DNA of 64,000 nucleotides from Syntrophaceae bacterium UBA4810 (GTDB lineage Bacteria > Desulfobacterota > Syntrophia > Syntrophales > Smithellaceae): positions 39,180 to 103,179 of the forward strand of contig DHGA01000037.1 of NCBI GenBank assembly GCA_002402545.1, in the 5' to 3' direction. Position 1 is the stretch's first letter, and the number at the start of each line of letters is the position of its first letter. Shown piece by piece: positions 1 to 64,000 of this stretch. A program made the position numbers and the translations under genes. A model generated the notes under the pieces. The model did no database searches, had not been told where the DNA came from, and was given only the letters and a program-made list of their open reading frames with translations.

Positions 1-780
1 GTTTTAGGCGTCTGCGCCATAATTCTGATTATGCTTTCTACCTATCATGCTGGTGAATACTTCGATTATAGGGAAGACGAAATATCGCACCGCTACTACA
101 GAAGCAAATTTGCCGGAGGGTCAGGTGTGATTCCGGGAGGAAAGCTTCCCCGCGCTGTTCCTTTTTGGACCAGTGTCATCTCTTTTGTGCTCGCCGGAAT
201 TCTTGGGATAATCCTACAATTTTATTTCCAAACTGGAAGGTTCACGCTGCTTTTAGGCTGCTTGGGGGCTTTCCTCGGTTTCTTTTATTCCACCAAGCCA
301 ATAAGACTTGTAGAACGAGGACTTGGAGAAATTTTTATCGGTTTTTGCTACGGATGGCTACCCGTTGCTTCCGCCTACTATATACAAACTGCGACTATTC
401 ATCCGATTATTCATTTGATTTCTATCTCCATCGGGCTAACCATCTTTAACGTTATACTGCTCAATGAATTTCCTGATTATTACGCCGATATGTGCGTCGG
501 CAAAAAGAATCTGCTATACCGCGCAGGTAAAAAAGCTGGGCTGATGATTTACACGGCCTGCGCGCTTTCGGCTTCCGCCGCTATGCTATTATCGCCACTG
601 GGTGGCGTTCCTTTTAAAATCATATATTTTTACTTGCCTGTTTTTATTATTTCTATGTTTATTGTTGCGATGATATTTCGCCAAAAACATGAGGAAAGGA
701 AAATGTTGGAAATTTTGTGCGGGCTGAACATTGTCGTTAATCTCGGCACTTCACTTTCATTTATTTTAGCATACCTCTAA
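1..780 (+). CDS. UbiA prenyltransferase family protein (MenA-like), C-terminal part; ORF open at left window edge
   Basis: Frame 1 has no stop from nt 1. The protein is polytopic and hydrophobic, with 'KPIRLVERGLGEIFIGFCYGWLPVASAYYIQT', typical of the UbiA/MenA second conserved region. The stop TAA overlaps the next ATG (TAATG). Confidence 0.65.
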   Translation, partial: VLGVCAIILIMLSTYHAGEYFDYREDEISHRYYRSKFAGGSGVIPGGKLPRAVPFWTSVISFVLAGILGIILQFYFQTGRFTLLLGCLGAFLGFFYSTKPIRLVERGLGEIFIGFCYGWLPVASAYYIQTATIHPIIHLISISIGLTIFNVILLNEFPDYYADMCVGKKNLLYRAGKKAGLMIYTACALSASAAMLLSPLGGVPFKIIYFYLPVFIISMFIVAMIFRQKHEERKMLEILCGLNIVVNLGTSLSFILAYL

Positions 781-2000
781 TGAAATCAAATAATAAAGTT
801 AAAGCTTTTTATAATCCTCCTTCTCTTTTGTTGCGACAAATGGGTAGCGCTTTGCTCATGGGTTACCTAAACCGCTGGCGACATTTTCCAGGCTGGCTTA
901 TCCATCACGGCTTTCGCTCAATACCAGTAGCCAATGGCTCGCTGGGCATGGGTTGCATCGGGTACCCCGGCCATCCTGTATGGGAAGTAACCAGTGCGTG
1001 TAATTTAAAGTGTATCCATTGTCACGCCACAAGCGATAAAGCCTCTCCCGATGAACTTTCTACTGATGAAGGAAAAAAACTTATCGACATGCTGGCGGAA
1101 AACAGCGAATTCCGCACGTTGATTTATACCGGAGGAGAACCGCTGGTGAGACCGGACATTTTTGAATTGCTTCGTCATTCACAAAAAGCGGGGCTGGCCA
1201 ATATTATAGCTACGAACGGCACTTTGATTGACGAAGAAATGGCTCATAAGCTTAAGGAGCACGGTGTGGTCTGCAACGCCATCAGCGTTGACGCATCAAA
1301 CGCCGCTATTCATGACTTTGTAAGAAATAAACCTGGCTCCTTTGACCTGGCAATGCGTGCTATTGAAGCCACAAAAAAAGCGGGGATACTTTTACAAATT
1401 AATACTACAGCCATGGAATACAACATGCCTCATCTGCCGGAGTTGATTGAATTTGCCGATAATTGTGGCGCGGGCATAATGCTCATGTATCAACTAGTTG
1501 CTGTAGGTCGTGGGGAAAATATTGAAAAAGCAACTCTAAAAAAAACTGCTAATAGATATTTAAGCGGGCTCATCGCCGAAAAACAAAAAACAGCCAAAAC
1601 GATTATCGAACCTGTAGCCGGGCCGCAATACTGGGCTTACCTTCTGGAAAGACAAGGCATTGAGAAAGGTTTGCTGCTAAACCTTGCCGGCAAGGTTTTT
1701 CACGGCTGTTCTGCGGGCAGAGGTTTTGTTTACATCAAAGCCAATGGAGATGTCTGGCCTTGCCCTTTTGTGGAGGTAAGCGCTGGCAATATCCGTGAGG
1801 CCCATTTTAATAAGATTTATTATGAAGCGGAAATATTTCAGAATCTTCGCCATCGTGAAGAAAAATTAAAAGGCGCTTGCGGCGAATGTAATTACAAAAC
1901 TGTTTGCGGCGGCTGCCGCGGCCGCGCCCATGCTTACAGCGGTGACTATTTGGCGGAAGATCCGCGTTGTTACTTAAAAGAAAAATTCAAAAATGCCTAA
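780..2000 (+). CDS. Radical SAM protein with C-terminal SPASM-type Cys cluster
   Basis: 'CNLKCIHCH' is a CxxxCxxC radical SAM motif, followed by 'IYTGGEPL'. The C-terminal region is Cys-rich: 'CSAGRGF..PCPF...CGECNYKTVCGGCRGRA'. Confidence 0.85.
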   Translation: MKSNNKVKAFYNPPSLLLRQMGSALLMGYLNRWRHFPGWLIHHGFRSIPVANGSLGMGCIGYPGHPVWEVTSACNLKCIHCHATSDKASPDELSTDEGKKLIDMLAENSEFRTLIYTGGEPLVRPDIFELLRHSQKAGLANIIATNGTLIDEEMAHKLKEHGVVCNAISVDASNAAIHDFVRNKPGSFDLAMRAIEATKKAGILLQINTTAMEYNMPHLPELIEFADNCGAGIMLMYQLVAVGRGENIEKATLKKTANRYLSGLIAEKQKTAKTIIEPVAGPQYWAYLLERQGIEKGLLLNLAGKVFHGCSAGRGFVYIKANGDVWPCPFVEVSAGNIREAHFNKIYYEAEIFQNLRHREEKLKGACGECNYKTVCGGCRGRAHAYSGDYLAEDPRCYLKEKFKNA

Positions 2001-2139
2001 AATAATTATGCAGAAATACTATTAAATCATATGGCATTAACGCAAAATTTATTTTCCCGGTGACACCCCTCGTCAAAAAGATGAAACGATTTGATTCTGG
2101 ATTCTAATCAAAAAGCGACAAGAGATATTTTTACTTAAA

Positions 2140-3348
2140 TTATTTTTTGATTAATAAGTATAGTTCGCCGTTTTCTTTAAGGCTCCCCGCGGTGGCCATT
2201 GCTTTTTCACCGAAGCCGCAGAATAAATCCACGCGACCGGAGCCTTTGATGGCCGCGCCTTTATCCTGGCTCAGCACAAACCTGGAAAAGGGAACGCGGC
2301 GGACGATATTGCCCCGCTCGTCAAATAGAGGTTTTCTAAGGCGAATAAAAGCCAACGCGCCTTCGGGAAAGTGCTCGGGATCGGTGGCGATAGTTCTGTC
2401 CGCGGTCACCGGCTCACCCAGCGAACCAACCGGTTCGCCGTCGGTAAAACGGAAAAAAATATATCTTTCGTTATAACTGAGAATTTCAAAAAGCTCCGTG
2501 TCGTTCTTTTGCCGTATCAATTTTTTGAAATTACGATAAGAAGCTTCTCTGCCGCTAATCCGGCCTGCATCGAGCATGTATCTGGTAACGGAGCGGAAAG
2601 GCCGTCCGTTATTCTGCGCGTAGGTAACAGTAAGCAGCGTGTTGTCTTCCAGTCTGATTTTTCCCGAACCCTGTATGTGCAGGGAAAACAGCTCCATGGG
2701 GTCATCCACCCAGATAAGCTCCAGACCCTGGCTGCGTAAAACCCCTTCGATATCAATTTCCGCGCGAGTGTAATAAGGAACGAATTCTCCGTTTATTATC
2801 CGTCCTATATTTGCTTCTCCCTTTGCGTGAGGCCTGGCTACCAAATCATGCGGCACGCGATAAATAGGGTATCTGTATTTCTGCGAGGGAGAAAGAGAGC
2901 CTTCAAGCAGGGGCTCGTAATAACCGGTAAAAAGTGCCTTTCCATGTTTTTCAATACTCCCGATCAAATAAACATCAAAGTCCGCGGCAATTATTTGTTT
3001 CAGCTCATCAGACGTCAACGGCTGACGAATTACTTCATTAAAAGCGATAAGCGTCTCTTTTAATTTTGCCGCGCTTACCTGTTTGCCGTCGATCTGATAG
3101 ATTTTATCCTGGCCGGCTTTATTATAATAATTTATGCTGCGCTCAATAGCCGCCTCCAATAAAGAATAATCAAGATCGTCGGCAAACTCGACTTGGGAAG
3201 CGTCCACCAATTCAAAATGTTTCAGTGATATTACATCGGCCTCCGGAGAAACGGGCGGCGCAGAGGGAATCTCCGGCACAGCGCGCATACATCCAGAAAA
3301 AATCGCGGCAATCAGCGCTAGTCGCATAAATTTGAAAATAGATTTCAT
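2140..3348 (-). CDS. mltA: Membrane-bound lytic murein transglycosylase A (MltA-like lipoprotein)
   Basis: Lipoprotein signal 'MKSIFKFMRLALIAAIFSGC'. MltA/3D-domain C-terminus 'DKGAAIKGSGRVDLFCGFGEKA'. Start chosen at ATG 3348, which forms an ATGA overlap with the upstream GNAT stop. Confidence 0.8.
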   Translation of the reverse strand: MKSIFKFMRLALIAAIFSGCMRAVPEIPSAPPVSPEADVISLKHFELVDASQVEFADDLDYSLLEAAIERSINYYNKAGQDKIYQIDGKQVSAAKLKETLIAFNEVIRQPLTSDELKQIIAADFDVYLIGSIEKHGKALFTGYYEPLLEGSLSPSQKYRYPIYRVPHDLVARPHAKGEANIGRIINGEFVPYYTRAEIDIEGVLRSQGLELIWVDDPMELFSLHIQGSGKIRLEDNTLLTVTYAQNNGRPFRSVTRYMLDAGRISGREASYRNFKKLIRQKNDTELFEILSYNERYIFFRFTDGEPVGSLGEPVTADRTIATDPEHFPEGALAFIRLRKPLFDERGNIVRRVPFSRFVLSQDKGAAIKGSGRVDLFCGFGEKAMATAGSLKENGELYLLIKK

Positions 3349-3803
3349 AATTCCATGATCATCGCGGTTTCGTCGCAATAGTCGGGATATTTGGAGCAGC
3401 GGAAACAATCCGACCAAATTTTTTCCGGCAATGTGGCGCGGTCAACTTCATGAAATCCTAATTTTGCAAATAAATCTTTTTTATAAGTAAGGGTGAATAC
3501 TCTGAAAAGCCCCAGTGTGATTGCCTCGGAAATACACGCTTCCACCAGGTTTCTGCCGATGCCCCGGCCGCGATAATCCTCCTCCACGCAAAGCGAACGT
3601 ATTTCGGCAAGATTTTCCCAGATAATATTCATCGCGCAAACGCCGGCCACCAGTTCTTGTTCTTCGTCGTAGTAAACATAGAAATCCCGCAGCGATCCGT
3701 AAATATCCATCAACGAACGCGAAAGCATCTCACCCTTTCCCGCCGCGACATTTATCATACGGTGAATGCTTTTTACATCGGAAACGCGCGCTTTTCTCAG
3801 CAT
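3345..3803 (-). CDS. GNAT family N-acetyltransferase
   Basis: Acetyl-CoA binding motif 'YRGRGIGRNLVEACISEA' in a 152-aa protein. Confidence 0.8.
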   Translation of the reverse strand: MLRKARVSDVKSIHRMINVAAGKGEMLSRSLMDIYGSLRDFYVYYDEEQELVAGVCAMNIIWENLAEIRSLCVEEDYRGRGIGRNLVEACISEAITLGLFRVFTLTYKKDLFAKLGFHEVDRATLPEKIWSDCFRCSKYPDYCDETAMIMEL

Positions 3804-3808
3804 CTACT

Positions 3809-5512
3809 TTATTCCTTTTTCCCAGCGCCGGCTGTTTTTGTGCCGCTGATCATCTCCAGGGCATGCTTTCTGGTTGTTTCGGTTACATCCACACCGCCGA
3901 GCATGCGGCTGATTTCTTCTATCTTCTGTTTTTCATCCAGTTTTTCCACAGAGGTTGTCGTTCTTCCCTTGGCTACTTTTTTGGAAACATATAAATGTCC
4001 TTCACCGTAGCAGGCAATCTGCGGCAAATGCGTGATGCAAATAACCTGATGATTAGCGGATACTTCTTTTAGTTTTCTTCCCACAATTTCCGCGGTAGCG
4101 CCTCCAATGCCGTTATCCACTTCATCAAAAATAACCGTGGCCACGGAACCGGTGCGCGATAAGACATTTTTCAGCGCCAGAATGATGCGCGACAGCTCTC
4201 CGCCGGAGGCGATTTTGTTGAGCGGCTTTTGTCCCTCACCCGCGTTTGCCGCCAGGTAAAATTCTATCTCGTCTCCTCCTTTGGGGCCGTAATCTTCAAC
4301 TTTCTTGTCCGCGGCTCTTTTTTTGAAAAAAGCCTCAAAAGAAGCGTGTGGCATATTCAGCTCATGAATTTCACGCTCCACGGAGTTTTTGAGCTTGGCC
4401 GCGGCTTCTTTCCGGCGCGCGGAAAGAGCAAGAGCGTTTTTGGTCAGGTCTTCTTTGATTACCGCTTCTTCGCGTCCCAGTTTTTCCAGCTCTTCCTCCA
4501 CGGAAAAAACCTGCTTGAGCTCTTCTTCGATTTTCTGTTTCTGCAGCAAAACGCTCTCCATCGTGCCGCCGTGTTTGCGTTTTAGACGCCCCAGCATCTC
4601 CAGACGCTCATCAATTTGGGCGAGGCGTTCCGGATCGAAAAAAAGTTTTTTGCTGTAATCGCGCAGATTCAGCGCCGCTTCCTGCAGCGAAATAAAATTG
4701 GCTTCAATATCCGTATCGGCAAGCACAAGCGAAGCGTCGATATTTTTAATCTGGCGCACCTGATTTTGCACTTCCTTTATTTTTACGCACGCGGAATCTT
4801 TATCGCCGTACAGCAAGTCATAAGATTGCCCGGCTAAATCCACAAGTTTCTGCGAGTTGAGCAGAACTTTTTTTTCATCAGCCAGCTGATTATCTTCACC
4901 GGGCTGTGGATCGATATCGGCGATTTCTTTAAGCTGAAATTTGAGCAGTTGCGTTTTTTCCTCACGACTGCGCCGTAAATCTTCAAACTTTTTTATCCGC
5001 GCTCTTACTTCTAAAAATTGACTATAAACCTTTGAATATTCACTGAATAAATCAAGACAACCACCGAATTCATCAAGAATATCAACGTGATTATCCTCGT
5101 TTAAAATAACCTGATGCTCGTGCTGGCCGCAAATATTTATCAGGGATTCGCTCACTGACGCCAGGTTTGCCAACGTCGCCATCTGGCCGTTAATTAACGC
5201 TTTGTTTTTCCCCGAGCGAGAAATTACCCGGCGGATTACCAGCTCTTCGGAAGCGGAAAAGCCCATTTCTTCAAGTTTTTGCCGCAGGCCGTTGTACGCG
5301 CTGATGTTGAATAGCGCTTCCACAACCGCGGAATCTGTCTGCGAGCGGATCATGTCGGAAGTAGCCCGCTCCCCTAAAAGAAGACTGACCGCGCCGATAA
5401 TAATCGATTTCCCGGCGCCTGTTTCTCCGGAAATAATATTCAGGCCATCGCCGAAAGCGACATTAAGCTCGTCAATAATAGCGAAATTTTTAATGCTCAG
5501 GTCGTTCAGCAT
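3809..5512 (-). CDS. recN: DNA repair protein RecN
   Basis: N-terminus 'MLNDLSIKNFAIIDEL..GLNIISGETGAGKSIIIGA' (Walker A), a long coiled-coil middle, and C-terminal 'ASGGELSRIILALK..VIFDEVDNGIGG' (SMC signature and Walker B). Start taken at ATG 5512. Confidence 0.9.
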   Translation of the reverse strand: MLNDLSIKNFAIIDELNVAFGDGLNIISGETGAGKSIIIGAVSLLLGERATSDMIRSQTDSAVVEALFNISAYNGLRQKLEEMGFSASEELVIRRVISRSGKNKALINGQMATLANLASVSESLINICGQHEHQVILNEDNHVDILDEFGGCLDLFSEYSKVYSQFLEVRARIKKFEDLRRSREEKTQLLKFQLKEIADIDPQPGEDNQLADEKKVLLNSQKLVDLAGQSYDLLYGDKDSACVKIKEVQNQVRQIKNIDASLVLADTDIEANFISLQEAALNLRDYSKKLFFDPERLAQIDERLEMLGRLKRKHGGTMESVLLQKQKIEEELKQVFSVEEELEKLGREEAVIKEDLTKNALALSARRKEAAAKLKNSVEREIHELNMPHASFEAFFKKRAADKKVEDYGPKGGDEIEFYLAANAGEGQKPLNKIASGGELSRIILALKNVLSRTGSVATVIFDEVDNGIGGATAEIVGRKLKEVSANHQVICITHLPQIACYGEGHLYVSKKVAKGRTTTSVEKLDEKQKIEEISRMLGGVDVTETTRKHALEMISGTKTAGAGKKE

Positions 5513-6395
5513 TTTTTCTTTTCCCCGTCCCTGAAGGCAAACCACTCCAACCAAGCTTGGAGCGCAAAATTTCCCAGTAACCGCGGTGCGGCGAAAGAAC
5601 CAATTTTACCGCGTATCTGGATTTTTTTATCATCACCGCGTCACCGGATTTTATCTGGTAGGTCTCCTGACCGTCCAGGGTTACCGTGGCGCCTTTTTCT
5701 TTCGACCAGAGAGTTATGTTCAAATCCGCGTCATGCGGAAAAATTATCGGCCGATTTGTCAGGGTGTGCGGGCAAATGGGGTTGATAATAATCAATTCTT
5801 TCCCCGGAAAAACAATCGGGCCGCCCGCGGAAAGAGAATAAGCAGTGGAGCCGGTGGGAGTGGAAATAATCAGTCCATCAGCTTTATAAGTTGTGAGGTA
5901 CTCTCCGTTCACCGATGTTTCCAATTCTGTTATCCGCGAAAGATTCCCGCGATTGATTACCACGTCATTGAGCACTTCGCCCGCTTTAATTAAAGAAGCG
6001 CCGTTTTTTATCGACACGGAAAGCATCATCCTTTTTTCCACTAAATACTTACCGCGCAAAATCAAATCAAGCGCGTCATGTAATTCGTTTAAATTTATTT
6101 CTGTAAGATAGCCAAAACTGCCCATATTGACGCCCACAATGGGAACCTTATACCGGGCAACGTGGCGCGCGGTGCGCAGCATCGTACCGTCACCGCCAAA
6201 GACAACGAGCAGCTGTGATTTTCTCGCTAAATCATCCCAGTTAAGCGCGCCGGTCAAACCCATTTTGCCGGCCAGTTCGCGCGCCAGAAAAACCTTCACG
6301 CCTTTTCTTTCCAGCCATTTTTTCAGCGTGCTTATATGCCGGGTGATATTCGCCTTTTCAATGTTGGCGACAATGCCGATTGTCCGGATTTTCAT
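5490..6395 (-). CDS. nadK: NAD+ kinase
   Basis: Contains 'GGDGTMLR' and 'STPTGSTAYSLSAGGPIV' NAD kinase motifs. Conserved nadK-recN synteny. The 3' end overlaps the recN start. Confidence 0.9.
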   Translation of the reverse strand: MKIRTIGIVANIEKANITRHISTLKKWLERKGVKVFLARELAGKMGLTGALNWDDLARKSQLLVVFGGDGTMLRTARHVARYKVPIVGVNMGSFGYLTEINLNELHDALDLILRGKYLVEKRMMLSVSIKNGASLIKAGEVLNDVVINRGNLSRITELETSVNGEYLTTYKADGLIISTPTGSTAYSLSAGGPIVFPGKELIIINPICPHTLTNRPIIFPHDADLNITLWSKEKGATVTLDGQETYQIKSGDAVMIKKSRYAVKLVLSPHRGYWEILRSKLGWSGLPSGTGKRKNAERPEH

Positions 6396-6569
6396 GGATT
6401 TTTAACCTCGAAATATGAAGCTCACTAACACAAAAAAAACCTTGTGTCTATGGATAAATATGCGCCGGAAACGCTTGGACACAATCAATTTTCGGCTGTT
6501 TTCTGCACGATTAATTCTTGACAGTCACCCTATGCTTAATATACGTTGCCGGCCTGCGAGGTGCTGACT

Positions 6570-7637
6570 ATGGGATTACTTAAAGGTGGTTTTTCTTTCG
6601 CGCGTTTTCATGTGGAAGATGATTTACCTCGGGATTTTTTGAATTCTATCAACAAGCAAATTAAAGCTTGCGCTTATCGGGATCAGCAAAAATCCACACA
6701 GGAAAAAAGTATGGGCTGGGTTTCGCTGACTGACGTGCTGGATGCCGATTTTAAACACGCGGATTATATTCTGGGCGATTATCTTATTTTCTGTCTGCGT
6801 ATTGACCGAAAACTCATCGCGCCCAAACTCCTGAAGTTAAAACTGCTGGAGGAAGAAAGGCGGTATCTGGCCCAAAGTGGCAAAGAAAGAATCGGAAAAC
6901 AAACCGCGGCGGGCATAAAGGAAAAAGTAGAGATGGAAATGATGTCCCGACAAGACGCCGTGCCTTCTTTTTATGACCTCTTATGGTCGCTCGGGAAAAA
7001 TACCGTTTATTTTTCCTCGCTGACGGACAAAGTAGCCGATGACTTTGCTGTTTTATTTAAAAATTCTTTCGCTCTGAACCTTAAGCGATTTTCGCCGCAG
7101 GATAAAGCAGCTCAGCTTAAAGGCGCTTTCGAATCACCTGATTCAATATCCCTGATCGGACGCGAATTTCTGACCTGGCTCTGGTATAAATCCGAAGAAC
7201 GCGGCGGCAACATCGCGCTTACCTCCGGGAAAGAAGTAGAACTTCATTTTTTAAAAAGAATCGCGCTGGAAGCGGGCGAGGGAGAATACGCCCAGGGCGT
7301 TGTCTGCTCCGGATTGCATGCCGAGCTGAAAGAAGGGAAGGAAGCGCTGCGCCAGGGGAAAAAGGTAAAGGAAGCGGGAATCAGGCTTATTCATGACAAA
7401 AACGAATGGGAATTTATTTTCAAGGCTGATACCTTCGACATTCAATCTCTGAAATTGCCCGTAACGCAACCACCGGAAAACCCACAGGACAAAGAAGGAA
7501 ATCTTCTGGAAAGAATTTATCTGATCGAAGCAGCCGTTAAAATAATTGATGATCTGTTCGACGCCTTCTTAAAGGTGCGGCCAGCCGACAGATGGAAAGA
7601 AGAACTTAAAAAGATTTCCCGCTGGCTGGAAAATTAA
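6570..7637 (+). CDS. RdgC-like recombination-associated protein
   Basis: Size and N-terminus 'MGLLKGGFSFARFHV' resemble RdgC family proteins. The assignment rests on overall resemblance only, with no diagnostic catalytic motif. ATG 6570 preferred over the upstream TTG. Confidence 0.5.
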   Translation: MGLLKGGFSFARFHVEDDLPRDFLNSINKQIKACAYRDQQKSTQEKSMGWVSLTDVLDADFKHADYILGDYLIFCLRIDRKLIAPKLLKLKLLEEERRYLAQSGKERIGKQTAAGIKEKVEMEMMSRQDAVPSFYDLLWSLGKNTVYFSSLTDKVADDFAVLFKNSFALNLKRFSPQDKAAQLKGAFESPDSISLIGREFLTWLWYKSEERGGNIALTSGKEVELHFLKRIALEAGEGEYAQGVVCSGLHAELKEGKEALRQGKKVKEAGIRLIHDKNEWEFIFKADTFDIQSLKLPVTQPPENPQDKEGNLLERIYLIEAAVKIIDDLFDAFLKVRPADRWKEELKKISRWLEN

Positions 7638-7652
7638 TCACCGTTTATAAAA

Positions 7653-8303
7653 TCAAACATAGAGATGGGGCAACATAATGTTTTCCAGATTTTTTCTTTG
7701 CTTCTCAAAATCATTATTATTTTTCAATTGCGGCAATTTGATTTTAGGATAAAAGCGTATGGTGATCCTGGCAAAAGGCTTGGGAATAAAAAACCTATCC
7801 CAGCTTTTCATATACCAGGCGCGATCCGCATACGCAGATGCTGGAACAAGAACAGCATCCGCGCCGTAGGCTATCGCGATAGCGCCGGGTTTTACCACAC
7901 CCGCGGGGCCGCGCGGCCCATCTATAATATGCGCGCCGAATCCGTTTTTTGAAAGCATTTCTATCATACCTTTCAAAGCGGCTTTGCCACCGCGCGAAGA
8001 CGAGCCGCGGGCAACAGAAACGCCGCCTGCTTCGACAATCCGCGTGGCAATGTCTCCGTCCAGGCTGCGGGAAATCATTACACACGGTTTGTATTTACGG
8101 TATTTGGAAAGTAATCGCACAGCGATAAAAAAATGCTGATGCCAAATACAAAGCAAAACCCGGCCTCCTTTGTCCAGTACTTCTATCCATTGAGGCTCAT
8201 TTTCCATCTTAACGCGAAATGTCGCCGAATAAAGCCGGATGATCGCGTAAAGAACCTTTCCCGCGAATTTGGTGGTGACTATTTTACGCAGCTTTTTAAA
8301 CAT
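7653..8303 (-). CDS. DUF374-type lysophospholipid acyltransferase family protein
   Basis: 'SRSLDGDIATRI..ARGSSSRGG..IIDGPRGP' pattern typical of DUF374/LPLAT proteins. Confidence 0.65.
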   Translation of the reverse strand: MFKKLRKIVTTKFAGKVLYAIIRLYSATFRVKMENEPQWIEVLDKGGRVLLCIWHQHFFIAVRLLSKYRKYKPCVMISRSLDGDIATRIVEAGGVSVARGSSSRGGKAALKGMIEMLSKNGFGAHIIDGPRGPAGVVKPGAIAIAYGADAVLVPASAYADRAWYMKSWDRFFIPKPFARITIRFYPKIKLPQLKNNNDFEKQRKNLENIMLPHLYV

Positions 8304-8441
8304 TGTATATTTTCTCCTGAAACAGACTTTAGCAAATCTTTTAAGTCAAAACAAATTAATTTTCGCTTGATTATCAATACTTTTATTGTTTAGATAAATG
8401 GCGTGACCCCTTACACTGACGGAAGCAAAGGATAATTTTTT

Positions 8442-10010
8442 ATGAGCGATCCCCGATTAATCGAGGCAATGAACAAACCGGATTTTTACCCCCACAAACC
8501 TGGTTTTGTAGAAACCGTGCAAACGCACATATCCTACGTCTTTATCGCCGGCGATATTGTTTACAAAGTCAAGAAACCTGTTAACTTCGGATTTCTGGAT
8601 TTCACCACACTCGAGAAAAGAAAATTTTATTGTGAAGAAGAATTAAGACTAAACCGGCGATTGGCTCACGGTATCTACCTGCGCGTTGACCCTCTTGCCA
8701 TAAACGATAAAGGGATTTTTGTCGCCGGAGAGGGAAAAACGATTGTGGATTACGCGGTTGTAATGAAAAAACTCCCTTTGGACAAGATGCTGAAAACATT
8801 GCTTGCCCAGGGACAAGCCGACGAAAAAATCATGGACGCGATAGCCGCAAAAATCGCCGCTTTTCACAAAGAGGCGCAAACAGGCGGTCACATCGATGAA
8901 ATGGGAAATGTTAAAACTATCCGTCATAATCATGAGGAAAATTTCGCGCAAACAAAAAAATACATAGGAATAACCATCTCCGCGTATCAGTATGAATTTA
9001 TCAGCGCCTATGTTGAAAATTTCCTGTCAAAAAACGAAATCCTTTTCAAAAAACGAGTAAGCGAACACAAAATCCGCGATTGCCACGGTGATTTGCATCT
9101 GGAGCATATTTGTGTTGCCGATGATATTATAATTTACGACTGCATAGAATTTAACGAACGCTTCCGCTGCTCCGACGTGGCCGCAGAAGTCGCTTTTTTC
9201 ACGATGGACCTTGATTTCAACGGTTATGCTTCATACGCGGAATCATTTGTGCGCTCGTATCTCAAATATTCCGGCGACAGCGATTTGCTCAAGCTGCTTG
9301 ATTTTTACCGCTGTTACTACGCTTACGTGCGCGGAAAAGTTATAAGTTTTCGACTGGACCAAAAAGAAATGCCGGAAAATGAAAGGCAGGATATCGCAAA
9401 AACGGCGGCAAAATATTTTGAGCTTTCCTATAATTATGCCGCGCGGCTGGAAAAACCGGTTTTAATTCTGACCGCGGGACTGATGGGTTCGGGAAAAAGC
9501 TATCAGGCGCGCACTTTATCCAAAATCCTTGGAGCCGAAGTAATCCGCACCGATTCATTACGCAAGGAAATGCTTAATATCGACCCGACACAACAGCGCC
9601 GCGAAGATTTCGGTCAGGGCATTTATTCCGATGATTCTTCCCGCCGAACCTATGAAAAAGTCTACGAGCTTGCCGCTGGGTATATCAAGCAGGGAAAACC
9701 GGTGATCATTGACGCGTCTTTTAAAAAGCGCGCCGAAAGACAGAAGGCTTACGCGCTGGCAAAAAATTTGGTGGTGCCTTTTTACGTAATCGAATGTTAC
9801 TGCCCTGATGATGTCACCAAAAAAAGATTGGACAAAAGAATAAGGGAAAACAACAGTATCTCCGACGGACGCTGGGAAATATTTCACGAACAGAAAGCGG
9901 ATTTTGAAACGATTGACGAATTCTCAGATGAATTTCACTTTAAAATTGATACTTCCGCCAATCCGGAAAAAGATCGGCAGAATATTATCAGAAAATTAAA
10001 ACTTGGTTAA
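8442..10010 (+). CDS. Bifunctional phosphotransferase (APH-like kinase fold) / AAA-type P-loop kinase protein
   Basis: The N-terminal half has 'HGDLHLEHI..YDCIEFN', a kinase catalytic/DxD-like region. The C-terminal half has the Walker A 'LTAGLMGSGKSYQA'. Confidence 0.7.
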   Translation: MSDPRLIEAMNKPDFYPHKPGFVETVQTHISYVFIAGDIVYKVKKPVNFGFLDFTTLEKRKFYCEEELRLNRRLAHGIYLRVDPLAINDKGIFVAGEGKTIVDYAVVMKKLPLDKMLKTLLAQGQADEKIMDAIAAKIAAFHKEAQTGGHIDEMGNVKTIRHNHEENFAQTKKYIGITISAYQYEFISAYVENFLSKNEILFKKRVSEHKIRDCHGDLHLEHICVADDIIIYDCIEFNERFRCSDVAAEVAFFTMDLDFNGYASYAESFVRSYLKYSGDSDLLKLLDFYRCYYAYVRGKVISFRLDQKEMPENERQDIAKTAAKYFELSYNYAARLEKPVLILTAGLMGSGKSYQARTLSKILGAEVIRTDSLRKEMLNIDPTQQRREDFGQGIYSDDSSRRTYEKVYELAAGYIKQGKPVIIDASFKKRAERQKAYALAKNLVVPFYVIECYCPDDVTKKRLDKRIRENNSISDGRWEIFHEQKADFETIDEFSDEFHFKIDTSANPEKDRQNIIRKLKLG

Positions 10011-10049
10011 CGACAAAGCGGATAAATTACAGCAGCCCGACGCGCATCA

Positions 10050-10823
10050 TTACATCTTCGCGGATTTGGTTTTTTCCTGATTTTTCTTATTTATCTTTTC
10101 CTGCTTCGCCTTATTTACTCTTTCCTCTTCAGCGATTTTTTCTTTTGTTTCACTAATAAAATATTTTACCTTGTAATCAAAGCCGAGATTAGCGTATTCG
10201 CGTTCTATCGTTTCAAAGCGCGCCAGCGCGGCCTGATACTTTTTCTGCTTTAAATAAAACTGCCCCACGTAGAATTCGTGTTCCGCCATTTTTTGTTTGC
10301 AGTCCCTGATTTTTTCTTCGGCCATAATGGAGAATTTGCTTTCCGGGTAACGCGCCGCAAGCTTTTCGAATTCTCTTCTTGCCCTTATCGTGTAAGTCTG
10401 ATCGCGGTCGATAGATTCTATCTGGTTGTAGTGGCACATTCCCAACTGATAAATGACATACGGCACATTTTCATTTGTGGGGTGAAAAATAAGGAAATCA
10501 CTGTATTCATTTTCCGCTTCGGCATATTTCTTTTGACTGAAATAAGAATCGGCAACGCCTATTCTGGCCATAACCGCCAGTTCATGCAACGGGTATTCCT
10601 CTTTGACGCGTGTAAAATACTGCCGGGATTTTTCATATTTCTTTTTACTGAACTCATACGCGCCGTTGGCGTAAAGCCCTTCCGGGTTGGAGGCGAATTT
10701 CGGCCGGCTGCCACCGAACAGATTGGAAAAGGAAATCTGGCAACCGCTCAAAAAAACCAGTAGCAGCAGGGTTGTGACAATTAATTTGAAAGGTGATTTT
10801 TTATTCAATCTTTTTAAACTCAT
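10050..10823 (-). CDS. bamD: Outer membrane protein assembly factor BamD (TPR lipoprotein)
   Basis: Lipobox 'LLVFLSGC'. TPR-like repeats with 'YPLHELAVMARIGVADSYF', 'HPTNENVPYVIYQLGMCHY', 'YPESKF'. Confidence 0.75.
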   Translation of the reverse strand: MSLKRLNKKSPFKLIVTTLLLLVFLSGCQISFSNLFGGSRPKFASNPEGLYANGAYEFSKKKYEKSRQYFTRVKEEYPLHELAVMARIGVADSYFSQKKYAEAENEYSDFLIFHPTNENVPYVIYQLGMCHYNQIESIDRDQTYTIRARREFEKLAARYPESKFSIMAEEKIRDCKQKMAEHEFYVGQFYLKQKKYQAALARFETIEREYANLGFDYKVKYFISETKEKIAEEERVNKAKQEKINKKNQEKTKSAKM

Positions 10824-10862
10824 TTGCTTCCTTCTATCCCTTAAATTTAAGTTAACGGTTTT

Positions 10863-11189
10863 TTAACCCTTCTTCACCAGTTCCAATATTTTTTCTTTAG
10901 CGACAAGTCCGATAATACTGTCCACAGCTTTTCCATCTTTAAAAAGAATCATGGTGGGTATGCTGCGCACACCAAAATTTACGGCTGTTTTCTGATTATC
11001 ATCGACATTCATTTTCATGATTTTAACGCTGTCTTTCAGTTCGCCGGCCAATTCTTCAATAACTGGTCCGATTGCCTTACACGGACCGCACCACGGCGCC
11101 CAAAAATCAATCAGCACAGGTTTTTCGCTTTTTAAAACTTCACTTTCAAAGTTATCATCGGTGGCTGTTTTCAAAAATTCACTGCCCAC
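10863..11189 (-). CDS. trxA: Thioredoxin
   Basis: 'DFWAPWCGPCK' active site in a 108-aa protein. Apparent GTG start. Confidence 0.9.
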   Translation of the reverse strand: MGSEFLKTATDDNFESEVLKSEKPVLIDFWAPWCGPCKAIGPVIEELAGELKDSVKIMKMNVDDNQKTAVNFGVRSIPTMILFKDGKAVDSIIGLVAKEKILELVKKG

Positions 11190-11341
11190 TGATCCACGCC
11201 CTCCCTGATTTTTGATTGAGGGCTTTTATGTCATAATACGCCTTAAAAAGTCAAATTCTATTTGCCCCGGGATTTTAGCCGATCAATTTTTTGACTGAAT
11301 AAGGTTAATCTGCTATGAATGCAGTAATTAAGGGAGGTTAT

Positions 11342-12046
11342 ATGGGTTTAGTCGGCGTTATTTCCACAACATTGGTCATGGAAAGAAGCACTTTTTTAAA
11401 AGAAGCAAAACCTAAAATGCAGGATAATGAATTCGGCCGGGCCGCCGTTTACTTGTATGAAGGAATCGCTCTGATTTTGCGTCACGGTGATGATCCCCAT
11501 CATCACATACTGCCTCATATGATAAATCATCGCGCCAATTTAAAGGCGTTGAAGGAAATCGGCGTCAGAGAAATAATAGGAATTAATTCCACTGGTTCCC
11601 TTAAAAAAGAACTGCCTCCCGGCACAATTGTTATCCCTGATGATTTTGTGACGCTTACCGCCACGCCGACCATTTTTCAGGATAGCGTCGTGCACATAAC
11701 ACCAAGCTTAAACGAAGAAATACGCCAAAAATTGATTAACGCGGCAAAACGTTGTTCACTACCTGCGGTGGAAAAAGCGACTTACTGGCAGACACAGGGG
11801 CCGCGACTGGAAACAAAAGCGGAAATCAGAATGATGGCAAATTTTGCCGATATCGTCGGCATGACGATGGCCAATGAAGCCGTCATCGCCATGGAACTGG
11901 AGCTGCCCTATGCCAGCGCCTGTTCCGTGGATAATTTCGGCCACGGCCTCGTGGAAAAACCATTAAGCCTGGAAGAAATACTGGAAGGCACGCGCCAAAA
12001 CGCCGATTTGATGGTTAAGCTGCTGGAAAGCTATTTAAAAATTTAA
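11342..12046 (+). CDS. MTAP-family purine nucleoside / methylthioadenosine phosphorylase-like protein
   Basis: 'ETKAEIRMMANFADIVGMTMANEAVIAMELELPYA' resembles the MTAP/PNP family C-terminal region. ATG 11342 sits behind the RBS AGGGAGG (11331-11337). Confidence 0.7.
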   Translation: MGLVGVISTTLVMERSTFLKEAKPKMQDNEFGRAAVYLYEGIALILRHGDDPHHHILPHMINHRANLKALKEIGVREIIGINSTGSLKKELPPGTIVIPDDFVTLTATPTIFQDSVVHITPSLNEEIRQKLINAAKRCSLPAVEKATYWQTQGPRLETKAEIRMMANFADIVGMTMANEAVIAMELELPYASACSVDNFGHGLVEKPLSLEEILEGTRQNADLMVKLLESYLKI

Positions 12047-12104
12047 TTTCAGAAAAGTGCAAGTGTTTTCAAACACAAAAATCCCGGCTCTTCGATATTA
12101 TACG

Positions 12105-12140
12105 GATTGCTTCTTCGCCCTGCGATCTCATCGCAATGAC
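12105..12140. repeat. Palindromic intergenic repeat, family A (GATTGC...TCGCAATGAC)
   Basis: 'gattgcttcttcgccctgcgatctcatcgcaatgac' is the inverse orientation of the GTCATTGCGA...GAAGCAATC unit seen elsewhere. Confidence 0.7.
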
Positions 12141-12171
12141 AATAGCATAACCAGAGAAACGACTATTTTAA

Positions 12172-12606
12172 TCAGAAAGCGCCCAGCTGGCACGGCTTGA
12201 CTTTTATTTTCAGCGTCTCACAGGCGGCGCAAACTCTCATCCGGGGAATATTCAACTGGGCGGCAATCTTCCATGCCGCCGCGCAGGGAAGCCTTCCGTC
12301 TTGCAGCGCCTGTTCTATCTTTGTTTTCAGTTCCGGTGCGACTTCTTTTGCCGGCTGCACAATTTTTTCCTTGTCGCCGTAGCCGAAAAGCCCAAGCTGA
12401 CATTCGATAATATTTTTATTCAGAATATCTATGGCTTTGCCGACATCTCCGATGGTTACGCCTTTTTTGACGGCAATTTCCTCCGCCTTTTTGCAGGCAA
12501 TATTGTTATCCTGCGCCTGCGCAAGAATTTCTTTTTTCAAACCTTCATCTAATGTGGAATCTTTCGGATGCTTTTCGAAATATTTACCTTTATCCTGGTG
12601 CGCCAT
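12172..12606 (-). CDS. Hypothetical protein with an internal duplication of a Cys...C-QLG-x-F module
   Basis: Two related halves: 'IACKKAEEIAVKKGVTIGDV...ECQLGLFGY' and 'LPCAAAWKIAAQLNIPRMRV...PCQLGAF'. Lies 17 nt downstream of the ACT gene in the paaK operon. Confidence 0.5.
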   Translation of the reverse strand: MAHQDKGKYFEKHPKDSTLDEGLKKEILAQAQDNNIACKKAEEIAVKKGVTIGDVGKAIDILNKNIIECQLGLFGYGDKEKIVQPAKEVAPELKTKIEQALQDGRLPCAAAWKIAAQLNIPRMRVCAACETLKIKVKPCQLGAF

Positions 12607-12622
12607 TTTACCCCCTTATCAC

Positions 12623-13054
12623 TTACATTGCGGAAAGAGTTTTTGTGTCTAAAGTTTTAAAACCGTTTTCTTCAAGAAGCTTTTCAGTTTTTTGCGTTTG
12701 GTCAACATCAACGACGAATACCGCCGTTTTTGAACCTTCCAGCACAAAGCCATAGGCGTTATTGACGTTGATTTTTTCTTTATGGAGCAATTGAGTAAGG
12801 CTATCCAGCCCGCCTGGTTTGTCCGGAATCAAAACGGCCAAAACCTCGCGCAGATGAACGGTCATACCCGCCCGGGAAAGAGCTGTCTCCGCTCTTTGCG
12901 GATCATCCACAATCAGGTTGACCACGCCAAAGGTATCCGCGGTGGCAATTGTCGTGGCGCGGATATTTATTTTTTCCCTGTTTAAAACGCCGGTCACCGC
13001 CGCGAGCTTCCCCGGCTTGTTTTCCGCGAAAATAGAAAGTTGATACGCGATCAT
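12623..13054 (-). CDS. ACT domain-containing protein (tandem ACT)
   Basis: Two ACT-like halves, 'LSIFAENKPGKLAAVTGVL' and 'LAVLIPDKPGGLDSLTQLL'. Typical partner of phenylacetate-CoA ligase. Confidence 0.75.
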   Translation of the reverse strand: MIAYQLSIFAENKPGKLAAVTGVLNREKINIRATTIATADTFGVVNLIVDDPQRAETALSRAGMTVHLREVLAVLIPDKPGGLDSLTQLLHKEKINVNNAYGFVLEGSKTAVFVVDVDQTQKTEKLLEENGFKTLDTKTLSAM

Positions 13055-13080
13055 AATGTTCTCCTTTTTATTTTGCTAAA

Positions 13081-14379
13081 TTAATCTTTTCTGTTATCGA
13101 CAACACGGACGGCTTTTCCTTCACCCTTCGGGATGCTGTCCGGTTCCACCAAATTTACTTTCGGTGTAATCAGAATTTCGCTTTTTAGTTCTTCCACAAT
13201 TTTTCTTCTTAAACCTTCCAGTTGTTTCATGTCGCCGGAAAAATACTTTTTATCCACTTCCACCTTGACCATCATATCATCATTGAAACCTTCGCGCTCT
13301 AAAATAATCAGGAAGTTTGTGCCGACGCCTTCAATCTCCATCAGTTTCTTTTCCACCTGCATGGGATAAATATTGACGCCCTTAAGAATCAGCATATCGT
13401 CTGTTCTGCCTTTGATCCGTTCTATCCGGCGGTGTGTTCTGCCGCAGGGACAGCGCCCGGGGATAATTCTGGTCAAATCCTTGGTTCGATAGCGGATAAG
13501 TGGCATACCTTCCCGCTGCAGTGAAGTCAAAACCAGTTCGCCTTCTTCTCCATCAGCTACCGGCTGCAGCGTCTTCGGATCGACTATTTCCACCAGAAAA
13601 CTATCTTCCCAGATATGCATGCCGTTTTGTTCAGGGCACTCAAAAGCCACGCCCGGCCCGTTCATCTCCGATAAACCATAGGAATTAAACGCCTTATAGC
13701 CGTAAATTTCTTCTATTTTTTTGCGCATTTTTTCCGTGTGCGGCTCCGCGCCTAAAAAAGCTATTCTTACTTTTGTGTCCCGGCGCGGGTCGAGCTTTAG
13801 CTCCGCAAAGACCGTGGAAAGATGCAGAGCGTAGCTGGGGATGACATGCACAACGGTTGTTTCAAAATCACGCATCAGCTGAATCTGCCGCTTGGAATTG
13901 CCCGCGCCCGCGGGAATGATCAGCGCGCCGATTTTTTCCGCTCCGTAATGAAAACCTAAACCGCCGGTAAAAAGCCCGTAAGTCATCATGTTCTGAAATA
14001 CATCTCTCTGGCGCATACCAACCATATACATGCAGCGCGCCAGAAGATTCGTCCAGACAGCAATGTCGCGAAGGGTGTGGAACACAACCGTCGCGCGCCC
14101 GGTAGTCCCGGAAGACGAATGCATGCGCACCAGTTTTTCCTTCGGCACGGCGACAAACCCGTAAGGCCAATGTTCGCGCAGATCATCTTTGATAGTAAAC
14201 GGAAACTTCTGTATATCGCTGACTGATTTTACAATCTTCGCGTTTAACTTATTATCTTTAAATAACTTTTCATAATAAAAAGATTTTTGCGCCCTTCTTA
14301 TCGTCTTTTGTAGAGCCGCCAGTTGCATTTTTTTCAGTTTGGCCTGGCCTATCTTTTCTACTTCTTGTTCCCAGTACAT
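13081..14379 (-). CDS. paaK: Phenylacetate-CoA ligase family protein
   Basis: 'HSSSGTTGRATVV' AMP-binding motif, 'YGLSEMNGPGVAFEC' and 'RTKDL' in a 432-aa protein, typical of PaaK. Confidence 0.85.
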   Translation of the reverse strand: MYWEQEVEKIGQAKLKKMQLAALQKTIRRAQKSFYYEKLFKDNKLNAKIVKSVSDIQKFPFTIKDDLREHWPYGFVAVPKEKLVRMHSSSGTTGRATVVFHTLRDIAVWTNLLARCMYMVGMRQRDVFQNMMTYGLFTGGLGFHYGAEKIGALIIPAGAGNSKRQIQLMRDFETTVVHVIPSYALHLSTVFAELKLDPRRDTKVRIAFLGAEPHTEKMRKKIEEIYGYKAFNSYGLSEMNGPGVAFECPEQNGMHIWEDSFLVEIVDPKTLQPVADGEEGELVLTSLQREGMPLIRYRTKDLTRIIPGRCPCGRTHRRIERIKGRTDDMLILKGVNIYPMQVEKKLMEIEGVGTNFLIILEREGFNDDMMVKVEVDKKYFSGDMKQLEGLRRKIVEELKSEILITPKVNLVEPDSIPKGEGKAVRVVDNRKD

Positions 14380-14452
14380 TTACTTCCTCCGCATATTCAT
14401 TGATATTTTTTTCAATTACGTCTCGATGAAACCTTTGCCTAATATCTATTCG

Positions 14453-14603
14453 GTCATTGCGAACACGATTTATCGGGACGAAGCAATCTGATGCAGTCGT
14501 TGCGAGGCGGCGCAAGCCACCCTTGTCATTGCGAACCCCGTGGCTGCGGGGTAAAGCAATCTTTAGAGATCGCCACGTCGCTTTCGCTCCTCGCGATAAC
14601 ACG
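14453..14603. repeat. Cluster of family A palindromic repeats
   Basis: Contains 'gtcattgcgaacacg..gacgaagcaatctg', 'gtcattgcgaaccccgtggctgcggggtaaagcaatct' and 'cgccacgtcgctttcgctcctcgcgataac'. Generates a spurious 117-aa ORF. Confidence 0.8.
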
Positions 14604-14680
14604 TTGAACGAATTGTTTTTCAATAACGCTCAATAGTTGCCGAATTTTATCAATGTCGATTAATTAATGCCACCGAATAA

Positions 14681-15589
14681 TTAAACTTTACTATATTTAT
14701 CGCCTTCCTTAATGATAATATCGTTTCTTTGCAGGCGCTCCAGGTGTTTATTGACCAAAACGCGCTCGTTGGCTTCAAAAAATTCCAGCGGTTTTCTGGG
14801 TTTTCCGTAAATCAGCCAGGCGGCGGATATTTTCTCCAATGTCAAAGGTTTTTTTGAGATAAAATCAAGGATTTTATTCTCGCGCTCGTAAATGATGTTT
14901 TCGTAATTATCCCAAAGCTTTCCCGGATTTTCCTCAAACAGGCCTTTTTCATGGCAGGCAATCCAGGTTTTAGCCGGAATATTCTTGAGTCGGCGGATGG
15001 ACTCAATGGTCTCTTCAATACTCGAGGCGGCATCGCCGTACCAGGGGCCAAAAGGCGTCAAATCATAATCGCCGATAAAAAGCAGTTCCTCTTCCGGGAA
15101 GAAAAAAGAAAGATGCCCGGGCGTGTGCCCCGGCGTGGCAATAGTTTGCACGGGGATGCCCCCAATATCCGTCTCCTCGTTTATCGGGAAAAAGTTTGCC
15201 GATTTCAGCGGCTGATAATTAAATTCCTTGCGCATAATTTCTTCCCAATAAGCGCGAAGTTTAGAGTCGTTTATCCCGTACCAGTCCAGAAAAGTTTCGA
15301 TATCAGTAAGCGGCGGAAAATCCGTTTCGGATATCCATACCGGCGCACCATCAAAAAGATACATGTAATGAATATGGTCTTCGTGCCAGTGCGAAAGCCA
15401 GACCATATCCACGCCTTCCTGGTCGCGCAGACACGTTAGCTTTTCCAAAGAGCACGCCGGATCAATAACAATACGCGCCTCCCTGCCCTGTATATAAACT
15501 GAATGATTAAACGGGTATTTGCCGTGATTTTCTCCGCTGATGAAACGCAGGCGGCCAAATTGCTTATCTTTCATAAAACCCTTTGTCAA
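14681..15589 (-). CDS. MBL-fold metallo-hydrolase
   Basis: 'LSHWHEDH' (HxHxDH) and downstream 'TPGHTPGH'. Confidence 0.8.
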   Translation of the reverse strand: MTKGFMKDKQFGRLRFISGENHGKYPFNHSVYIQGREARIVIDPACSLEKLTCLRDQEGVDMVWLSHWHEDHIHYMYLFDGAPVWISETDFPPLTDIETFLDWYGINDSKLRAYWEEIMRKEFNYQPLKSANFFPINEETDIGGIPVQTIATPGHTPGHLSFFFPEEELLFIGDYDLTPFGPWYGDAASSIEETIESIRRLKNIPAKTWIACHEKGLFEENPGKLWDNYENIIYERENKILDFISKKPLTLEKISAAWLIYGKPRKPLEFFEANERVLVNKHLERLQRNDIIIKEGDKYSKV

Positions 15590-15803
15590 TTTTAGGTTTA
15601 CTATAAAAAATAATTAAAACAATTTCCATAAGTAATTGCCCGCCGCTGCTCAGGACGCAAAAAACACCGGCACAGTAATTCAATATATTATGTTGATTTT
15701 CTTTAATTATATAGTAAAATTAACCGTAATGACCGCGCAACGACGTTAACTTTCAACATCATATTTACCGGCCGTCTCCCTAAAGAGGCTCGATGGAGGA
15801 AAT

Positions 15804-16814
15804 ATGAACACTGTCAGCACAAGAAGCGTCTTTTTTCTGCTTCTCACTATTTGCGCGGTAATCGGTTTTATCACGGCGGGCTGCAAGCCCCAAAAACAGG
15901 CCGCCCCGCCCGAGAGCATCACCATCGCTTATTCCACCGCGACCAGCGACATTTTATCCCATATCGCCTTCGCCAATAATTTTTATTTGGCGGAAGGCCT
16001 GGAAGCAATACCGCAGCCGCATGACTTCGGCAAACTTGCATTGCAATCTGTTCTTAACGGCAAAGCCAACATCGCGACGGTAGCCGATACTCCGATTATG
16101 TTTGCCGTCATGGAGGGCCGACCTGTCGCAATTATCGCCAGAATCCAGTCGTCGGAAAAAAATGAAGCCATTGTGGCCAGAAAAGACAGAGGAATTGTCA
16201 AACCCAGAGACCTCAAAGGTAAAAAAATAGGCGTCACGCGGGGCACGACGAGCGATTTTTTTCTGTATGCGTTTTTACTTGACCAGAATATCGAAAGAAA
16301 ACAGGTAAAAGTTGTCCATCTTACACCCGCCCAAATGCCTGCGGCCCTCAAAGCCGGAAAGGTGGATGCCGTTTCCACATGGAACCCCACGCTTTTCCAA
16401 CTGCAAAAAGAATGGAACGCGAAAGCGTCCTTGTTTTACGGTGAACATCTTTATGCCGAGTCTTTCTGTATCGTCGCCACGCAGGAATACGTAAAGAAAA
16501 ACCCTGAAGCAATAAAAAAACTCCTGCGCGCGCTGATCAAAGCCGAAAAATTTGCCCGGGAATACCCGGAAGATTCACGGCGGCTGGTGGCCGATTTCAT
16601 TAAAGCGGATAAGGCCTCTCTCGACGAATTATGGGAAATATTTGATTTTCGGATAACCCTTACCCAGGGACTTCTGCTGAGCCTTGAAGACCAGACCAGG
16701 TGGGCAATAAGACACGGATTAACGGCGCGACGGGACATGCCCAATTATCTGGATTACATATATTTTGACGGTCTGAAGGCGGTAAAACCGGAAGCGGTGA
16801 GAATTATACATTAG
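15804..16814 (+). CDS. ABC-type (NMT1/sulfonate-nitrate-like) periplasmic substrate-binding lipoprotein
   Basis: Signal/lipobox 'ITAGC'. Type 2 periplasmic-binding pattern 'LKGKKIGVTRGTTSDFFL...KVDAVSTWNP'. No permease or ATPase gene nearby. Confidence 0.65.
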   Translation: MNTVSTRSVFFLLLTICAVIGFITAGCKPQKQAAPPESITIAYSTATSDILSHIAFANNFYLAEGLEAIPQPHDFGKLALQSVLNGKANIATVADTPIMFAVMEGRPVAIIARIQSSEKNEAIVARKDRGIVKPRDLKGKKIGVTRGTTSDFFLYAFLLDQNIERKQVKVVHLTPAQMPAALKAGKVDAVSTWNPTLFQLQKEWNAKASLFYGEHLYAESFCIVATQEYVKKNPEAIKKLLRALIKAEKFAREYPEDSRRLVADFIKADKASLDELWEIFDFRITLTQGLLLSLEDQTRWAIRHGLTARRDMPNYLDYIYFDGLKAVKPEAVRIIH

Positions 16815-16839
16815 CGCCCGGCGCGAGGCTTGGCGTGCG

Positions 16840-17085
16840 AAGCGTCGTTCGTATCTCGTGAAGCGTTATTCGTGAAACGCGTAAGCCCGGCGTATGAGAC
16901 TGTGTCGTATGCCGGGTGAAGCGCAGAATATGTTAACTTTGGGAAACTTTTTTTCGTCATTCCGGGCTTGACCCGGAATCCAGAAAATAATTAATAAAAC
17001 TGGATACCGGCTTTCGCCGGTATGACAAAGCTCGAACGACGAAAAACAAGATATGAAATCCGGCGGCTGCCGGACGCTTCACTAG
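16840..17085. repeat. Composite intergenic element copy 1 (CGTGAAG repeats + family B nested palindrome + 34-nt hairpin motif)
   Basis: 'ccgggtgaagcgcagaatatgttaactttgggaaactttttttcgtcattccggg..ccggaatccagaaaataattaataaaactggataccggctttcgccggtatgaca' is nearly identical to 19228-19363. Confidence 0.85.
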
Positions 17086-17108
17086 ATACGAGATATGGAG
17101 AGAAGGGC

Positions 17109-18464
17109 ATGAAAATCAACAAAAGACTCAAACTCAGCGCCTGGTTTTCTCTTACCTCCTTATTGTTCATACTGTTTTCCCTTGCCTGGGCATTATGGAC
17201 GGCGCGCCAAGCAAATGATAATTTGCTTCTCGTCCATGAGATAGAAAGAACCGCCTTCGAACGCATTATATTGAGAGATAACTGGCTTTTTTATCCGGAG
17301 GAGCGGGCCAAAACGCAGTGGTACGCAAAAACCGAATACCTGCGAACCTTGCTGGATTCGGCGACGGACAGATTTACCGCTTCTGCGGCCAAAGCCCTGC
17401 TGCAGGACGCAAAAGAAAACTTTGCGGCGACAGCTTCCTTATTTCCCATGATTCTGGAGAGTCATAAACAAAACGCGCTTACTGCGCAAAAAAAACTCGC
17501 CTATACCGAAGCACAAGCAAGAATAATCAGCCAGGTTTTTTTAAAAGCCTATTCTTTAAATGACAATATCAGCAAGCTGCACGAACTGGCCAGAAAAGAA
17601 GAACTGGCGGCGCGTAACAAAGGCGTTGCTCTCGTCATCATTTTCATCATCATCGGCGTCACGGCGATGGTGGTCAATTCCACCCTGATCAGCGACATTG
17701 TGACAAAAAGAATAAAAGAACTCCTTGCCGGAATAGCGATTATCGGAGTCGGAAATCTGGAGCATCGCCTTTCCATAAAGGGAAACGATGAATTGGCGGA
17801 TCTGGCGCAGGAAATAAATGAAATGACGCAAAAGTTGAAACAATCTTACACTTCCGTGAAAAACCTGGAAAAAGAAATCACGGAGCGTGAAAAAATAGAA
17901 AAAAAAATAATAAAACTTTCCGCGCGCCAGCAGGCGCTTCTTTCTGCAATTCCCGATATCATCATGGAGGTGGATAATAATAAGATTTACACATGGGTAA
18001 ATGAACCAGGAAAACAATTTTTCGGCAATGATGTTATCGGCAAGGAAGCCGCTTTCTTCTTTGAAGGCAAGCAAGACACTTATGCCAAGGTGGCCGCTGT
18101 TTTTGAAGGTGCGGAAGATACGATTTATGTGGAGAGTTGGCAAAGGCGCCAAGACGGTGAAAAACGCCTGCTGTCCTGGTGGTGTCGCGCGCTAAAAGAT
18201 GAAAAAGGAAATGTTATCGGAGCTCTTTCTACCGCGCGGGATATCACCGAACAAAAAATTGCACAGGAAGAGATAAGAAAACTCAACGAGGAACTGGAGC
18301 AGCGCGTTGCTCAACGCACCGCTGAACTTATGACAAAAACCGCTGAACTGGAAAGAATAAATAAAGTATTTGTTGAAAGAGAACTACGCATGAGAGAATT
18401 GAAAAAACGCATAGAAGAATTGGAGAAAATCAGTGAAGCGCACATAAGTGACAAAGATAAATAA
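17109..18464 (+). CDS. Membrane sensor protein: 2 TM + HAMP + PAS + C-terminal coiled coil, no recognisable output domain
   Basis: Two TM segments. HAMP 'RIKELLAGIAIIGVGNLEHRLSIKGNDELADLAQEINEM'. PAS 'ITEQK' boundary. Ends in the coiled coil 'RTAEL..NKVFVERELRMRELKKRIEELEK'. The ORF-track start 17022 lies in a repeat, so ATG 17109 is preferred. Confidence 0.75.
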   Translation: MKINKRLKLSAWFSLTSLLFILFSLAWALWTARQANDNLLLVHEIERTAFERIILRDNWLFYPEERAKTQWYAKTEYLRTLLDSATDRFTASAAKALLQDAKENFAATASLFPMILESHKQNALTAQKKLAYTEAQARIISQVFLKAYSLNDNISKLHELARKEELAARNKGVALVIIFIIIGVTAMVVNSTLISDIVTKRIKELLAGIAIIGVGNLEHRLSIKGNDELADLAQEINEMTQKLKQSYTSVKNLEKEITEREKIEKKIIKLSARQQALLSAIPDIIMEVDNNKIYTWVNEPGKQFFGNDVIGKEAAFFFEGKQDTYAKVAAVFEGAEDTIYVESWQRRQDGEKRLLSWWCRALKDEKGNVIGALSTARDITEQKIAQEEIRKLNEELEQRVAQRTAELMTKTAELERINKVFVERELRMRELKKRIEELEKISEAHISDKDK

Positions 18465-18490
18465 CATGAACGCAAGGGGAGTAATTACAA

Positions 18491-19204
18491 ATGAGCCTTA
18501 TTCTGATTGTGGACGATAAAGAGGAAAATCGCTACCTGCTGAAAAGCCTGCTTACAGGTCAGGGCTACGAAGTTGTTAGCGCCATCCATGGCGCGGACGC
18601 GCTGGAAAAAGCGCGGATAACTCCGCCGGACATGATTATCGCCGATATTCTGATGCCGGTGATGGATGGCTTCGCTCTGTGCCGCCGCTGGAAAAATGAC
18701 GATCTTCTGAAATCAGTCCCTTTTATTTTTTATACCGCCACCTATACCGATGAGCGCGACCGGGCATTCGCCCTTAATCTGGGAGCAGATCGCTTTCTGG
18801 TCAAACCAATCGACCCGGAAGATTTTTTAAAGGTTGTCCAGGAAACATTAGAAGAATCCCCTGCGCTTTCCGCGGCAAAAGCTAAGCCGAAAACTAAAAA
18901 AGCAGAAGAAGAGGCAGAGTATCTGAAGCAATATAATGAGGTGCTGATACGCAAGCTGGAAGCCAAAATGGAACAATTGGAACAAGCTAATAAAAAATTG
19001 GAGCGCGATATAGATACTCATAAAAAAAAGAGCGATAAAAACGCGCGGCTCAAAAACGAGACGGAAAAGATGGTTGAAGAAAGGACAGCGGAACTAAAAA
19101 AAACAATCACCCAGCTCGAAGAACTCAACAAGGTATTTGTCGACCGCGAAATAAAAATGACTGAACTCAAAAAAAGAATTGAAGAGCTGGAGAAAAAATC
19201 GTGA
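18491..19204 (+). CDS. Response regulator receiver protein with C-terminal coiled coil
   Basis: 'ILIVDDKEENR...DMIIADILMPVMDG...LVKP' REC motifs. The C-terminal 'RTAEL..NKVFVDREIKMTELKKRIEELEK' matches the upstream sensor's C-terminus. Confidence 0.85.
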   Translation: MSLILIVDDKEENRYLLKSLLTGQGYEVVSAIHGADALEKARITPPDMIIADILMPVMDGFALCRRWKNDDLLKSVPFIFYTATYTDERDRAFALNLGADRFLVKPIDPEDFLKVVQETLEESPALSAAKAKPKTKKAEEEAEYLKQYNEVLIRKLEAKMEQLEQANKKLERDIDTHKKKSDKNARLKNETEKMVEERTAELKKTITQLEELNKVFVDREIKMTELKKRIEELEKKS

Positions 19205-19400
19205 AGCGCGTAAGCTCGGCGTATACCGGGTGAAGCGCAGAATATGTTAAATTTGGGAAACTTTTTTCGTCATTCCGGGTCCCGTATCCGGTACGGGGCA
19301 GGCCCGATCCGGAATCCAGAAAATAATTAATAAAACTGGATACCGGCTTTCGCCGGCATGACAGAGAAATGAGTGAAGCGTGAGGCGCGAGAGATGTTTC
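19201..19400. repeat. Composite intergenic element copy 2
   Basis: Same sequence of about 150 nt as 16879-17036, with a different internal hairpin insert ('tcccgtatccggtacggggcaggcccgat'). Confidence 0.85.
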
Positions 19401-19439
19401 ACGTGCGACGCATCATGAGATACAAACGGCGGAGTTCTT

Positions 19440-21566
19440 ATGCTTTACATTGACCTGATTTTGAATCTGGCAATGCTTGTCGCCCTGAGCGTTTTATCAG
19501 GGTTCATCGACAAGCGTTGGCCAAGAGACACGTGGCCGGGTGTCTTAATGCAAGGATTTCTTTTCGGAGCCGTTACCCTTCTCGGGATGCTGCGCCCGCT
19601 TGTGTTGGGGCCTGGATTGATCTTTGACGGCCGATCGATCATCATCAGCTTATGCGCGCTGTTCTTCGGCCATCCGGCCGTTTCTATTACAGCGGCAATG
19701 GCCGCCGCTTACCGCCTTGCGCTGGGCGGGCCGGGTGTTGTTATGGGTGTTTTGGTTATACTGACCGCGGCGGTTATTGGGCTTCTGATACGCCACTATT
19801 TGAGGCCACAAAACAACCCTCCTTCCGTATCGCAACTTTTTTTTCTTGGTTTAGCCGTGCATGTAACAATGGTGGCGCTAATGTTCACGCTACCTGGTGA
19901 ATTAGCTATGTCCACAATCAAACACCTTGGATTACCGGTCATTTTATTTTACCCCCTGGCAACAATTCTTGCCGGAAAAATTCTCTCCGACCAGAGTTCA
20001 GGACTACTCAGTATAAAGGCATTGCAGGAAAGCGAAGAACGCTACAAAAAACTGTTTGAAGAACATGTCGCGGTGAAATTGCTGATTGACCCGCATACCA
20101 CCGCTATTGTCGACGCCAATGAGGCGGCGGAAAAATTCTACGGCTGGCCGCGCGCAAAGCTCAAACAAATGAAAATATCCGATATCAACACGCTTTCGCC
20201 CGCGGAAATCCGGCAGGAAATGGAAAAAGCCCGCGCCCAAAAAAAAATATACTTTGAATTCCGCCACCGCCTTGCCGACGGCTCTATAAGAAATGTAGAG
20301 GTGTACACTTCCAAAATCGAGTTAAAAGGAAAGGAATTCCTCCATTCCATTATTCACGATGTCACCGAGCGCAAGCGGGCGGAAGAAGCGCTGCGCGAGA
20401 GTGAACTGAGAAGCCGCTCCCTTCTTCAGGCTATTCCTGACATGATGTTCATATATGACCGTGAGGGAACCTATCTCGACTATCATTCCAGCGATCCAAG
20501 TTTGCTGGCAGTTGAACCAGACAAGTTCCTGGGCAAATCCATCCGTGAAGTGCTCCCAGCAGATGTGGCGGAAAAATTTATTAGAGGTATTAAAAATACA
20601 CATAAAACTAAACAATTGCAAACCATAGAATATATTCTTGATTTGCCAAACGGAACGAAACATTTTGAAGCCCATATCATTGCCATGGACGATACACGGA
20701 TACTTACAATTGTTCGCGACGTTACCGAACGCCAACAGGCGGAACAAGAAATAAGAAAACTCTCCCAAGAGCTGGAACAGCGCGTGGACGAGCGCACGGA
20801 AGAACTGCATGAAAGCCAGCTGGCGTTGCTCAATGTGGTTGATGACTTAAACGAAAACGCGAAAAAACTGACCATAGCCAATGAGTCGCAGGAAGCGCTC
20901 AATAAAGAGCTGGAAGCCTTCTCCTATTCCGTGTCGCACGATTTGCGCGCGCCGCTCAGAAGCATCGACGGCTTCAGCGCGGCGCTTTTGGAAGACTACG
21001 GCGGCAAACTTGACGAAGCAGGAAAAGACTATCTGCAAAGGGTTCGCCGCGCCGCGCAGAACATGGGCGGGCTTATTGATGACTTGCTTAACCTATCGCG
21101 GGTAAGCAAAGCGGATTTTCACCCCAAACCTGTAAACTTAAGCAAAATGTTAATAGAAACAGTAAATTTCTGCAAAAAGCAGGCAGTCGCTAGAAATATA
21201 AAAGTTAAAATTCAAGATAATGTAACTGCCACAGCAGATGCTGCACTACTGCAAGTTGCCCTGGCTAACCTGATTGACAATGCATTCAAGTTTACCGGCA
21301 AGAAAGAAAACTCGCTTATCGAATTCGGAGTCAAAAATGAGGATGGACAAAATGTATTTTATATCCGCGATAACGGCACGGGATTTGATATGACTTATGT
21401 CGACAAATTATTCGGGCCATTTCAGCGTCTGCATACTTTTGATGAATTTGAAGGAACAGGCATAGGTTTGGCTACGGTGCAGAGAATCATTCACCGCCAC
21501 GGCGGAAAGATATGGGCGGAGAGCGAAGTAAATAAGGGAGCTGTTTTTTACTTCACATTACCGTAA
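19440..21566 (+). CDS. Sensor histidine kinase (LytS-type 5TM receptor + 2 PAS + HisKA + HATPase_c)
   Basis: N-terminal multi-TM region, two 'DVTERK/Q' PAS ends, H-box 'FSYSVSHDLRAPL', N box 'DNAFKF', G boxes 'DNGTGF' and 'GTGIGL'. Confidence 0.9.
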   Translation: MLYIDLILNLAMLVALSVLSGFIDKRWPRDTWPGVLMQGFLFGAVTLLGMLRPLVLGPGLIFDGRSIIISLCALFFGHPAVSITAAMAAAYRLALGGPGVVMGVLVILTAAVIGLLIRHYLRPQNNPPSVSQLFFLGLAVHVTMVALMFTLPGELAMSTIKHLGLPVILFYPLATILAGKILSDQSSGLLSIKALQESEERYKKLFEEHVAVKLLIDPHTTAIVDANEAAEKFYGWPRAKLKQMKISDINTLSPAEIRQEMEKARAQKKIYFEFRHRLADGSIRNVEVYTSKIELKGKEFLHSIIHDVTERKRAEEALRESELRSRSLLQAIPDMMFIYDREGTYLDYHSSDPSLLAVEPDKFLGKSIREVLPADVAEKFIRGIKNTHKTKQLQTIEYILDLPNGTKHFEAHIIAMDDTRILTIVRDVTERQQAEQEIRKLSQELEQRVDERTEELHESQLALLNVVDDLNENAKKLTIANESQEALNKELEAFSYSVSHDLRAPLRSIDGFSAALLEDYGGKLDEAGKDYLQRVRRAAQNMGGLIDDLLNLSRVSKADFHPKPVNLSKMLIETVNFCKKQAVARNIKVKIQDNVTATADAALLQVALANLIDNAFKFTGKKENSLIEFGVKNEDGQNVFYIRDNGTGFDMTYVDKLFGPFQRLHTFDEFEGTGIGLATVQRIIHRHGGKIWAESEVNKGAVFYFTLP

Positions 21567-21574
21567 AAAACATT

Positions 21575-21705
21575 GATTACGGAGATTAGGGGAAACGATT
21601 ACAACGATTAGGAAAAAAGATTACGGTGATTATAAAAGCCGATGATAGCGACGAAAATATGGTTACAACGATTAAAAAAAGTGATTACAGTGATAATAAT
21701 GGTGA
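21575..21705. repeat. Array of degenerate 12-mers GATTAC(R)(R)(Y)GAT upstream of and running into the GxxExxY gene
   Basis: The units gattacggagat, gattacaacgat, gattacggtgat, ggttacaacgat and gattacagtgat are visible at irregular spacing of about 20-35 nt. Confidence 0.8.
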
Positions 21706-22066
21706 ACGGGATCCTTTAACAGGCAAAATTATTGAAGCCTGTTTTCATGTTCATACCACCTTAGGTCCTGGTTTTGTCGAGCGCATTTATTTGAATGCTT
21801 TAAAAATTGCTTTAGAAAAACTATCTTTGCAATTTGCCGCGGAAAAAGAGTTTGCTGTTACGTATGAAGAGCAACCGGCAGGTAAATTCAGGGTTGATCT
21901 CTTCGTCGAAAATCAGGTGATTGTTGAATTAAAAGCGGCGGAGGGAAGGATGCCCAAAATCTTTGAAAGCCAGGTGATTTCTTACTTAAAGGCATCCGGC
22001 ATAAAAGTAGGACTGCTTGTTAATTTCGGCAACAGGAGCTGTGAAGTTAGAAGATTAATGATATGA
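21659..22066 (+). CDS. GxxExxY family protein (PD-(D/E)XK-like)
   Basis: 'LGPGFVERIY' is the GxxExxY signature, and the C-terminus is 'GLLVNFG'. Start uncertain (21626 or 21659) because the 5' end runs into the repeat array. Confidence 0.75.
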   Translation: MVTTIKKSDYSDNNGERDPLTGKIIEACFHVHTTLGPGFVERIYLNALKIALEKLSLQFAAEKEFAVTYEEQPAGKFRVDLFVENQVIVELKAAEGRMPKIFESQVISYLKASGIKVGLLVNFGNRSCEVRRLMI

Positions 22067-22074
22067 AAGACAAG

Positions 22075-22169
22075 ATTACAACGATGAAAAGAAAAGATTG
22101 CAGCGATGCCTTAATCACGGTAATCGTCGTTCCTGAATCGCAGTAATCTTGTTTGCTAATCGCTGTAAT
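22075..22169. repeat. Same 12-mers downstream of the GxxExxY gene, two direct and three inverted
   Basis: Direct: gattacaacgat (22075) and gattgcagcgat (22096). Reverse-complement: atcacggtaatc (22113), atcgcagtaatc (22136) and atcgctgtaatc (22158). Confidence 0.8.
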
Positions 22170-22191
22170 CACACAATGAGAGGAGCGAATT

Positions 22192-22635
22192 GTGGAAAAC
22201 AAATTCATTTTACTGGTGGAAGACAACCCGGATGACGTGGCGCTGACGCTGCGGGCGTTCAAGCAAAACAAAATTCTCAATGAAGTCATCGTCGCCCGCG
22301 ACGGAGAGGAGGCGCTGGATTATCTTTTCGGCAGCGGCAAAAATAAAGACCGCAACATGATAAATCTGCCGGCGGTGATTCTGCTGGATTTGAAACTCCC
22401 CAAAAAAGACGGGTTGGAAGTACTCAAGGAAATCCGCGGCAATGAACTGACCAGGCTGATACCGGTAGTGATTCTCACCTCTTCCAGGCAGGAAGATGAT
22501 ATCGCCGCAGGCTATAAACTGGGCGCCAACAGCTACGTGCGCAAACCGGTAGATTTCAACGACTTTGTACAAGCAAGCAAAGCGCTCGGGCTTTACTGGC
22601 TTTTATACAATGAACCGCCACCCAGGAAAACGTGA
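22192..22635 (+). CDS. Stand-alone CheY-like response regulator receiver
   Basis: 'ILLVEDNPDDV...VILLDLKLPKKDG...YVRKP'. Apparent GTG start behind GAGAGGAG. Confidence 0.85.
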   Translation: MENKFILLVEDNPDDVALTLRAFKQNKILNEVIVARDGEEALDYLFGSGKNKDRNMINLPAVILLDLKLPKKDGLEVLKEIRGNELTRLIPVVILTSSRQEDDIAAGYKLGANSYVRKPVDFNDFVQASKALGLYWLLYNEPPPRKT

Positions 22636-22704
22636 AGCGCACCTCGTGAAGAGTGAAGCGGAAACTACGAGATATGAAATCCGGCGAATGCCGGACGCTT
22701 CACT
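22631..22704. repeat. CGTGAAG direct repeats + 34-nt hairpin motif (second copy)
   Basis: 'cgtgaagcgcacctcgtgaagagtgaagcgg...gatatgaaatccggcgaatgccggacgcttcact'. 32 of 34 nt are identical to 17050-17083. Confidence 0.8.
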
Positions 22705-22735
22705 ATATACAAAAAAAATAAAGGAAAGTTTACCG

Positions 22736-24913
22736 ATGAAAAATAATAACAATATGGAAACAGCTAAACTAAAACCACTGCGCGTTTTGATTGTCGAAGA
22801 CAATGAAGACGATGCTCTCTTGGTCATCAGAGAGCTGGGGAAAAACGACTACAAGCCCGACTATGAACGGGTGGAAACCGCCGCGGAAATGAAAACGGCG
22901 CTGAACGAAAAAACCTGGGACATCATTTTATGCGATTATAAGCTGCCAAAATTCAGCGCTCCGAAGGCCATTGAACTATTGAAAGAAACAAGAATAGATA
23001 TTCCCCTCATTGTTATATCCGGCACCATCGGCGAAGAAACAGCCATCGAATGTATGAAAGCAGGGGCCCGCGATTTTTTCATGAAAGGCAAATTATCGCG
23101 CCTGGCCGCAGCTATTGAAAGAGAGATAAAAGAAGCGGAAATGAGGCGCAGACAAAGAGAGGCTGAAGAAGCTCTGCTCGCCAGTGAAGAAAAATATCGT
23201 CTAGTCGTGGAAAACGCCCAGGAAGCCATTATCGTCACGCAGGATTTAAAAGTGGTTTTCTCCAATCGGGCGGCTATCGGCCAAAGTGGATACCCAGAAG
23301 AAATATTTCTATCCCAACCTTTCACAAATTTCATTCACCCCGATGACCGGAACATGGTTGCCGATAATCATTTTAGAAGGCTTAAAGGCGAAGAAATACC
23401 CGAAGTGCAGAATTTCAGAATAATCCGGGAAGACGGTGACATAAGGTGGGTAAACCTCAGCTCAGCGATAATATCGTGGAAGGGCAAACCGGCTGTCTTA
23501 AATTTTTTAAATGATATTACCGAACAAAAAAAAGCGGAAGAGATATTAAGACAAAGCGAAGAAAAATACCGTATGATAGCGGAAAATATGACGGACGTCA
23601 TCACGGTTATGGACATGAACCTAAGCTTCACTTTTGTCAGCCCGTCAATTACCCGTCTGCGCGGCTTTACTGTCGAAGAGTCGATGGAGCAGACCCTAGA
23701 GGATGTGATGACGCCGGAATCCCTTAAGCTTATCTCCCAGATTTACACCGAAGAAATTGAGCGGGAAGCAGCCGGAGATGCCGATCCTAATCGTACACGC
23801 TTTATGGAATTAAATGAATACCGGAAAGATGGCTCCACAATGTGGGCGGAAGTCGGCATTTCTTTCCTGCGCGACTCTGATGGGCGCCCTGTTGGAATCT
23901 TGAGCACAACCCGTGATTGCAATACGCGCAAAAAAACGGAAGATGCCCTCAGGCAAAGCGAAGAAAAATACAGATTACTCTTCGAGTATTCCCCCATGGG
24001 CCTTTTGTACTTCGACAAAAACGGCGTCATAATGGCGTGTAATGACAATTTCGTGAAGATTATCGGCTCTTCGCTCGAAGCACTCATCGGCCTGAACATG
24101 CTTAACCTGCCTGACAAGGGCATTGTCTCCGCCGTAAGGCAGGCGCTCAACGGCAGCACCGGATTATATGAGGGTATATATCATTCCGTGACCGCGCCGA
24201 AAATCACACCAGTAAAAGCGCTTTTTACGCCCATGAACGCGGAAGGGGGCGTTGTGCAAGGAGGCATGGGCATTATTGAAGATGTTACGGAACAAATAGA
24301 AATAGAGAACGAACGCAAACAAAACTTAGAAAAGGCAAGCAAGGCGCTGCATGCCACGGTCCGGGCAATGGCCTCAATTGTTGAGACGCGCGATCCTTAC
24401 ACTGCCGGCCATCAGCACAGAGTCGCCGACCTGGCGCGGGCGATTGCCGCCGAAATGAATCTTGCCGGAGAACAAATTGAAGGCATCCACATGGCGGGGA
24501 CAATTCACGATATCGGAAAGATATCCGTTCCGGCTGAAATACTCACCAAACCGGGCAAACTCACGGAAATTGAATACGGCCTGGTCAAAACTCATCCCCT
24601 TGCCGGCCATGATATCTTAAAAGACATTGATTTTCCCTGGCCGGTGGCCGATGCCGTATTGCAGCATCACGAGAGGATAGACGGATCCGGTTACCCCGAA
24701 GGGCTAAAAGGCGAAGCCATCTTGCCTGAAGCGCGGATTCTGGCTGTAGCTGATGTCGTGGAAGCCATCGCCTCGCATCGCCCCTACCGGCCATCACTGG
24801 GAATTGAGGCGGCAATAGAAGAGATTTACAAAAACAGATTAATCCTTTATGATAGCAATGTTGTGGACGCCTGCATAAAATTGTTTCGCGAGAAGGGATA
24901 TAAGCTGATTTAA
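22736..24913 (+). CDS. Response regulator (REC) - multi-PAS - HD-GYP domain protein (putative c-di-GMP phosphodiesterase)
   Basis: REC 'VLIVEDNEDD..CDYKLPKF'. Several PAS ends ('DITEQKKAEE', 'EDVTEQ'). HD-GYP 'DPYTAGHQHRV..HDIGK..HHERIDGSGYP'. ATG 22736 preferred because upstream in-frame codons lie in repeat sequence. Confidence 0.9.
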   Translation: MKNNNNMETAKLKPLRVLIVEDNEDDALLVIRELGKNDYKPDYERVETAAEMKTALNEKTWDIILCDYKLPKFSAPKAIELLKETRIDIPLIVISGTIGEETAIECMKAGARDFFMKGKLSRLAAAIEREIKEAEMRRRQREAEEALLASEEKYRLVVENAQEAIIVTQDLKVVFSNRAAIGQSGYPEEIFLSQPFTNFIHPDDRNMVADNHFRRLKGEEIPEVQNFRIIREDGDIRWVNLSSAIISWKGKPAVLNFLNDITEQKKAEEILRQSEEKYRMIAENMTDVITVMDMNLSFTFVSPSITRLRGFTVEESMEQTLEDVMTPESLKLISQIYTEEIEREAAGDADPNRTRFMELNEYRKDGSTMWAEVGISFLRDSDGRPVGILSTTRDCNTRKKTEDALRQSEEKYRLLFEYSPMGLLYFDKNGVIMACNDNFVKIIGSSLEALIGLNMLNLPDKGIVSAVRQALNGSTGLYEGIYHSVTAPKITPVKALFTPMNAEGGVVQGGMGIIEDVTEQIEIENERKQNLEKASKALHATVRAMASIVETRDPYTAGHQHRVADLARAIAAEMNLAGEQIEGIHMAGTIHDIGKISVPAEILTKPGKLTEIEYGLVKTHPLAGHDILKDIDFPWPVADAVLQHHERIDGSGYPEGLKGEAILPEARILAVADVVEAIASHRPYRPSLGIEAAIEEIYKNRLILYDSNVVDACIKLFREKGYKLI

Positions 24914-24923
24914 AAGCGTAATT

Positions 24924-25368
24924 CGTGAAGCGTCGTCCGTGAAGAGGATATGGAAGGGAAGAGTACAATAATTGTCATACCGTCGAAAGACGGTATCCAG
25001 AAAGCTAATAATCACTGGATTCCGGCTTTCGAGGTTGTGTCGTAATGTCTTTGCGAGTAAATATAATGAGCGAAGCAAACTCATAAGTCTTTGATAATAT
25101 ATAGCTTGCCACACGCACTATCGTGCGTTCGCAATGACAACTGAAAATTACGACACAGTCTCTTCGCCGGAATGACGGAAATGGTTGTTTTACATAGTTA
25201 TGCAAAGATCTCAAACGAAAGCTACATTGACGCTTTTTTGTCATACCGCCGAAAGACGGTATCCAGGCGCCGTCACGGCGAAGGCCGGGAACCAGGAAAT
25301 CATTTATAATACTGGATTCCGGCGTGCGCCGGAATGACGAATCAATAAAGCGAGAGATACGCTTCACG
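24924..25368. repeat. Large intergenic block of family A and family B palindromic repeats
   Basis: Contains 'gtcataccgtcgaaagacggtatccag', 'tgtctttgcgagtaa..gcgaagcaaact', 'gttcgcaatgac', 'gtcataccgccgaaagacggtatccag' and 'ctggattccggcgtgcgccggaatgac', bracketed by cgtgaagcg ... cgcttcacg. Confidence 0.8.
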
Positions 25369-25390
25369 AGACGCGGAGAACGAAATTAAA

Positions 25391-28300
25391 ATGAAAAAAA
25401 CCACTCCGGCAACAGAAAAAAAACGCCAACTCCAGACGGATGACTCAAAATCCCTGCGGGTTTTATTGATCGAAGACAACGAAGACGACGCCCTGCTCGT
25501 TTTAAGAGAGCTGAAAAAAGGCGGCTTTGATCCCGTCTATGAACGGGTGGAAACAGCCGCGGCCATGAAAAAAGCCCTCAAAGAAGAGCAATGGGACATT
25601 GTCCTTTCCGATTACAAACTTCCAAAATTCGACGGCATCCAGGCCATTAACCTGCTGAGAGAAACTCAGCTTGATATCCCTCTGCTCATTGTTTCCGGCA
25701 CCATCGGCGAACAAACAGCCGTGGAATGCATGAGAGCGGGCGCCCTTGATTATGTAATGAAAAACAATTTAACGCGCCTCTGCCCGGCAATTGAGAGGGA
25801 GCTTAAAGAAGCTCAGGTAAGAAACAGGCAGCGGCTGGCGGATGAAGTCATACGCGAGAGTGAGGGGCGATACCGGACTATACTTGATGAAATGGACGAT
25901 ACGTATTTCGAGATAGACCTCGCCGGTAATTTTACCTTCGTTAATGACACGATGTGCAGAGTACTGGGATATTCCAGAGAGAAATTGCTCACGATGAACT
26001 TCCGGGTTCAAATGGCCAAGGATGACATCGAACATGTGTATAATATTTTTGGCAAGATCTACAGAACCGGCAATCCGGAAAAAAACTTTCTCTACAAGTT
26101 TATAAACAAGGATGGAGCCATAAGATTTGCCGATACTTCAGCTTTCCCCCTGCAAAACCAACAAGGCAAGACCATAGGATTTCGAGGAATTGGCCGTGAC
26201 ATCACCGAAAGCAAGAAAGCGGAAAACGCGCTACGGGAACGAAACAGAGAGCTTGACAACCTCATGAGCAATCTGCCGGGCATGGTTTACCGATGCGCTA
26301 ATGACCGTGAATGGACGATGTTTTTTATCGGCGAAGGCTGCCTGGCCCTGACCGGCTATAATCCGGAGGATTTGCTCAACAATAAAAAACGCAGCTTCAA
26401 CGACCTGGTGATGCCTGAATACCGCGAAAACCTTTGGCAAAAATGGCAAGAAGCGCTTGCCGAGCGAGCTACTTTTGAAGATGAATACCCGATCCGAACC
26501 GCCGGAGGGGACATCAAATGGGTATGGGAACGAGGACGCGGGGTCTATGATACAGACGGGCAACTGCTCTTTCTGGAGGGCTACATCGAAGACATTAGCG
26601 CAAGCAAAAAGGCACAATGGGCATTAAGAAAGAGCGAAGAAAACTTCCGTCGCTCCATAGATGACTCACCGCTGGGCGTGCGCATCTCCACAAAGCACGC
26701 CGAAACAATATACGCCAATAAGGCGATATTGGATATGTATGGTTATAAGAACTTTGCGGAGTTCAAAAATACTCCGGTGAAAGACCGCTATACTCCTCAG
26801 AGCTATTCCGGTTATCTGCTCAGAAGTAAAGAGAGAAAACAGGGTAAGCTCGGTCCATCCGAATACGAAATAAGCATTATCCGAAAAAACGGCGAAGTCC
26901 GCCATCTGCGGGCGTTTCGCAAGGAAATTCTCTGGAACGGTGAAAAGCAGGCACAGATAATATACATGGACATCACCGAACGGAAACAGGCGCAGGAAAA
27001 GCTTCAGCAAAGTGAGGAAAGTTTCCGGCTTACTTTTAACAGCACTTCCGATGTTATTTTTACCCTCGATACCCAATTAAGATTACACGCAATAACGCCC
27101 AGCGTGGAAAAAGTTCTCGGATACAACACCGAAGAACTTAACGGCAAGTCTCTTCCCAGCCTGAATATCATGAGCCCGGAATCACAACAGAAAGCTTCCC
27201 TGCACGTCAGCAAAATACTTTCGGGAAAATATGCGCCGCCGGCCGTATATGAATTCATTTTCAAAGACGGAAGAAAAGGTTTTGGCGAAATCACCGCTTC
27301 TCCCATTATCAAAGAAAATAAAATTATCGGCGTCACCTGCATATCCCGCGATATTACCGAACGCCTAAAAATAGAAGCCGAAAGACAGGGCGCGCTCGTC
27401 GCGCTGCGCGAGAGCGAGGAAAAGTACCGAAATATTCTGGAAAATATCGAAGACGGCTATTACGAAGTGGACCTGGCCGGCAATTTAACCTTCTTCAACG
27501 ATTCAGTATGCCGAATATCAGGGTACGAGAGAGAAGAGCTAATGGGCATGAACCACCGGCACTATACAGCCCCTGAAAACATAAAAGAAATCTTAAAAAC
27601 TTTTAACCAGGTTTACACAACAGGAATTCCCGCTAAAGGATTCGACTGGAAAACCATAAAAAAAGACGGGGAAAAGAGATCTTTTGAAACATCTGTGTCG
27701 TTGCTGAAGGATGCATCAAACAAACCAGCCGGCTTTAGAGGCATCATGCGCGACATTACCGAACGCAAAAAGGCGGAAGAAGCGCTCCAAGAAAGCGAAT
27801 CTTCTATTAAAGCTGTGTTGGGATCTACGGCAGATGGTATTTTGGCGATTGGAAAAAATAGATCTGTGCTTTATGCCAATGATCGTTTTGCGGAAATATG
27901 GCAGATTTCCAAAGATGTCATGGAAAGCAAAGATGATTCGGTACTTCTGCAACATGTTCTCGATCAGCTGGCTGATCCCGATGGCTTTATTAAGAAAGTT
28001 GAAGAACTTTATAATTCCGATGAAGAAGATTTTGACACAATTAATTTTAAGGACGGTAGAATATTTGAGCGTTTCTCTTGTCCTTTACTAAAAGAAACAG
28101 AGATAATGGGTCGTGTGTGGTCTTTTCGTGACATCACCGAACGCAAAAAAGCGGAAGATGCGATACGCAATAGTGAATACATCATGAGAAAATCACAGGA
28201 AGTAGCGCGTTTCGGCTCGTATACCCTTGATGTCAAAAAAGGAACCTGGATTAGCTCCAAGGTGCTCGATGATATTTTTGGCATTGACGAGAGTTACCCC

Positions 28301-29902
28301 AAAAACGTGGAAGGATGGGGCAATCTCCTTCATCCCGACGACAAAGAGAAAATGCTAAGCTACCTCAGCGTCCATGTGATTAGAGAGCATAATCTTTTTG
28401 AAAAAGAATACCGCATTATCAGGATAAACGACAAACAGGTGCGCTGGGTTTTCGGCCAGGGAGAACTTACCATAGACAAAGACGGCCTCGTCACTAACAT
28501 GATCGGCACGATTCAGGATATAAACAACCGTAAACTGGCGGAGCAAGCCCTGGAAGAGAGCGAAGAAAAATACCGCTTAATCTTCGAGCATTCCCCCTTG
28601 GGACTTCTGTATTTCGACAAAAACGGCGTCATCGTGGCGTGCAACGAAAATTTCGTGAATATTACCGGCACTTCGCGCGAAGTGATTATCGGCCTGAACA
28701 TGCTTAACCTGCCTGACAAGGGCATTGTCTCCGCCGTAAGACAGGCGTTAAACGGCGGCACCGGATTTTATAATGATATGTATGATACCATGATTGTGCC
28801 GAAAATCACACCGATCAGGGCACTTTTTACGCCTATGAACTCGGAAGGCGGCATTGTGCAGGGAGGCGTGGGCATTATTGAAGATGTCACGGAACAGAAA
28901 AAAGCTCAGGAAACCCTCAGACAAAGCGAAGAAAAATACCGCTCATTGATAGAAAACGCGCAAGAAGGAGTTTATCAAACATCTCCTGACGGCAAGTTCA
29001 TGACTGTAAATAATGGTTTTGCCCGTATTCTCGGTTACAATTCGGCGCAAGAAATTTTAGAAGCAGTGACAGACATCTCTAATCAGCTTTATGTCTATCC
29101 GCAGGACAGAGGAAGACTTCTTAAAATTGTTAAAAAATACGGCTCGGTTACAAATTTTGAAACACAATTGTATCGCAAAGACGGCAGCCGTTTATGGGTA
29201 TCTCTCAGTTCGAATGCCGCGCTTGATGACCAGAAACAGGTTCTTTATTATCAGGGCATGGTACAGGATATCTCGGAAAAGAAACAAATTGAGGTGGAAC
29301 GCGCAGAAAATGTCAAGACACTGCGCAAATCCCTTGGCGCAACGATTAGCGCCATGGCGGTAATGGTGGAAACTAGAGACCCCTACACGGCAGGTCACCA
29401 GCGCCGTGTAGCTGATCTGGCACGCGCGATTGCCACGGAAATGAAATTGCCCAGTGACCAGATAGACGGAGTGCGCATGGCCGGCATGCTTCATGATGTC
29501 GGTAAAATATCGATACCATCGGAAATCCTTACAAAACCCACGCAGCTTACAGTGCTGGAATTTAATTTAATCAAAACACACCCGGACTCCGGCTACGAGA
29601 TTTTAAAAGATATTGAGTTTCCCTGGCCGATCGCCCGCATCGTGCTGGAACATCACGAACGCGTCAACGGCTCCGGGTATCCCCGCGGACTAAAGGAAAA
29701 TGAGATCCTGCTGGAATCAAAAATTATGTCTGTAGCTGATGTTGTGGAAGCTATTTCTTCCCACCGCCCTTATCGCCCCGCACACGGTATCGAAGCGGGG
29801 CTGCAAGAAATAGCCGATAACAAAGGTGTTCTTTATGACGCGGAAGTTGTTGACGCCTGCCTGCGGCTTTTCCGTGAAAAAAGTTACACTTTGGCCGCGT
29901 AA
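25391..29902 (+). CDS. Giant REC - multi-PAS (about 8-9 PAS units) - HD-GYP signalling protein
   Basis: REC 'VLLIEDNEDD..SDYKLPKF'. Repeated 'DITERKKAEE'-type PAS boundaries. C-terminal 'DPYTAGHQRRV..HDVGK..HHERVNGSGYP'. 1503 aa. Confidence 0.9.
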   Translation: MKKTTPATEKKRQLQTDDSKSLRVLLIEDNEDDALLVLRELKKGGFDPVYERVETAAAMKKALKEEQWDIVLSDYKLPKFDGIQAINLLRETQLDIPLLIVSGTIGEQTAVECMRAGALDYVMKNNLTRLCPAIERELKEAQVRNRQRLADEVIRESEGRYRTILDEMDDTYFEIDLAGNFTFVNDTMCRVLGYSREKLLTMNFRVQMAKDDIEHVYNIFGKIYRTGNPEKNFLYKFINKDGAIRFADTSAFPLQNQQGKTIGFRGIGRDITESKKAENALRERNRELDNLMSNLPGMVYRCANDREWTMFFIGEGCLALTGYNPEDLLNNKKRSFNDLVMPEYRENLWQKWQEALAERATFEDEYPIRTAGGDIKWVWERGRGVYDTDGQLLFLEGYIEDISASKKAQWALRKSEENFRRSIDDSPLGVRISTKHAETIYANKAILDMYGYKNFAEFKNTPVKDRYTPQSYSGYLLRSKERKQGKLGPSEYEISIIRKNGEVRHLRAFRKEILWNGEKQAQIIYMDITERKQAQEKLQQSEESFRLTFNSTSDVIFTLDTQLRLHAITPSVEKVLGYNTEELNGKSLPSLNIMSPESQQKASLHVSKILSGKYAPPAVYEFIFKDGRKGFGEITASPIIKENKIIGVTCISRDITERLKIEAERQGALVALRESEEKYRNILENIEDGYYEVDLAGNLTFFNDSVCRISGYEREELMGMNHRHYTAPENIKEILKTFNQVYTTGIPAKGFDWKTIKKDGEKRSFETSVSLLKDASNKPAGFRGIMRDITERKKAEEALQESESSIKAVLGSTADGILAIGKNRSVLYANDRFAEIWQISKDVMESKDDSVLLQHVLDQLADPDGFIKKVEELYNSDEEDFDTINFKDGRIFERFSCPLLKETEIMGRVWSFRDITERKKAEDAIRNSEYIMRKSQEVARFGSYTLDVKKGTWISSKVLDDIFGIDESYPKNVEGWGNLLHPDDKEKMLSYLSVHVIREHNLFEKEYRIIRINDKQVRWVFGQGELTIDKDGLVTNMIGTIQDINNRKLAEQALEESEEKYRLIFEHSPLGLLYFDKNGVIVACNENFVNITGTSREVIIGLNMLNLPDKGIVSAVRQALNGGTGFYNDMYDTMIVPKITPIRALFTPMNSEGGIVQGGVGIIEDVTEQKKAQETLRQSEEKYRSLIENAQEGVYQTSPDGKFMTVNNGFARILGYNSAQEILEAVTDISNQLYVYPQDRGRLLKIVKKYGSVTNFETQLYRKDGSRLWVSLSSNAALDDQKQVLYYQGMVQDISEKKQIEVERAENVKTLRKSLGATISAMAVMVETRDPYTAGHQRRVADLARAIATEMKLPSDQIDGVRMAGMLHDVGKISIPSEILTKPTQLTVLEFNLIKTHPDSGYEILKDIEFPWPIARIVLEHHERVNGSGYPRGLKENEILLESKIMSVADVVEAISSHRPYRPAHGIEAGLQEIADNKGVLYDAEVVDACLRLFREKSYTLAA

Positions 29903-29914
29903 ACGCTTTCTAAC

Positions 29915-30511
29915 CTACTTTTCTTTTTTAAAAAATAACACCGAACGGCTTAAGAATATATCCGGGCTTTTCTCCACCGAAAATCCGGCTTTCCGGGCAT
30001 AGTTGAGCATTCGCATAAATTCTTTTTTATTTAAGTGTATTTTGGGTTCGGCCACCAAAAACCTGCCGCTTTTTTTTAAAAGAGAATATACCTGAGAAAA
30101 AAACCGCTTTTTATCAGGAACTTCATGTACCATCCAGAAAGCCAGAATAAAATCAGCTTTCACTTTTACACCCAGAGAATCCGACGAAGCCAGCTGAAAA
30201 ACTATTCTCGGTAACACTCCGGCGCGTTTTGCCTTTTTTCTGATGGCCGAAAGCATTTCCTGCTGAATATCAACGGCAATCACCCGCCCCTTATCGCCAA
30301 CCATCTTTGCCATAGGTATTGTAAAATAACCGATACCTGGTCCAATATCCAAAACAGTATTCCCTTTTCTAATATAAGGATGAAGAATTTTGTAAGGATT
30401 ATGAATCAGTTTGCGAAAAACATTATCAAACGTGAAACATAGCCATCGCGGGCAGATATGTTCGAAATCTGAAGAAAATAAATCGGATATCTTTTTCATA
30501 TTACCTTCCAA
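29915..30511 (-). CDS. Class I SAM-dependent methyltransferase
   Basis: 'VLDIGPGIGYF' motif I and 'VIAVDIQQEML' motif II. Confidence 0.75.
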   Translation of the reverse strand: MEGNMKKISDLFSSDFEHICPRWLCFTFDNVFRKLIHNPYKILHPYIRKGNTVLDIGPGIGYFTIPMAKMVGDKGRVIAVDIQQEMLSAIRKKAKRAGVLPRIVFQLASSDSLGVKVKADFILAFWMVHEVPDKKRFFSQVYSLLKKSGRFLVAEPKIHLNKKEFMRMLNYARKAGFSVEKSPDIFLSRSVLFFKKEK

Positions 30512-30552
30512 CTATTATATATTACCACCCGACATTTTGGACTGTGAGGCAC

Positions 30553-30682
30553 TGTCTTTGCGAACAAAGGCAGCGCGTCGTGGCGATCTCGTCCGGCGCT
30601 TGTCATCGCGAGGATGAAATACGAAGCGATCCCATGAGCAAACCAGAGATTGCTTCACCTGCCTGCGGCAGGTTCGCAATGA
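30553..30682. repeat. Family A palindromic repeats
   Basis: 'tgtctttgcgaacaaagg', 'tgtcatcgcgaggatgaaatacgaagcgatc' and 'gattgcttcacctgcctgcggcaggttcgcaatgac'. Confidence 0.8.
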
Positions 30683-30821
30683 CGAAACAAGAAAAGGCGG
30701 GTTCGCCATTACAGATGAGGATTATGCCACGGTCTCGCAAGCAGCCGACCCTGCGAATGCCGGGGAAATCCAGAATGTCTTTCTATCTTAGCCCAAAGAC
30801 GATGATCCTTTATCGCCGAAA

Positions 30822-32996
30822 TTAAAAAACATCTTGCAAAAATTCCAGCACCTTCGCGTTTACCTCTTCAGCTTCTTTTCCCCGCAATATTCCATGACGC
30901 TCGGATTTTACCGTGAATATTTTCTTTTTAGCGGCTCCCGCTTTTTTGTATATATCTTTTCCGCTCGCGGGATTAACCACCGGGTCATCCGATCCCTGTA
31001 TTACGAGCAATGGATCGGTTATATTTTTTAATCTGTCTTCAACCACATTCATCAGTTTTTCGAGCTGCCCAACCCCGCTTACCGGATTTCTTAAGTAATT
31101 TATGTGCGGATTTTCCGGATCGTTAACTACAAACTCCATTTTACCTTTTTTTGCCTTGAATGTTGTCAGTAGTTTATTCCAGGCAACAATTGCCGACGCG
31201 AACTTTGAAGAAATATTTTGCAGCTTAAGAGGTGCGTTGATTGATATTACCGCTTTGAATTTTCCGGGCTTGTTTGCCGCCTGCAAAAGCGCTATGTCTC
31301 CACCCGTAGAAAAACCGGCAATGGCAAAATGCTTCAGGCTATTTTTCATAATTATATATGCCCGGCCTACGGAATCGTACCATTTTTCCCATCTGATTTG
31401 CGCCAAATCCTCAGGCGCCGTCCCGTGACCACGCAGGCGCGCCCCGTAAATGCTGTAACCATTTTTATAAAGATAATCCGCGAGGGGGCGTATTTCTTCC
31501 GGCGCCGCCATATACCCATGCACCAGAATCACGCCCTTTTTCCCGAATAAATGTTTCCAGAAAAACGGCCTGCCGATATTTTTTGGCTTGCTCTCTTTTT
31601 CTAAATAATACTTCTCGTAATCATCGGTAAATAGTTTCTTTTCCAGCGCCATAAAATGATTCTTAATTTTTTGCCGGATATACGCGTCGGGCAGCAGCAT
31701 TAATTTGTTCAGCGATTTTGTCAGATTTTTGAGCGGTTCTATTTCATTTCTTAATACCTCGATAATATTATCTTTTCTTATAGTATGAAAATCATAAATC
31801 TTACTGAAGCGCGCGCTGTTTTTCTGGATTACGCCATCATCCAAAGTGATCAGCCCCTCGGCCAGCGAGGCATCAATGAATCGCTCATAATTTTTATGAT
31901 AATCATCCGTAAGCAGATAGAATTGTTTTTTATCCAGGGACGTGTGGTAATTATTAACCTCGCAGCGCCGTAAATTATCAACAGCCAGAAATACACGGTT
32001 TTTGAAATCGTCTTCGCAAATTTTATTTTTCCCGTATTTTGCCAAAATGTAGGAAAATAAATGATCATGATTAACTGTCGTCATCGCGTAAATGGATTCC
32101 ATGTATTTGTACATGATTTTTATATAGAGTTTTCTGAACGGAACGGCATATTTCAGCTCGCCAGGATGGAGGTAAAGCTTTTCATTGGAAAGCATCTTGT
32201 GCAGTGACGCGCTGGCCTCGATGTATTTCTTCATTGGTATCGCCTGGCCGAAGTTTATATCGATATCCACGCCGCGCGTAATCATCGACCCTTCCGTTTG
32301 CAGCTCTTCTTTAAAACGCTCGGAAATATCTTTGACAAACCTGCCAACCAGCTTGCTGATCACATTTTCTCTGGCGCGCACCGGATAATAAGTGATATTT
32401 ACCGGCACGATATAAGTTTCCTGCTTTAATATTTTCTCGACATCTTTCAGATTAAACCCAAAATGGGCGGCCAGTTGCTTGATGGACGCCTTATCGCCTT
32501 TTTGACGAAACAGCCGTAATTCTTCACGAAGAAACTGAGAACGCAAAGCGATACGCGCCGCTCCCATATGCGGCGGCCTTCTGGTTTCGATATTGAAAAT
32601 CATGTATTTGCCTTTTTCGATCAGCTTTTTATCCTTAATCATCTGGCCTTCCGGGAAAATGATAACCGGATTATTGCCGGTAAGCAGCGAATTGATCAAA
32701 ATCGTGTCGCGATTAGGATCTGCGGTGGAAATGGCGCCCAGCCTGCTCATGAAATCTCCCATTTTGCCGCCGAAAAATCCTTTATCCGCCAGAGAAACAG
32801 GAAATTTTTTGATGTACTTTTTAACGATATACGGCATCAGGATAGTTTCCATCCGCGTGAAATGGTTAATAACGTAAAGCACCGGCTGGTCGGGAACATT
32901 TTCTTTGCCGTGCACGCGGATATCCATCCTCGCCGCCTGCGTTAAAGCGTCTAGCGAAACCATAATGGTTTTAATTAGCCTGTTTGATAATTCCAT
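30822..32996 (-). CDS. Fusion protein: N-terminal PlsC-like acyltransferase + C-terminal alpha/beta hydrolase (lipase/esterase-like)
   Basis: 'VINHFTRMET' (HX4D/E-type) and 'IIFPEGQM' acyltransferase blocks. C-terminal 'ILVHGYMAAPEE' and nucleophile elbow 'GFSTGG'. Confidence 0.7.
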   Translation of the reverse strand: MELSNRLIKTIMVSLDALTQAARMDIRVHGKENVPDQPVLYVINHFTRMETILMPYIVKKYIKKFPVSLADKGFFGGKMGDFMSRLGAISTADPNRDTILINSLLTGNNPVIIFPEGQMIKDKKLIEKGKYMIFNIETRRPPHMGAARIALRSQFLREELRLFRQKGDKASIKQLAAHFGFNLKDVEKILKQETYIVPVNITYYPVRARENVISKLVGRFVKDISERFKEELQTEGSMITRGVDIDINFGQAIPMKKYIEASASLHKMLSNEKLYLHPGELKYAVPFRKLYIKIMYKYMESIYAMTTVNHDHLFSYILAKYGKNKICEDDFKNRVFLAVDNLRRCEVNNYHTSLDKKQFYLLTDDYHKNYERFIDASLAEGLITLDDGVIQKNSARFSKIYDFHTIRKDNIIEVLRNEIEPLKNLTKSLNKLMLLPDAYIRQKIKNHFMALEKKLFTDDYEKYYLEKESKPKNIGRPFFWKHLFGKKGVILVHGYMAAPEEIRPLADYLYKNGYSIYGARLRGHGTAPEDLAQIRWEKWYDSVGRAYIIMKNSLKHFAIAGFSTGGDIALLQAANKPGKFKAVISINAPLKLQNISSKFASAIVAWNKLLTTFKAKKGKMEFVVNDPENPHINYLRNPVSGVGQLEKLMNVVEDRLKNITDPLLVIQGSDDPVVNPASGKDIYKKAGAAKKKIFTVKSERHGILRGKEAEEVNAKVLEFLQDVF

Positions 32997-33021
32997 AATC
33001 CTTCTCCGTTTCGGTTAAACG

Positions 33022-33825
33022 TTACTTCTTGTGCCCAAAGAAATCATCCGCCGTTTTTCTTAAAACATCGGGCTTGTTGGTAAAGATACCTTCTACGCCT
33101 GCTTTTAAAAGCCGACGCATCTTTTTTTCTTCATCAACCGTGTAAACATTAACAGAAATGCCATTCCCCTTTAGATCTTCAAGCCATTTCTTATTTAACT
33201 CTTTATGGCTGCAATTGAAACAATCCGCGTCAAAGAGATTAACTATTTGTGCGGGCAACTTTTTATTGTAATATTCTTTTTCAAATAGGACGGCAACCGC
33301 CACATTATTATCAATCTCTCTTAAATGTTTTATCGCCCGCGGGTCAAAGCTGGAAAAGATAACATGCTCTCTCATGCCGCTTTGCTCAACAATTTTCAGG
33401 GATTTTTCTTCAATACCGCCGGCTGATTTATCAGTAACGGCTTCGGTTTTTATTTCAATGTTCACGGCGATTTTGCCTCTGCAAAGCCCTAGGGTTTCGT
33501 GAAGCGTGGGTATTGTGGCGCCTTTAAACTTATTGCCAAACCAGCACCCCGCGTCCAGTATTTTGAGTTCATGAAGATAATGATCAGAAAGCCTGCCTTT
33601 GCCGTCAGTACAGCGCGAAAGTTTTTCATCATGAAATACGACAACTTCTCCGTCGCGGGTCAGCTGAACATCAAACTCAACCATGTCGGCACCAAGCTCG
33701 ATGGCCGCTTCGAACGCGTCCAGTGTATTTTCCGGATAATAGGCGGACGCGCCACGGTGGGCGATATTGGTAAAACTATCTTCGCTGCTTTTATTGTATT
33801 TAAAATAATGATACGGCCTGCCCAT
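33022..33825 (-). CDS. Glycerophosphodiester phosphodiesterase
   Basis: 'IAHRGASAYYPENTLDAFEAAIELGADMVEFDVQLTRDGEVVVFHD' is the canonical GDPD N-terminus. Confidence 0.85.
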   Translation of the reverse strand: MGRPYHYFKYNKSSEDSFTNIAHRGASAYYPENTLDAFEAAIELGADMVEFDVQLTRDGEVVVFHDEKLSRCTDGKGRLSDHYLHELKILDAGCWFGNKFKGATIPTLHETLGLCRGKIAVNIEIKTEAVTDKSAGGIEEKSLKIVEQSGMREHVIFSSFDPRAIKHLREIDNNVAVAVLFEKEYYNKKLPAQIVNLFDADCFNCSHKELNKKWLEDLKGNGISVNVYTVDEEKKMRRLLKAGVEGIFTNKPDVLRKTADDFFGHKK

Positions 33826-33891
33826 TTTATCCTCACAGGGTTGGCGTCATGTTTTGTTTATAAATTTAATATTCTCGTAAATTATCAATCT

Positions 33892-34665
33892 CTAAACAAT
33901 AATTTTGGCAACGGGCAGTCCCTTTTGGCGAAGATAATTTTTCACCTCCTGAATGCTGAGCATTCGAAAATGAAAAACGGAAGCGGCAAGTAAAATACTC
34001 GCGCCGCCTTTAACTGCCGCCTCGTAAAAATCTTCCAGTTTTCCCGCGCCGCCGGAAGCTACCACCGGAACTTTCACAGCGGAAGAAATGGCTTTTGTAT
34101 ATTCGATGTTGTAGCCGGCTTTCGTTCCGTCTCCGTCCATGCTGGTAGGCAAAATAACACCCGCTCCCAAATCCTCGCATTTCTTTGCCCATTCAATCGC
34201 GTCTTTGGCCAAAGGCTTGGTGCCGCCGGAGACGACCAGCTCAAAGCCGGAAGGCATTGCTTTGTTTCGTTTCGCGTCAATCGCCACCGTTATTTTATCC
34301 GAGCCGAATTTTTTCGCGGCATCACTTACCAGAGACGGATTTTTAACCGCCGCGCTGTTCATGGAAACTTTGCTCGCGCCCGCGGCCAGAACAAGTTCAA
34401 TATCTTCCAGCGTCGCTATTCCTCCGCCTACTGTGAGCGGTATCTTGATAACGGCGGCCACTTTGCGCACCCACTCCAGGCGCGTTTTTCTGTTTTCCAG
34501 CGTCGCCGCGATATCCAGCATCGCCAGTTCATCCGCTCCTTCTTTCTGATAAAAAGCGGCGTTTTCCACCGGATCACCCGCCTCTTTTAAATTCACAAAA
34601 TTAACGCCTTTAACTACCCGTCCGTCTTTCATATCCAGGCACGGCATGATTTTAATCGGTCCCAT
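33892..34665 (-). CDS. hisF: Imidazole glycerol phosphate synthase cyclase subunit HisF
   Basis: 'IMPCLDMKDGRVVKGVNF', 'ELAMLDI', 'PLTVGGGI' and 'ASGGAG' HisF motifs. No other his genes in the window. Confidence 0.85.
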   Translation of the reverse strand: MGPIKIMPCLDMKDGRVVKGVNFVNLKEAGDPVENAAFYQKEGADELAMLDIAATLENRKTRLEWVRKVAAVIKIPLTVGGGIATLEDIELVLAAGASKVSMNSAAVKNPSLVSDAAKKFGSDKITVAIDAKRNKAMPSGFELVVSGGTKPLAKDAIEWAKKCEDLGAGVILPTSMDGDGTKAGYNIEYTKAISSAVKVPVVASGGAGKLEDFYEAAVKGGASILLAASVFHFRMLSIQEVKNYLRQKGLPVAKIIV

Positions 34666-34708
34666 GCAAATCCCCCTTCACGGCGAGAGCTTTGCAAAAT
34701 GCCCACAT

Positions 34709-34810
34709 TGTCTTTGCGAGCAAAGCGAAGCAATCTCAGATATCCCGTATTTTCAATGGGATTGCCGCGTAGCGCCGCTTCCGCGGCACTCCTCACAACG
34801 ATGAAGCAAT
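34709..34810. repeat. Family A palindromic repeats upstream of hisF
   Basis: 'tgtctttgcgagcaaagcgaagcaatctc', 'gggattgccgcgtagcgccgcttccgcggc' and 'gatgaagcaatt'. Confidence 0.8.
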
Positions 34811-34953
34811 TATGCAAAGCCGTCACTTTTTGAATATTCTTAAAGTTTTTTAAACCTATCTTGCGGAATTTACAACTTTAATTTTTCGCAGCCAAATAAT
34901 TTTATCGATCCACATATTAATACTTGAAACAGAGCTTAAATTAATCTAAGGAA

Positions 34954-35952
34954 GTGAACACAAATTCAGCTTTAGGGGCGCTCATCATGAAAATAAAAGA
35001 AATCAAAGCAAAAAACATAAACACAAAAAAATTCATTGAAGAAAAAGTCCAGGAAATCAGGCAGGCCGTAGGCGATGGTTTAGCGATTAACGCCCTTTCC
35101 GGCGGAGTTGACTCCTGTGTAGTAACGGCGCTCGGGCATAAAGCGCTGGGAAATAGATTAAAAACTTATTTTATCGATAACGGTATTATGCGCGAAGGAG
35201 AACCGGCAAAAGTAAAGGCTGCTTTTAAAAAAATGGGCATTCATGTGGAAGTGGTCGATGCTGTTCAGGATTTCTTTGACGCGCTTAAGGGAATTACTGA
35301 TCCGGAAGAAAAACGGGAAGCGATAACTCAAACATTTTATAAAAAAATATTTGCCGATCTGGTTATTCAAAGCGGCGCGAAATATCTGCTGCAGGGCACA
35401 ATTCTCACTGACGTTGACGAAACGGTAGCCGGAATAAAAAGACAGCACAATGTTTTCGAGCAGCTGGGCATCGACCCGCAGGTAGCGTTTGGCTATAAAA
35501 TTCTGGAACCGCTGATTCAGCTGCGCAAAGACGGAGTGCGTAAAGCCGGCCGCGGCCTTGGCCTTCCTGAAGAAATATTTAACAGAATTCCTTTTCCCGG
35601 GCCGGCATTGGCTGCCCGCGTTATCGGCGAGGTCACACCGGAAAAAATTGCCATCGTCAGAAAAGCGACTGCTATTGTCGAGGCACAGTTAAAAGGCATC
35701 AAAGCTTTTCAGTATCTGGCCATTCTGCATAACGACCGCGTAACCGGAATGCGCGATAACAAGCGCGTGTTCGGCAATCAGATTGAAATCCGCTGCTGGA
35801 ATTCACTTGACGCTCGCAAAGCCTCGCCCACGAGATTGTCCTTTAATGTGTTGGATAAAATGGCCGCAAAAATCACCAAGGCAATACCGGAAGTAGTGAG
35901 TGTCACCTACAACATCACGACCAAACCAACTTCCACAATAGAGGCTGTATAA
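34954..35952 (+). CDS. guaA: GMP synthase PP-ATPase (subunit B-like) protein
   Basis: PP-loop 'LSGGVDSCV' and a GMP-synthase C-terminal-like end 'NITTKPTSTIEAV'. There is no glutamine amidotransferase domain. Start ambiguous (GTG 34954 or ATG 34987). Confidence 0.7.
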   Translation: MNTNSALGALIMKIKEIKAKNINTKKFIEEKVQEIRQAVGDGLAINALSGGVDSCVVTALGHKALGNRLKTYFIDNGIMREGEPAKVKAAFKKMGIHVEVVDAVQDFFDALKGITDPEEKREAITQTFYKKIFADLVIQSGAKYLLQGTILTDVDETVAGIKRQHNVFEQLGIDPQVAFGYKILEPLIQLRKDGVRKAGRGLGLPEEIFNRIPFPGPALAARVIGEVTPEKIAIVRKATAIVEAQLKGIKAFQYLAILHNDRVTGMRDNKRVFGNQIEIRCWNSLDARKASPTRLSFNVLDKMAAKITKAIPEVVSVTYNITTKPTSTIEAV

Positions 35953-35970
35953 TAATTTAAAGGGATAATG

Positions 35971-36924
35971 CTACCAGCTGCCGGAGGCACCGCCGCCGCC
36001 CGATGACCCGCCGCCGCCGGAAAATCCTCCTCCGGACGACCCGGAACTCCACGATCCACCGGAACCGCCCGAACCAATTGTAAAACCGCCGATGGAGGCT
36101 TTGCCTTTCGTGCGTAAATCTTTTGCGGCTTTTTTATACCAGTCTGTATTCTTTAATAAAATTTTCGCCAGAGGATAACCTACGAGATAAATTATCAGCA
36201 GGTAAAAAGCGCCCTTTGTGCCCAAAACAACAATGGGAAACATCGCCCAGAAAGGAATGAGAAAAAAGTAGAGAAACCAGCCGACACCCGGCGTTAAAAC
36301 ACCGATGACCGTGAAAAGCCCGATAATACCGAAAATAAAAGCGCCAAAAAGAATTCTCTCGATAATGGAAAGATCGGATTCAATATTTAACCCGGATGAA
36401 AAATTTGACTTTCCTGACGTTTCTCCGGAGTCATCCGGCACCTGGCCACCTTCCAGCACACTGATAATGGATTTAACGCCTTCGCTGATGCCGCTTTCGT
36501 AATCTTCTTTTTTAAAATGAGGCGTAATGACATTGCGGATAATACTGCCGGCCGTTCCGTCGGTCAGCGCTCCTTCGAGCCCGTAACCGACTTCAATGCG
36601 CATGCGCCGGTCGCTGGGCGCGACAACAAGCAGAATCCCGTTATCTTTTCCCTTTTGACCCAGCTTCCATCCATTATAAACATTAAGGGCGTATTCCTCG
36701 ATTCCTTCTCCTTCCAGCGATGGCACAGTAAGCACGGCAATCTGGTTGCCGGTTTTATCTTCATGCGCTTTGAGCTTGTCTGAAATTATCCTTTGCGTAT
36801 CTGGTGAAAGTATTTGCGCGTTATCCGTCACGCGTCCGGTTAAAAAAGGAATTTCCGTGGCATAGGAAAATTGTGCCAAAAAAAACAGCGCGAAAGCGAG
36901 CATCGGGAAAAATAATTTTTTCAC
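35971..36924 (-). CDS. TPM domain-containing membrane protein with Gly/Ser-rich C-terminal tail
   Basis: Signal peptide. TPM-type 'VTDNAQILSPDTQRIISDKLKAHEDKTGNQIAVLTV' and 'RMRIEVGYGLEG'. TM segments, then a 'GGSGGSWSSGSSGGGFSGGGGSSGGGGASGSW' tail. Confidence 0.75.
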   Translation of the reverse strand: MKKLFFPMLAFALFFLAQFSYATEIPFLTGRVTDNAQILSPDTQRIISDKLKAHEDKTGNQIAVLTVPSLEGEGIEEYALNVYNGWKLGQKGKDNGILLVVAPSDRRMRIEVGYGLEGALTDGTAGSIIRNVITPHFKKEDYESGISEGVKSIISVLEGGQVPDDSGETSGKSNFSSGLNIESDLSIIERILFGAFIFGIIGLFTVIGVLTPGVGWFLYFFLIPFWAMFPIVVLGTKGAFYLLIIYLVGYPLAKILLKNTDWYKKAAKDLRTKGKASIGGFTIGSGGSGGSWSSGSSGGGFSGGGGSSGGGGASGSW

Positions 36925-37571
36925 ACGCCCGCCTCCTCAATGATGTAGTTGGAAAGTTCGTTTTTGCGTAACTTGCCGCGTTTCTTGCCGGCAAGCCTTT
37001 CCTCAAGCCCGGCCAGACCGATTTCCAAAGCATGGACAACCTTACCGGACAAAAGAGCAGGTTTCATCTGGTCAATGATTTTGGTCATTGCTTTTTGATT
37101 AAGCGTCCTGTTATGCCCTTTATCCGGAAGCAGGATAATCTGATGTTCAAAAAGACTCACCAGCAGTAAAACACCCGTCCGGCGGCGTGTAGCAAACAAT
37201 TCACGGGAAAGAAAAAGAGATTCGGCATACTGGCGCACTTCAACTTCAGCCCGGTTGGTGACAAGAAAAAACCGCGCGAATTTTTGCACATACAAAGATA
37301 AAATTGCGGCAATGATACCGGCTATAAGCATGGAGAATACAGATATCAGCACCATGGCATCCGAACACCATTGAGAGAAGAAGAGATCAAAGATAAAAAC
37401 CAGAAAACCGGCAACGGCGGCTCCCAGGGCGAAAGCTTTCCAGGGAATTTCCGCGTAGGAATCACAGCGTTCAATTACCGCCAAAACAATCTGCGCCCCC
37501 GTGAGTTTTTCCGCCTGGGCAATGCGCTTCTCCAGTAAATTGCGTTCCTTGTTGGTTAATATCCTCTTCAT
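36921..37571 (-). CDS. TPM-like domain membrane protein
   Basis: 'LLEKRIAQAEKLTGAQIVLAVIERCDSY' followed by TM helices. Overlaps the downstream TPM gene by 4 nt. ATG 37571 preferred because upstream codons fall in a palindromic repeat. Confidence 0.6.
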   Translation of the reverse strand: MKRILTNKERNLLEKRIAQAEKLTGAQIVLAVIERCDSYAEIPWKAFALGAAVAGFLVFIFDLFFSQWCSDAMVLISVFSMLIAGIIAAILSLYVQKFARFFLVTNRAEVEVRQYAESLFLSRELFATRRRTGVLLLVSLFEHQIILLPDKGHNRTLNQKAMTKIIDQMKPALLSGKVVHALEIGLAGLEERLAGKKRGKLRKNELSNYIIEEAGV

Positions 37572-37589
37572 CAATTTGCCTTTCCGGTC

Positions 37590-37744
37590 GTCATTCCGGC
37601 GAAGATACTGTGTCATAATGTCTTTGCGAGGAAGTGTAACGACCGAAGCAATCTCTTATCTATTTATAGGGATTGCCGCGCTCCCTGCGGGAGCTCGCAA
37701 TGACACATGATGATTGCGACACAGTCTCGAAGGCCGGAATCCAG
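37590..37744. repeat. Mixed family A/B palindromic repeats
   Basis: 'gtcattccggcgaag', 'tgtctttgcgaggaagtgtaacgaccgaagcaatctc', 'gggattgccgcgctccctgcgggagctcgcaatgac' and 'ggccggaatccag'. Confidence 0.8.
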
Positions 37745-37832
37745 CATGTAATGATATTAACTTGTAGAAGTATAAATATAACAGCCCCTTATGTCAAATA
37801 AATAAATCATTGAAATATAAAGAAAATATCCC

Positions 37833-37861
37833 TTGACTTCGCGCAATAAGTAACATAGTGT
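37833..37861 (+). promoter_or_regulatory. Putative sigma70 promoter of cspA (TTGACT-17-TAGTGT) preceding a leader of about 175 nt
   Basis: TTGACT at 37833-37838, a 17-nt spacer, and TAGTGT at 37856-37861. Long 5' leaders are typical of cold-shock genes. Confidence 0.4.
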
Positions 37862-38043
37862 CTCCCCATATCTTGTACCGGGCGATGGTCATTGTAGGTA
37901 GTACGGTACAGTTGAAGTTGAGTTAAAACCATTTGAAGTGCAAAGGCGACCACCATGCTCTTTAGGGACTTGGTGGCTTTTTTATTTCTGCCATGTTGGT
38001 AATTCGACTTTGGGTAAATTTGTAAGAAAGGAGGATACTAATT

Positions 38044-38244
38044 ATGTCAGAAGGTAAAGTAAAATGGTTTAACGAGGCTAAAGGTTTTGGTTTTATCGAG
38101 AAGAGTGACGGCGGGGACATTTTCGTCCATTTCAGCGCCATTCAAAACAGCGGTTTCAAAACTTTGACGGAAGGCCAGTCTGTAAGCTTCGATGTTGTTC
38201 AGGGCAATAAAGGCCCGGCGGCAGAGAATGTTAAGGTCCGCTAA
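38044..38244 (+). CDS. cspA: Cold shock protein (CspA family)
   Basis: '[15 protein letters not shown]' (RNP1) and 'DIFVHFSAI' (RNP2) in a 66-aa protein. RBS AGGAGGA lies upstream. Confidence 0.95.
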
Positions 38245-38260
38245 TTAAACCGGATAAAAA

Positions 38261-38307
38261 AGAGGCGCTTCATAACGATATTTTGTTGTGGAGCGCCTCT
38301 CTATTTT
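38261..38307 (+). terminator. Putative intrinsic terminator downstream of cspA
   Basis: 9-bp stem AGAGGCGCT / AGCGCCTCT (38261-38269 and 38292-38300) followed by CTATTTT. The loop is long (about 22 nt), so strength is uncertain. Confidence 0.45.
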
Positions 38308-38354
38308 CAGCATATTGAGTAACGCTGAAAAGAAAAATTAAAGAGGAACTTAAA

Positions 38355-38540
38355 ATGGCAAAGTCCATGTATAACTTTGGTAAACATACGAGAGAAAAGG
38401 CAAGACAGCAGAAACAAATGGAGAAAGCTGAAAAGCGCATGATGGCCAAACAGCAGAAAGCTAATATGAAAACGGACGCTCCGAACGAAGACTCAAATAC
38501 AGCCGAGCCGGAACCGGCAGAGGTTACCACTAAAGCATAA
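38355..38540 (+). CDS. Small lysine/glutamine-rich hypothetical protein (61 aa)
   Basis: RBS AGAGGA lies 7-8 nt upstream of the ATG. An antisense 86-aa ORF competes. No recognisable family. Confidence 0.4.
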   Translation: MAKSMYNFGKHTREKARQQKQMEKAEKRMMAKQQKANMKTDAPNEDSNTAEPEPAEVTTKA

Positions 38541-38768
38541 CATCAGGACATACTTAAAAGCCTTCCTCAATATATTGAGGTTCCGTCAAATATTGAGGGC
38601 AAACGGATCATTTCCCACCCTTCCGCTGTTCTATCTATTATTCTAATACACTGTTATTAAAGCACAAATAAGAACTTCCTATTATCATTCGATCATTGGT
38701 GTGTTTTTTGCTCTTATCACTTTTGTGTGAGGTTTAACTCACTCAATTTTTCTAAATTTGTTCGCGGC

Positions 38769-41060
38769 ATGACTTTGAATGACCTTATGAAAAATGATGA
38801 TAAGACAAAGAAGCAGCTCATAGATGAACTGACTCAATTACGCTCAGAATCTTCCGGGGTGGAAAAGACCCGGAAAGAACTGGAATCGATTAAAATGTCC
38901 GAAGGTGCAGCCCGCGAATACTCAGAGAGCATCATCGACACCGTGCGTGAACCATTAATCGCTCTGGATCAGGATTTAAGGGCGGTCTCCGTCAGCCGCT
39001 CTTTTTATAAAGTCTTTAAGGTAAAACCCGAAGAGACCGTGGGACAGCGTATCTATGACCTGGGCAATAAACAATGGGGCATCCCCGAACTTCGGGAGCT
39101 GCTCGAAGAAGTCCTTCCTGAAAAAGAAGCATTTGACGACTTCGAGGTTGAACATAATTTTGAGAACATCGGTCACAAAGTTATGCTGCTCAATGCCCGC
39201 CAAATACACCGGAAAGACATCGGCGCAAAGATGATCCTCCTGGCCATTGAGGACATAACCGTGCGCAGAGAGATAGAAAAGGGGTTGGAAGAAACCCGTA
39301 AAGAACTGGCCGTAGCTAAAATATCCGAAGATGCAGCCCGCGAATACGCCGAGAGCGTTATCAACACGGTGCGTGAACCTTTAATAGCTCTGGATCAGGA
39401 TTTAAGAGTAATCACCGCCAGCCGTTCCTTTTACAGCTTCTTTAAGGTTAAACCTGAAGAGACCGTGGGACGGCTTATCTATGAACTCGGCGACAAACAA
39501 TGGGATATCCCCAGACTGCGGGAACTGCTGGAAAACATCCTTCCCCAAAAGACAACCTTTGATAGCTATGAGGTGGAACACGATTTTGCCACTATTGGCA
39601 GCCGCATAATGCTTTTAAATGCCCGGCAAATTAAAAGAGTTTTCGGAAAAGAGCGGATCATTCTTCTGGCCATTGAAGACATCACCGAGCGCAAGCAACT
39701 GGAAGGTATATTAATAGATTCCGAAGAGCAATACAGGCGTCTTTTTGAGACCGCCAGCGACGCGATAATACTATTAGAAAAACGCAAAGGGGAAATAGCC
39801 AACGTGAATCCGGCAACCGAAAAGTTGCTGGGCTATACCAATAAGGAGAGCATCGGCAATACGCTTCAAGACATTGGCGTGTTGCTCGATATGGGTAATT
39901 TTCAGACGACAATACAAAATTTGAACAAGAGCGGCATTCTTAATTACGATGATGTTCCGGTAAAGACCAAGTCCGGACAACTTATCAATACGGATATCTA
40001 TCTCGCCAACCGAGCAAAGTTGATACAATGCAATATTTGTGACATTACCGAGCGCAAGCAGCAAGAGGAGGATATGCTCAGGACAAATACATTGCTAAAC
40101 TCGATTATCGAGAATATTCCTACTATGCTCTTCCTCAAGAACGCCAAGGACCTCCGGTTCGTCCGCTTCAACCGGGCAGGAGAGGAGTTACTCGGTCAAT
40201 CCAGGGATGACCTGATCGGGAAGAGCGATTATGATTTCTTTCCGAAGACGCAAGCGGACTTCTTTACACAGAGCGACCGGGATGTTCTTTTTGGAAAAAA
40301 GCTTATTGATATTCCTGAAGAGCATATCCAAACCACCCAGGGAGAAAAAATCCTGCACACAAAGAAGCTCCCGCTTCTAAACGAGAAGGGGGAGCCCTCG
40401 TTCCTGCTTGGGATTTCCGAGGACATCACCGAACAGAAAAAGAACGAGGAAAAACTCAAAAATGCGCTTGAGAATCTCAGGAGCGCGTTGAACTCGATCA
40501 TTCATGTTTTGGTGTCCGCTGTGGAGTCCAGAGATCCCTATACGTCCGGCCACCAGATCCGGACGGCGAACCTTGCCTTTGCCATTGCCACAGAGATGGG
40601 TTTACCTCACGAAAAAATTGAAGCCATCCGCATGGCGGGTCCAATTCATGATATCGGGAAATTATCGATCCCAGCGGAGATATTATCCAGGCCTACCAAG
40701 CTGACGGAACTCGAGTTTTCCCTGGTTAAAGAACACTCCCGGGCGGGATACGAAATTCTGAAGGATGTGGAATCACCCTGGCCATTGGCAGAGATTGTTT
40801 ATCAGCACCATGAACGGATGGATGGTTCAGGTTATCCAAGAAAATTGAAAGGTGATGAGATTCTACTGGAAGCCCGTATTATGGCTGTGGCTGATGTTGT
40901 GGAAGCAATGGCCTCCCATCGTCCCTATCGCCCCGCTTTAGGTATTGATGTGGCCACAGAGGAAATCAGGAAAAATAGAGGAACCCTCTATGATGCCGAT
41001 GCCGTAGATGCCTGCCTGAGATTATTTCGGGAAAAAGGCTACCGCCTTCCAACGGCATGA
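38769..41060 (+). CDS. Multi-PAS - HD-GYP domain protein (no receiver domain)
   Basis: A tandem duplicated unit of about 110 aa ('AAREY.ES.I.TVREPLIALDQDLR...LLAIEDIT.R'), further PAS units, and HD-GYP 'DPYTSGHQIRT..HDIGK..HHERMDGSGYP'. Start uncertain (38727 GTG, or 38769/38787 ATG). Confidence 0.85.
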   Translation: MTLNDLMKNDDKTKKQLIDELTQLRSESSGVEKTRKELESIKMSEGAAREYSESIIDTVREPLIALDQDLRAVSVSRSFYKVFKVKPEETVGQRIYDLGNKQWGIPELRELLEEVLPEKEAFDDFEVEHNFENIGHKVMLLNARQIHRKDIGAKMILLAIEDITVRREIEKGLEETRKELAVAKISEDAAREYAESVINTVREPLIALDQDLRVITASRSFYSFFKVKPEETVGRLIYELGDKQWDIPRLRELLENILPQKTTFDSYEVEHDFATIGSRIMLLNARQIKRVFGKERIILLAIEDITERKQLEGILIDSEEQYRRLFETASDAIILLEKRKGEIANVNPATEKLLGYTNKESIGNTLQDIGVLLDMGNFQTTIQNLNKSGILNYDDVPVKTKSGQLINTDIYLANRAKLIQCNICDITERKQQEEDMLRTNTLLNSIIENIPTMLFLKNAKDLRFVRFNRAGEELLGQSRDDLIGKSDYDFFPKTQADFFTQSDRDVLFGKKLIDIPEEHIQTTQGEKILHTKKLPLLNEKGEPSFLLGISEDITEQKKNEEKLKNALENLRSALNSIIHVLVSAVESRDPYTSGHQIRTANLAFAIATEMGLPHEKIEAIRMAGPIHDIGKLSIPAEILSRPTKLTELEFSLVKEHSRAGYEILKDVESPWPLAEIVYQHHERMDGSGYPRKLKGDEILLEARIMAVADVVEAMASHRPYRPALGIDVATEEIRKNRGTLYDADAVDACLRLFREKGYRLPTA

Positions 41061-41120
41061 TTTCAAACGTTACCCTTCGCATTCATTGAAATCTGCCCTT
41101 AAAAAATTAGCCTAATATTA

Positions 41121-41149
41121 TTGACATTTCGCCGATTCGGGCATATAAA
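41121..41149 (+). promoter_or_regulatory. Putative sigma70 promoter (TTGACA-17-TATAAA)
   Basis: TTGACA at 41121-41126, a 17-nt spacer, and TATAAA at 41144-41149. Lies about 110 nt upstream of the small membrane ORF. Confidence 0.45.
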
Positions 41150-41259
41150 ATTATGAAACGTATCAATTTCATTGTTTAGGGTTTGTATAATATTTAAGCA
41201 AAGCGTTATGCAAGCTTCCCGAAAACACTCTTAACTCTTTTACAGAAAGGAGTATTACA

Positions 41260-41415
41260 ATGAATCTACCTAAAAATCTCGGCATACTGTTGTTGGGTAT
41301 CTGGCTCATCATCCATGGGCTGATACAGGTGTTGGCTCTCAGTTTTTCCGGGCTCTATTTACTCATGGGCATCTTCGCCATCATCATCGGCGTTTTGCTC
41401 ATCCTACAGCGATAA
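41260..41415 (+). CDS. Small hydrophobic membrane protein (51 aa), not in the ORF track
   Basis: My own translation is MNLPKNLGILLLGIWLIIHGLIQVLALSFSGLYLLMGIFAIIIGVLLILQR*. RBS AAAGGAG lies 8 nt upstream. Two predicted TM helices. Confidence 0.5.
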   Translation: MNLPKNLGILLLGIWLIIHGLIQVLALSFSGLYLLMGIFAIIIGVLLILQR

Positions 41416-41431
41416 TCCGAAATGATTCGTG

Positions 41432-41466
41432 GTCAGGTCTGGAAAACTGTTTTTTCCAGATCTGAC
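41432..41466 (+). terminator. Strong hairpin downstream of the small membrane ORF (possible terminator)
   Basis: 15-bp stem GTCAGGTCTGGAAAA / TTTTCCAGATCTGAC (one G-U pair) with a 5-nt loop. No clean 3' U-tract outside the stem, so terminator function is uncertain. Confidence 0.4.
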
Positions 41467-41673
41467 TCTAAATGTGGACTAATATTTTTTTAAAAAAGGA
41501 TATTTTTACGATAACGTATATTTTCTGAAAAATAACGCTTTTCATAGTTCCTCCCGATATTTATAAATATTTAATCTCGACAAAAAACAGGACTCAGACA
41601 CACAATAGAAACAACGAGCACTAGACGACAAACATTACCACACGATACTTCACATTTTGTAATGAAGATCACC

Positions 41674-41702
41674 TTGACAGACAATGTTGTATTTCCTATA
41701 CT
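41674..41702 (+). promoter_or_regulatory. Near-consensus sigma70 promoter upstream of the Ssp-like operon (TTGACA-17-TATACT)
   Basis: TTGACA at 41674-41679, exactly 17 nt of spacer, and TATACT at 41697-41702. Lies about 60 nt upstream of ATG 41766. Confidence 0.55.
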
Positions 41703-41765
41703 TTCGATCAAGAAAAACGGCTTGTTGCTTGGTCTGGAATCTTTATTATAAATAGAGCAAAGTTT

Positions 41766-42734
41766 ATGCAATTATTAAAAAATATCCGTTATTCTGGACA
41801 TGAAACTTTTGTATGTCGATATGCATGGTTGCCAAAGGCTGTGTCGGCGGTAGTAAATGATTCAGCCATCCTTGCCTCGGCCAATGAAGACAAGGCTATG
41901 GTAGAGCTAGGGGTGGGCAAAAATATGGTTCGGTCAATCCGTTTTTGGGCAGAAGCTTCCGCAATTATTACGGCTACAAAAGAAGGACATGAAGTATCTG
42001 AATTTGGCAAGCAGATACTTTTGAACGATGATGCTCTTGATCCTTTCCTCGAAGATGTTCAAACACTTTGGCTCATTCACTGGAAACTAGCCACAAATCA
42101 AAAGGCTCTTATTTTTTCATGGGAATATCTGCTAAATCAATTTCATGAACCTGAGCTTTATACCTCGGCAGTTGTTCGTGCATTTACAAAAGCTTTATCT
42201 CAAAATTCTGATAAAAAAATCTCTCAGGGCTCTCTAGAACAACTATTTGATGTTTTCCTGCATTCATATGTTCCGACACGAGGGCGTAAAGGCGAAGTCC
42301 GTGAGGATAACCTTGATTGTCCTTTGGTTGAGCTAGAGTTCTTGCACCATTCAGGGTTCACCAAGTCGGCTTTATACCAGGGCCGGCAGGAAGCAAAATA
42401 TGTATTTCGCCAAGAAGAAAAGCCCGAAATTAGTCAAGCCCTCTTCGCTTTTTGTTTGGAAGAATTTTGGCAGAATAGGTTTTTATCAGGGGAAGTAGTC
42501 GAGCAATCCATTCCCTTCCATGCAATTGTTTCAAGCCATGGCAGTCCGGGACAGGTTTTTAAGATTCCTGAACATGATATCAGGACTCGACTGTATGGTG
42601 TTGAGAAACAAACCGATGGCTTCTTCACTTTTGAAGAATCTGCTGCGATACCTCGGGTAGTACGGCATGATGATACCCAAGGTGCGCTTCCATCACTTGC
42701 CAGTATTTATCAACGGGAAACTGCAAATGCATAA
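41766..42734 (+). CDS. sspB: DUF4007-like protein (SspB-like, phosphorothioation system component)
   Basis: N-terminus 'YSGHETFVCRYAWLPKAV' matches my recollection of the DUF4007 'GHETF..R..WL.K' signature. Context is immediately upstream of a large P-loop ATPase and a PAPS-reductase-like gene, as in sspBCD. Confidence 0.65.
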   Translation: MQLLKNIRYSGHETFVCRYAWLPKAVSAVVNDSAILASANEDKAMVELGVGKNMVRSIRFWAEASAIITATKEGHEVSEFGKQILLNDDALDPFLEDVQTLWLIHWKLATNQKALIFSWEYLLNQFHEPELYTSAVVRAFTKALSQNSDKKISQGSLEQLFDVFLHSYVPTRGRKGEVREDNLDCPLVELEFLHHSGFTKSALYQGRQEAKYVFRQEEKPEISQALFAFCLEEFWQNRFLSGEVVEQSIPFHAIVSSHGSPGQVFKIPEHDIRTRLYGVEKQTDGFFTFEESAAIPRVVRHDDTQGALPSLASIYQRETANA

Positions 42735-45700
42735 TGTGTACATGTCCTCATTGCATCAATATTCAAATCGTTTCCTCCGCTCAACAGATCTATTGCGTGA
42801 TTTTGATGACCCCAATGGGCTACAGGGATATTGTTTAACCGACTTCGGGCTTTCTTGCATGCATCGTATTTCCGAAGGATTAAAAACAAATTCAAGTCGA
42901 CGTGCTTGGCGTTTGACCGGTGATTTCGGTTCCGGAAAATCTTCTTTTGCGCTGTTTCTTGCCAATGCTCTGCGGGATGCTAAGAGACGTTTGCCGAAAG
43001 AATTGCACGAGCTTGTTATTGCAGAAATTCCAGAAATAAAAAAAACACACTATGTTCCTGTTCTAATAGTTGGAAATCGTGGAGCTATAGCCCCGGCTAT
43101 ACTTCGTGCGTTGCAGGTTGTGCTTAAGGAATTATTTTCACGTGGGACAAAATCTGCAGTTGAGCTTGCTATTGAAAAAATGCTGCAGAAAAAAAAGTTT
43201 TCGGATGATGAGGCTCTTCATCTGATTCGTGAAGCAAATATTAAGATCATTCAGAGTGGTAAAGCAAGTGGCATGCTCCTTATTCTTGATGAGGTTGGAA
43301 AACACCTTGAATTTGCCGCATTACATCCCGAACTGCAAGATATATATTTCCTACAGCAATTGGCTGAAATGGCTAGCCGAAGTGGTAAACAACCTTTTAT
43401 GTTTATTTGCTTACTGCATCAGGGATTTAATGCTTATGCTGAGCAGTTGACACAAGCGACGCAGCGTGAGTGGGAAAAGATATCCGGTAGGTTTGATGAA
43501 ATAATATTTCAACAACCACTGGATCAAATTGCTTTGCTGATATCATCTGCACTGAATCCTGTTATTGAGAAAATCCCTCTTGAGTTTAAAAAAGCCTCAT
43601 TGCAATCATTAAACAAAGCAATTGAATTAGGTTGGTTCGGCACAACTGCAAGACGAGACAACCTACATAGGTTCCACAACGGTCTTTTCCCTCTAGACCC
43701 TATGGTTCTTCCAGTCTTAGTACGTACGTTTCAACGATATGGGCAAAACGAACGTTCCCTTTTTAGTTTTTTATCTGCACATGAACCATTTGGGTTGCGC
43801 AGTTTTTCAAATAGGCCACTGTCAAATAAAAGTCATTTATATCAGCTTGCTGATTTTTATGATTACGCGAGAGCCAATTTTGGTCATCGTCTTGCGGTTG
43901 CTAGTTATCGCACTCATTGGAATGTCATAGAATCGATTATAGAAGCTAGAACCACTGATAATCCCTTGGAGCTGCGCGTTCTTAAAACGGTCGGCATTCT
44001 CAATTTGCTTAACTCTGATGATTTTCTTCCTACAGAAGATGCTATCTGCTGGGCGGTTGGTTGTCTTTCTCAAAATATGAGACAAGCTGTCAAGAAACAG
44101 CTTGGTAAATTAAATAAGGAACATGTTATTTATTTCCGCGGAGCCGCACGCGGGTACTCGCTTTGGCCATATACGAGCGTTGATATCGAGGGGCGCTTAG
44201 AAGAAGCAAAAAAAGTTATTCCACAGGTTCCTCAAATTGCCCAAGCTATAACAGAACAAATTGATAGCCGGCCAATTGTTGCACGAGCTCATTATATAAA
44301 AACAGGGAATCTCCGTTACTTCGATATTATGTATTGTAAGCCAAATGATTTAGTTGAAAAAGCCGTTAAGCATAAAAGTCAGGCTGACGGACTTATTCTG
44401 ATACCATTATGCGAAACTCAGGAAGAACACAAGCAGGCTAAGGCAAATGCTCTTTTATTTGAAAGGCGAGATGATGGGTTGATTCAGCTTGTTGCGGTGC
44501 CTCAACCACTTAGTTATTTGCAGCCGGTTGTTTTGGATGCCCAGCGATGGGAATGGGTGCAGACAAATACGCCAGAACTTAAGGATGATCGATTTGCTGC
44601 CGAGGAGGTTCATCTTCATTTACAAGAAGCCCGCAACCGTCTTCAAAAACAGCTACAATCTTATATAGGCTTAAATAAAAATTCAAACCGTTCTACTTTG
44701 ACATGGTTCTATCTTGGGGATGAGTATTCAAAGTTATCCGGACGAGAAGTACTTAGTTGGTTGTCTGAAATTTGCGACAAAACATTTACCAAAGCGCCAG
44801 TAATTAAGAATGAGTTGATAAACCGTAACAATATTAGCTCAGCTGCTGCTGCTGCGCGAATGCGTTTGTTGGAATTGATGTTTTCAAATGCAGATAAGGA
44901 AGATCTTGGCCTGCAGGAAGATCGAAAGCCTCCAGAAAAATCCATGTATCTTTCTGTGCTTAAAAAAGCTGGGTTACACTTTGCGCAAAATGGCAAATGG
45001 CAAATAGCCCTTCCAGTCGGGAAAGATACCTCTAATGTTAAGCCAACGCTTATAAAAATACAAAAAATTATTTCAAAGCACCCTGATAACCGGATTTCAA
45101 TTCGAGAACTTATAGACAAACTGCGCCGCCCACCATATGGTTTACGTGATGGTCTCTTCCCCATCTTTCTTGCTGTGATCGCTATAATTGACGAACAAGA
45201 AATTGCTTTTTATGAAAATGGTACGTTCTTGGCAGAAATGGGCAAAGATGCTTTTCTCAGGATGATAAAGGTCCCTGAAAAATTTGATATCCAGTATTGT
45301 AAAATCGAGGGTGTCCGCTCAGCACTTTTTCATAAATTGGCCGTGGCCTTAGAACTCATTGAAAATAACAATCAAAAAGTTGAATTACTAGATGTTGTCC
45401 GAAAACTTTGCCAGTTTGTTGCTCATTTACCTGATTATGTTCTCAACACGAAGCGTATTTCTGCAAAGGCTTTGGCTGTTCGGACGGTTATAATGGATGC
45501 TCGTGAGCCTGTACGAATGATATTTCATGATTTGCCCGTTGCATGCGGTTTTCACGCATTTGAAGTAAACAAGCCGGTAGCTATAAAAGAAGCTCAGCAA
45601 TTTGTGGAAAAACTCAAAGGATCGCTTGATGAACTTCGAGGCACTTTTATAAATCTTCAACGCCGGATTGATAAGGGTATAGCAAAAGAATTTGGATATA

Positions 45701-46188
45701 GCGATCAGCGTGCCGGTCAATATCGTTCAAATTTAGCTGCCCGTGCTGAACAATTGCTTTTACAGATAGAAGAAAGCAAGTTGAAAGCATTTGCTTTCAG
45801 AATATTTGATGAGGGGTTATCTGAGTCTGAATGGTTGGAATCCGTCGGGAGTCTACTCGCATTACGACCACCAAGCAGATGGAAAGATGATGATGAAGAT
45901 ACCTTTCAAAGAGAATTAGAAAACATTTCTAGCCGCTTTAAAAGGGCTGAAAGTATCGTTTACGCGAATGGTGGTGGTAAATCTAAAACTAGTTTACGGA
46001 TTGCGGTTACTAAGGCTGATGGATCAGAGCGTCAGGAAGTAATTCATTTTGATGTGCAAGAAGAAAATGTTTTGAAAAATATCCAAAATCAGATAGCAGA
46101 AATAATTGAAAAAAATGAACGTCTCGGCGTAGCAGCAGCCTCGCGTGCTATCTGGACTCGTTTAAAATCAATCGAGGAAGATAAATGA
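42727..46188 (+). CDS. sspC: Large P-loop NTPase (SspC-like)
   Basis: Walker A 'GDFGSGKSSFAL', Walker B 'MLLILDEVGKH', and a long helical C-terminal region. The start (ATG 42727 or 42742) overlaps or abuts the sspB-like stop. The stop overlaps the next ATG (ATGA at 46185). Confidence 0.6.
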   Translation: MHNVYMSSLHQYSNRFLRSTDLLRDFDDPNGLQGYCLTDFGLSCMHRISEGLKTNSSRRAWRLTGDFGSGKSSFALFLANALRDAKRRLPKELHELVIAEIPEIKKTHYVPVLIVGNRGAIAPAILRALQVVLKELFSRGTKSAVELAIEKMLQKKKFSDDEALHLIREANIKIIQSGKASGMLLILDEVGKHLEFAALHPELQDIYFLQQLAEMASRSGKQPFMFICLLHQGFNAYAEQLTQATQREWEKISGRFDEIIFQQPLDQIALLISSALNPVIEKIPLEFKKASLQSLNKAIELGWFGTTARRDNLHRFHNGLFPLDPMVLPVLVRTFQRYGQNERSLFSFLSAHEPFGLRSFSNRPLSNKSHLYQLADFYDYARANFGHRLAVASYRTHWNVIESIIEARTTDNPLELRVLKTVGILNLLNSDDFLPTEDAICWAVGCLSQNMRQAVKKQLGKLNKEHVIYFRGAARGYSLWPYTSVDIEGRLEEAKKVIPQVPQIAQAITEQIDSRPIVARAHYIKTGNLRYFDIMYCKPNDLVEKAVKHKSQADGLILIPLCETQEEHKQAKANALLFERRDDGLIQLVAVPQPLSYLQPVVLDAQRWEWVQTNTPELKDDRFAAEEVHLHLQEARNRLQKQLQSYIGLNKNSNRSTLTWFYLGDEYSKLSGREVLSWLSEICDKTFTKAPVIKNELINRNNISSAAAAARMRLLELMFSNADKEDLGLQEDRKPPEKSMYLSVLKKAGLHFAQNGKWQIALPVGKDTSNVKPTLIKIQKIISKHPDNRISIRELIDKLRRPPYGLRDGLFPIFLAVIAIIDEQEIAFYENGTFLAEMGKDAFLRMIKVPEKFDIQYCKIEGVRSALFHKLAVALELIENNNQKVELLDVVRKLCQFVAHLPDYVLNTKRISAKALAVRTVIMDAREPVRMIFHDLPVACGFHAFEVNKPVAIKEAQQFVEKLKGSLDELRGTFINLQRRIDKGIAKEFGYSDQRAGQYRSNLAARAEQLLLQIEESKLKAFAFRIFDEGLSESEWLESVGSLLALRPPSRWKDDDEDTFQRELENISSRFKRAESIVYANGGGKSKTSLRIAVTKADGSERQEVIHFDVQEENVLKNIQNQIAEIIEKNERLGVAAASRAIWTRLKSIEEDK

Positions 46189-46988
46189 CCGAAAGACACA
46201 TATTAGGACTATCTGGTGGCAAGGATAGCACAGCCCTAGCTCTTTTTATGCGCGATAAGGTTCCAGACATGGAATATGTTTTCTGCGATACCGGAAGTGA
46301 ACTTGATGAAACAATCAATTATTTAAATCAAGTAGAAGCTTATTTGGGTAAAAAGATTATTCGTCTTAATCCAAATGCAACATTTGATCACTGGCTTGAA
46401 GTATTCAATGGCTATCTCCCTGCACCAAATATGCGGTGGTGCACTAAATTGCTAAAGTTGCGCCCCTTTGAGGAATATGTCGGTGGTGGGAATGTGGTGA
46501 GTTATGTCGGTATTCGAGCCGATGAAGATCGTGTTGGCTATATTAGTACAAAACCAAATATTAAAGCTGTTTTTCCCTTTAAAGAGCATGGCATTGATTA
46601 TGATGGTGTAATGAAAATACTGATAGATAGTGGCATTGGTCTACCGCCATATCTTAATTGGGGACGATCACATTCCGGGTGTTATTTTTGTTTTTTTCAG
46701 AAACCAATAGAATGGGTCCTTTTGCTTGAAAATTATCCACGACTTTTTGATAAGGCACAATCATACGAAAAAATAAGGCATGAGCCTGGTAAGACATTTA
46801 CGTGGATTCAGAATATGCCCCTCAGCGAATTGCGCAAACCGGAAAACATTGAGAGGATTAAAGAAAAACACAAAGAAATAATTGCGCGACATAAGCAATC
46901 GCGTCCGAATAAGAAACTCGTAGAGGTATTTGCTGGATTAGAGATTGATGATAGTGAGCCAAAATCTTGTTTGATCTGTCAACTATAA
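46185..46988 (+). CDS. sspD: PAPS reductase-like PP-loop ATP pyrophosphatase (SspD/DndC-like)
   Basis: PP-loop 'LGLSGGKDSTA', 'RWCTKLLK', and Cys motifs 'SGCYFCFF' and 'CLICQ'. Confidence 0.8.
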   Translation: MTERHILGLSGGKDSTALALFMRDKVPDMEYVFCDTGSELDETINYLNQVEAYLGKKIIRLNPNATFDHWLEVFNGYLPAPNMRWCTKLLKLRPFEEYVGGGNVVSYVGIRADEDRVGYISTKPNIKAVFPFKEHGIDYDGVMKILIDSGIGLPPYLNWGRSHSGCYFCFFQKPIEWVLLLENYPRLFDKAQSYEKIRHEPGKTFTWIQNMPLSELRKPENIERIKEKHKEIIARHKQSRPNKKLVEVFAGLEIDDSEPKSCLICQL

Positions 46989-46997
46989 GGAGGAACA

Positions 46998-48140
46998 TTG
47001 ACTCAATACAGTATAAAATTTATTTTTACTACTTGGTCAATTAAAGAATTGTTAAATCTTTACAATAGGGGGCACCTTGATCTCAGCCCAAGTTATCAAA
47101 GAAATACGATTTGGTCCATGGCAGCTCAGCGCCGCCTAATTAGTACAATTAAAAGTGGTTATCCACTTCCAAACTTTTTTGTTCATAAAAGAGATAAAAA
47201 TAATTATGAAATGGTTGATGGCCAACAGCGATCTCGATCAATTCTAGCATATTCCTTAGGTGACTTAAGAGATGAAGATGGACAGATTCTCTCTCCGCAC
47301 GTTAAATCATCCGCTCAAGCTAAAGACTTCATGCGTTATTTTGAGGAATATAAACTTAATGTATGCATTATTGATCAAGGGGTAGACCAAAGAGACATCG
47401 AAAACTTTTACGTCTTAGTGAATTCGTCAGGCTTGCGTCTTAATGCGCCGGAATTACGCAAAGCAGGATATAGCGATACACGCGTTTTGAAACTAGCAAC
47501 TTTTTTAGCAAACTCTGCAGAATTTGAATCACTTCGACTTTTTACAGAACGCTCATCAGATAGAATGAATGATATTGATTTTGTTTCAGAACTCTTAGCA
47601 TTTCTGCAATATGGCTTTTCAGATAAGAAAGAGAAGGTTGATGAGCTGTATGAAAAAGATATTAATTCTGAAGAAGAGGACAAGTTAAAAAAAGATCTGT
47701 TTGAAGTACTCAAATTAATAAATAATTTCGAAAAAATAGCACCAATATTTAAAACACGGTTCAAACAAAAGAACGATTTTTATACATTGTTTGCTTTTAT
47801 TTATTTAAATAAAAGGCTGCCAAAAGAAGCATTTGAATATTTTTACAAGACATTACTAGCTCTAAGTTCTCATATTCGTCCCTATCAGGAAATGTGTGAG
47901 CCTCTAAGAGAATATGCCCTTAATTGTGTCTCTCAATCAAACTCGAAAAATGCTCGAGATCGCCGACACCAATTCTTTCAAGATTTATTTCTTAACAAAG
48001 ATAGCATCCCTAATAAAACGCAGTTGGCTATTGCTGAGTATTTTAAATTTGAAAAAAACAAATTTGAAAAGAATTGGGGGTTTTTATTGCTTCCTTTGGA
48101 AAAATTGAATTTGGTTAATGATAACTCCGGAGTCGCTTAA
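46998..48140 (+). CDS. DUF262 (ParB-like NTPase/nuclease superfamily) protein without a DUF1524/HNH domain
   Basis: 'LDLSPSYQRNTIWS...LISTIKSGYPLPNFF...MVDGQQRSRSI' is the DUF262 signature (DGQQR). 380 aa with a helical C-terminus and no H-N-H motif. TTG start 4 nt after the RBS AAGGAGG. Confidence 0.8.
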   Translation: MTQYSIKFIFTTWSIKELLNLYNRGHLDLSPSYQRNTIWSMAAQRRLISTIKSGYPLPNFFVHKRDKNNYEMVDGQQRSRSILAYSLGDLRDEDGQILSPHVKSSAQAKDFMRYFEEYKLNVCIIDQGVDQRDIENFYVLVNSSGLRLNAPELRKAGYSDTRVLKLATFLANSAEFESLRLFTERSSDRMNDIDFVSELLAFLQYGFSDKKEKVDELYEKDINSEEEDKLKKDLFEVLKLINNFEKIAPIFKTRFKQKNDFYTLFAFIYLNKRLPKEAFEYFYKTLLALSSHIRPYQEMCEPLREYALNCVSQSNSKNARDRRHQFFQDLFLNKDSIPNKTQLAIAEYFKFEKNKFEKNWGFLLLPLEKLNLVNDNSGVA

Positions 48141-48142
48141 GT

Positions 48143-49072
48143 ATGCATTTCAAACGACGAAATTTTATTTTGGACGGCGTTTCAACCAAAAAGGATTTTA
48201 TTGAAATAGATAATATTACATATGAGCTATTACCTATCGAGCCATCCGATGAGAAAAAAGGTCGTGGGGTTAATTCCACTGTTTTTCTTGCAAAAAGAGC
48301 TGATGATGATGATAGCGAGCCGTTAGCAATTAAAATATGTAACTTCCCCAAAGATGATGAAAATGAGCGGAACCTTAAACGCAAAGAGAGATTTGAAAGA
48401 GAAATTCTAGCGTTTAAGAAAATTAACTCTGAAGTAGTGAAGAGTCGTGTTATAGATCTTATTACTGATGGCTGGCTTAAGTATAAAGAAAAACAATTTC
48501 GTTGTTTTATAATGGAAAAAGCTGACTACACATTACTCAATTTTCTAGAAGACCAACAGGATTTGAGTCTGCAACAGAAACTGGTCTTGTGTTTTGAGCT
48601 GTTACAAAGCTTTAAGCAACTTCATGATTTGGGGATTTATCATAGAGATATTAAGCCTGAAAACATCTTATTTTGTGGGGGTATTTGGAAAGTAGCAGAT
48701 TTAGGGTTGATAGCTTATCGAACTGATGATTTTATAATTGATGATCATAATGAAAAAATTGGCCCCTGGCCATGGATGTCACCAGAGGCAGTCAATAAAG
48801 CGCGTGCACTCGAACATTGTAGAGAAGCATATAATATCGACTGTAATATTGATGAAGGATCAGATATTTTCCAATTAGGAAAAGTGTTTTGGTTTGTTTT
48901 ACAGGGCGAAATACCAAACGGAATTACATCAATCCGTGATTGGCATTCTTATCACAATGATATTTATGGTAACTTACTCAAACCGGCATTATATTTCAAT
49001 AAATCTGATCGTCCAACAATTTCTGATTTATTAAGTAAAATAAGACAACTTGGAAATAAGCATGGCTTGTAA
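48143..49072 (+). CDS. Eukaryotic-like Ser/Thr protein kinase
   Basis: Beta-3 Lys 'LAIKI', catalytic loop 'YHRDIKPENILF', 'VADLGL' (DFG-equivalent) and 'WMSPEAV' (APE-equivalent). Starts 2 nt after the DUF262 gene stop. Confidence 0.85.
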   Translation: MHFKRRNFILDGVSTKKDFIEIDNITYELLPIEPSDEKKGRGVNSTVFLAKRADDDDSEPLAIKICNFPKDDENERNLKRKERFEREILAFKKINSEVVKSRVIDLITDGWLKYKEKQFRCFIMEKADYTLLNFLEDQQDLSLQQKLVLCFELLQSFKQLHDLGIYHRDIKPENILFCGGIWKVADLGLIAYRTDDFIIDDHNEKIGPWPWMSPEAVNKARALEHCREAYNIDCNIDEGSDIFQLGKVFWFVLQGEIPNGITSIRDWHSYHNDIYGNLLKPALYFNKSDRPTISDLLSKIRQLGNKHGL

Positions 49073-49231
49073 TGAAAGACTGGCCCCACTTGTATTCTAC
49101 ATTATGGACTGGTTTTGCGTGATGACAAGATGCATGATGAGGCAATTCTTTACTCTACCGCATTGAGCATGCGTTGGTGCTATCTTTTTTTGGACATACT
49201 CCTTGTAGCAGGTTTTTGGAGGTGATCTTCG

Positions 49232-51667
49232 ATGATGCAAGAACTTTTCAGACATTTGTACGATGCCCCTACTGAAGATGTAGTTGAATCAATTGTGAAG
49301 AACAATGCTATTTTTAAAGATTCAATAAGTTGGCGTCCATATGGTGGCACTGAAAGCAATTTTAGTGTTGTGGAGAATCAACAAGCTAGTCCGGTGGCTG
49401 CGCTTGTTGAGAAATTAACAAATTCTATTGATGCCCTATTAATGAAGAAATGTTATGAAGCTGATGTCAACCCAATGTCCTCCGCAGCTCCTAAAACGAT
49501 GGATGAAGCAGTTCGAAAATTTTATGAGTATGAAAATTTTGACTTACAGATGTATCGAAATACTATAGCAGAAGATATTCAGATACTTGCCGATCCAAAG
49601 AGCCCTAGAATGAACACCTCGATTATTATATACGATGATGGCGAAGGGCAAGATCCCCAGGAATTCCCAAATACTTTTATTTCTCTTCTTGCAGGCAACA
49701 AGAACGACATTAAATTTGTTCAAGGCAAATATAATATGGGCGGCGCTGGCGCTATTGTACATTGTGGAGAAAAGCGCTATCAGCTAATCGGTTCAAAAAG
49801 ATTTGACAATAAAGGAAACTTCGGCTTCACGCTAGTAAGGATGCACCCTTTAACAAAAGAGGAGGGACAAACCAAGAAAAATACTTATTATGAATATTTC
49901 TGCCCCAATGGTAAAATACCTGATTTTCCAATTGAAGAATTAGATTTAAATTTATATAAAAGGAAATTCAAAACTGGTACTATTATTAAACTTTATTCCT
50001 ATGATTTACCACCAGGCAGCAGATCGGTTATTTCAAGAGATCTAAATCAAAGCATTAATGAATATCTTCATAAACCCGCATTACCTATCTACATCATCGA
50101 CCGTAAGGAAAGATACCAGCATGATACAGGTCTGGAGCGTGTGATGTTCGGTCTATCAAATAGGATACAGGATCAATCATCAAAGTATGTTGAACGACAA
50201 ATAACTCTCAATATTACGGGGAATCAAGATATTGGTAATATTAAGGTTTATGCTACACTATTTAAATTACACAATGAAGAAAAATCAGTAAAAGAATTTA
50301 AAGAGACTATACAAAATGAATTTTTTAAAAATAACATGAGTGTTGCTTTCAGCCTTAATGGTCAAGTTCATGGTTACTATACATCTGAATTTATAACAAG
50401 AGCATTGAAGTGGAAGTTATTTAAAGACTATCTATTGATTCACGTTGATTGTACCAATTTAAATCTACATTTAAGAAACAACCTATTTATGGCTTCAAGA
50501 GATCGTCTTAAAAATGGGAAAGAAGCAGAAGAGGTTAGGCAGATTCTTGCTGACAGGTTGAAAAAGAGCGAATTAAATGACATTTATAAGCAACGTAAAG
50601 ATTCTTTCTCTGCTGAAACGAGTAATGCGAATGATATTCTAAAAGCATTTTCAAAAGATCTTCCTTTAAATCCTGAGATGCTTAAGCTGCTTAAACAGAC
50701 ATTCAAGCTGGAAGATATATGTAAGGATAAAAAGAATGAAAAGAAAAAGAAGGATAAAAAGAAAAAAAATGCAGAAAATAAAGAACCTTTTATATCCCAT
50801 CGTTTTCCTTCTATTTTTAAAATAGAGGGTAAGCCTGATAAAGATGGGAAAGTTATAAAAACTATTTCACTCGGATATAATCGGACTATAAAATTCAGCA
50901 CTGATGTGGAAAATGAATATTTTGATAGGATCAAAGATAGAGGAGAATTAAAGATTTATGTTTTAAGGCAAGGTTCCAAAGGTGGAAGGGGTGATGATAT
51001 TGTTCCGCCCACAGAAATTGAAGATTACTTTCAAGTTGTCAAGTCTAATCCCCATGACGGCACTATAAGAGTAAATCTTCAACCAAAAGACAATCTCAAG
51101 GTCGGGGATGAGCTGCAGATCCAAGCTAGCCTGTCTTCTATCGTTTCTCCAGAAGAAGCAATAGAAACGATTTTTTATGTAAAAATTGAAAAAATGAAAG
51201 AAAAAGAACCAAAGCTTGAAGGGCCTGACGCGCCTCAAATTGGATTACCAGAGCTAATTCTTGTTTACAAAGATGAAAGAGAAAATGTTACGACTTGGGA
51301 TAATGTCGCTGGGTTGGGCGTTTCTTTTGATGAGCAAGAGATAATGTATCCACTTTCTAATGAAAATGATGAACTTGAAAAAATATTCATAAATATGGAT
51401 AGCAGCCTGCTGAGAACTTATAAATCAAAATTTGATGGAGATGAAGCTTTGAGAGTAGCAGATAATAAATATGTGGCTCAGGTCTATTTTCATACACTGT
51501 TCTTATTCTCAATACTTAAGCAAAAAAACTATAACTATTACCTAAACGATAATAACCGTTCCGAGAAGACACTGGAAGAAGTTCTACAGGACTTATTTAA
51601 ATCCAGTTATGGGGAGTTTCTGATCAGATTTGGTGGAACAGAAGAATTAATCAACGCCATTGACTAA
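49232..51667 (+). CDS. GHKL (HATPase_c-type) ATPase domain protein, 811 aa, with large uncharacterised C-terminal region
   Basis: N box 'EKLTNSIDAL', G1 'IYDDGEGQ', G2 'GKYNMGGAGA'. Lys-rich linker 'KDKKNEKKKKDKKKKNAENKE'. RBS GGAGG upstream. Confidence 0.7.
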   Translation: MMQELFRHLYDAPTEDVVESIVKNNAIFKDSISWRPYGGTESNFSVVENQQASPVAALVEKLTNSIDALLMKKCYEADVNPMSSAAPKTMDEAVRKFYEYENFDLQMYRNTIAEDIQILADPKSPRMNTSIIIYDDGEGQDPQEFPNTFISLLAGNKNDIKFVQGKYNMGGAGAIVHCGEKRYQLIGSKRFDNKGNFGFTLVRMHPLTKEEGQTKKNTYYEYFCPNGKIPDFPIEELDLNLYKRKFKTGTIIKLYSYDLPPGSRSVISRDLNQSINEYLHKPALPIYIIDRKERYQHDTGLERVMFGLSNRIQDQSSKYVERQITLNITGNQDIGNIKVYATLFKLHNEEKSVKEFKETIQNEFFKNNMSVAFSLNGQVHGYYTSEFITRALKWKLFKDYLLIHVDCTNLNLHLRNNLFMASRDRLKNGKEAEEVRQILADRLKKSELNDIYKQRKDSFSAETSNANDILKAFSKDLPLNPEMLKLLKQTFKLEDICKDKKNEKKKKDKKKKNAENKEPFISHRFPSIFKIEGKPDKDGKVIKTISLGYNRTIKFSTDVENEYFDRIKDRGELKIYVLRQGSKGGRGDDIVPPTEIEDYFQVVKSNPHDGTIRVNLQPKDNLKVGDELQIQASLSSIVSPEEAIETIFYVKIEKMKEKEPKLEGPDAPQIGLPELILVYKDERENVTTWDNVAGLGVSFDEQEIMYPLSNENDELEKIFINMDSSLLRTYKSKFDGDEALRVADNKYVAQVYFHTLFLFSILKQKNYNYYLNDNNRSEKTLEEVLQDLFKSSYGEFLIRFGGTEELINAID

Positions 51668-51760
51668 TTTGTTGTTTAGGAACTGCAGAAAAAATCAGTT
51701 TTAAAAGTGATTATTGGATTGCAAAGATAAAAAGGTAGAAATTTAAAGGAGGAATGTAGT

Positions 51761-52540
51761 ATGCAGGACTCGAATAAGAAGCCAAAACATGTGTCATGGA
51801 GAAATCATTTTTTAAAATGGGAGGCCAAATTACTCTTGATTATGTTTGCTGTTATTTTCTTTTGGGTATTTTTCTTCATTCCTGATTCAGTCACCGTGTG
51901 GATAGCCTCACGAATCGGTGTGGCAAAAAATATTGGAGGCGTGATTTTCACATTCATAACTTCAAGTGTAATTGTTACAACATTTGGACGGTTTCTAATC
52001 GGCGATCCTTTGCTCTATGGCAACTCTACCGCGTCTCTCTATTTTAGAGGAGAATTTCCAAGTAACAAGTTGGTTACGAAGTTGAAGGTAGATCCTAAAT
52101 ATGCCACTCAGGTCTTTATAAATTATTACGATTGCTGGCAATTTGATAGTGAGCCACAGCATGAATTATATCTTGCAACTACTAAAGTTCACTATAATTG
52201 TCTATTCGTTTATTTATTAAAACCAACATTTTATGTCTTGCTATTTCTTTCTTTCTTGCTTTTATTTCTGAATATATTCTATTTAGAAAATCCGCTATCA
52301 AATACCGCAGGGCAAGGAATCATCTTATCTGTTTTTGTAATATGTACCATTCTTCTTATATCCTTCAATAGATTGCCGTCTGAACAAAGGGCTACTCCGA
52401 CAGGCTGTTGGGCAGCATGGAGGCATCGTTGTGAGGAGAATTATATGGAATTTTTGGCTGCCCTTGGAAACAAAACATTATCAGATTTTCTTGTCGAAAC
52501 GCGAGCAAAGCTGCAAGATTTGAAGAATAGATCTATATAG
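51761..52540 (+). CDS. Polytopic membrane protein, hypothetical
   Basis: Strong RBS AAAGGAGG. At least 4-5 hydrophobic segments (e.g. 'LLLIMFAVIFFWVFFFI', 'VIFTFITSSVIVTTF', 'VLLFLSFLLLFLNIFY', 'IILSVFVICTILLISF'). No recognisable family. Confidence 0.55.
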   Translation: MQDSNKKPKHVSWRNHFLKWEAKLLLIMFAVIFFWVFFFIPDSVTVWIASRIGVAKNIGGVIFTFITSSVIVTTFGRFLIGDPLLYGNSTASLYFRGEFPSNKLVTKLKVDPKYATQVFINYYDCWQFDSEPQHELYLATTKVHYNCLFVYLLKPTFYVLLFLSFLLLFLNIFYLENPLSNTAGQGIILSVFVICTILLISFNRLPSEQRATPTGCWAAWRHRCEENYMEFLAALGNKTLSDFLVETRAKLQDLKNRSI

Positions 52541-52558
52541 TCCTGAGAGTACTGAAGA

Positions 52559-53104
52559 ATGGCAAAAGCCTCTTTGTTTTCCTCAATTGCGATTACTGAT
52601 CTGGAGACTACTGGAACTGATCCAAGATTACACGAGATCATAGAAATTGGGTTAATATTAATTGACCAGCACTCACTTATAATTTTAGATAGTCTTGATT
52701 TGAAAGTGAAGCCAGAACACATTGAGACAGCATCAGAAAGTGCCCTAAAACTAAATGGGTACAACGCAATTGATTGGCAGGATTCAATAAGTCTCAAAGA
52801 GACAATGGAGCTATATAGCCACAAAACCTCTGGTGCGCTTTTTTGCTCACATAATGTTACCTTTGATTGGTCTTTCATTAATGAGGCTTTTCATATAACC
52901 GGGGTTGAGAATAAAATGGATTATCATCGGTTGGATCTTTTTACCATGGCATGGGTATTATTGAGAAAATCAAATATTGAAAAATTTAGTTTGGATAAAA
53001 TTTCATCATTTCTTGGCCTTGAAGAGGAACAAATTCCTCATCGCGCGATTAACGGGGCAAGAAAAGCATATGAAGTATTGAAAAGATTAGTTTCCTCAAC
53101 GTAA
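52559..53104 (+). CDS. DnaQ/RNase T-like 3'-5' exonuclease domain protein (ExoIII motif degenerate)
   Basis: ExoI 'AITDLETTG' and ExoII 'SHNVTFDWSFI'. The ExoIII-like 'HRAINGA' has Gly where H-x4-D is expected. Confidence 0.7.
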   Translation: MAKASLFSSIAITDLETTGTDPRLHEIIEIGLILIDQHSLIILDSLDLKVKPEHIETASESALKLNGYNAIDWQDSISLKETMELYSHKTSGALFCSHNVTFDWSFINEAFHITGVENKMDYHRLDLFTMAWVLLRKSNIEKFSLDKISSFLGLEEEQIPHRAINGARKAYEVLKRLVSST

Positions 53105-53194
53105 ACAAACAAAAACATAAAAATTGATTAACTAGTCTATCTTGTTTAATGCCAAACAGAGAATAGAAAAACGAGGAACAGCGTCCAGTTAGTT

Positions 53195-55381
53195 TTATTG
53201 TCCGTTCATTTTGGTGATTTTTGTTTTTGTCTCCTCGTTCAGGAAATACCACAGGCCGATTAGTTTGAGAGTTTCTACTTTCGGAATGCCGGCGGCGCTC
53301 CAGCCGCGTTCCTCATAATACACGCTGATCAGTTTTTTTAATTCTTCTTTTCTGTGCTTGATCAGAATTTCGCGCTTTTCAGCGGTTTTCATTTTTTGAA
53401 TTTCCGCCAGGGGCTTATTGAGAATAATGCCTAGCTGCTGATCGTGATAATCTTTTTCTGTTTCATAGAGGTTATCTTCTGTCGGGCCAATGGCTCTGTC
53501 AGGAATCCAGTCTTGTTCGCCCGTGTTCTTCCCGTAGGTCATTACATTCATCACCCGCTGTAAATTAATGTCTCTGTCTGTCTGCTCGAATATTTTTTCC
53601 CAGGTCATATTTGTGCCCAGCATGCCGTTATAAAAATCCGCGTAGATTTCCTGCGAGGCGGGATTGATGTAAATATCCGTATTCTTGCGCTTTTCTGATT
53701 CAGGATTAAAAACATCCACCCAAGGCAATTTGCACAGGCCCAGATTGTCATTGCCCAGGCGCACACGCGGATAAGTAATCAGCGCTTTTGCCTTATCCTG
53801 AAATGTCGGAAACGCGCCCAGCAAATCGGCTTTAATCAGCCAGGCGGCGGCATGATGCGCCCCGATATCGCTTGCGGCGGCATAAGATGCCTGCATGGAT
53901 AACGACCGGTGCGTTCGATAAAGAGAAAAAGGCAGCCCCTTAGTCTGCATGGCAAATCGTTCCAGTTCTTTTTTGGGATTGGGCTTACCGGTTCTTTTGG
54001 TGTATTGAGAAGCAATCCATGTGATCAGATCAAGCATGCCCGCGCCTGCGACTTTAGTTAAATCAGTTCCCTCGCAGGCAAGCTGATGAATAAATGTCAG
54101 CGCGGCTTGTTCATCGCCCCAGTTCAGTTCGAATTCATCTGTACCTTCTTTGGTCAAAAAGCCGCGCTGGTAGCATTCCATTAAAAAGGCCATAATTACA
54201 GCGGTGGTGATGGTATCTATCCCATAATTATCGCAATGCCAGTTTGCCTCCATAATAAATTCCGGACGCCACATGCCCAGGTTGGAACCGAAACCGGCGG
54301 CTGTTTCATATTCTGGGCCATCCACCCATACTTTGCGGCCTTTGTGTTCACCTGATGTCAACGTTACCCAGCCGCCTTTGGTGCATCTTAAATTACAGCC
54401 GGGAAAGCATCCGTCCATGCCGCGATGATCAAAAAGATGCTCGGCGTAAAATTTGCCGCAGATCTGATCCGCTTGCGGATGCGAGCCGAACTGATAATTG
54501 TTCACCGGTAAGGATTTATAGTCTTCCTTATTCATAAACGCGATCAAGCCAGCGGAGCCTTTGCGGTACATCTTGAGCGACTGCGGATCTACCTCTTTGA
54601 CAACATGGTGTAGTTTCGCGCCCGCCTTTTTCACCTTATCCCAATCGGCCGCGCCATACGGATTTTCACCCCGTGGATAATCGGCAAGAACAACAACGGC
54701 GCGGAGATTTTTTTGAATCATCACTGAACCAAGACCGGTGCGTCCCGCCTGCTTGCTGCGGTAAAGGCCTTTTGTTCCATCAACAGGTTTAACAGCATCA
54801 TAATAATGACTGTTGATACAGCCATAGGACGTATTGGCCGCGCCGATCCCTGTGGTTAAAAAAACGATATTCTTTTTTTCATAACCGGCGGCGGTAAACT
54901 GCTCAATGATAACTTTTTCCAGCTCGAAGACCTGATCAATAACCGGAGCTTTTTTTATGGATATTTCACCCTTGACGCTGTCGATTACAATCATGGTATT
55001 ATCTGGGGCAATGCCGGTTATCTCCAGCGCGTCGAATCCCGCGTATTTCAGATACGCGCCGAAATGACCACCGAAATTCGAGACGCCCGGAATATGCGTA
55101 AGGGGCGACAAGGAAATAGCCATACATTTGCTTGTGCCGGGAAATTGAGGAATGCCGCCCAGAGGCCCCGGCGCAAAGATCAGGGGATTTTCCGGAGCAA
55201 AGGCGTTTGTTTTACCGTTTATTTTTTTATGCAGCAGATAAAGCCCCAGCCCCCGGCCGCCGATAAAATAATCTCTGATCCGCGGCTCCAATGAATGGGC
55301 GGCAATTTTGCCGTCTTGTAAATCTATCGAAAGAATCTGATTGGCATATCCGTTTTGCAGCGCTGTTTTCGTATATTGCAT
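53195..55381 (-). CDS. aor: Aldehyde:ferredoxin oxidoreductase family (tungstopterin) protein
   Basis: N-terminus 'GYANQILSIDL..G.I' with 'IGGRGLG'. AOR-type blocks 'GRTGLGSVMIQKNLRAVVV' and 'DGPEYETAAGFGSNLG', and C-terminal 'YYEERGW'. ATG 55381 preferred. Confidence 0.9.
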   Translation of the reverse strand: MQYTKTALQNGYANQILSIDLQDGKIAAHSLEPRIRDYFIGGRGLGLYLLHKKINGKTNAFAPENPLIFAPGPLGGIPQFPGTSKCMAISLSPLTHIPGVSNFGGHFGAYLKYAGFDALEITGIAPDNTMIVIDSVKGEISIKKAPVIDQVFELEKVIIEQFTAAGYEKKNIVFLTTGIGAANTSYGCINSHYYDAVKPVDGTKGLYRSKQAGRTGLGSVMIQKNLRAVVVLADYPRGENPYGAADWDKVKKAGAKLHHVVKEVDPQSLKMYRKGSAGLIAFMNKEDYKSLPVNNYQFGSHPQADQICGKFYAEHLFDHRGMDGCFPGCNLRCTKGGWVTLTSGEHKGRKVWVDGPEYETAAGFGSNLGMWRPEFIMEANWHCDNYGIDTITTAVIMAFLMECYQRGFLTKEGTDEFELNWGDEQAALTFIHQLACEGTDLTKVAGAGMLDLITWIASQYTKRTGKPNPKKELERFAMQTKGLPFSLYRTHRSLSMQASYAAASDIGAHHAAAWLIKADLLGAFPTFQDKAKALITYPRVRLGNDNLGLCKLPWVDVFNPESEKRKNTDIYINPASQEIYADFYNGMLGTNMTWEKIFEQTDRDINLQRVMNVMTYGKNTGEQDWIPDRAIGPTEDNLYETEKDYHDQQLGIILNKPLAEIQKMKTAEKREILIKHRKEELKKLISVYYEERGWSAAGIPKVETLKLIGLWYFLNEETKTKITKMNGQ

Positions 55382-55701
55382 GTTGTATGTGTCCTTGGCA
55401 AATAAGTAACGCACACTAGAGCAAACATCTTAAAAAATCAATAATAAAAAGACATTAAGGCTTTCTATAAATTACAAACCTCTTTTTGGTGTCGCTATCT
55501 AAAACCAAATCCTCAAAATGCGCGGGTGCTTTCAGCAGTCAGTTCTTCCTGAAGTCCATATTTGACATAACCCATAAGAAGATGTTACTTTTACCTTCAC
55601 AATTGCTAAAATGATGTGGCCATAAAAGCTCTTTTTATAGCGCGTTCTTTAAGGAAAGATTGTTTGATAACAAAGCATTTGATCAAAGAAAGGAAAATGC
55701 C

Positions 55702-56619
55702 ATGAAAAAATTTTACTTTTTAAAAATAATTACTACCCTGCTGATATTATCGATTTTCCAGGCATGTTATGTAACCGCGCCTGTGTATGAAACCCCCAGC
55801 GGAGGCGGAGTTTATGAACCACCTCCGATTGTGTTCCAAACACCTCCTCATGTGGTAGTCATACCGGATACAGATGATGTTTACGTTGTTCCCCATATAG
55901 ACATAGACTTATTTTTCTGGAGTGGCTGGTGGTGGCGTCCGTGGCAGGGCCGCTGGTACCGCTCACCTTATTATAACCGGGGTTGGGTTATTTTTAACGC
56001 TATTCCGGTTTTTTACTATGACGTAGATCCAGGCTGGAGAGGATATTACAGAGACCGGCACTGGCGTGGTCATCGATGGAACTATGAACGGATTCCTCAC
56101 GACCGGCTTAACAAAAACTGGCAAAACTGGAGAAACGACCGGTATTGGGAAAGCAGAAAAACCTGGAATGTTCAGAAATATAAGCCTCGTCCGCAAGAGC
56201 AAAGGCAGGAGCTAAGAAGACAGAGGCAAAACGAGTATGAAAAAAGACCTGAATTCAGGCAACCACAGCGGCAGCCTGAGATACAACAGCCACCGCAACA
56301 GCCCGAGATCCAGCAGCCTCAGCGGCAGCCTTGGGGACAACAGCCGCAAAGCCAGCCGCAGGTTCAGCAGCCACAAGTTCCGCCATCACAGCAGCCTGAA
56401 ATAAAACAGCCTCAGCGGCAGCCTTTAAGTAAGCAACCGCAAAGAAAGCCGCGGATTCAAGAACCGCAGGTTCAGCCACCGCAGCAGCCGGATATTAAAC
56501 AGCCGCAGAGGAAACCTCAGGTTCAAAAGCCGCAAAGAAAGCCTGTGATTCAACCGGAGGAGGAACCGGAGGATCAACAGCCGGGTATAAACCCTCAGGT
56601 ACAACAGCCGCGAAGATAA
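55702..56619 (+). CDS. Lipoprotein with Trp/Arg/Tyr-rich core and Pro/Gln-rich C-terminal repeats
   Basis: Lipobox 'LSIFQAC'. Core 'WSGWWWRPWQGRWYRSPYYNRGW'. About 130 aa of 'QQPEI(Q/K)QPQRQP'-type repeats. ATG 55702 behind AAGGAAAA. Confidence 0.6.
   Translation: MKKFYFLKIITTLLILSIFQACYVTAPVYETPSGGGVYEPPPIVFQTPPHVVVIPDTDDVYVVPHIDIDLFFWSGWWWRPWQGRWYRSPYYNRGWVIFNAIPVFYYDVDPGWRGYYRDRHWRGHRWNYERIPHDRLNKNWQNWRNDRYWESRKTWNVQKYKPRPQEQRQELRRQRQNEYEKRPEFRQPQRQPEIQQPPQQPEIQQPQRQPWGQQPQSQPQVQQPQVPPSQQPEIKQPQRQPLSKQPQRKPRIQEPQVQPPQQPDIKQPQRKPQVQKPQRKPVIQPEEEPEDQQPGINPQVQQPRR
56240..56600 (+). repeat. Degenerate in-frame tandem repeats (CAGCC-/CAGCAGCC-rich) encoding the PQ-rich tail
   Basis: Repeated 'cagcctcagcggcagcc', 'cagccgcag' and 'caaccgcaaagaaagcc' units are visible in the sequence. 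Confidence 0.7.
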
Positions 56620-56661
56620 CCTGAATTCCAGCAGGTTAATAAGTTTAATCTTACTTTCTTT

Positions 56662-56694
56662 ATTGGGCGGCGGTTTTATAAGCCGCCGCCCAAT
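56662..56694 (+). terminator. Putative intrinsic terminator after the lipoprotein gene
   Basis: 12-bp GC-rich stem ATTGGGCGGCGG / CCGCCGCCCAAT with a 9-nt loop, followed by TTTCAAT. Confidence 0.55.
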
Positions 56695-56832
56695 TTCAAT
56701 AATCTTAAAGAATAATTTCTCTCTCACAATATTGTTAAAAGAAACACCGCGTGTTATAGGCCACATGTCATGATTGCCACAGCGGCTTTCGCCGCGATGC
56801 GATGACAAATTCAGAAAAGTGACTTTATTATT

Positions 56833-57468
56833 TTGGAAAAATACACGCTGCTGCAAAACATACTTTTAGGACTAAGCTTGGCCGCGCCAATCGGGCCGGT
56901 TAATCTGGAAATCATCAAACGCGGGCTGAAATCAGGATTCAAACAGGCTTTTCTCACCGGCGCGGGAGCGATGAGCGCGGATGCCACCTATCTGACACTG
57001 ATTTTTTTCGGGCTGGCCGCCTTTCTGAATATTGCCCCTTTAAAAATAATTCTTGGATTTTTGGGAAGTTTTGTTCTGGTTTATCTCGGCTTGATGAGCA
57101 TAAGAGAATTCTTTCATAAAAAAGCGATTACAGAAAATGAACCACGGCGGCTTTTTAAAAATTCCTATGCCGCGGGTTACGTTATAACCATTTCCTGCCC
57201 GATAACCATTGTCTGGTGGACAGGTATTTTCGGAGCGCTGCTGGCCTCACAGGCAGAAACGCAAACAAGCCTATCCGCTTATTTATCCTGCCTTACTATT
57301 TTGCTGGGCTGTTTTATCTGGGTGATTTTTATCTCTGCGGCGCTGCATTGGGGTAAAAAAATAATTACTGATAAATTTGTGAGGTTTATTTCTTTAATCG
57401 CCGGATTTTTTCTTATCGGCTTCGGAATTTATTTTTTCTGGCGGGCAATCGGGTTGATAATCAATTAA
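56833..57468 (+). CDS. LysE/RhtB family amino-acid efflux translocator
   Basis: N-terminus 'LLGLSLAAPIGPVNLEIIKRGL' and six hydrophobic segments. Apparent TTG start. Confidence 0.8.
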   Translation: MEKYTLLQNILLGLSLAAPIGPVNLEIIKRGLKSGFKQAFLTGAGAMSADATYLTLIFFGLAAFLNIAPLKIILGFLGSFVLVYLGLMSIREFFHKKAITENEPRRLFKNSYAAGYVITISCPITIVWWTGIFGALLASQAETQTSLSAYLSCLTILLGCFIWVIFISAALHWGKKIITDKFVRFISLIAGFFLIGFGIYFFWRAIGLIIN

Positions 57469-57493
57469 TTTTTTACTAAAACCCGCATAGGCC

Positions 57494-57613
57494 GTCATTC
57501 CCGCGAAGGCGGGAATCCATAATTTTTATGATCCTGGATTCCGGGTCGCGCTGCGCTTGCCCGGAATGACAAACCAAGAGATTGATTCAGCGCTTATCGC
57601 GCCCCGCAATGAC
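57494..57613. repeat. Family B nested palindrome plus family A unit
   Basis: 'gtcattcccgcgaaggcgggaatccataatttttatgatcctggattccggg..cccggaatgac' then 'gattgattcagcgcttatcgcgccccgcaatgac'. Confidence 0.8.
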
Positions 57614-57630
57614 AATTGTGGTGCAAATAT

Positions 57631-57775
57631 TTATCCTTGAGATGACTCCGTAAAATGCTCCAGAGGCAAGGCGCGCGAGTATCGCAAAGTGAGGCCTGCT
57701 TTTTCGTAGGTCGCAGCGACGCGAACACGGCGCAACGCAGCATATGGGCATTTTAAGGTGTCATCAAAGGTGTTA
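57631..57775. repeat. Intergenic element of about 140 nt related to 61010-61160
   Basis: Shared blocks 'gtgaggc', 'gca(g/a)cgacg' and 'gca(t/g)atgggc(a/g)(t/c)ttt' in the same order. By eye only about 60% similar. Confidence 0.45.
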
Positions 57776-58636
57776 TCAGAAATCGCGCGGCAGTTCGTCG
57801 AGTTCGCCCAATGAAAAGACCGGCCCATCGGAACAGACGTATTTGTAACCCACATTGCAGCGGCCGCATTTGCCGATGCCGCATTTCATACGCATCTCGA
57901 GCGATGTCAGAATATTTTCTTTGGAAAAGCCCAACTCAAAAAATACCGGCAGAGTAAACTTGATCATAACGGGCGGCCCGCAGATTAATGCCACAGAATT
58001 TTTCGGCGAGGGAGCAACTTCTTTGCACACGGCCGGAACAAAACCTTCCCTGCCTTGCCATGCTTCATCACCTTTATCAACTGTAATGATTGAATTTATA
58101 TCGTCTCTCTTTTCCCAGGCGGCAAGTTCATCCTTATATAAAAGCAGCCCCGGGTTTCTCGCCCCGTAAATAACGGTGATATCTCCGAAACGCTTGCGGT
58201 TATCCTTGTGCAGCATGTAGTTGATGAGCGATCTGAGCGTGGTAAAGGCAAATCCGCCGCCCACGACAACGATATTTTTTTTCTCCAGAAATTCAATCGG
58301 CCATGAATTACCCAATGGCCCTCTGATTCCAATTTTTGCGCCCTCATCCAAATCATGCAGGGCCGAAGTTACCGTTCCGGGAACAACGGCGCCCATGCGC
58401 ATAACCGTGAATTCGACGTATCCCGGCTCGGTCGGTGACGAAGCAATGCCTATCGGCGATTCGCCTTTCCCGTAAATTGACAGTTCGGCAAACTGCCCCG
58501 GCAGGTATTTGAAGTTTGCTTCATCATCTTTATTCAAGAAAACCAGCCGGAATGTTTTGATGTCGTGCGTATCCACTTCATCGATAATTTTCGTTATCTC
58601 CACCGGCACAGGTATATAGGGGTTTTTATTAATCAT
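57776..58636 (-). CDS. FAD/NAD(P)-binding oxidoreductase with C-terminal [2Fe-2S] site (sulfhydrogenase gamma / AsrB / FlxA-like)
   Basis: Ferredoxin-reductase fold 'PGQFAELS..PIGIASSP', 'VVVGGGFAFT', and C-terminal 'CGIGKCGRCNVG'. Confidence 0.8.
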   Translation of the reverse strand: MINKNPYIPVPVEITKIIDEVDTHDIKTFRLVFLNKDDEANFKYLPGQFAELSIYGKGESPIGIASSPTEPGYVEFTVMRMGAVVPGTVTSALHDLDEGAKIGIRGPLGNSWPIEFLEKKNIVVVGGGFAFTTLRSLINYMLHKDNRKRFGDITVIYGARNPGLLLYKDELAAWEKRDDINSIITVDKGDEAWQGREGFVPAVCKEVAPSPKNSVALICGPPVMIKFTLPVFFELGFSKENILTSLEMRMKCGIGKCGRCNVGYKYVCSDGPVFSLGELDELPRDF

Positions 58637-58659
58637 TTATGCTTCAATCCTCTTCATTA

Positions 58660-59697
58660 TCACGCCTTCATCGCGTCTTCTATAAGGGAATAGATATCTA
58701 TATTCACGGGACAATGTTTTGTGCAGCGGCCACAGCCCACGCAGGAGATTACGCCGTATTTTCTTACATGGTATGAATATTTATGATTTATTTTCTGTCT
58801 TAATCTCTGATAAACGTGCGTGCGGGGATTATGCCCGCTCGCTTCCAGCGTGAAATCTGTAAACATGCAGGCGTCCCAAACACGGCGCCTTATCCCCTGA
58901 GCAAACAGGGTGTCGTCACAAATATCAAAACAATAACAGGTCGGGCAGACAAAAGTGCAGACACCGCAACTAATGCACGCGGAGGAAACTCGGGTCCAAA
59001 AATCAGTATTATAAAAAAGGTCTTCCAGCTTTTTGGTAATTGCTCCCGGCTCCAGACACATGCTGCGTGTTTTATATTCTTTCCCTTTTTTAATATATTC
59101 CTCGTAATACTTTTTATCAGCTGCCTTGCCCTCATTGAGCACTTTCAGTTCGGCAAGAATTTTTTCGCCTTTCGGGGTAACGCTATTAAGCAGCAGATCG
59201 CCTCCCTTTTTAACCATGAAGACATCAGAGCCTTCAGGATCAGCCGCGCCAATGCCCAGCGTCTGGTAAAATTCCTCCGGCTGGGCGGGCTTTTCCAGAT
59301 CAAAGGCGTAACCGAAAATTACCGCCGTTTCTCTTCTTTGTTTCCAGAAAGGATCGACGATTCCCGACGCGTTAAAATGTATATCCATTATTTCGAAGCT
59401 TTTCACGTCACACGGACGCGCCCCAAAAAGAAATGCCGGCGGCAAATTCAACGCGACCACAGAAGCGGTATCAATGGGCTTGCCTGTTTCGTATTTGATA
59501 AAATCTTCTTTGTGGGGGAAAAAGGCCGCTTTCGGGCTGGCTATTGTGTTATGAAAATCCAGATCAACCTGCTTTGGATCCTTAATTTCCACAAAATTGT
59601 AGCCGGAAATTTCCTTCACCGGCGCCAGCAGCAACCCTTTATCCATTAACGCGGCAGCCAGCTCGGATATTTTATTTATGGAAATTTTTTTCAACAC
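58660..59697 (-). CDS. 4Fe-4S dicluster protein (sulfhydrogenase beta / AsrA-like)
   Basis: 'CISCGVCTFVCPTCYCFD' and 'CVGCGRCTKHCPVNI'. GTG 59697 or TTG 59694 follows the RBS GGAGAGG. The longer ORF-track start would overlap the upstream gene by 41 nt. Confidence 0.75.
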   Translation of the reverse strand: MLKKISINKISELAAALMDKGLLLAPVKEISGYNFVEIKDPKQVDLDFHNTIASPKAAFFPHKEDFIKYETGKPIDTASVVALNLPPAFLFGARPCDVKSFEIMDIHFNASGIVDPFWKQRRETAVIFGYAFDLEKPAQPEEFYQTLGIGAADPEGSDVFMVKKGGDLLLNSVTPKGEKILAELKVLNEGKAADKKYYEEYIKKGKEYKTRSMCLEPGAITKKLEDLFYNTDFWTRVSSACISCGVCTFVCPTCYCFDICDDTLFAQGIRRRVWDACMFTDFTLEASGHNPRTHVYQRLRQKINHKYSYHVRKYGVISCVGCGRCTKHCPVNIDIYSLIEDAMKA

Positions 59698-59707
59698 AAA
59701 CCTCTCC

Positions 59708-60571
59708 TTACTCCAGAATCTTATCGGAATCCTCAACGCGGAAATCAACCAGCGCCGGTTTATCCTCCAGCTTCATTCCCGCCGCCTGTCCGAACATCTC
59801 TTCACATTCCTTGGCTACTTTTTTATGGAACAGATACAAAGGAATATCCACGGGACAGGCGCGTGAACATTCGCCGCAATCTATACAGCGGCCGGCCAGG
59901 TGATGGAATCTGGTGAGATGATACATCATATTGCCGGGTGACTGTGGGGCCTTATCCGCCCAGCGTGGTTTGTTTTGATCAATAAAACAGGGATCGCAAT
60001 AGCACATCGGGCAGGCCTTGCGGCAGGCGTAACAGCGGATACATTTATCAAATTCTTTCTTCCAAAAAGCCCAGCGTTCTTCCTTGTCCATCGCCTCGTA
60101 TTCGGCCAGCACTTCATAAGGCGAGATAATTTTTTGGCCATGAATTTCTTCACCCAGCAAAATATCATAAATCACCGGATTATAAAGTCCGCCGGTAGTT
60201 TTGCTATCGATAACTTCGTTTGTTTTTTGATTTTTCATGCCGTACGCGGGAATGCCCATAATAACCAAGTCTTCACGTCGGACTTTTTCTTCCTGAACAA
60301 GCTGAATAATCGCGCGGCTGTCCGCCGCTTTGGCGGCAATGGCGATTTTTGTTCCCCAGGGATAACGCATTAAATACCTGGCCATGTTAAAATTACAGTA
60401 TTCGTTAAAGACGAGACTCTCAACATGGGCAATGGCTTTTGCGGCAAAAGGCATGGGGTGCTTTTCATCATAGCCCCTGCCGTAAGCCAGCACCACGGCT
60501 ACTTCGCCTGCTTCCAGCAATCTTTTTGCTTCTTTTTTTAAGTTGTTTTCAATCTGCCTGAAATCAGTCAT
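59708..60571 (-). CDS. Fe-S protein (FrhB-like N-terminal region + 4Fe-4S clusters; FlxC-like)
   Basis: 'CIRCYACRKACPMCYCDPC' and 'CIDCGECSRACPVDI'. ATGA overlap with the mvhD-like stop. Confidence 0.7.
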   Translation of the reverse strand: MTDFRQIENNLKKEAKRLLEAGEVAVVLAYGRGYDEKHPMPFAAKAIAHVESLVFNEYCNFNMARYLMRYPWGTKIAIAAKAADSRAIIQLVQEEKVRREDLVIMGIPAYGMKNQKTNEVIDSKTTGGLYNPVIYDILLGEEIHGQKIISPYEVLAEYEAMDKEERWAFWKKEFDKCIRCYACRKACPMCYCDPCFIDQNKPRWADKAPQSPGNMMYHLTRFHHLAGRCIDCGECSRACPVDIPLYLFHKKVAKECEEMFGQAAGMKLEDKPALVDFRVEDSDKILE

Positions 60572-60999
60572 GCTTTCTCCTGAAGCTGCTCTATCTTTAG
60601 CTTTTGCTGAGGGCCAAGCTCTTTTATCTGAGCGGTAAATTCCTGGACCACTTCCGCGAACTTATTGCCTTCCGAGGCGGAAATCCACTCCACACGGAAT
60701 CTTCCCGGCTCCAATCCCGCAAACTCCAGTATTTTTTTGGTTACGGCCAGTCTTCTTCTGGCGTAAAGATTTCCCGTGTTATAGTGACAGTCGCCGGGAT
60801 GGCAACCGCCCACCAGCACGCCGTCAGCGCCGAGCTGAAACGCGCGGAAAATAAACGAAGGATTAATGCGACTGGAACACATCACCCGAACCACCCGGAG
60901 ATTCTGCGGATAATGCAGGCGGGTTGTCCCTGCCAAATCCGCGCCGGTATAAGTGCACCAGTTACAGGCGATGCCCAGTATTTTCGGTTCAAATGACAT
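60568..60999 (-). CDS. mvhD: MvhD-like (methyl-viologen-reducing hydrogenase delta subunit family) protein
   Basis: 'ILGIACNWCTYTGADLAG', 'VMCSSRINP' and 'GADGVLVGGCHPGDCHY' are typical MvhD/FlxD motifs. Confidence 0.85.
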   Translation of the reverse strand: MSFEPKILGIACNWCTYTGADLAGTTRLHYPQNLRVVRVMCSSRINPSFIFRAFQLGADGVLVGGCHPGDCHYNTGNLYARRRLAVTKKILEFAGLEPGRFRVEWISASEGNKFAEVVQEFTAQIKELGPQQKLKIEQLQEKA

Positions 61000-61009
61000 A
61001 AAAAATTAT

Positions 61010-61160
61010 CCTTTTCTACAAAACGCAATTTTTTTATGTGCCGTTCAAAAGTGTCCCAGATGCGCGGCCCGCGAAGCCTGAGGAGTGAGGCGTATAGTTT
61101 CATACGCCGCAACGACGAAGGCTGAAGCGGAACAAAGCAGATGGGCGCTTTTCAACGGCA
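61010..61160. repeat. Intergenic element between hdrA and mvhD related to 57631-57775
   Basis: See 57631-57775. It occupies the otherwise unexpected 164-nt gap inside a tightly packed operon. Confidence 0.45.
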
Positions 61161-61163
61161 TAC

Positions 61164-63113
61164 TTAGAACTCCATAAGGCCTTCGATCTCCGCCAATACC
61201 TGCTCATTGGTAAAGTGCCGCGCGATAATCGCCGAGGTCGGGCAAACAGAAGCGCACAAACCGCAGCCTTTACACAACGCTTCGTTGATTTCGGATACGC
61301 CTTTTTCATAATTAAACGACGGAGCTCCGTAAGGACACACGCGCACACAATTCTGGCAACCGCAGCATGAAGCCGGATTAACCATCGCCGTTGTTGCTTC
61401 AAGCTCCATTTTTTCTCTGGAAACAATGGTGAGCGCTTCCGCTGCCGCGCCGTTGGCCTGCGCCACTGTGTCGGGGATGTCTTTGGGGCTCTGGCAAACA
61501 CCGGCGATAAAAATCCCTTCGGACATGGTGGCTAAAGGCGCGAGCTTCGGATGCCGCTCCATAAAAAATCCATATTTATCCGTGCTCAAATTAAACAAGC
61601 GCCCGATATCTTTGGAATCTTCCCTGGGAATCATTGCCGGAGAAAGCACAACCATATCCACCGGCAGCTTAACGAATTTTCCGGTAATGGTGTCTTCTGC
61701 CTCGACAATCAGACGCCCCGGCTCATCGCTGCTTTCGGCCACGCGCGCGACTTTACCACGAATAAATTTAACATCTTCCTCAATAATGCGATTATAAAAT
61801 TCTTCATAACCTTTGCCTGCGGCGCGAATATCGATATAGAACTGATAAACATCGGCTGATGTTTTTTCCTTGAACAGATGAGCGAACTTAAGCGAATACA
61901 TGCAGCAGACGCGGCTGCAATGCTCATAATTATTTTTATCGCGGCTGCCGATGCAATGCAAAATAGCGATGGCCTGCGGTTCCTTGCCGTCCCGCATCGT
62001 TACTTTGCCTGCGGTGGGACCGGCGGAATTAAATAATCGTTCCACTTCGAGCGCGCTGTACACGCCGGGATACTTACCGTAACCGTATTGAACAAGAGGT
62101 TTGGTATCCATTAAATTGTAGCCGGTGGCCACAATGACCGCGCCCACCTTAATTTCAGTGAAGGTGTCTTCCTGTTCAAAATCTATGGCTTTATGCTCGC
62201 ACACCTTTTCACACAGGCGGCATTTGCCCTTAAGGAAAAAAGTGCAGTGCTCTCTATCGATAACAGGTTTTTGCGGCACGGCCTGCGGGAAAGGAATGTG
62301 AATGGCCTTACGCTTGACCAAACCCTCATCCCACTCGGCAATACCCTTACCAGGACATTTTTCCGTACAGGCGAGACACGCGTTACACCTATCGTGATTT
62401 ACATAGCGGGCCTTCTGCCGGATTTTTATATCAAAATTACCGACAAAACCTTTAACCTCGCTAACTTCACAATAGGTCATCAACGTAATATTCGGATGCT
62501 GCAAAACAGCGTCCATCTTGGGGGTCAGAATGCAGGCGGAACAATCCAGCGTGGGAAAGGTTTTATCAAACTGCGCCATATGGCCGCCGATGGTGGAGTT
62601 TTTTTCCACCAGATAAACTTTTTTGCCGGTGTTGGCCAGCTCTAAAGCCGCCTGGATACCCGCGATACCGCCACCCACCACCATTACATCGGAATTGACA
62701 TCAATAACGCGGGAAGAAAGCGGCGACAGAAGCCGCGCGCGGTAAACCGCGCCGTTTAAAAGAGCCTTTGCTTTGGCTGTGCCTTCTTCAATGTCACTGG
62801 TCACCCAGGAAACCTGCTCGCGGATGTTGACAATGGTCAGCAGGTACTGGTTCAAACCGGCTTTTTCTATAACCTTGCGAAAAGTATGTTCGTGCATCAG
62901 CGGAGAGCAGGCCGTCACAATCACACGGTCCAGACGATGTTCTTTGATGTCATTGGCGATCATTTCCTGGCCGGGAGTGGAACACATGAACCTGTAATCA
63001 CGGGCAACAACAACATCCGGCAGGGTCGAAGCGAATTCCGCCAATTCGCTAACCCGGATTGTCTTGGCTATATTCAAACCACAATGGCAAACAAAAACGC
63101 CTATTCTGCTCAT
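61164..63113 (-). CDS. hdrA: Heterodisulfide reductase subunit A-like flavoprotein (HdrA)
   Basis: N-terminal 'IGVFVCHCGLNI', FAD motif 'VMVVGGGIAGIQAALELA', and ferredoxin motifs 'CNACLACTEKCP', 'CRLCEKVC', 'CCGCQNCVRVCP' and 'CKGCGLCASVCP'. Confidence 0.9.
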   Translation of the reverse strand: MSRIGVFVCHCGLNIAKTIRVSELAEFASTLPDVVVARDYRFMCSTPGQEMIANDIKEHRLDRVIVTACSPLMHEHTFRKVIEKAGLNQYLLTIVNIREQVSWVTSDIEEGTAKAKALLNGAVYRARLLSPLSSRVIDVNSDVMVVGGGIAGIQAALELANTGKKVYLVEKNSTIGGHMAQFDKTFPTLDCSACILTPKMDAVLQHPNITLMTYCEVSEVKGFVGNFDIKIRQKARYVNHDRCNACLACTEKCPGKGIAEWDEGLVKRKAIHIPFPQAVPQKPVIDREHCTFFLKGKCRLCEKVCEHKAIDFEQEDTFTEIKVGAVIVATGYNLMDTKPLVQYGYGKYPGVYSALEVERLFNSAGPTAGKVTMRDGKEPQAIAILHCIGSRDKNNYEHCSRVCCMYSLKFAHLFKEKTSADVYQFYIDIRAAGKGYEEFYNRIIEEDVKFIRGKVARVAESSDEPGRLIVEAEDTITGKFVKLPVDMVVLSPAMIPREDSKDIGRLFNLSTDKYGFFMERHPKLAPLATMSEGIFIAGVCQSPKDIPDTVAQANGAAAEALTIVSREKMELEATTAMVNPASCCGCQNCVRVCPYGAPSFNYEKGVSEINEALCKGCGLCASVCPTSAIIARHFTNEQVLAEIEGLMEF

Positions 63114-63153
63114 AATAGTATTCCGCTATTGGTTCCTGCTACCCGTAATTTTT

Positions 63154-64000
63154 TTAAACGATTTCACACACATCCCCGACCGGTTCATCAATATTAATTT
63201 CCATGCTTTCCAGGAAAAGTTCCGTTACGTCTTTGACCACAATTTTATCATCAACGTTAAGCGTGCGGATGCTGTCTTCAAACATGGTAATACAGTAAGG
63301 ACAAGCTGTGGCCAAAACATTCGCCCCTGTCGCCAAAGCTTCTTCAACGCGCAAATCGCTCAGGCGCTCGCCTTTTAATTTTTCCATCCACAATCCGCCG
63401 CCGCCGCCGCCGCAGCACATACTCTGTTCGCGGTTTCTTTCCATTTCCACCAGTTCAACACCGGGCAATGATTTAATCACATCACGGGGCGCGTCGTAAA
63501 TTCCGCTATGCCGTCCAAGATAACAGGGATCATGATAAGTCACCTTGATGCCGCCGAAATCTTTTTTCGGTTTAAGTTTTTCTTCTTTAATCAAAGAGGC
63601 GAGAACCTCGCTGAAATGCGCGATATTATAATCTGCACCGTATTCTTTTTTGAATGTTACCAGACAATGAGGAGAGACGGTAATCATTTTGGCGACGCTG
63701 TTTGTCTGAAAATAGTTTAAATTTACGTTTTTAAGCCGCTCGAAAAGTTCCAGGTCTCCAACCTTTCTGACACTTTCGCCGCAGCAGTTAACATCTGTTG
63801 AGGGAATGCCCCAACTCAAAGCAGCCTGATTCAACAATTCAGCGGTGGCTCTGGCCAGCCGTGTATTGCGCGGATCGTAACAAACAGTGCAGCAAGTCCA
63901 GAAAAGATATTCCATTTCTTTGTTATAAAGAGGATATTTTTCTTTCGCCCAATCGTTTCTTTTTGCCTGATCGCCCGACCAGGGATTGCCGCGCGCCGAC
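63154..64000 (-). CDS. CCG-domain (HdrB/HdrD-like) Fe-S protein; ORF open at the right window edge
   Basis: Two CCG motifs ('VNCCGESV', 'SMCCGGGGGG'). The minus-strand frame stays open from 63915 to nt 64000, so the true start probably lies outside the window. Confidence 0.75.
   Translation of the reverse strand, partial: SARGNPWSGDQAKRNDWAKEKYPLYNKEMEYLFWTCCTVCYDPRNTRLARATAELLNQAALSWGIPSTDVNCCGESVRKVGDLELFERLKNVNLNYFQTNSVAKMITVSPHCLVTFKKEYGADYNIAHFSEVLASLIKEEKLKPKKDFGGIKVTYHDPCYLGRHSGIYDAPRDVIKSLPGVELVEMERNREQSMCCGGGGGGLWMEKLKGERLSDLRVEEALATGANVLATACPYCITMFEDSIRTLNVDDKIVVKDVTELFLESMEINIDEPVGDVCEIV

Follow-up and report, generated by a model that had tools for sequence, protein, structure and literature searches.

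The window analysed here, 64,000 nucleotides of a contig from Syntrophaceae bacterium UBA4810, contains an island of about 41.4-53.2 kb in which eight genes follow one another on the same strand, behind a promoter-like site:

41674..41702, + strand, candidate sigma-70-type promoter TTGACA-17-TATACT, 64 nt upstream of sspB, a consensus match only
41766..42734, + strand, sspB, DUF4007 DNA-binding protein of 322 aa (PADLOC SspB 4.4e-98 over the whole profile; Pfam DUF4007 1e-65)
42727..46188, + strand, sspC, BrxC/PglY-like P-loop ATPase, 1153 aa from the ATG at 42727 (PADLOC SspC E=0, 1279 bits)
46185..46988, + strand, sspD, PP-loop ATP pyrophosphatase of the PAPS-reductase family, 267 aa (PADLOC SspD 1.4e-109; PAPS_reduct 2.3e-11)
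46998..48140, + strand, DUF262 (GmrSD_N, ParB-like) NTPase of 380 aa with a TTG start (Pfam GmrSD_N 6e-19)
48143..49072, + strand, Hanks-type Ser/Thr protein kinase of 309 aa (Pkinase 4e-21), starting 2 nt past the DUF262 gene
49232..51667, + strand, ORF6, GHKL-type ATPase of 811 aa with Bergerat motifs, a transducer-like domain, a Lys-rich linker, beta-rich domains and a helical C-terminus
51761..52540, + strand, multi-pass membrane protein of 259 aa, with long hydrophobic stretches in the translation and a weak PADLOC SLATT-type match (0.0015)
52559..53104, + strand, DEDDh (DnaQ/RNase T-like) 3'-5' exonuclease of 181 aa (RNase_T 6.5e-14; PADLOC DEDDh 8.5e-21)

The products of the first three genes match their families far beyond chance and are predicted to constitute a core which writes phosphorothioate (PT) into DNA. 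An initial annotation had recognised this trio, in the published SspB-SspC-SspD order, and profile searches (PADLOC, Pfam) bear it out with very low E-values. The open reading frames lie where it had placed them and carry the motifs it had listed: in SspC the Walker motifs A (GDFGSGKSS) and B (LLILDE), and in SspD SGGKDS, RWCT and Cys motifs, which read CYFC and, at the C-terminus, CLIC. The SspB translation includes GHETFVCRYAWLPK. The sspC open frame begins at 42667, the PADLOC SspC profile starts at residue 36 of the ORF, and in-frame starts are found at 42727 and 42742. We prefer 42727 since it creates an 8-nt overlap with sspB identical to that in the gene calls of loci L012 and L014. Translational coupling had also been proposed: the ATGA overlap between sspC and sspD (46185-46188) is real, but the ATG of the TAATG at the end of sspB (42734-42736) lies outside the sspC frame.

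Type 4 BREX (BrxP-BrxC-PglZ-BrxL), which also produces PT (PMC12914056; PMC12839542), has homologous BrxC-like, PAPS-reductase and DUF4007 components in common with Ssp (PMC12839542). SspC matches BrxC (1.5e-126, PADLOC), SspD gives weak DndC and BrxP matches and the kinase a weak PglW match, all of which might suggest a BREX-type locus, either PAPS-reductase based (type 4) or kinase based (type 2), rather than an Ssp system. We consider this extremely improbable: PglZ and BrxL, both core to type 4 BREX (PMC12914056), are absent from the island, and SspB and SspD, which carry the DUF4007 and PAPS-reductase functions in separate genes, match Ssp models far better than BREX models.

As previously noted, no cysteine desulfurase gene was found in the 64-kb window (tblastn with an SspA/DndA-type query, E<=0.01). 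Sulfur would then be supplied by an IscS/NifS-type cysteine desulfurase encoded outside the window, as had been proposed and in agreement with the literature (PMC8092258; PMC12914056): sspBCD is typically a three-gene operon whose sspA is adjacent, located elsewhere or substituted by IscS. Since such absence is described as common for Ssp systems, it is ordinary here. The unusual part of the locus is instead the set of five genes downstream of sspD.

These five same-strand genes had been overlooked, as had the absence from the island of SspE and SspFGH (PADLOC profiles): the system had been taken to end with sspD, at 46988, a boundary which truncates the operon, the next gene starting 9 nt further on behind an AGGAGG Shine-Dalgarno sequence. 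Intergenic gaps of 9, 2 and 18 nt occur within the operon, Shine-Dalgarno sequences are present, no convincing internal terminator was found in it, and a gap of 160 nt precedes ORF6. The promoter claimed at 41674-41702 can be read directly from the sequence and is the top-scoring site of the 41.0-53.4 kb interval (11/12), in which the total of promoter-like sites is not above that of shuffles (36 vs 38.2). The island has a GC content of 0.34-0.41 against 0.45-0.48 in its flanks, and its closest relative, locus L010, occupies a different genomic neighbourhood, which together point to horizontal acquisition. Among published sspBCD loci, 84% include neither SspE nor SspFGH, and other partners have been predicted (PMC8092258). 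The five genes appear to replace the known Ssp restriction partners and, judged from gene neighbourhoods, almost always adjoin such cores elsewhere in bacteria.

This is clearest for the DUF262 and kinase genes. In species-representative genomes, SspB-C-D lie upstream on the same strand in 38/38 close relatives of the DUF262 gene, and the kinase gene lies directly downstream of all 42 close DUF262 genes (42/42); the contigs sampled, which are not phylogenetically independent in the strict sense, represent Bacteroidota, Verrucomicrobiota, Acidobacteriota, Elusimicrobia and Ignavibacteriota. The sspD, DUF262 and kinase genes show start-stop overlaps in relatives, and the pairing is also found on Asticcacaulis and Pseudanabaena plasmids. 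Only one of 35 more distant DUF262 loci is accompanied by ssp genes. What lies downstream of the pair varies: an ORF6 homologue in 16 loci, a PbeA-like module in 11 and SspFGH in 5.

The same observations bear on whether sspBCD might be an orphan epigenetic system, its neighbours being unrelated defence genes that share a defence island (for example a type IV-like restriction DUF262 protein, a PD-T4-6-like abortive infection kinase and a stand-alone GHKL system). Defence genes do form islands, both the kinase and the DUF262 protein match PADLOC models of stand-alone systems (PD-T4-6, NsnA, PD-T4-2_A), and the 160-nt gap precedes ORF6. However, adjacency this strict across several phyla, together with the linkage of ORF6 described below, goes far beyond island co-localisation; this and the overlapping genes of relatives largely refute the idea, as does the near absence of ssp genes around distant DUF262 relatives (34/35 loci), and we regard it as very improbable.

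The DUF262 protein is a candidate phosphorothioate sensor, by analogy with SspE and DndI, in which DUF262 has been established as a sensor with PT-stimulated NTPase activity (PMC11662687; PMC13251355). Members of its family keep the motifs YQR33-35 and DGQQR74-78 essentially unchanged, with K in place of Q76 in 4/28. Neither its sequence family nor its structure model revealed a nuclease domain, the family has no invariant His, and the protein matched neither PADLOC SspE, even at E<=10, nor the SspE and DndI chains of the PDB by sequence. In the AlphaFold2 model (pLDDT 85) a ParB-like N-terminal domain is joined to a helical C-terminal one; Foldseek places BrxU first (4e-4), followed by Noc/ParB, with SspE at rank 18. 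The kinase is predicted to be active: K64, E87, HRD167-169, K171, N174, DLG186-188 and P214-E215 show no variation among 58 distinct homologues. Its PADLOC matches include mad6 (1.6e-25), PD-T4-6, Stk2 and, weakly, PglW. Domains of the S/T/Y kinase type have been described as fusions to DndF variants (PMC10853773), and we found such a fusion in locus L181.

Since ParB-like proteins of PT systems can be regulators, as is DndB, reported to be an ATP-dependent negative regulator (PMC10853773), the pair might tune modification rather than defend. It would then restrain PT insertion by SspBCD or set its timing, for instance by phosphorylating SspB, SspC or SspD, leaving any restriction to ORF6 or the exonuclease. 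The pair always lies directly 3' of sspD whichever module follows (SspFGH, Pbe-like or ORF6), DndB-like proteins fill the same slot in other ssp loci, and the DUF262 protein carries no nuclease domain. We nevertheless think this unlikely. In other ssp loci containing ORF6 the slot is occupied by DUF262+SIR2, GIY-YIG+DndB-like or ParB_N+HTH+PD-DExK-like genes, so that the partners of ParB-like genes there (SIR2, GIY-YIG, PD-DExK-like) are classic toxic effectors; the nearest defence relatives of the kinase all come from defence systems, in one of which MAD6 is required; and DNA modification by characterised sspBCD cores proceeds in the absence of such a pair (PMC8092258).

ORF6 belongs to an unnamed family of more than 2700 homologues, every one labelled hypothetical, and had no matches in PADLOC, NCBIfam, PHROGs or, by sequence, the PDB. 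Its Bergerat motifs (E60/N64/D67-A68, D135xGxG139 and G165...G170-G171xG173) are invariant, and 29/30 family members give a weak, sub-threshold HATPase_c_3 match. The structure model is of moderate quality (pLDDT 65, pTM 0.43), with the 43-kDa ATPase fragment of GyrB as top Foldseek match (5e-7). Members are flanked by ssp core genes in 54/80 metagenome loci, and in each of the other 26 at least one flank falls short of 4 kb, leaving no informative negative; by this sampling the family is found almost only beside sspBCD, including loci without the DUF262-kinase pair. ORF6 is a candidate restriction or DNA-clamping component, the former role being suggested by its position; neither a nuclease nor any other effector domain could be recognised in it.

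A role in modification could be indicated instead by the cysteine desulfurase gene which lies directly 5' of, and co-directional with, the ORF6 homologue in L098, L115 and L159: ORF6 would then remodel or clamp DNA for sulfur insertion by SspBCD. ORF6 is linked to sspBCD as tightly as a core gene, and the lack of a recognisable nuclease domain would fit. We find this rather improbable, because SspBCD cores studied experimentally in E. coli need no ORF6 to modify DNA (PMC8092258), because ORF6 alternates rather than co-occurs with genuine restriction modules (SspFGH, PbeA-like) in close DUF262-kinase loci, and because it is often encoded on the strand opposite to sspBCD.

The membrane protein and the DEDDh exonuclease are probably accessory components, encoded as a pair. 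In the membrane-protein family (nine members) all other contexts examined are ssp loci with an adjoining exonuclease gene, although so small a set may derive from related organisms. The two proteins travel together, at 66-86% identity, in L180-L184, near very different ssp clusters.

We read the locus as an Ssp system whose partner genes are modular and hitherto undescribed, and are probably sensing or restriction modules. Probably the trio observed at 41766-46988 is the front half of an eight-gene, low-GC, horizontally acquired Ssp-type DNA phosphorothioation island, whose partners might act as follows. PT introduced by SspBCD would label host DNA as self, and the DUF262 protein would read PT status through NTP hydrolysis, like the N-terminal domains of SspE and DndI. 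As it has no nuclease of its own, it would hand the signal to the kinase, which could phosphorylate host, phage or system proteins and so halt infection or activate the GHKL ATPase. The latter, probably a dimeric clamp, would act on unmodified incoming DNA, its gene filling the slot held by SspFGH or Pbe-like modules in sister loci. The membrane-exonuclease pair may contribute DNA degradation or membrane-based cell suicide.

The locus shares the SspB-SspC-SspD core and its order with SspABCD-SspE (Vibrio cyclitrophicus FF75, E. coli 3234/A, Streptomyces yokosukanensis), in which SspE likewise comes after the core as a DUF262 protein with QR and DGQQR NTPase motifs. In contrast to SspE, the 380-aa protein has no DUF1524/HNH nuclease domain and no invariant His, and its gene is fixed beside that of a separate Ser/Thr kinase, with no sspA nearby. 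SspABCD-SspFGH (Vibrio anguillarum FF-93) has the same core and takes IscS from elsewhere; sister loci of the window run sspBCD, DUF262 gene, kinase gene, then SspF-G-H, whereas here SspF, SspG and SspH are missing and the 811-aa GHKL ATPase stands in that position. The published description of SspABCD-SspFGH does not mention the DUF262-kinase pair.

The DndBCDE systems also encode a ParB-superfamily NTPase next to PT-writing genes, but here it belongs to DUF262 rather than the DndB family, is coupled to a kinase and accompanies an Ssp core (SspC AAA+ type), not DndCDE. The DUF262 fold is shared with the GmrSD/BrxU type IV enzymes, GrwAB and TgvAB, which target modified DNA and in which one subunit bears a DUF1524 nuclease. 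GrwB provides a precedent for a nuclease-less DUF262 protein working with a partner (PMC12137116), whereas here there is no DUF1524 nuclease and the partner is a kinase inside a modification operon. Like prokaryotic MORC/paraMORC and the MutL-like GHKL ATPases of restriction-modification, ORF6 carries a Bergerat fold at its N-terminus, then a transducer region like that of GyrB, and its gene neighbourhood links it to a DNA-modification system, but beyond HATPase_c_3 it has no significant curated-family match, its C-terminal half is distinct and its linkage is specific to sspBCD.

The kinase resembles MAD6 of MADS (methylation-associated defence system, Pseudomonas aeruginosa SMC4386), whose mandatory genes are MAD6, MAD7 and MAD8 and in which defence requires mad6. 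The mark there is methylation, not PT, and MAD6 is twice as long (profile of 659 positions). Relatives of MAD7 and MAD8 are absent from this window, whereas in sister loci SspG resembles MAD7 and the C-terminus of SspH resembles MAD8.

The locus belongs to the Ssp family of DNA-modification systems, whose mark is a single-strand phosphorothioate (PT) within a short motif, for instance 5′-CpsCA-3′. The initial annotation, made from the sequence alone, had placed an SspB/C/D-like core at 41766-46988, and the positions of the three open reading frames bear this out. The profile HMM searches which it had proposed as a check (SspB/SspC/SspD, DUF4007 and PAPS_reduct) match all three proteins. The 322-aa protein (41766-42734) belongs to the DNA-binding SspB/DUF4007 proteins (PADLOC SspB, 4.4e-98; Pfam DUF4007, 1e-65, well over cut-off) and its translation includes GHETFVCRYAWLPK. 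The large BrxC/Orc-Cdc6-like P-loop ATPase whose frame ends at 46188 aligns over its full length with SspC (PADLOC, E=0, 1279 bits; the next-best family is BrxC, 1.5e-126) and carries the Walker A GDFGSGKSS and Walker B LLILDE already read there. The third protein (46185-46988, 267 aa) is a PP-loop ATP pyrophosphatase of the PAPS-reductase family (PADLOC SspD, 1.4e-109; PAPS_reduct, 2.3e-11), with both SGGKDS and RWCT in its translation. Taken together, the profiles and motifs indicate that SspBCD very probably forms a PT-writing core.

The genes are arranged sspB-sspC-sspD on one strand, with overlaps of 8 nt and 4 nt, and the same order is found in 38/38 related loci. Translational coupling had been suggested at both junctions: sspC and sspD do overlap by ATGA at 46185, but the ATG within TAATG at 42734 does not lie in the sspC frame. 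Probably sspC starts at the ATG at 42727, which yields 1153 aa and the 8-nt overlap; the annotated sspC genes of two related ssp loci, L012 and L014, overlap sspB in the same way. The proposed promoter, TTGACA-17-TATACT at 41674-41702, exists and is the top promoter-like site of the region, where a scan found no excess of such sites as a class over shuffles.

The initial annotation had stressed the lack of a cysteine desulfurase gene. Indeed, tblastn with an SspA/DndA-type query gave no match in the 64 kb, and the accompanying idea that sulfur comes from an IscS-type enzyme encoded elsewhere agrees with published work (PMC8092258, PMC12914056). According to these studies, the typical sspBCD operon has just these three genes; sspA may lie next to it or elsewhere, or IscS may take its place, as in the experimentally studied Vibrio anguillarum system (PMC8092258, PMC12914056). 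Since the gene may be elsewhere or replaced, it does not define the operon: the core is an ordinary SspBCD without sspA, and what had seemed odd is not. As first written, the finding is ordinary; it is the whole operon which supplies specific partner candidates.

The system does not end at 46988, as had been assumed. Five further genes follow on the same strand, and the stretch from about 41 to 53 kb has a GC content of 0.34-0.41, against 0.45-0.48 around it:

46998-48140, + strand: ORF4, 380 aa, DUF262/GmrSD_N only; TTG start 9 nt past sspD, behind AGGAGG
48143-49072, + strand: ORF5, Ser/Thr kinase, 309 aa; best defence matches in PADLOC are mad6, PD-T4-6, Stk2 and PglW
49232-51667, + strand: ORF6, 811 aa; HATPase_c_3 match below threshold
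51761-52540, + strand: ORF7, membrane protein, from its translation
52559-53104, + strand: ORF8, DEDDh exonuclease, from PADLOC and Pfam

An identical locus occurs on several metagenome contigs, apparently of one anaerobe. The nearest diverged relative, contig L010 (about 81-87% protein identity), has a different chromosomal neighbourhood, which is consistent with the island being mobile. The whole window is devoid of tRNA genes, the island is not bordered by meaningful direct or inverted repeats and no integrase was found in about 36-57 kb; scans of the island for internal terminators or promoters scored no higher than shuffles. Upstream lies a gene for a multi-PAS HD-GYP-type (c-di-GMP phosphodiesterase-like) sensor (38727-41060); downstream, on the opposite strand, is an aldehyde:ferredoxin oxidoreductase gene (53195-55414), with ferredoxin-type genes further on. 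These neighbours suggest that the host is anaerobic and probably one of the Syntrophales. Between the PAS/HD-GYP gene and the AT-rich stretch upstream of sspB, a 51-codon ORF (41261-41416), called as a gene on contig L001, encodes a very hydrophobic peptide (MNLPKNLGILLLGIWLIIHGL...).

More than 1000 proteins, each about 375 aa long, make up the ORF4 family. Their neighbours were mapped by a family-alignment scan, with one genome per species, followed by tblastn of the flanks. Among the 45 loci with close relatives (at least 35% identity), SspB, SspC and SspD lie upstream, in that order and on the same strand, in all 38 with enough upstream sequence, and the kinase gene is immediately downstream in all 42 with enough downstream sequence. 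These loci span Bacteroidota, Verrucomicrobiota, Acidobacteriota, Elusimicrobia and Ignavibacteriota. Where only distant DUF262 relatives occur (27-31% identity), ssp genes were found at a single locus of 35, from Sulfurimonas (L060, 29% identity), which has the full order sspBCD-DUF262-kinase-SspFGH. The pair also adjoins Ssp genes on two RefSeq plasmids (Asticcacaulis and Pseudanabaena), labelled there only 'DUF262 domain-containing protein' and 'protein kinase'. In the Bacteroidota/Ignavibacteriota loci L022-L059, SspD aligns with that of the window over only its first ~155 residues; beyond these lie some 640 nt of additional coding capacity (about 9360 to 10000), which fits the SspD variants with extra C-terminal domains mentioned in PMC12839542.

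Both proteins of the pair look active from their conserved residues. ORF4 has a DUF262 NTPase domain (Pfam GmrSD_N, 6e-19); in its DGQQR (74-78), D74, G75, Q77 and R78 are invariant in 28 members, with Q76 replaced by K in four, and YQR (33-35) is invariant while no His is. The kinase (Pfam Pkinase, 4.4e-21) retains K64, E87, H167-R-D169, N174, D186-L-G188 and P214-E215 in all 58 distinct homologues and S213 in 52 of them. The predicted ORF4 model (pLDDT 85) is composed of a ParB-like domain and a helical C-terminal domain; its top match in the PDB is BrxU, and SspE is distant. The DUF262 domains of SspE and DndI are known to sense PT through PT-stimulated NTP hydrolysis (PMC11662687, PMC13251355). 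We considered identifying ORF4 with SspE and rejected this: there is no DUF1524/HNH domain (Pfam), no invariant His and no PADLOC SspE match at E<=10, nor does the family profile or the N-terminal domain alone find a PDB sequence match to SspE, DndI or BrxU.

ORF6 belongs to a family of more than 2700 members, every one labelled hypothetical; the closest named homologue is from a Syntrophales MAG. Across 30 sequences, E60, N64, D67 and A68 (motif I), D135, G137 and G139 (motif II) and G165, G170, G171 and G173 (motif III) are invariant. HATPase_c_3 is weakly matched by 29 of the 30, the window protein itself falling under the Pfam cut-off (20.1 versus 25 bits). In the predicted model (pLDDT 65) the first ~430 residues align with the 43-kDa ATPase-transducer fragment of GyrB (Foldseek 5e-7, with low TM-scores, 0.13/0.24), and are followed by a Lys-rich linker, beta-rich domains and a helical end; no nuclease domain was recognised in the protein. 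The linker (KKNEKKKKDKKKKN), predicted to be disordered, is encoded by an AAG/AAA-rich short tandem stretch at 50723-50768.

Four hand-picked ORF6 homologues are all beside sspBCD, two of them without the DUF262-kinase pair. In a metagenome scan, the retrieved flanking sequence contained an ssp core gene at 54 of 80 ORF6 loci; at each of the other 26, one side or both extended for less than 4 kb. Judged by its motifs and gene neighbourhoods, ORF6 is an Ssp-linked GHKL ATPase, of a family which is essentially ssp-specific. At other ssp loci (L096 12459-14706, L025 12120-19568 and L180 7864-10923), a shorter, MzaB-like GHKL protein of about 570-590 aa is accompanied by GIY-YIG-like, PLD-like, STAND/TPR, PC4 or SF2-helicase genes. 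More than one family of GHKL ATPases thus recurs beside Ssp cores.

What follows the DUF262-kinase pair is variable. Of the 39 close loci in which the sequence continues for over 6 kb past the DUF262 gene, 16 carry an ORF6 homologue as the following module (45-52% identity, in many cases convergent), 11 a set of SspA, PbeA-like and PbeC/LmuB-like genes, 5 SspF-SspG-SspH (PADLOC 1e-210, 1e-194 and 0) and 7 something else. Since the same slot alternates between ORF6, Pbe and SspFGH, ORF6 occupies the place of recognised PT restriction modules. Pbe-type modules have been described for archaeal Dnd systems; here, in L024 (12022-18270) and ten similar Bacteroidota loci (such as L028, L033, L036, L042 and L050), the core is a bacterial Ssp and the order is sspBCD-DUF262-kinase, then SspA/DndA, a protein with a strong match to PbeA (E=0) and an ABC ATPase resembling PbeC/LmuB.

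The place of the pair itself is also modular. At ORF6 loci without a pair of the window type, the gap between sspD and ORF6 holds GIY-YIG and DndB-like proteins (14 loci), a second GHKL protein with an unknown protein (5 loci), ParB_N, HTH and PD-DExK-like proteins (3 loci) or DUF262 with SIR2 (3 loci); a DndB/DpdB-like protein alone also occurs. Examples are L101, L102, L105, L106, L120-L122, L131, L137, L139, L141, L146 and L174. A theme recurs in most of these variants: a ParB-superfamily NTPase adjoins a potentially toxic enzyme. This is the main reason for reading ORF4-ORF5 as sensor and effector. An alternative, regulatory role for the pair is kept alive by the DndB-like proteins which share the slot.

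The ORF7-ORF8 pair is absent, by tblastn, from all DUF262-centred loci. A dedicated homologue search returned only nine ORF7 relatives and placed the pair in other ssp contexts; each of the five read (L180-L184) is an ssp locus, a small and perhaps taxonomically narrow sample. The order is ORF7-ORF8-SspA-SspBCD in L180 and L181, SspD, GIY-YIG, DndB-like, ORF7, ORF8, ORF6 in L182 and SspH-ORF7-ORF8 in L183 and L184. Identity to the window pair is 56-86%, while the adjacent SspC of L180 and L181 is only 22-23% identical; with the pair so much better conserved than the neighbouring Ssp genes, the cassette appears to move between ssp loci. The SLATT-type match of ORF7 is weak (0.0015).

We consider it likely that the downstream genes are functional partners of the Ssp core; a specific flow of signal from ORF4 to ORF5 and onwards is doubtful. 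In such a scheme, sulfur would be supplied, as the literature suggests, by a desulfurase encoded elsewhere, ORF4 would sense PT status and control ORF5, and the kinase would serve as a defence output or a switch. ORF6 might act as an ATP-driven clamp on unmodified DNA, and ORF7-ORF8 could add an exonuclease or membrane output. The role given to the kinase draws on two precedents: MAD6 is required for MADS defence, and S/T/Y kinase domains, proposed as co-effectors, are fused to DndF variants, with an N-terminal NERD domain and tandem kinases (PMC10853773). A protein of over 1400 aa that resembles these variants, its domains including NERD and two Pkinase domains, is encoded directly after sspD in L181 (8826-11567).

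A survey of 2,678 sspBCD loci found 84% without adjacent SspE or SspFGH, either true orphans or with unknown restriction partners (PMC8092258). The present locus and its relatives provide concrete candidates: a DUF262-kinase pair fixed to sspD, an unnamed GHKL family and a membrane-exonuclease cassette, none of which PADLOC or NCBIfam recognises as an Ssp component. Tentatively, Ssp cores may be served by an unrecognised, modular class of PT-dependent partners: a ParB-like NTPase sensor (DUF262, DndB-like or ParB_N) coupled to an exchangeable effector (Ser/Thr kinase, SIR2, GIY-YIG or PD-DExK-like), a GHKL clamp ATPase dedicated to Ssp and sometimes a cassette of the ORF7-ORF8 type. If so, a substantial part of the roughly 84% of loci hitherto called orphan would be accounted for, and the window locus would be the first in which protein phosphorylation, and not a nuclease, reads out a DNA backbone mark. 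Confirmation of the partners would mean that defence-system finders need new models and that BLAST surveys counting any DUF262 gene beside sspBCD as sspE need re-checking; it would also link PT sensing to kinase signalling and tie MADS to the Ssp/SspFGH lineage. No kinase, DUF262-only or GHKL partner of Ssp is described in the accessible literature, including the Dnd/Ssp comparative-genomics and BREX-diversity papers; subscription papers, among them the original 2020 SspABCD-SspE report, were outside this scope and may hold a prior description.

Of the known systems, SspABCD-SspE, SspABCD-SspFGH, BREX type 4 and MADS can each be set aside because a defining feature of each is absent. SspE shares with ORF4 a DUF262 NTPase domain with DGQQR, but its C-terminal DUF1524/HNH nicking nuclease is missing from ORF4. 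SspF, SspG and SspH, the last of which has an FtsK/HerA-like C-terminus, are encoded next to sspBCD in SspFGH systems; they have no PADLOC match among the island proteins and no tblastn match in the window, and sister loci carry all three. BREX type 4 or type 2 was rejected, as PADLOC, Pfam and NCBIfam detect no PglZ or BrxL, the companions of BrxC and BrxP in type 4, among the island proteins. ORF5 resembles MAD6 only in part, over its kinase domain (profile 60-254 of 659, 1.6e-25), and searches of PADLOC and Pfam found neither MAD7 nor MAD8 nor a methyltransferase among the island proteins. In two relatives, L014 (12070-20751) and L012, SspG matches mad7 weakly (0.007) and the SspH C-terminus matches mad8 (3e-21), a link between MADS and SspFGH which we did not find stated in the part of the MADS preprint available. 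MADS looks like a methylation-based cousin of the kinase and SspFGH arrangement.
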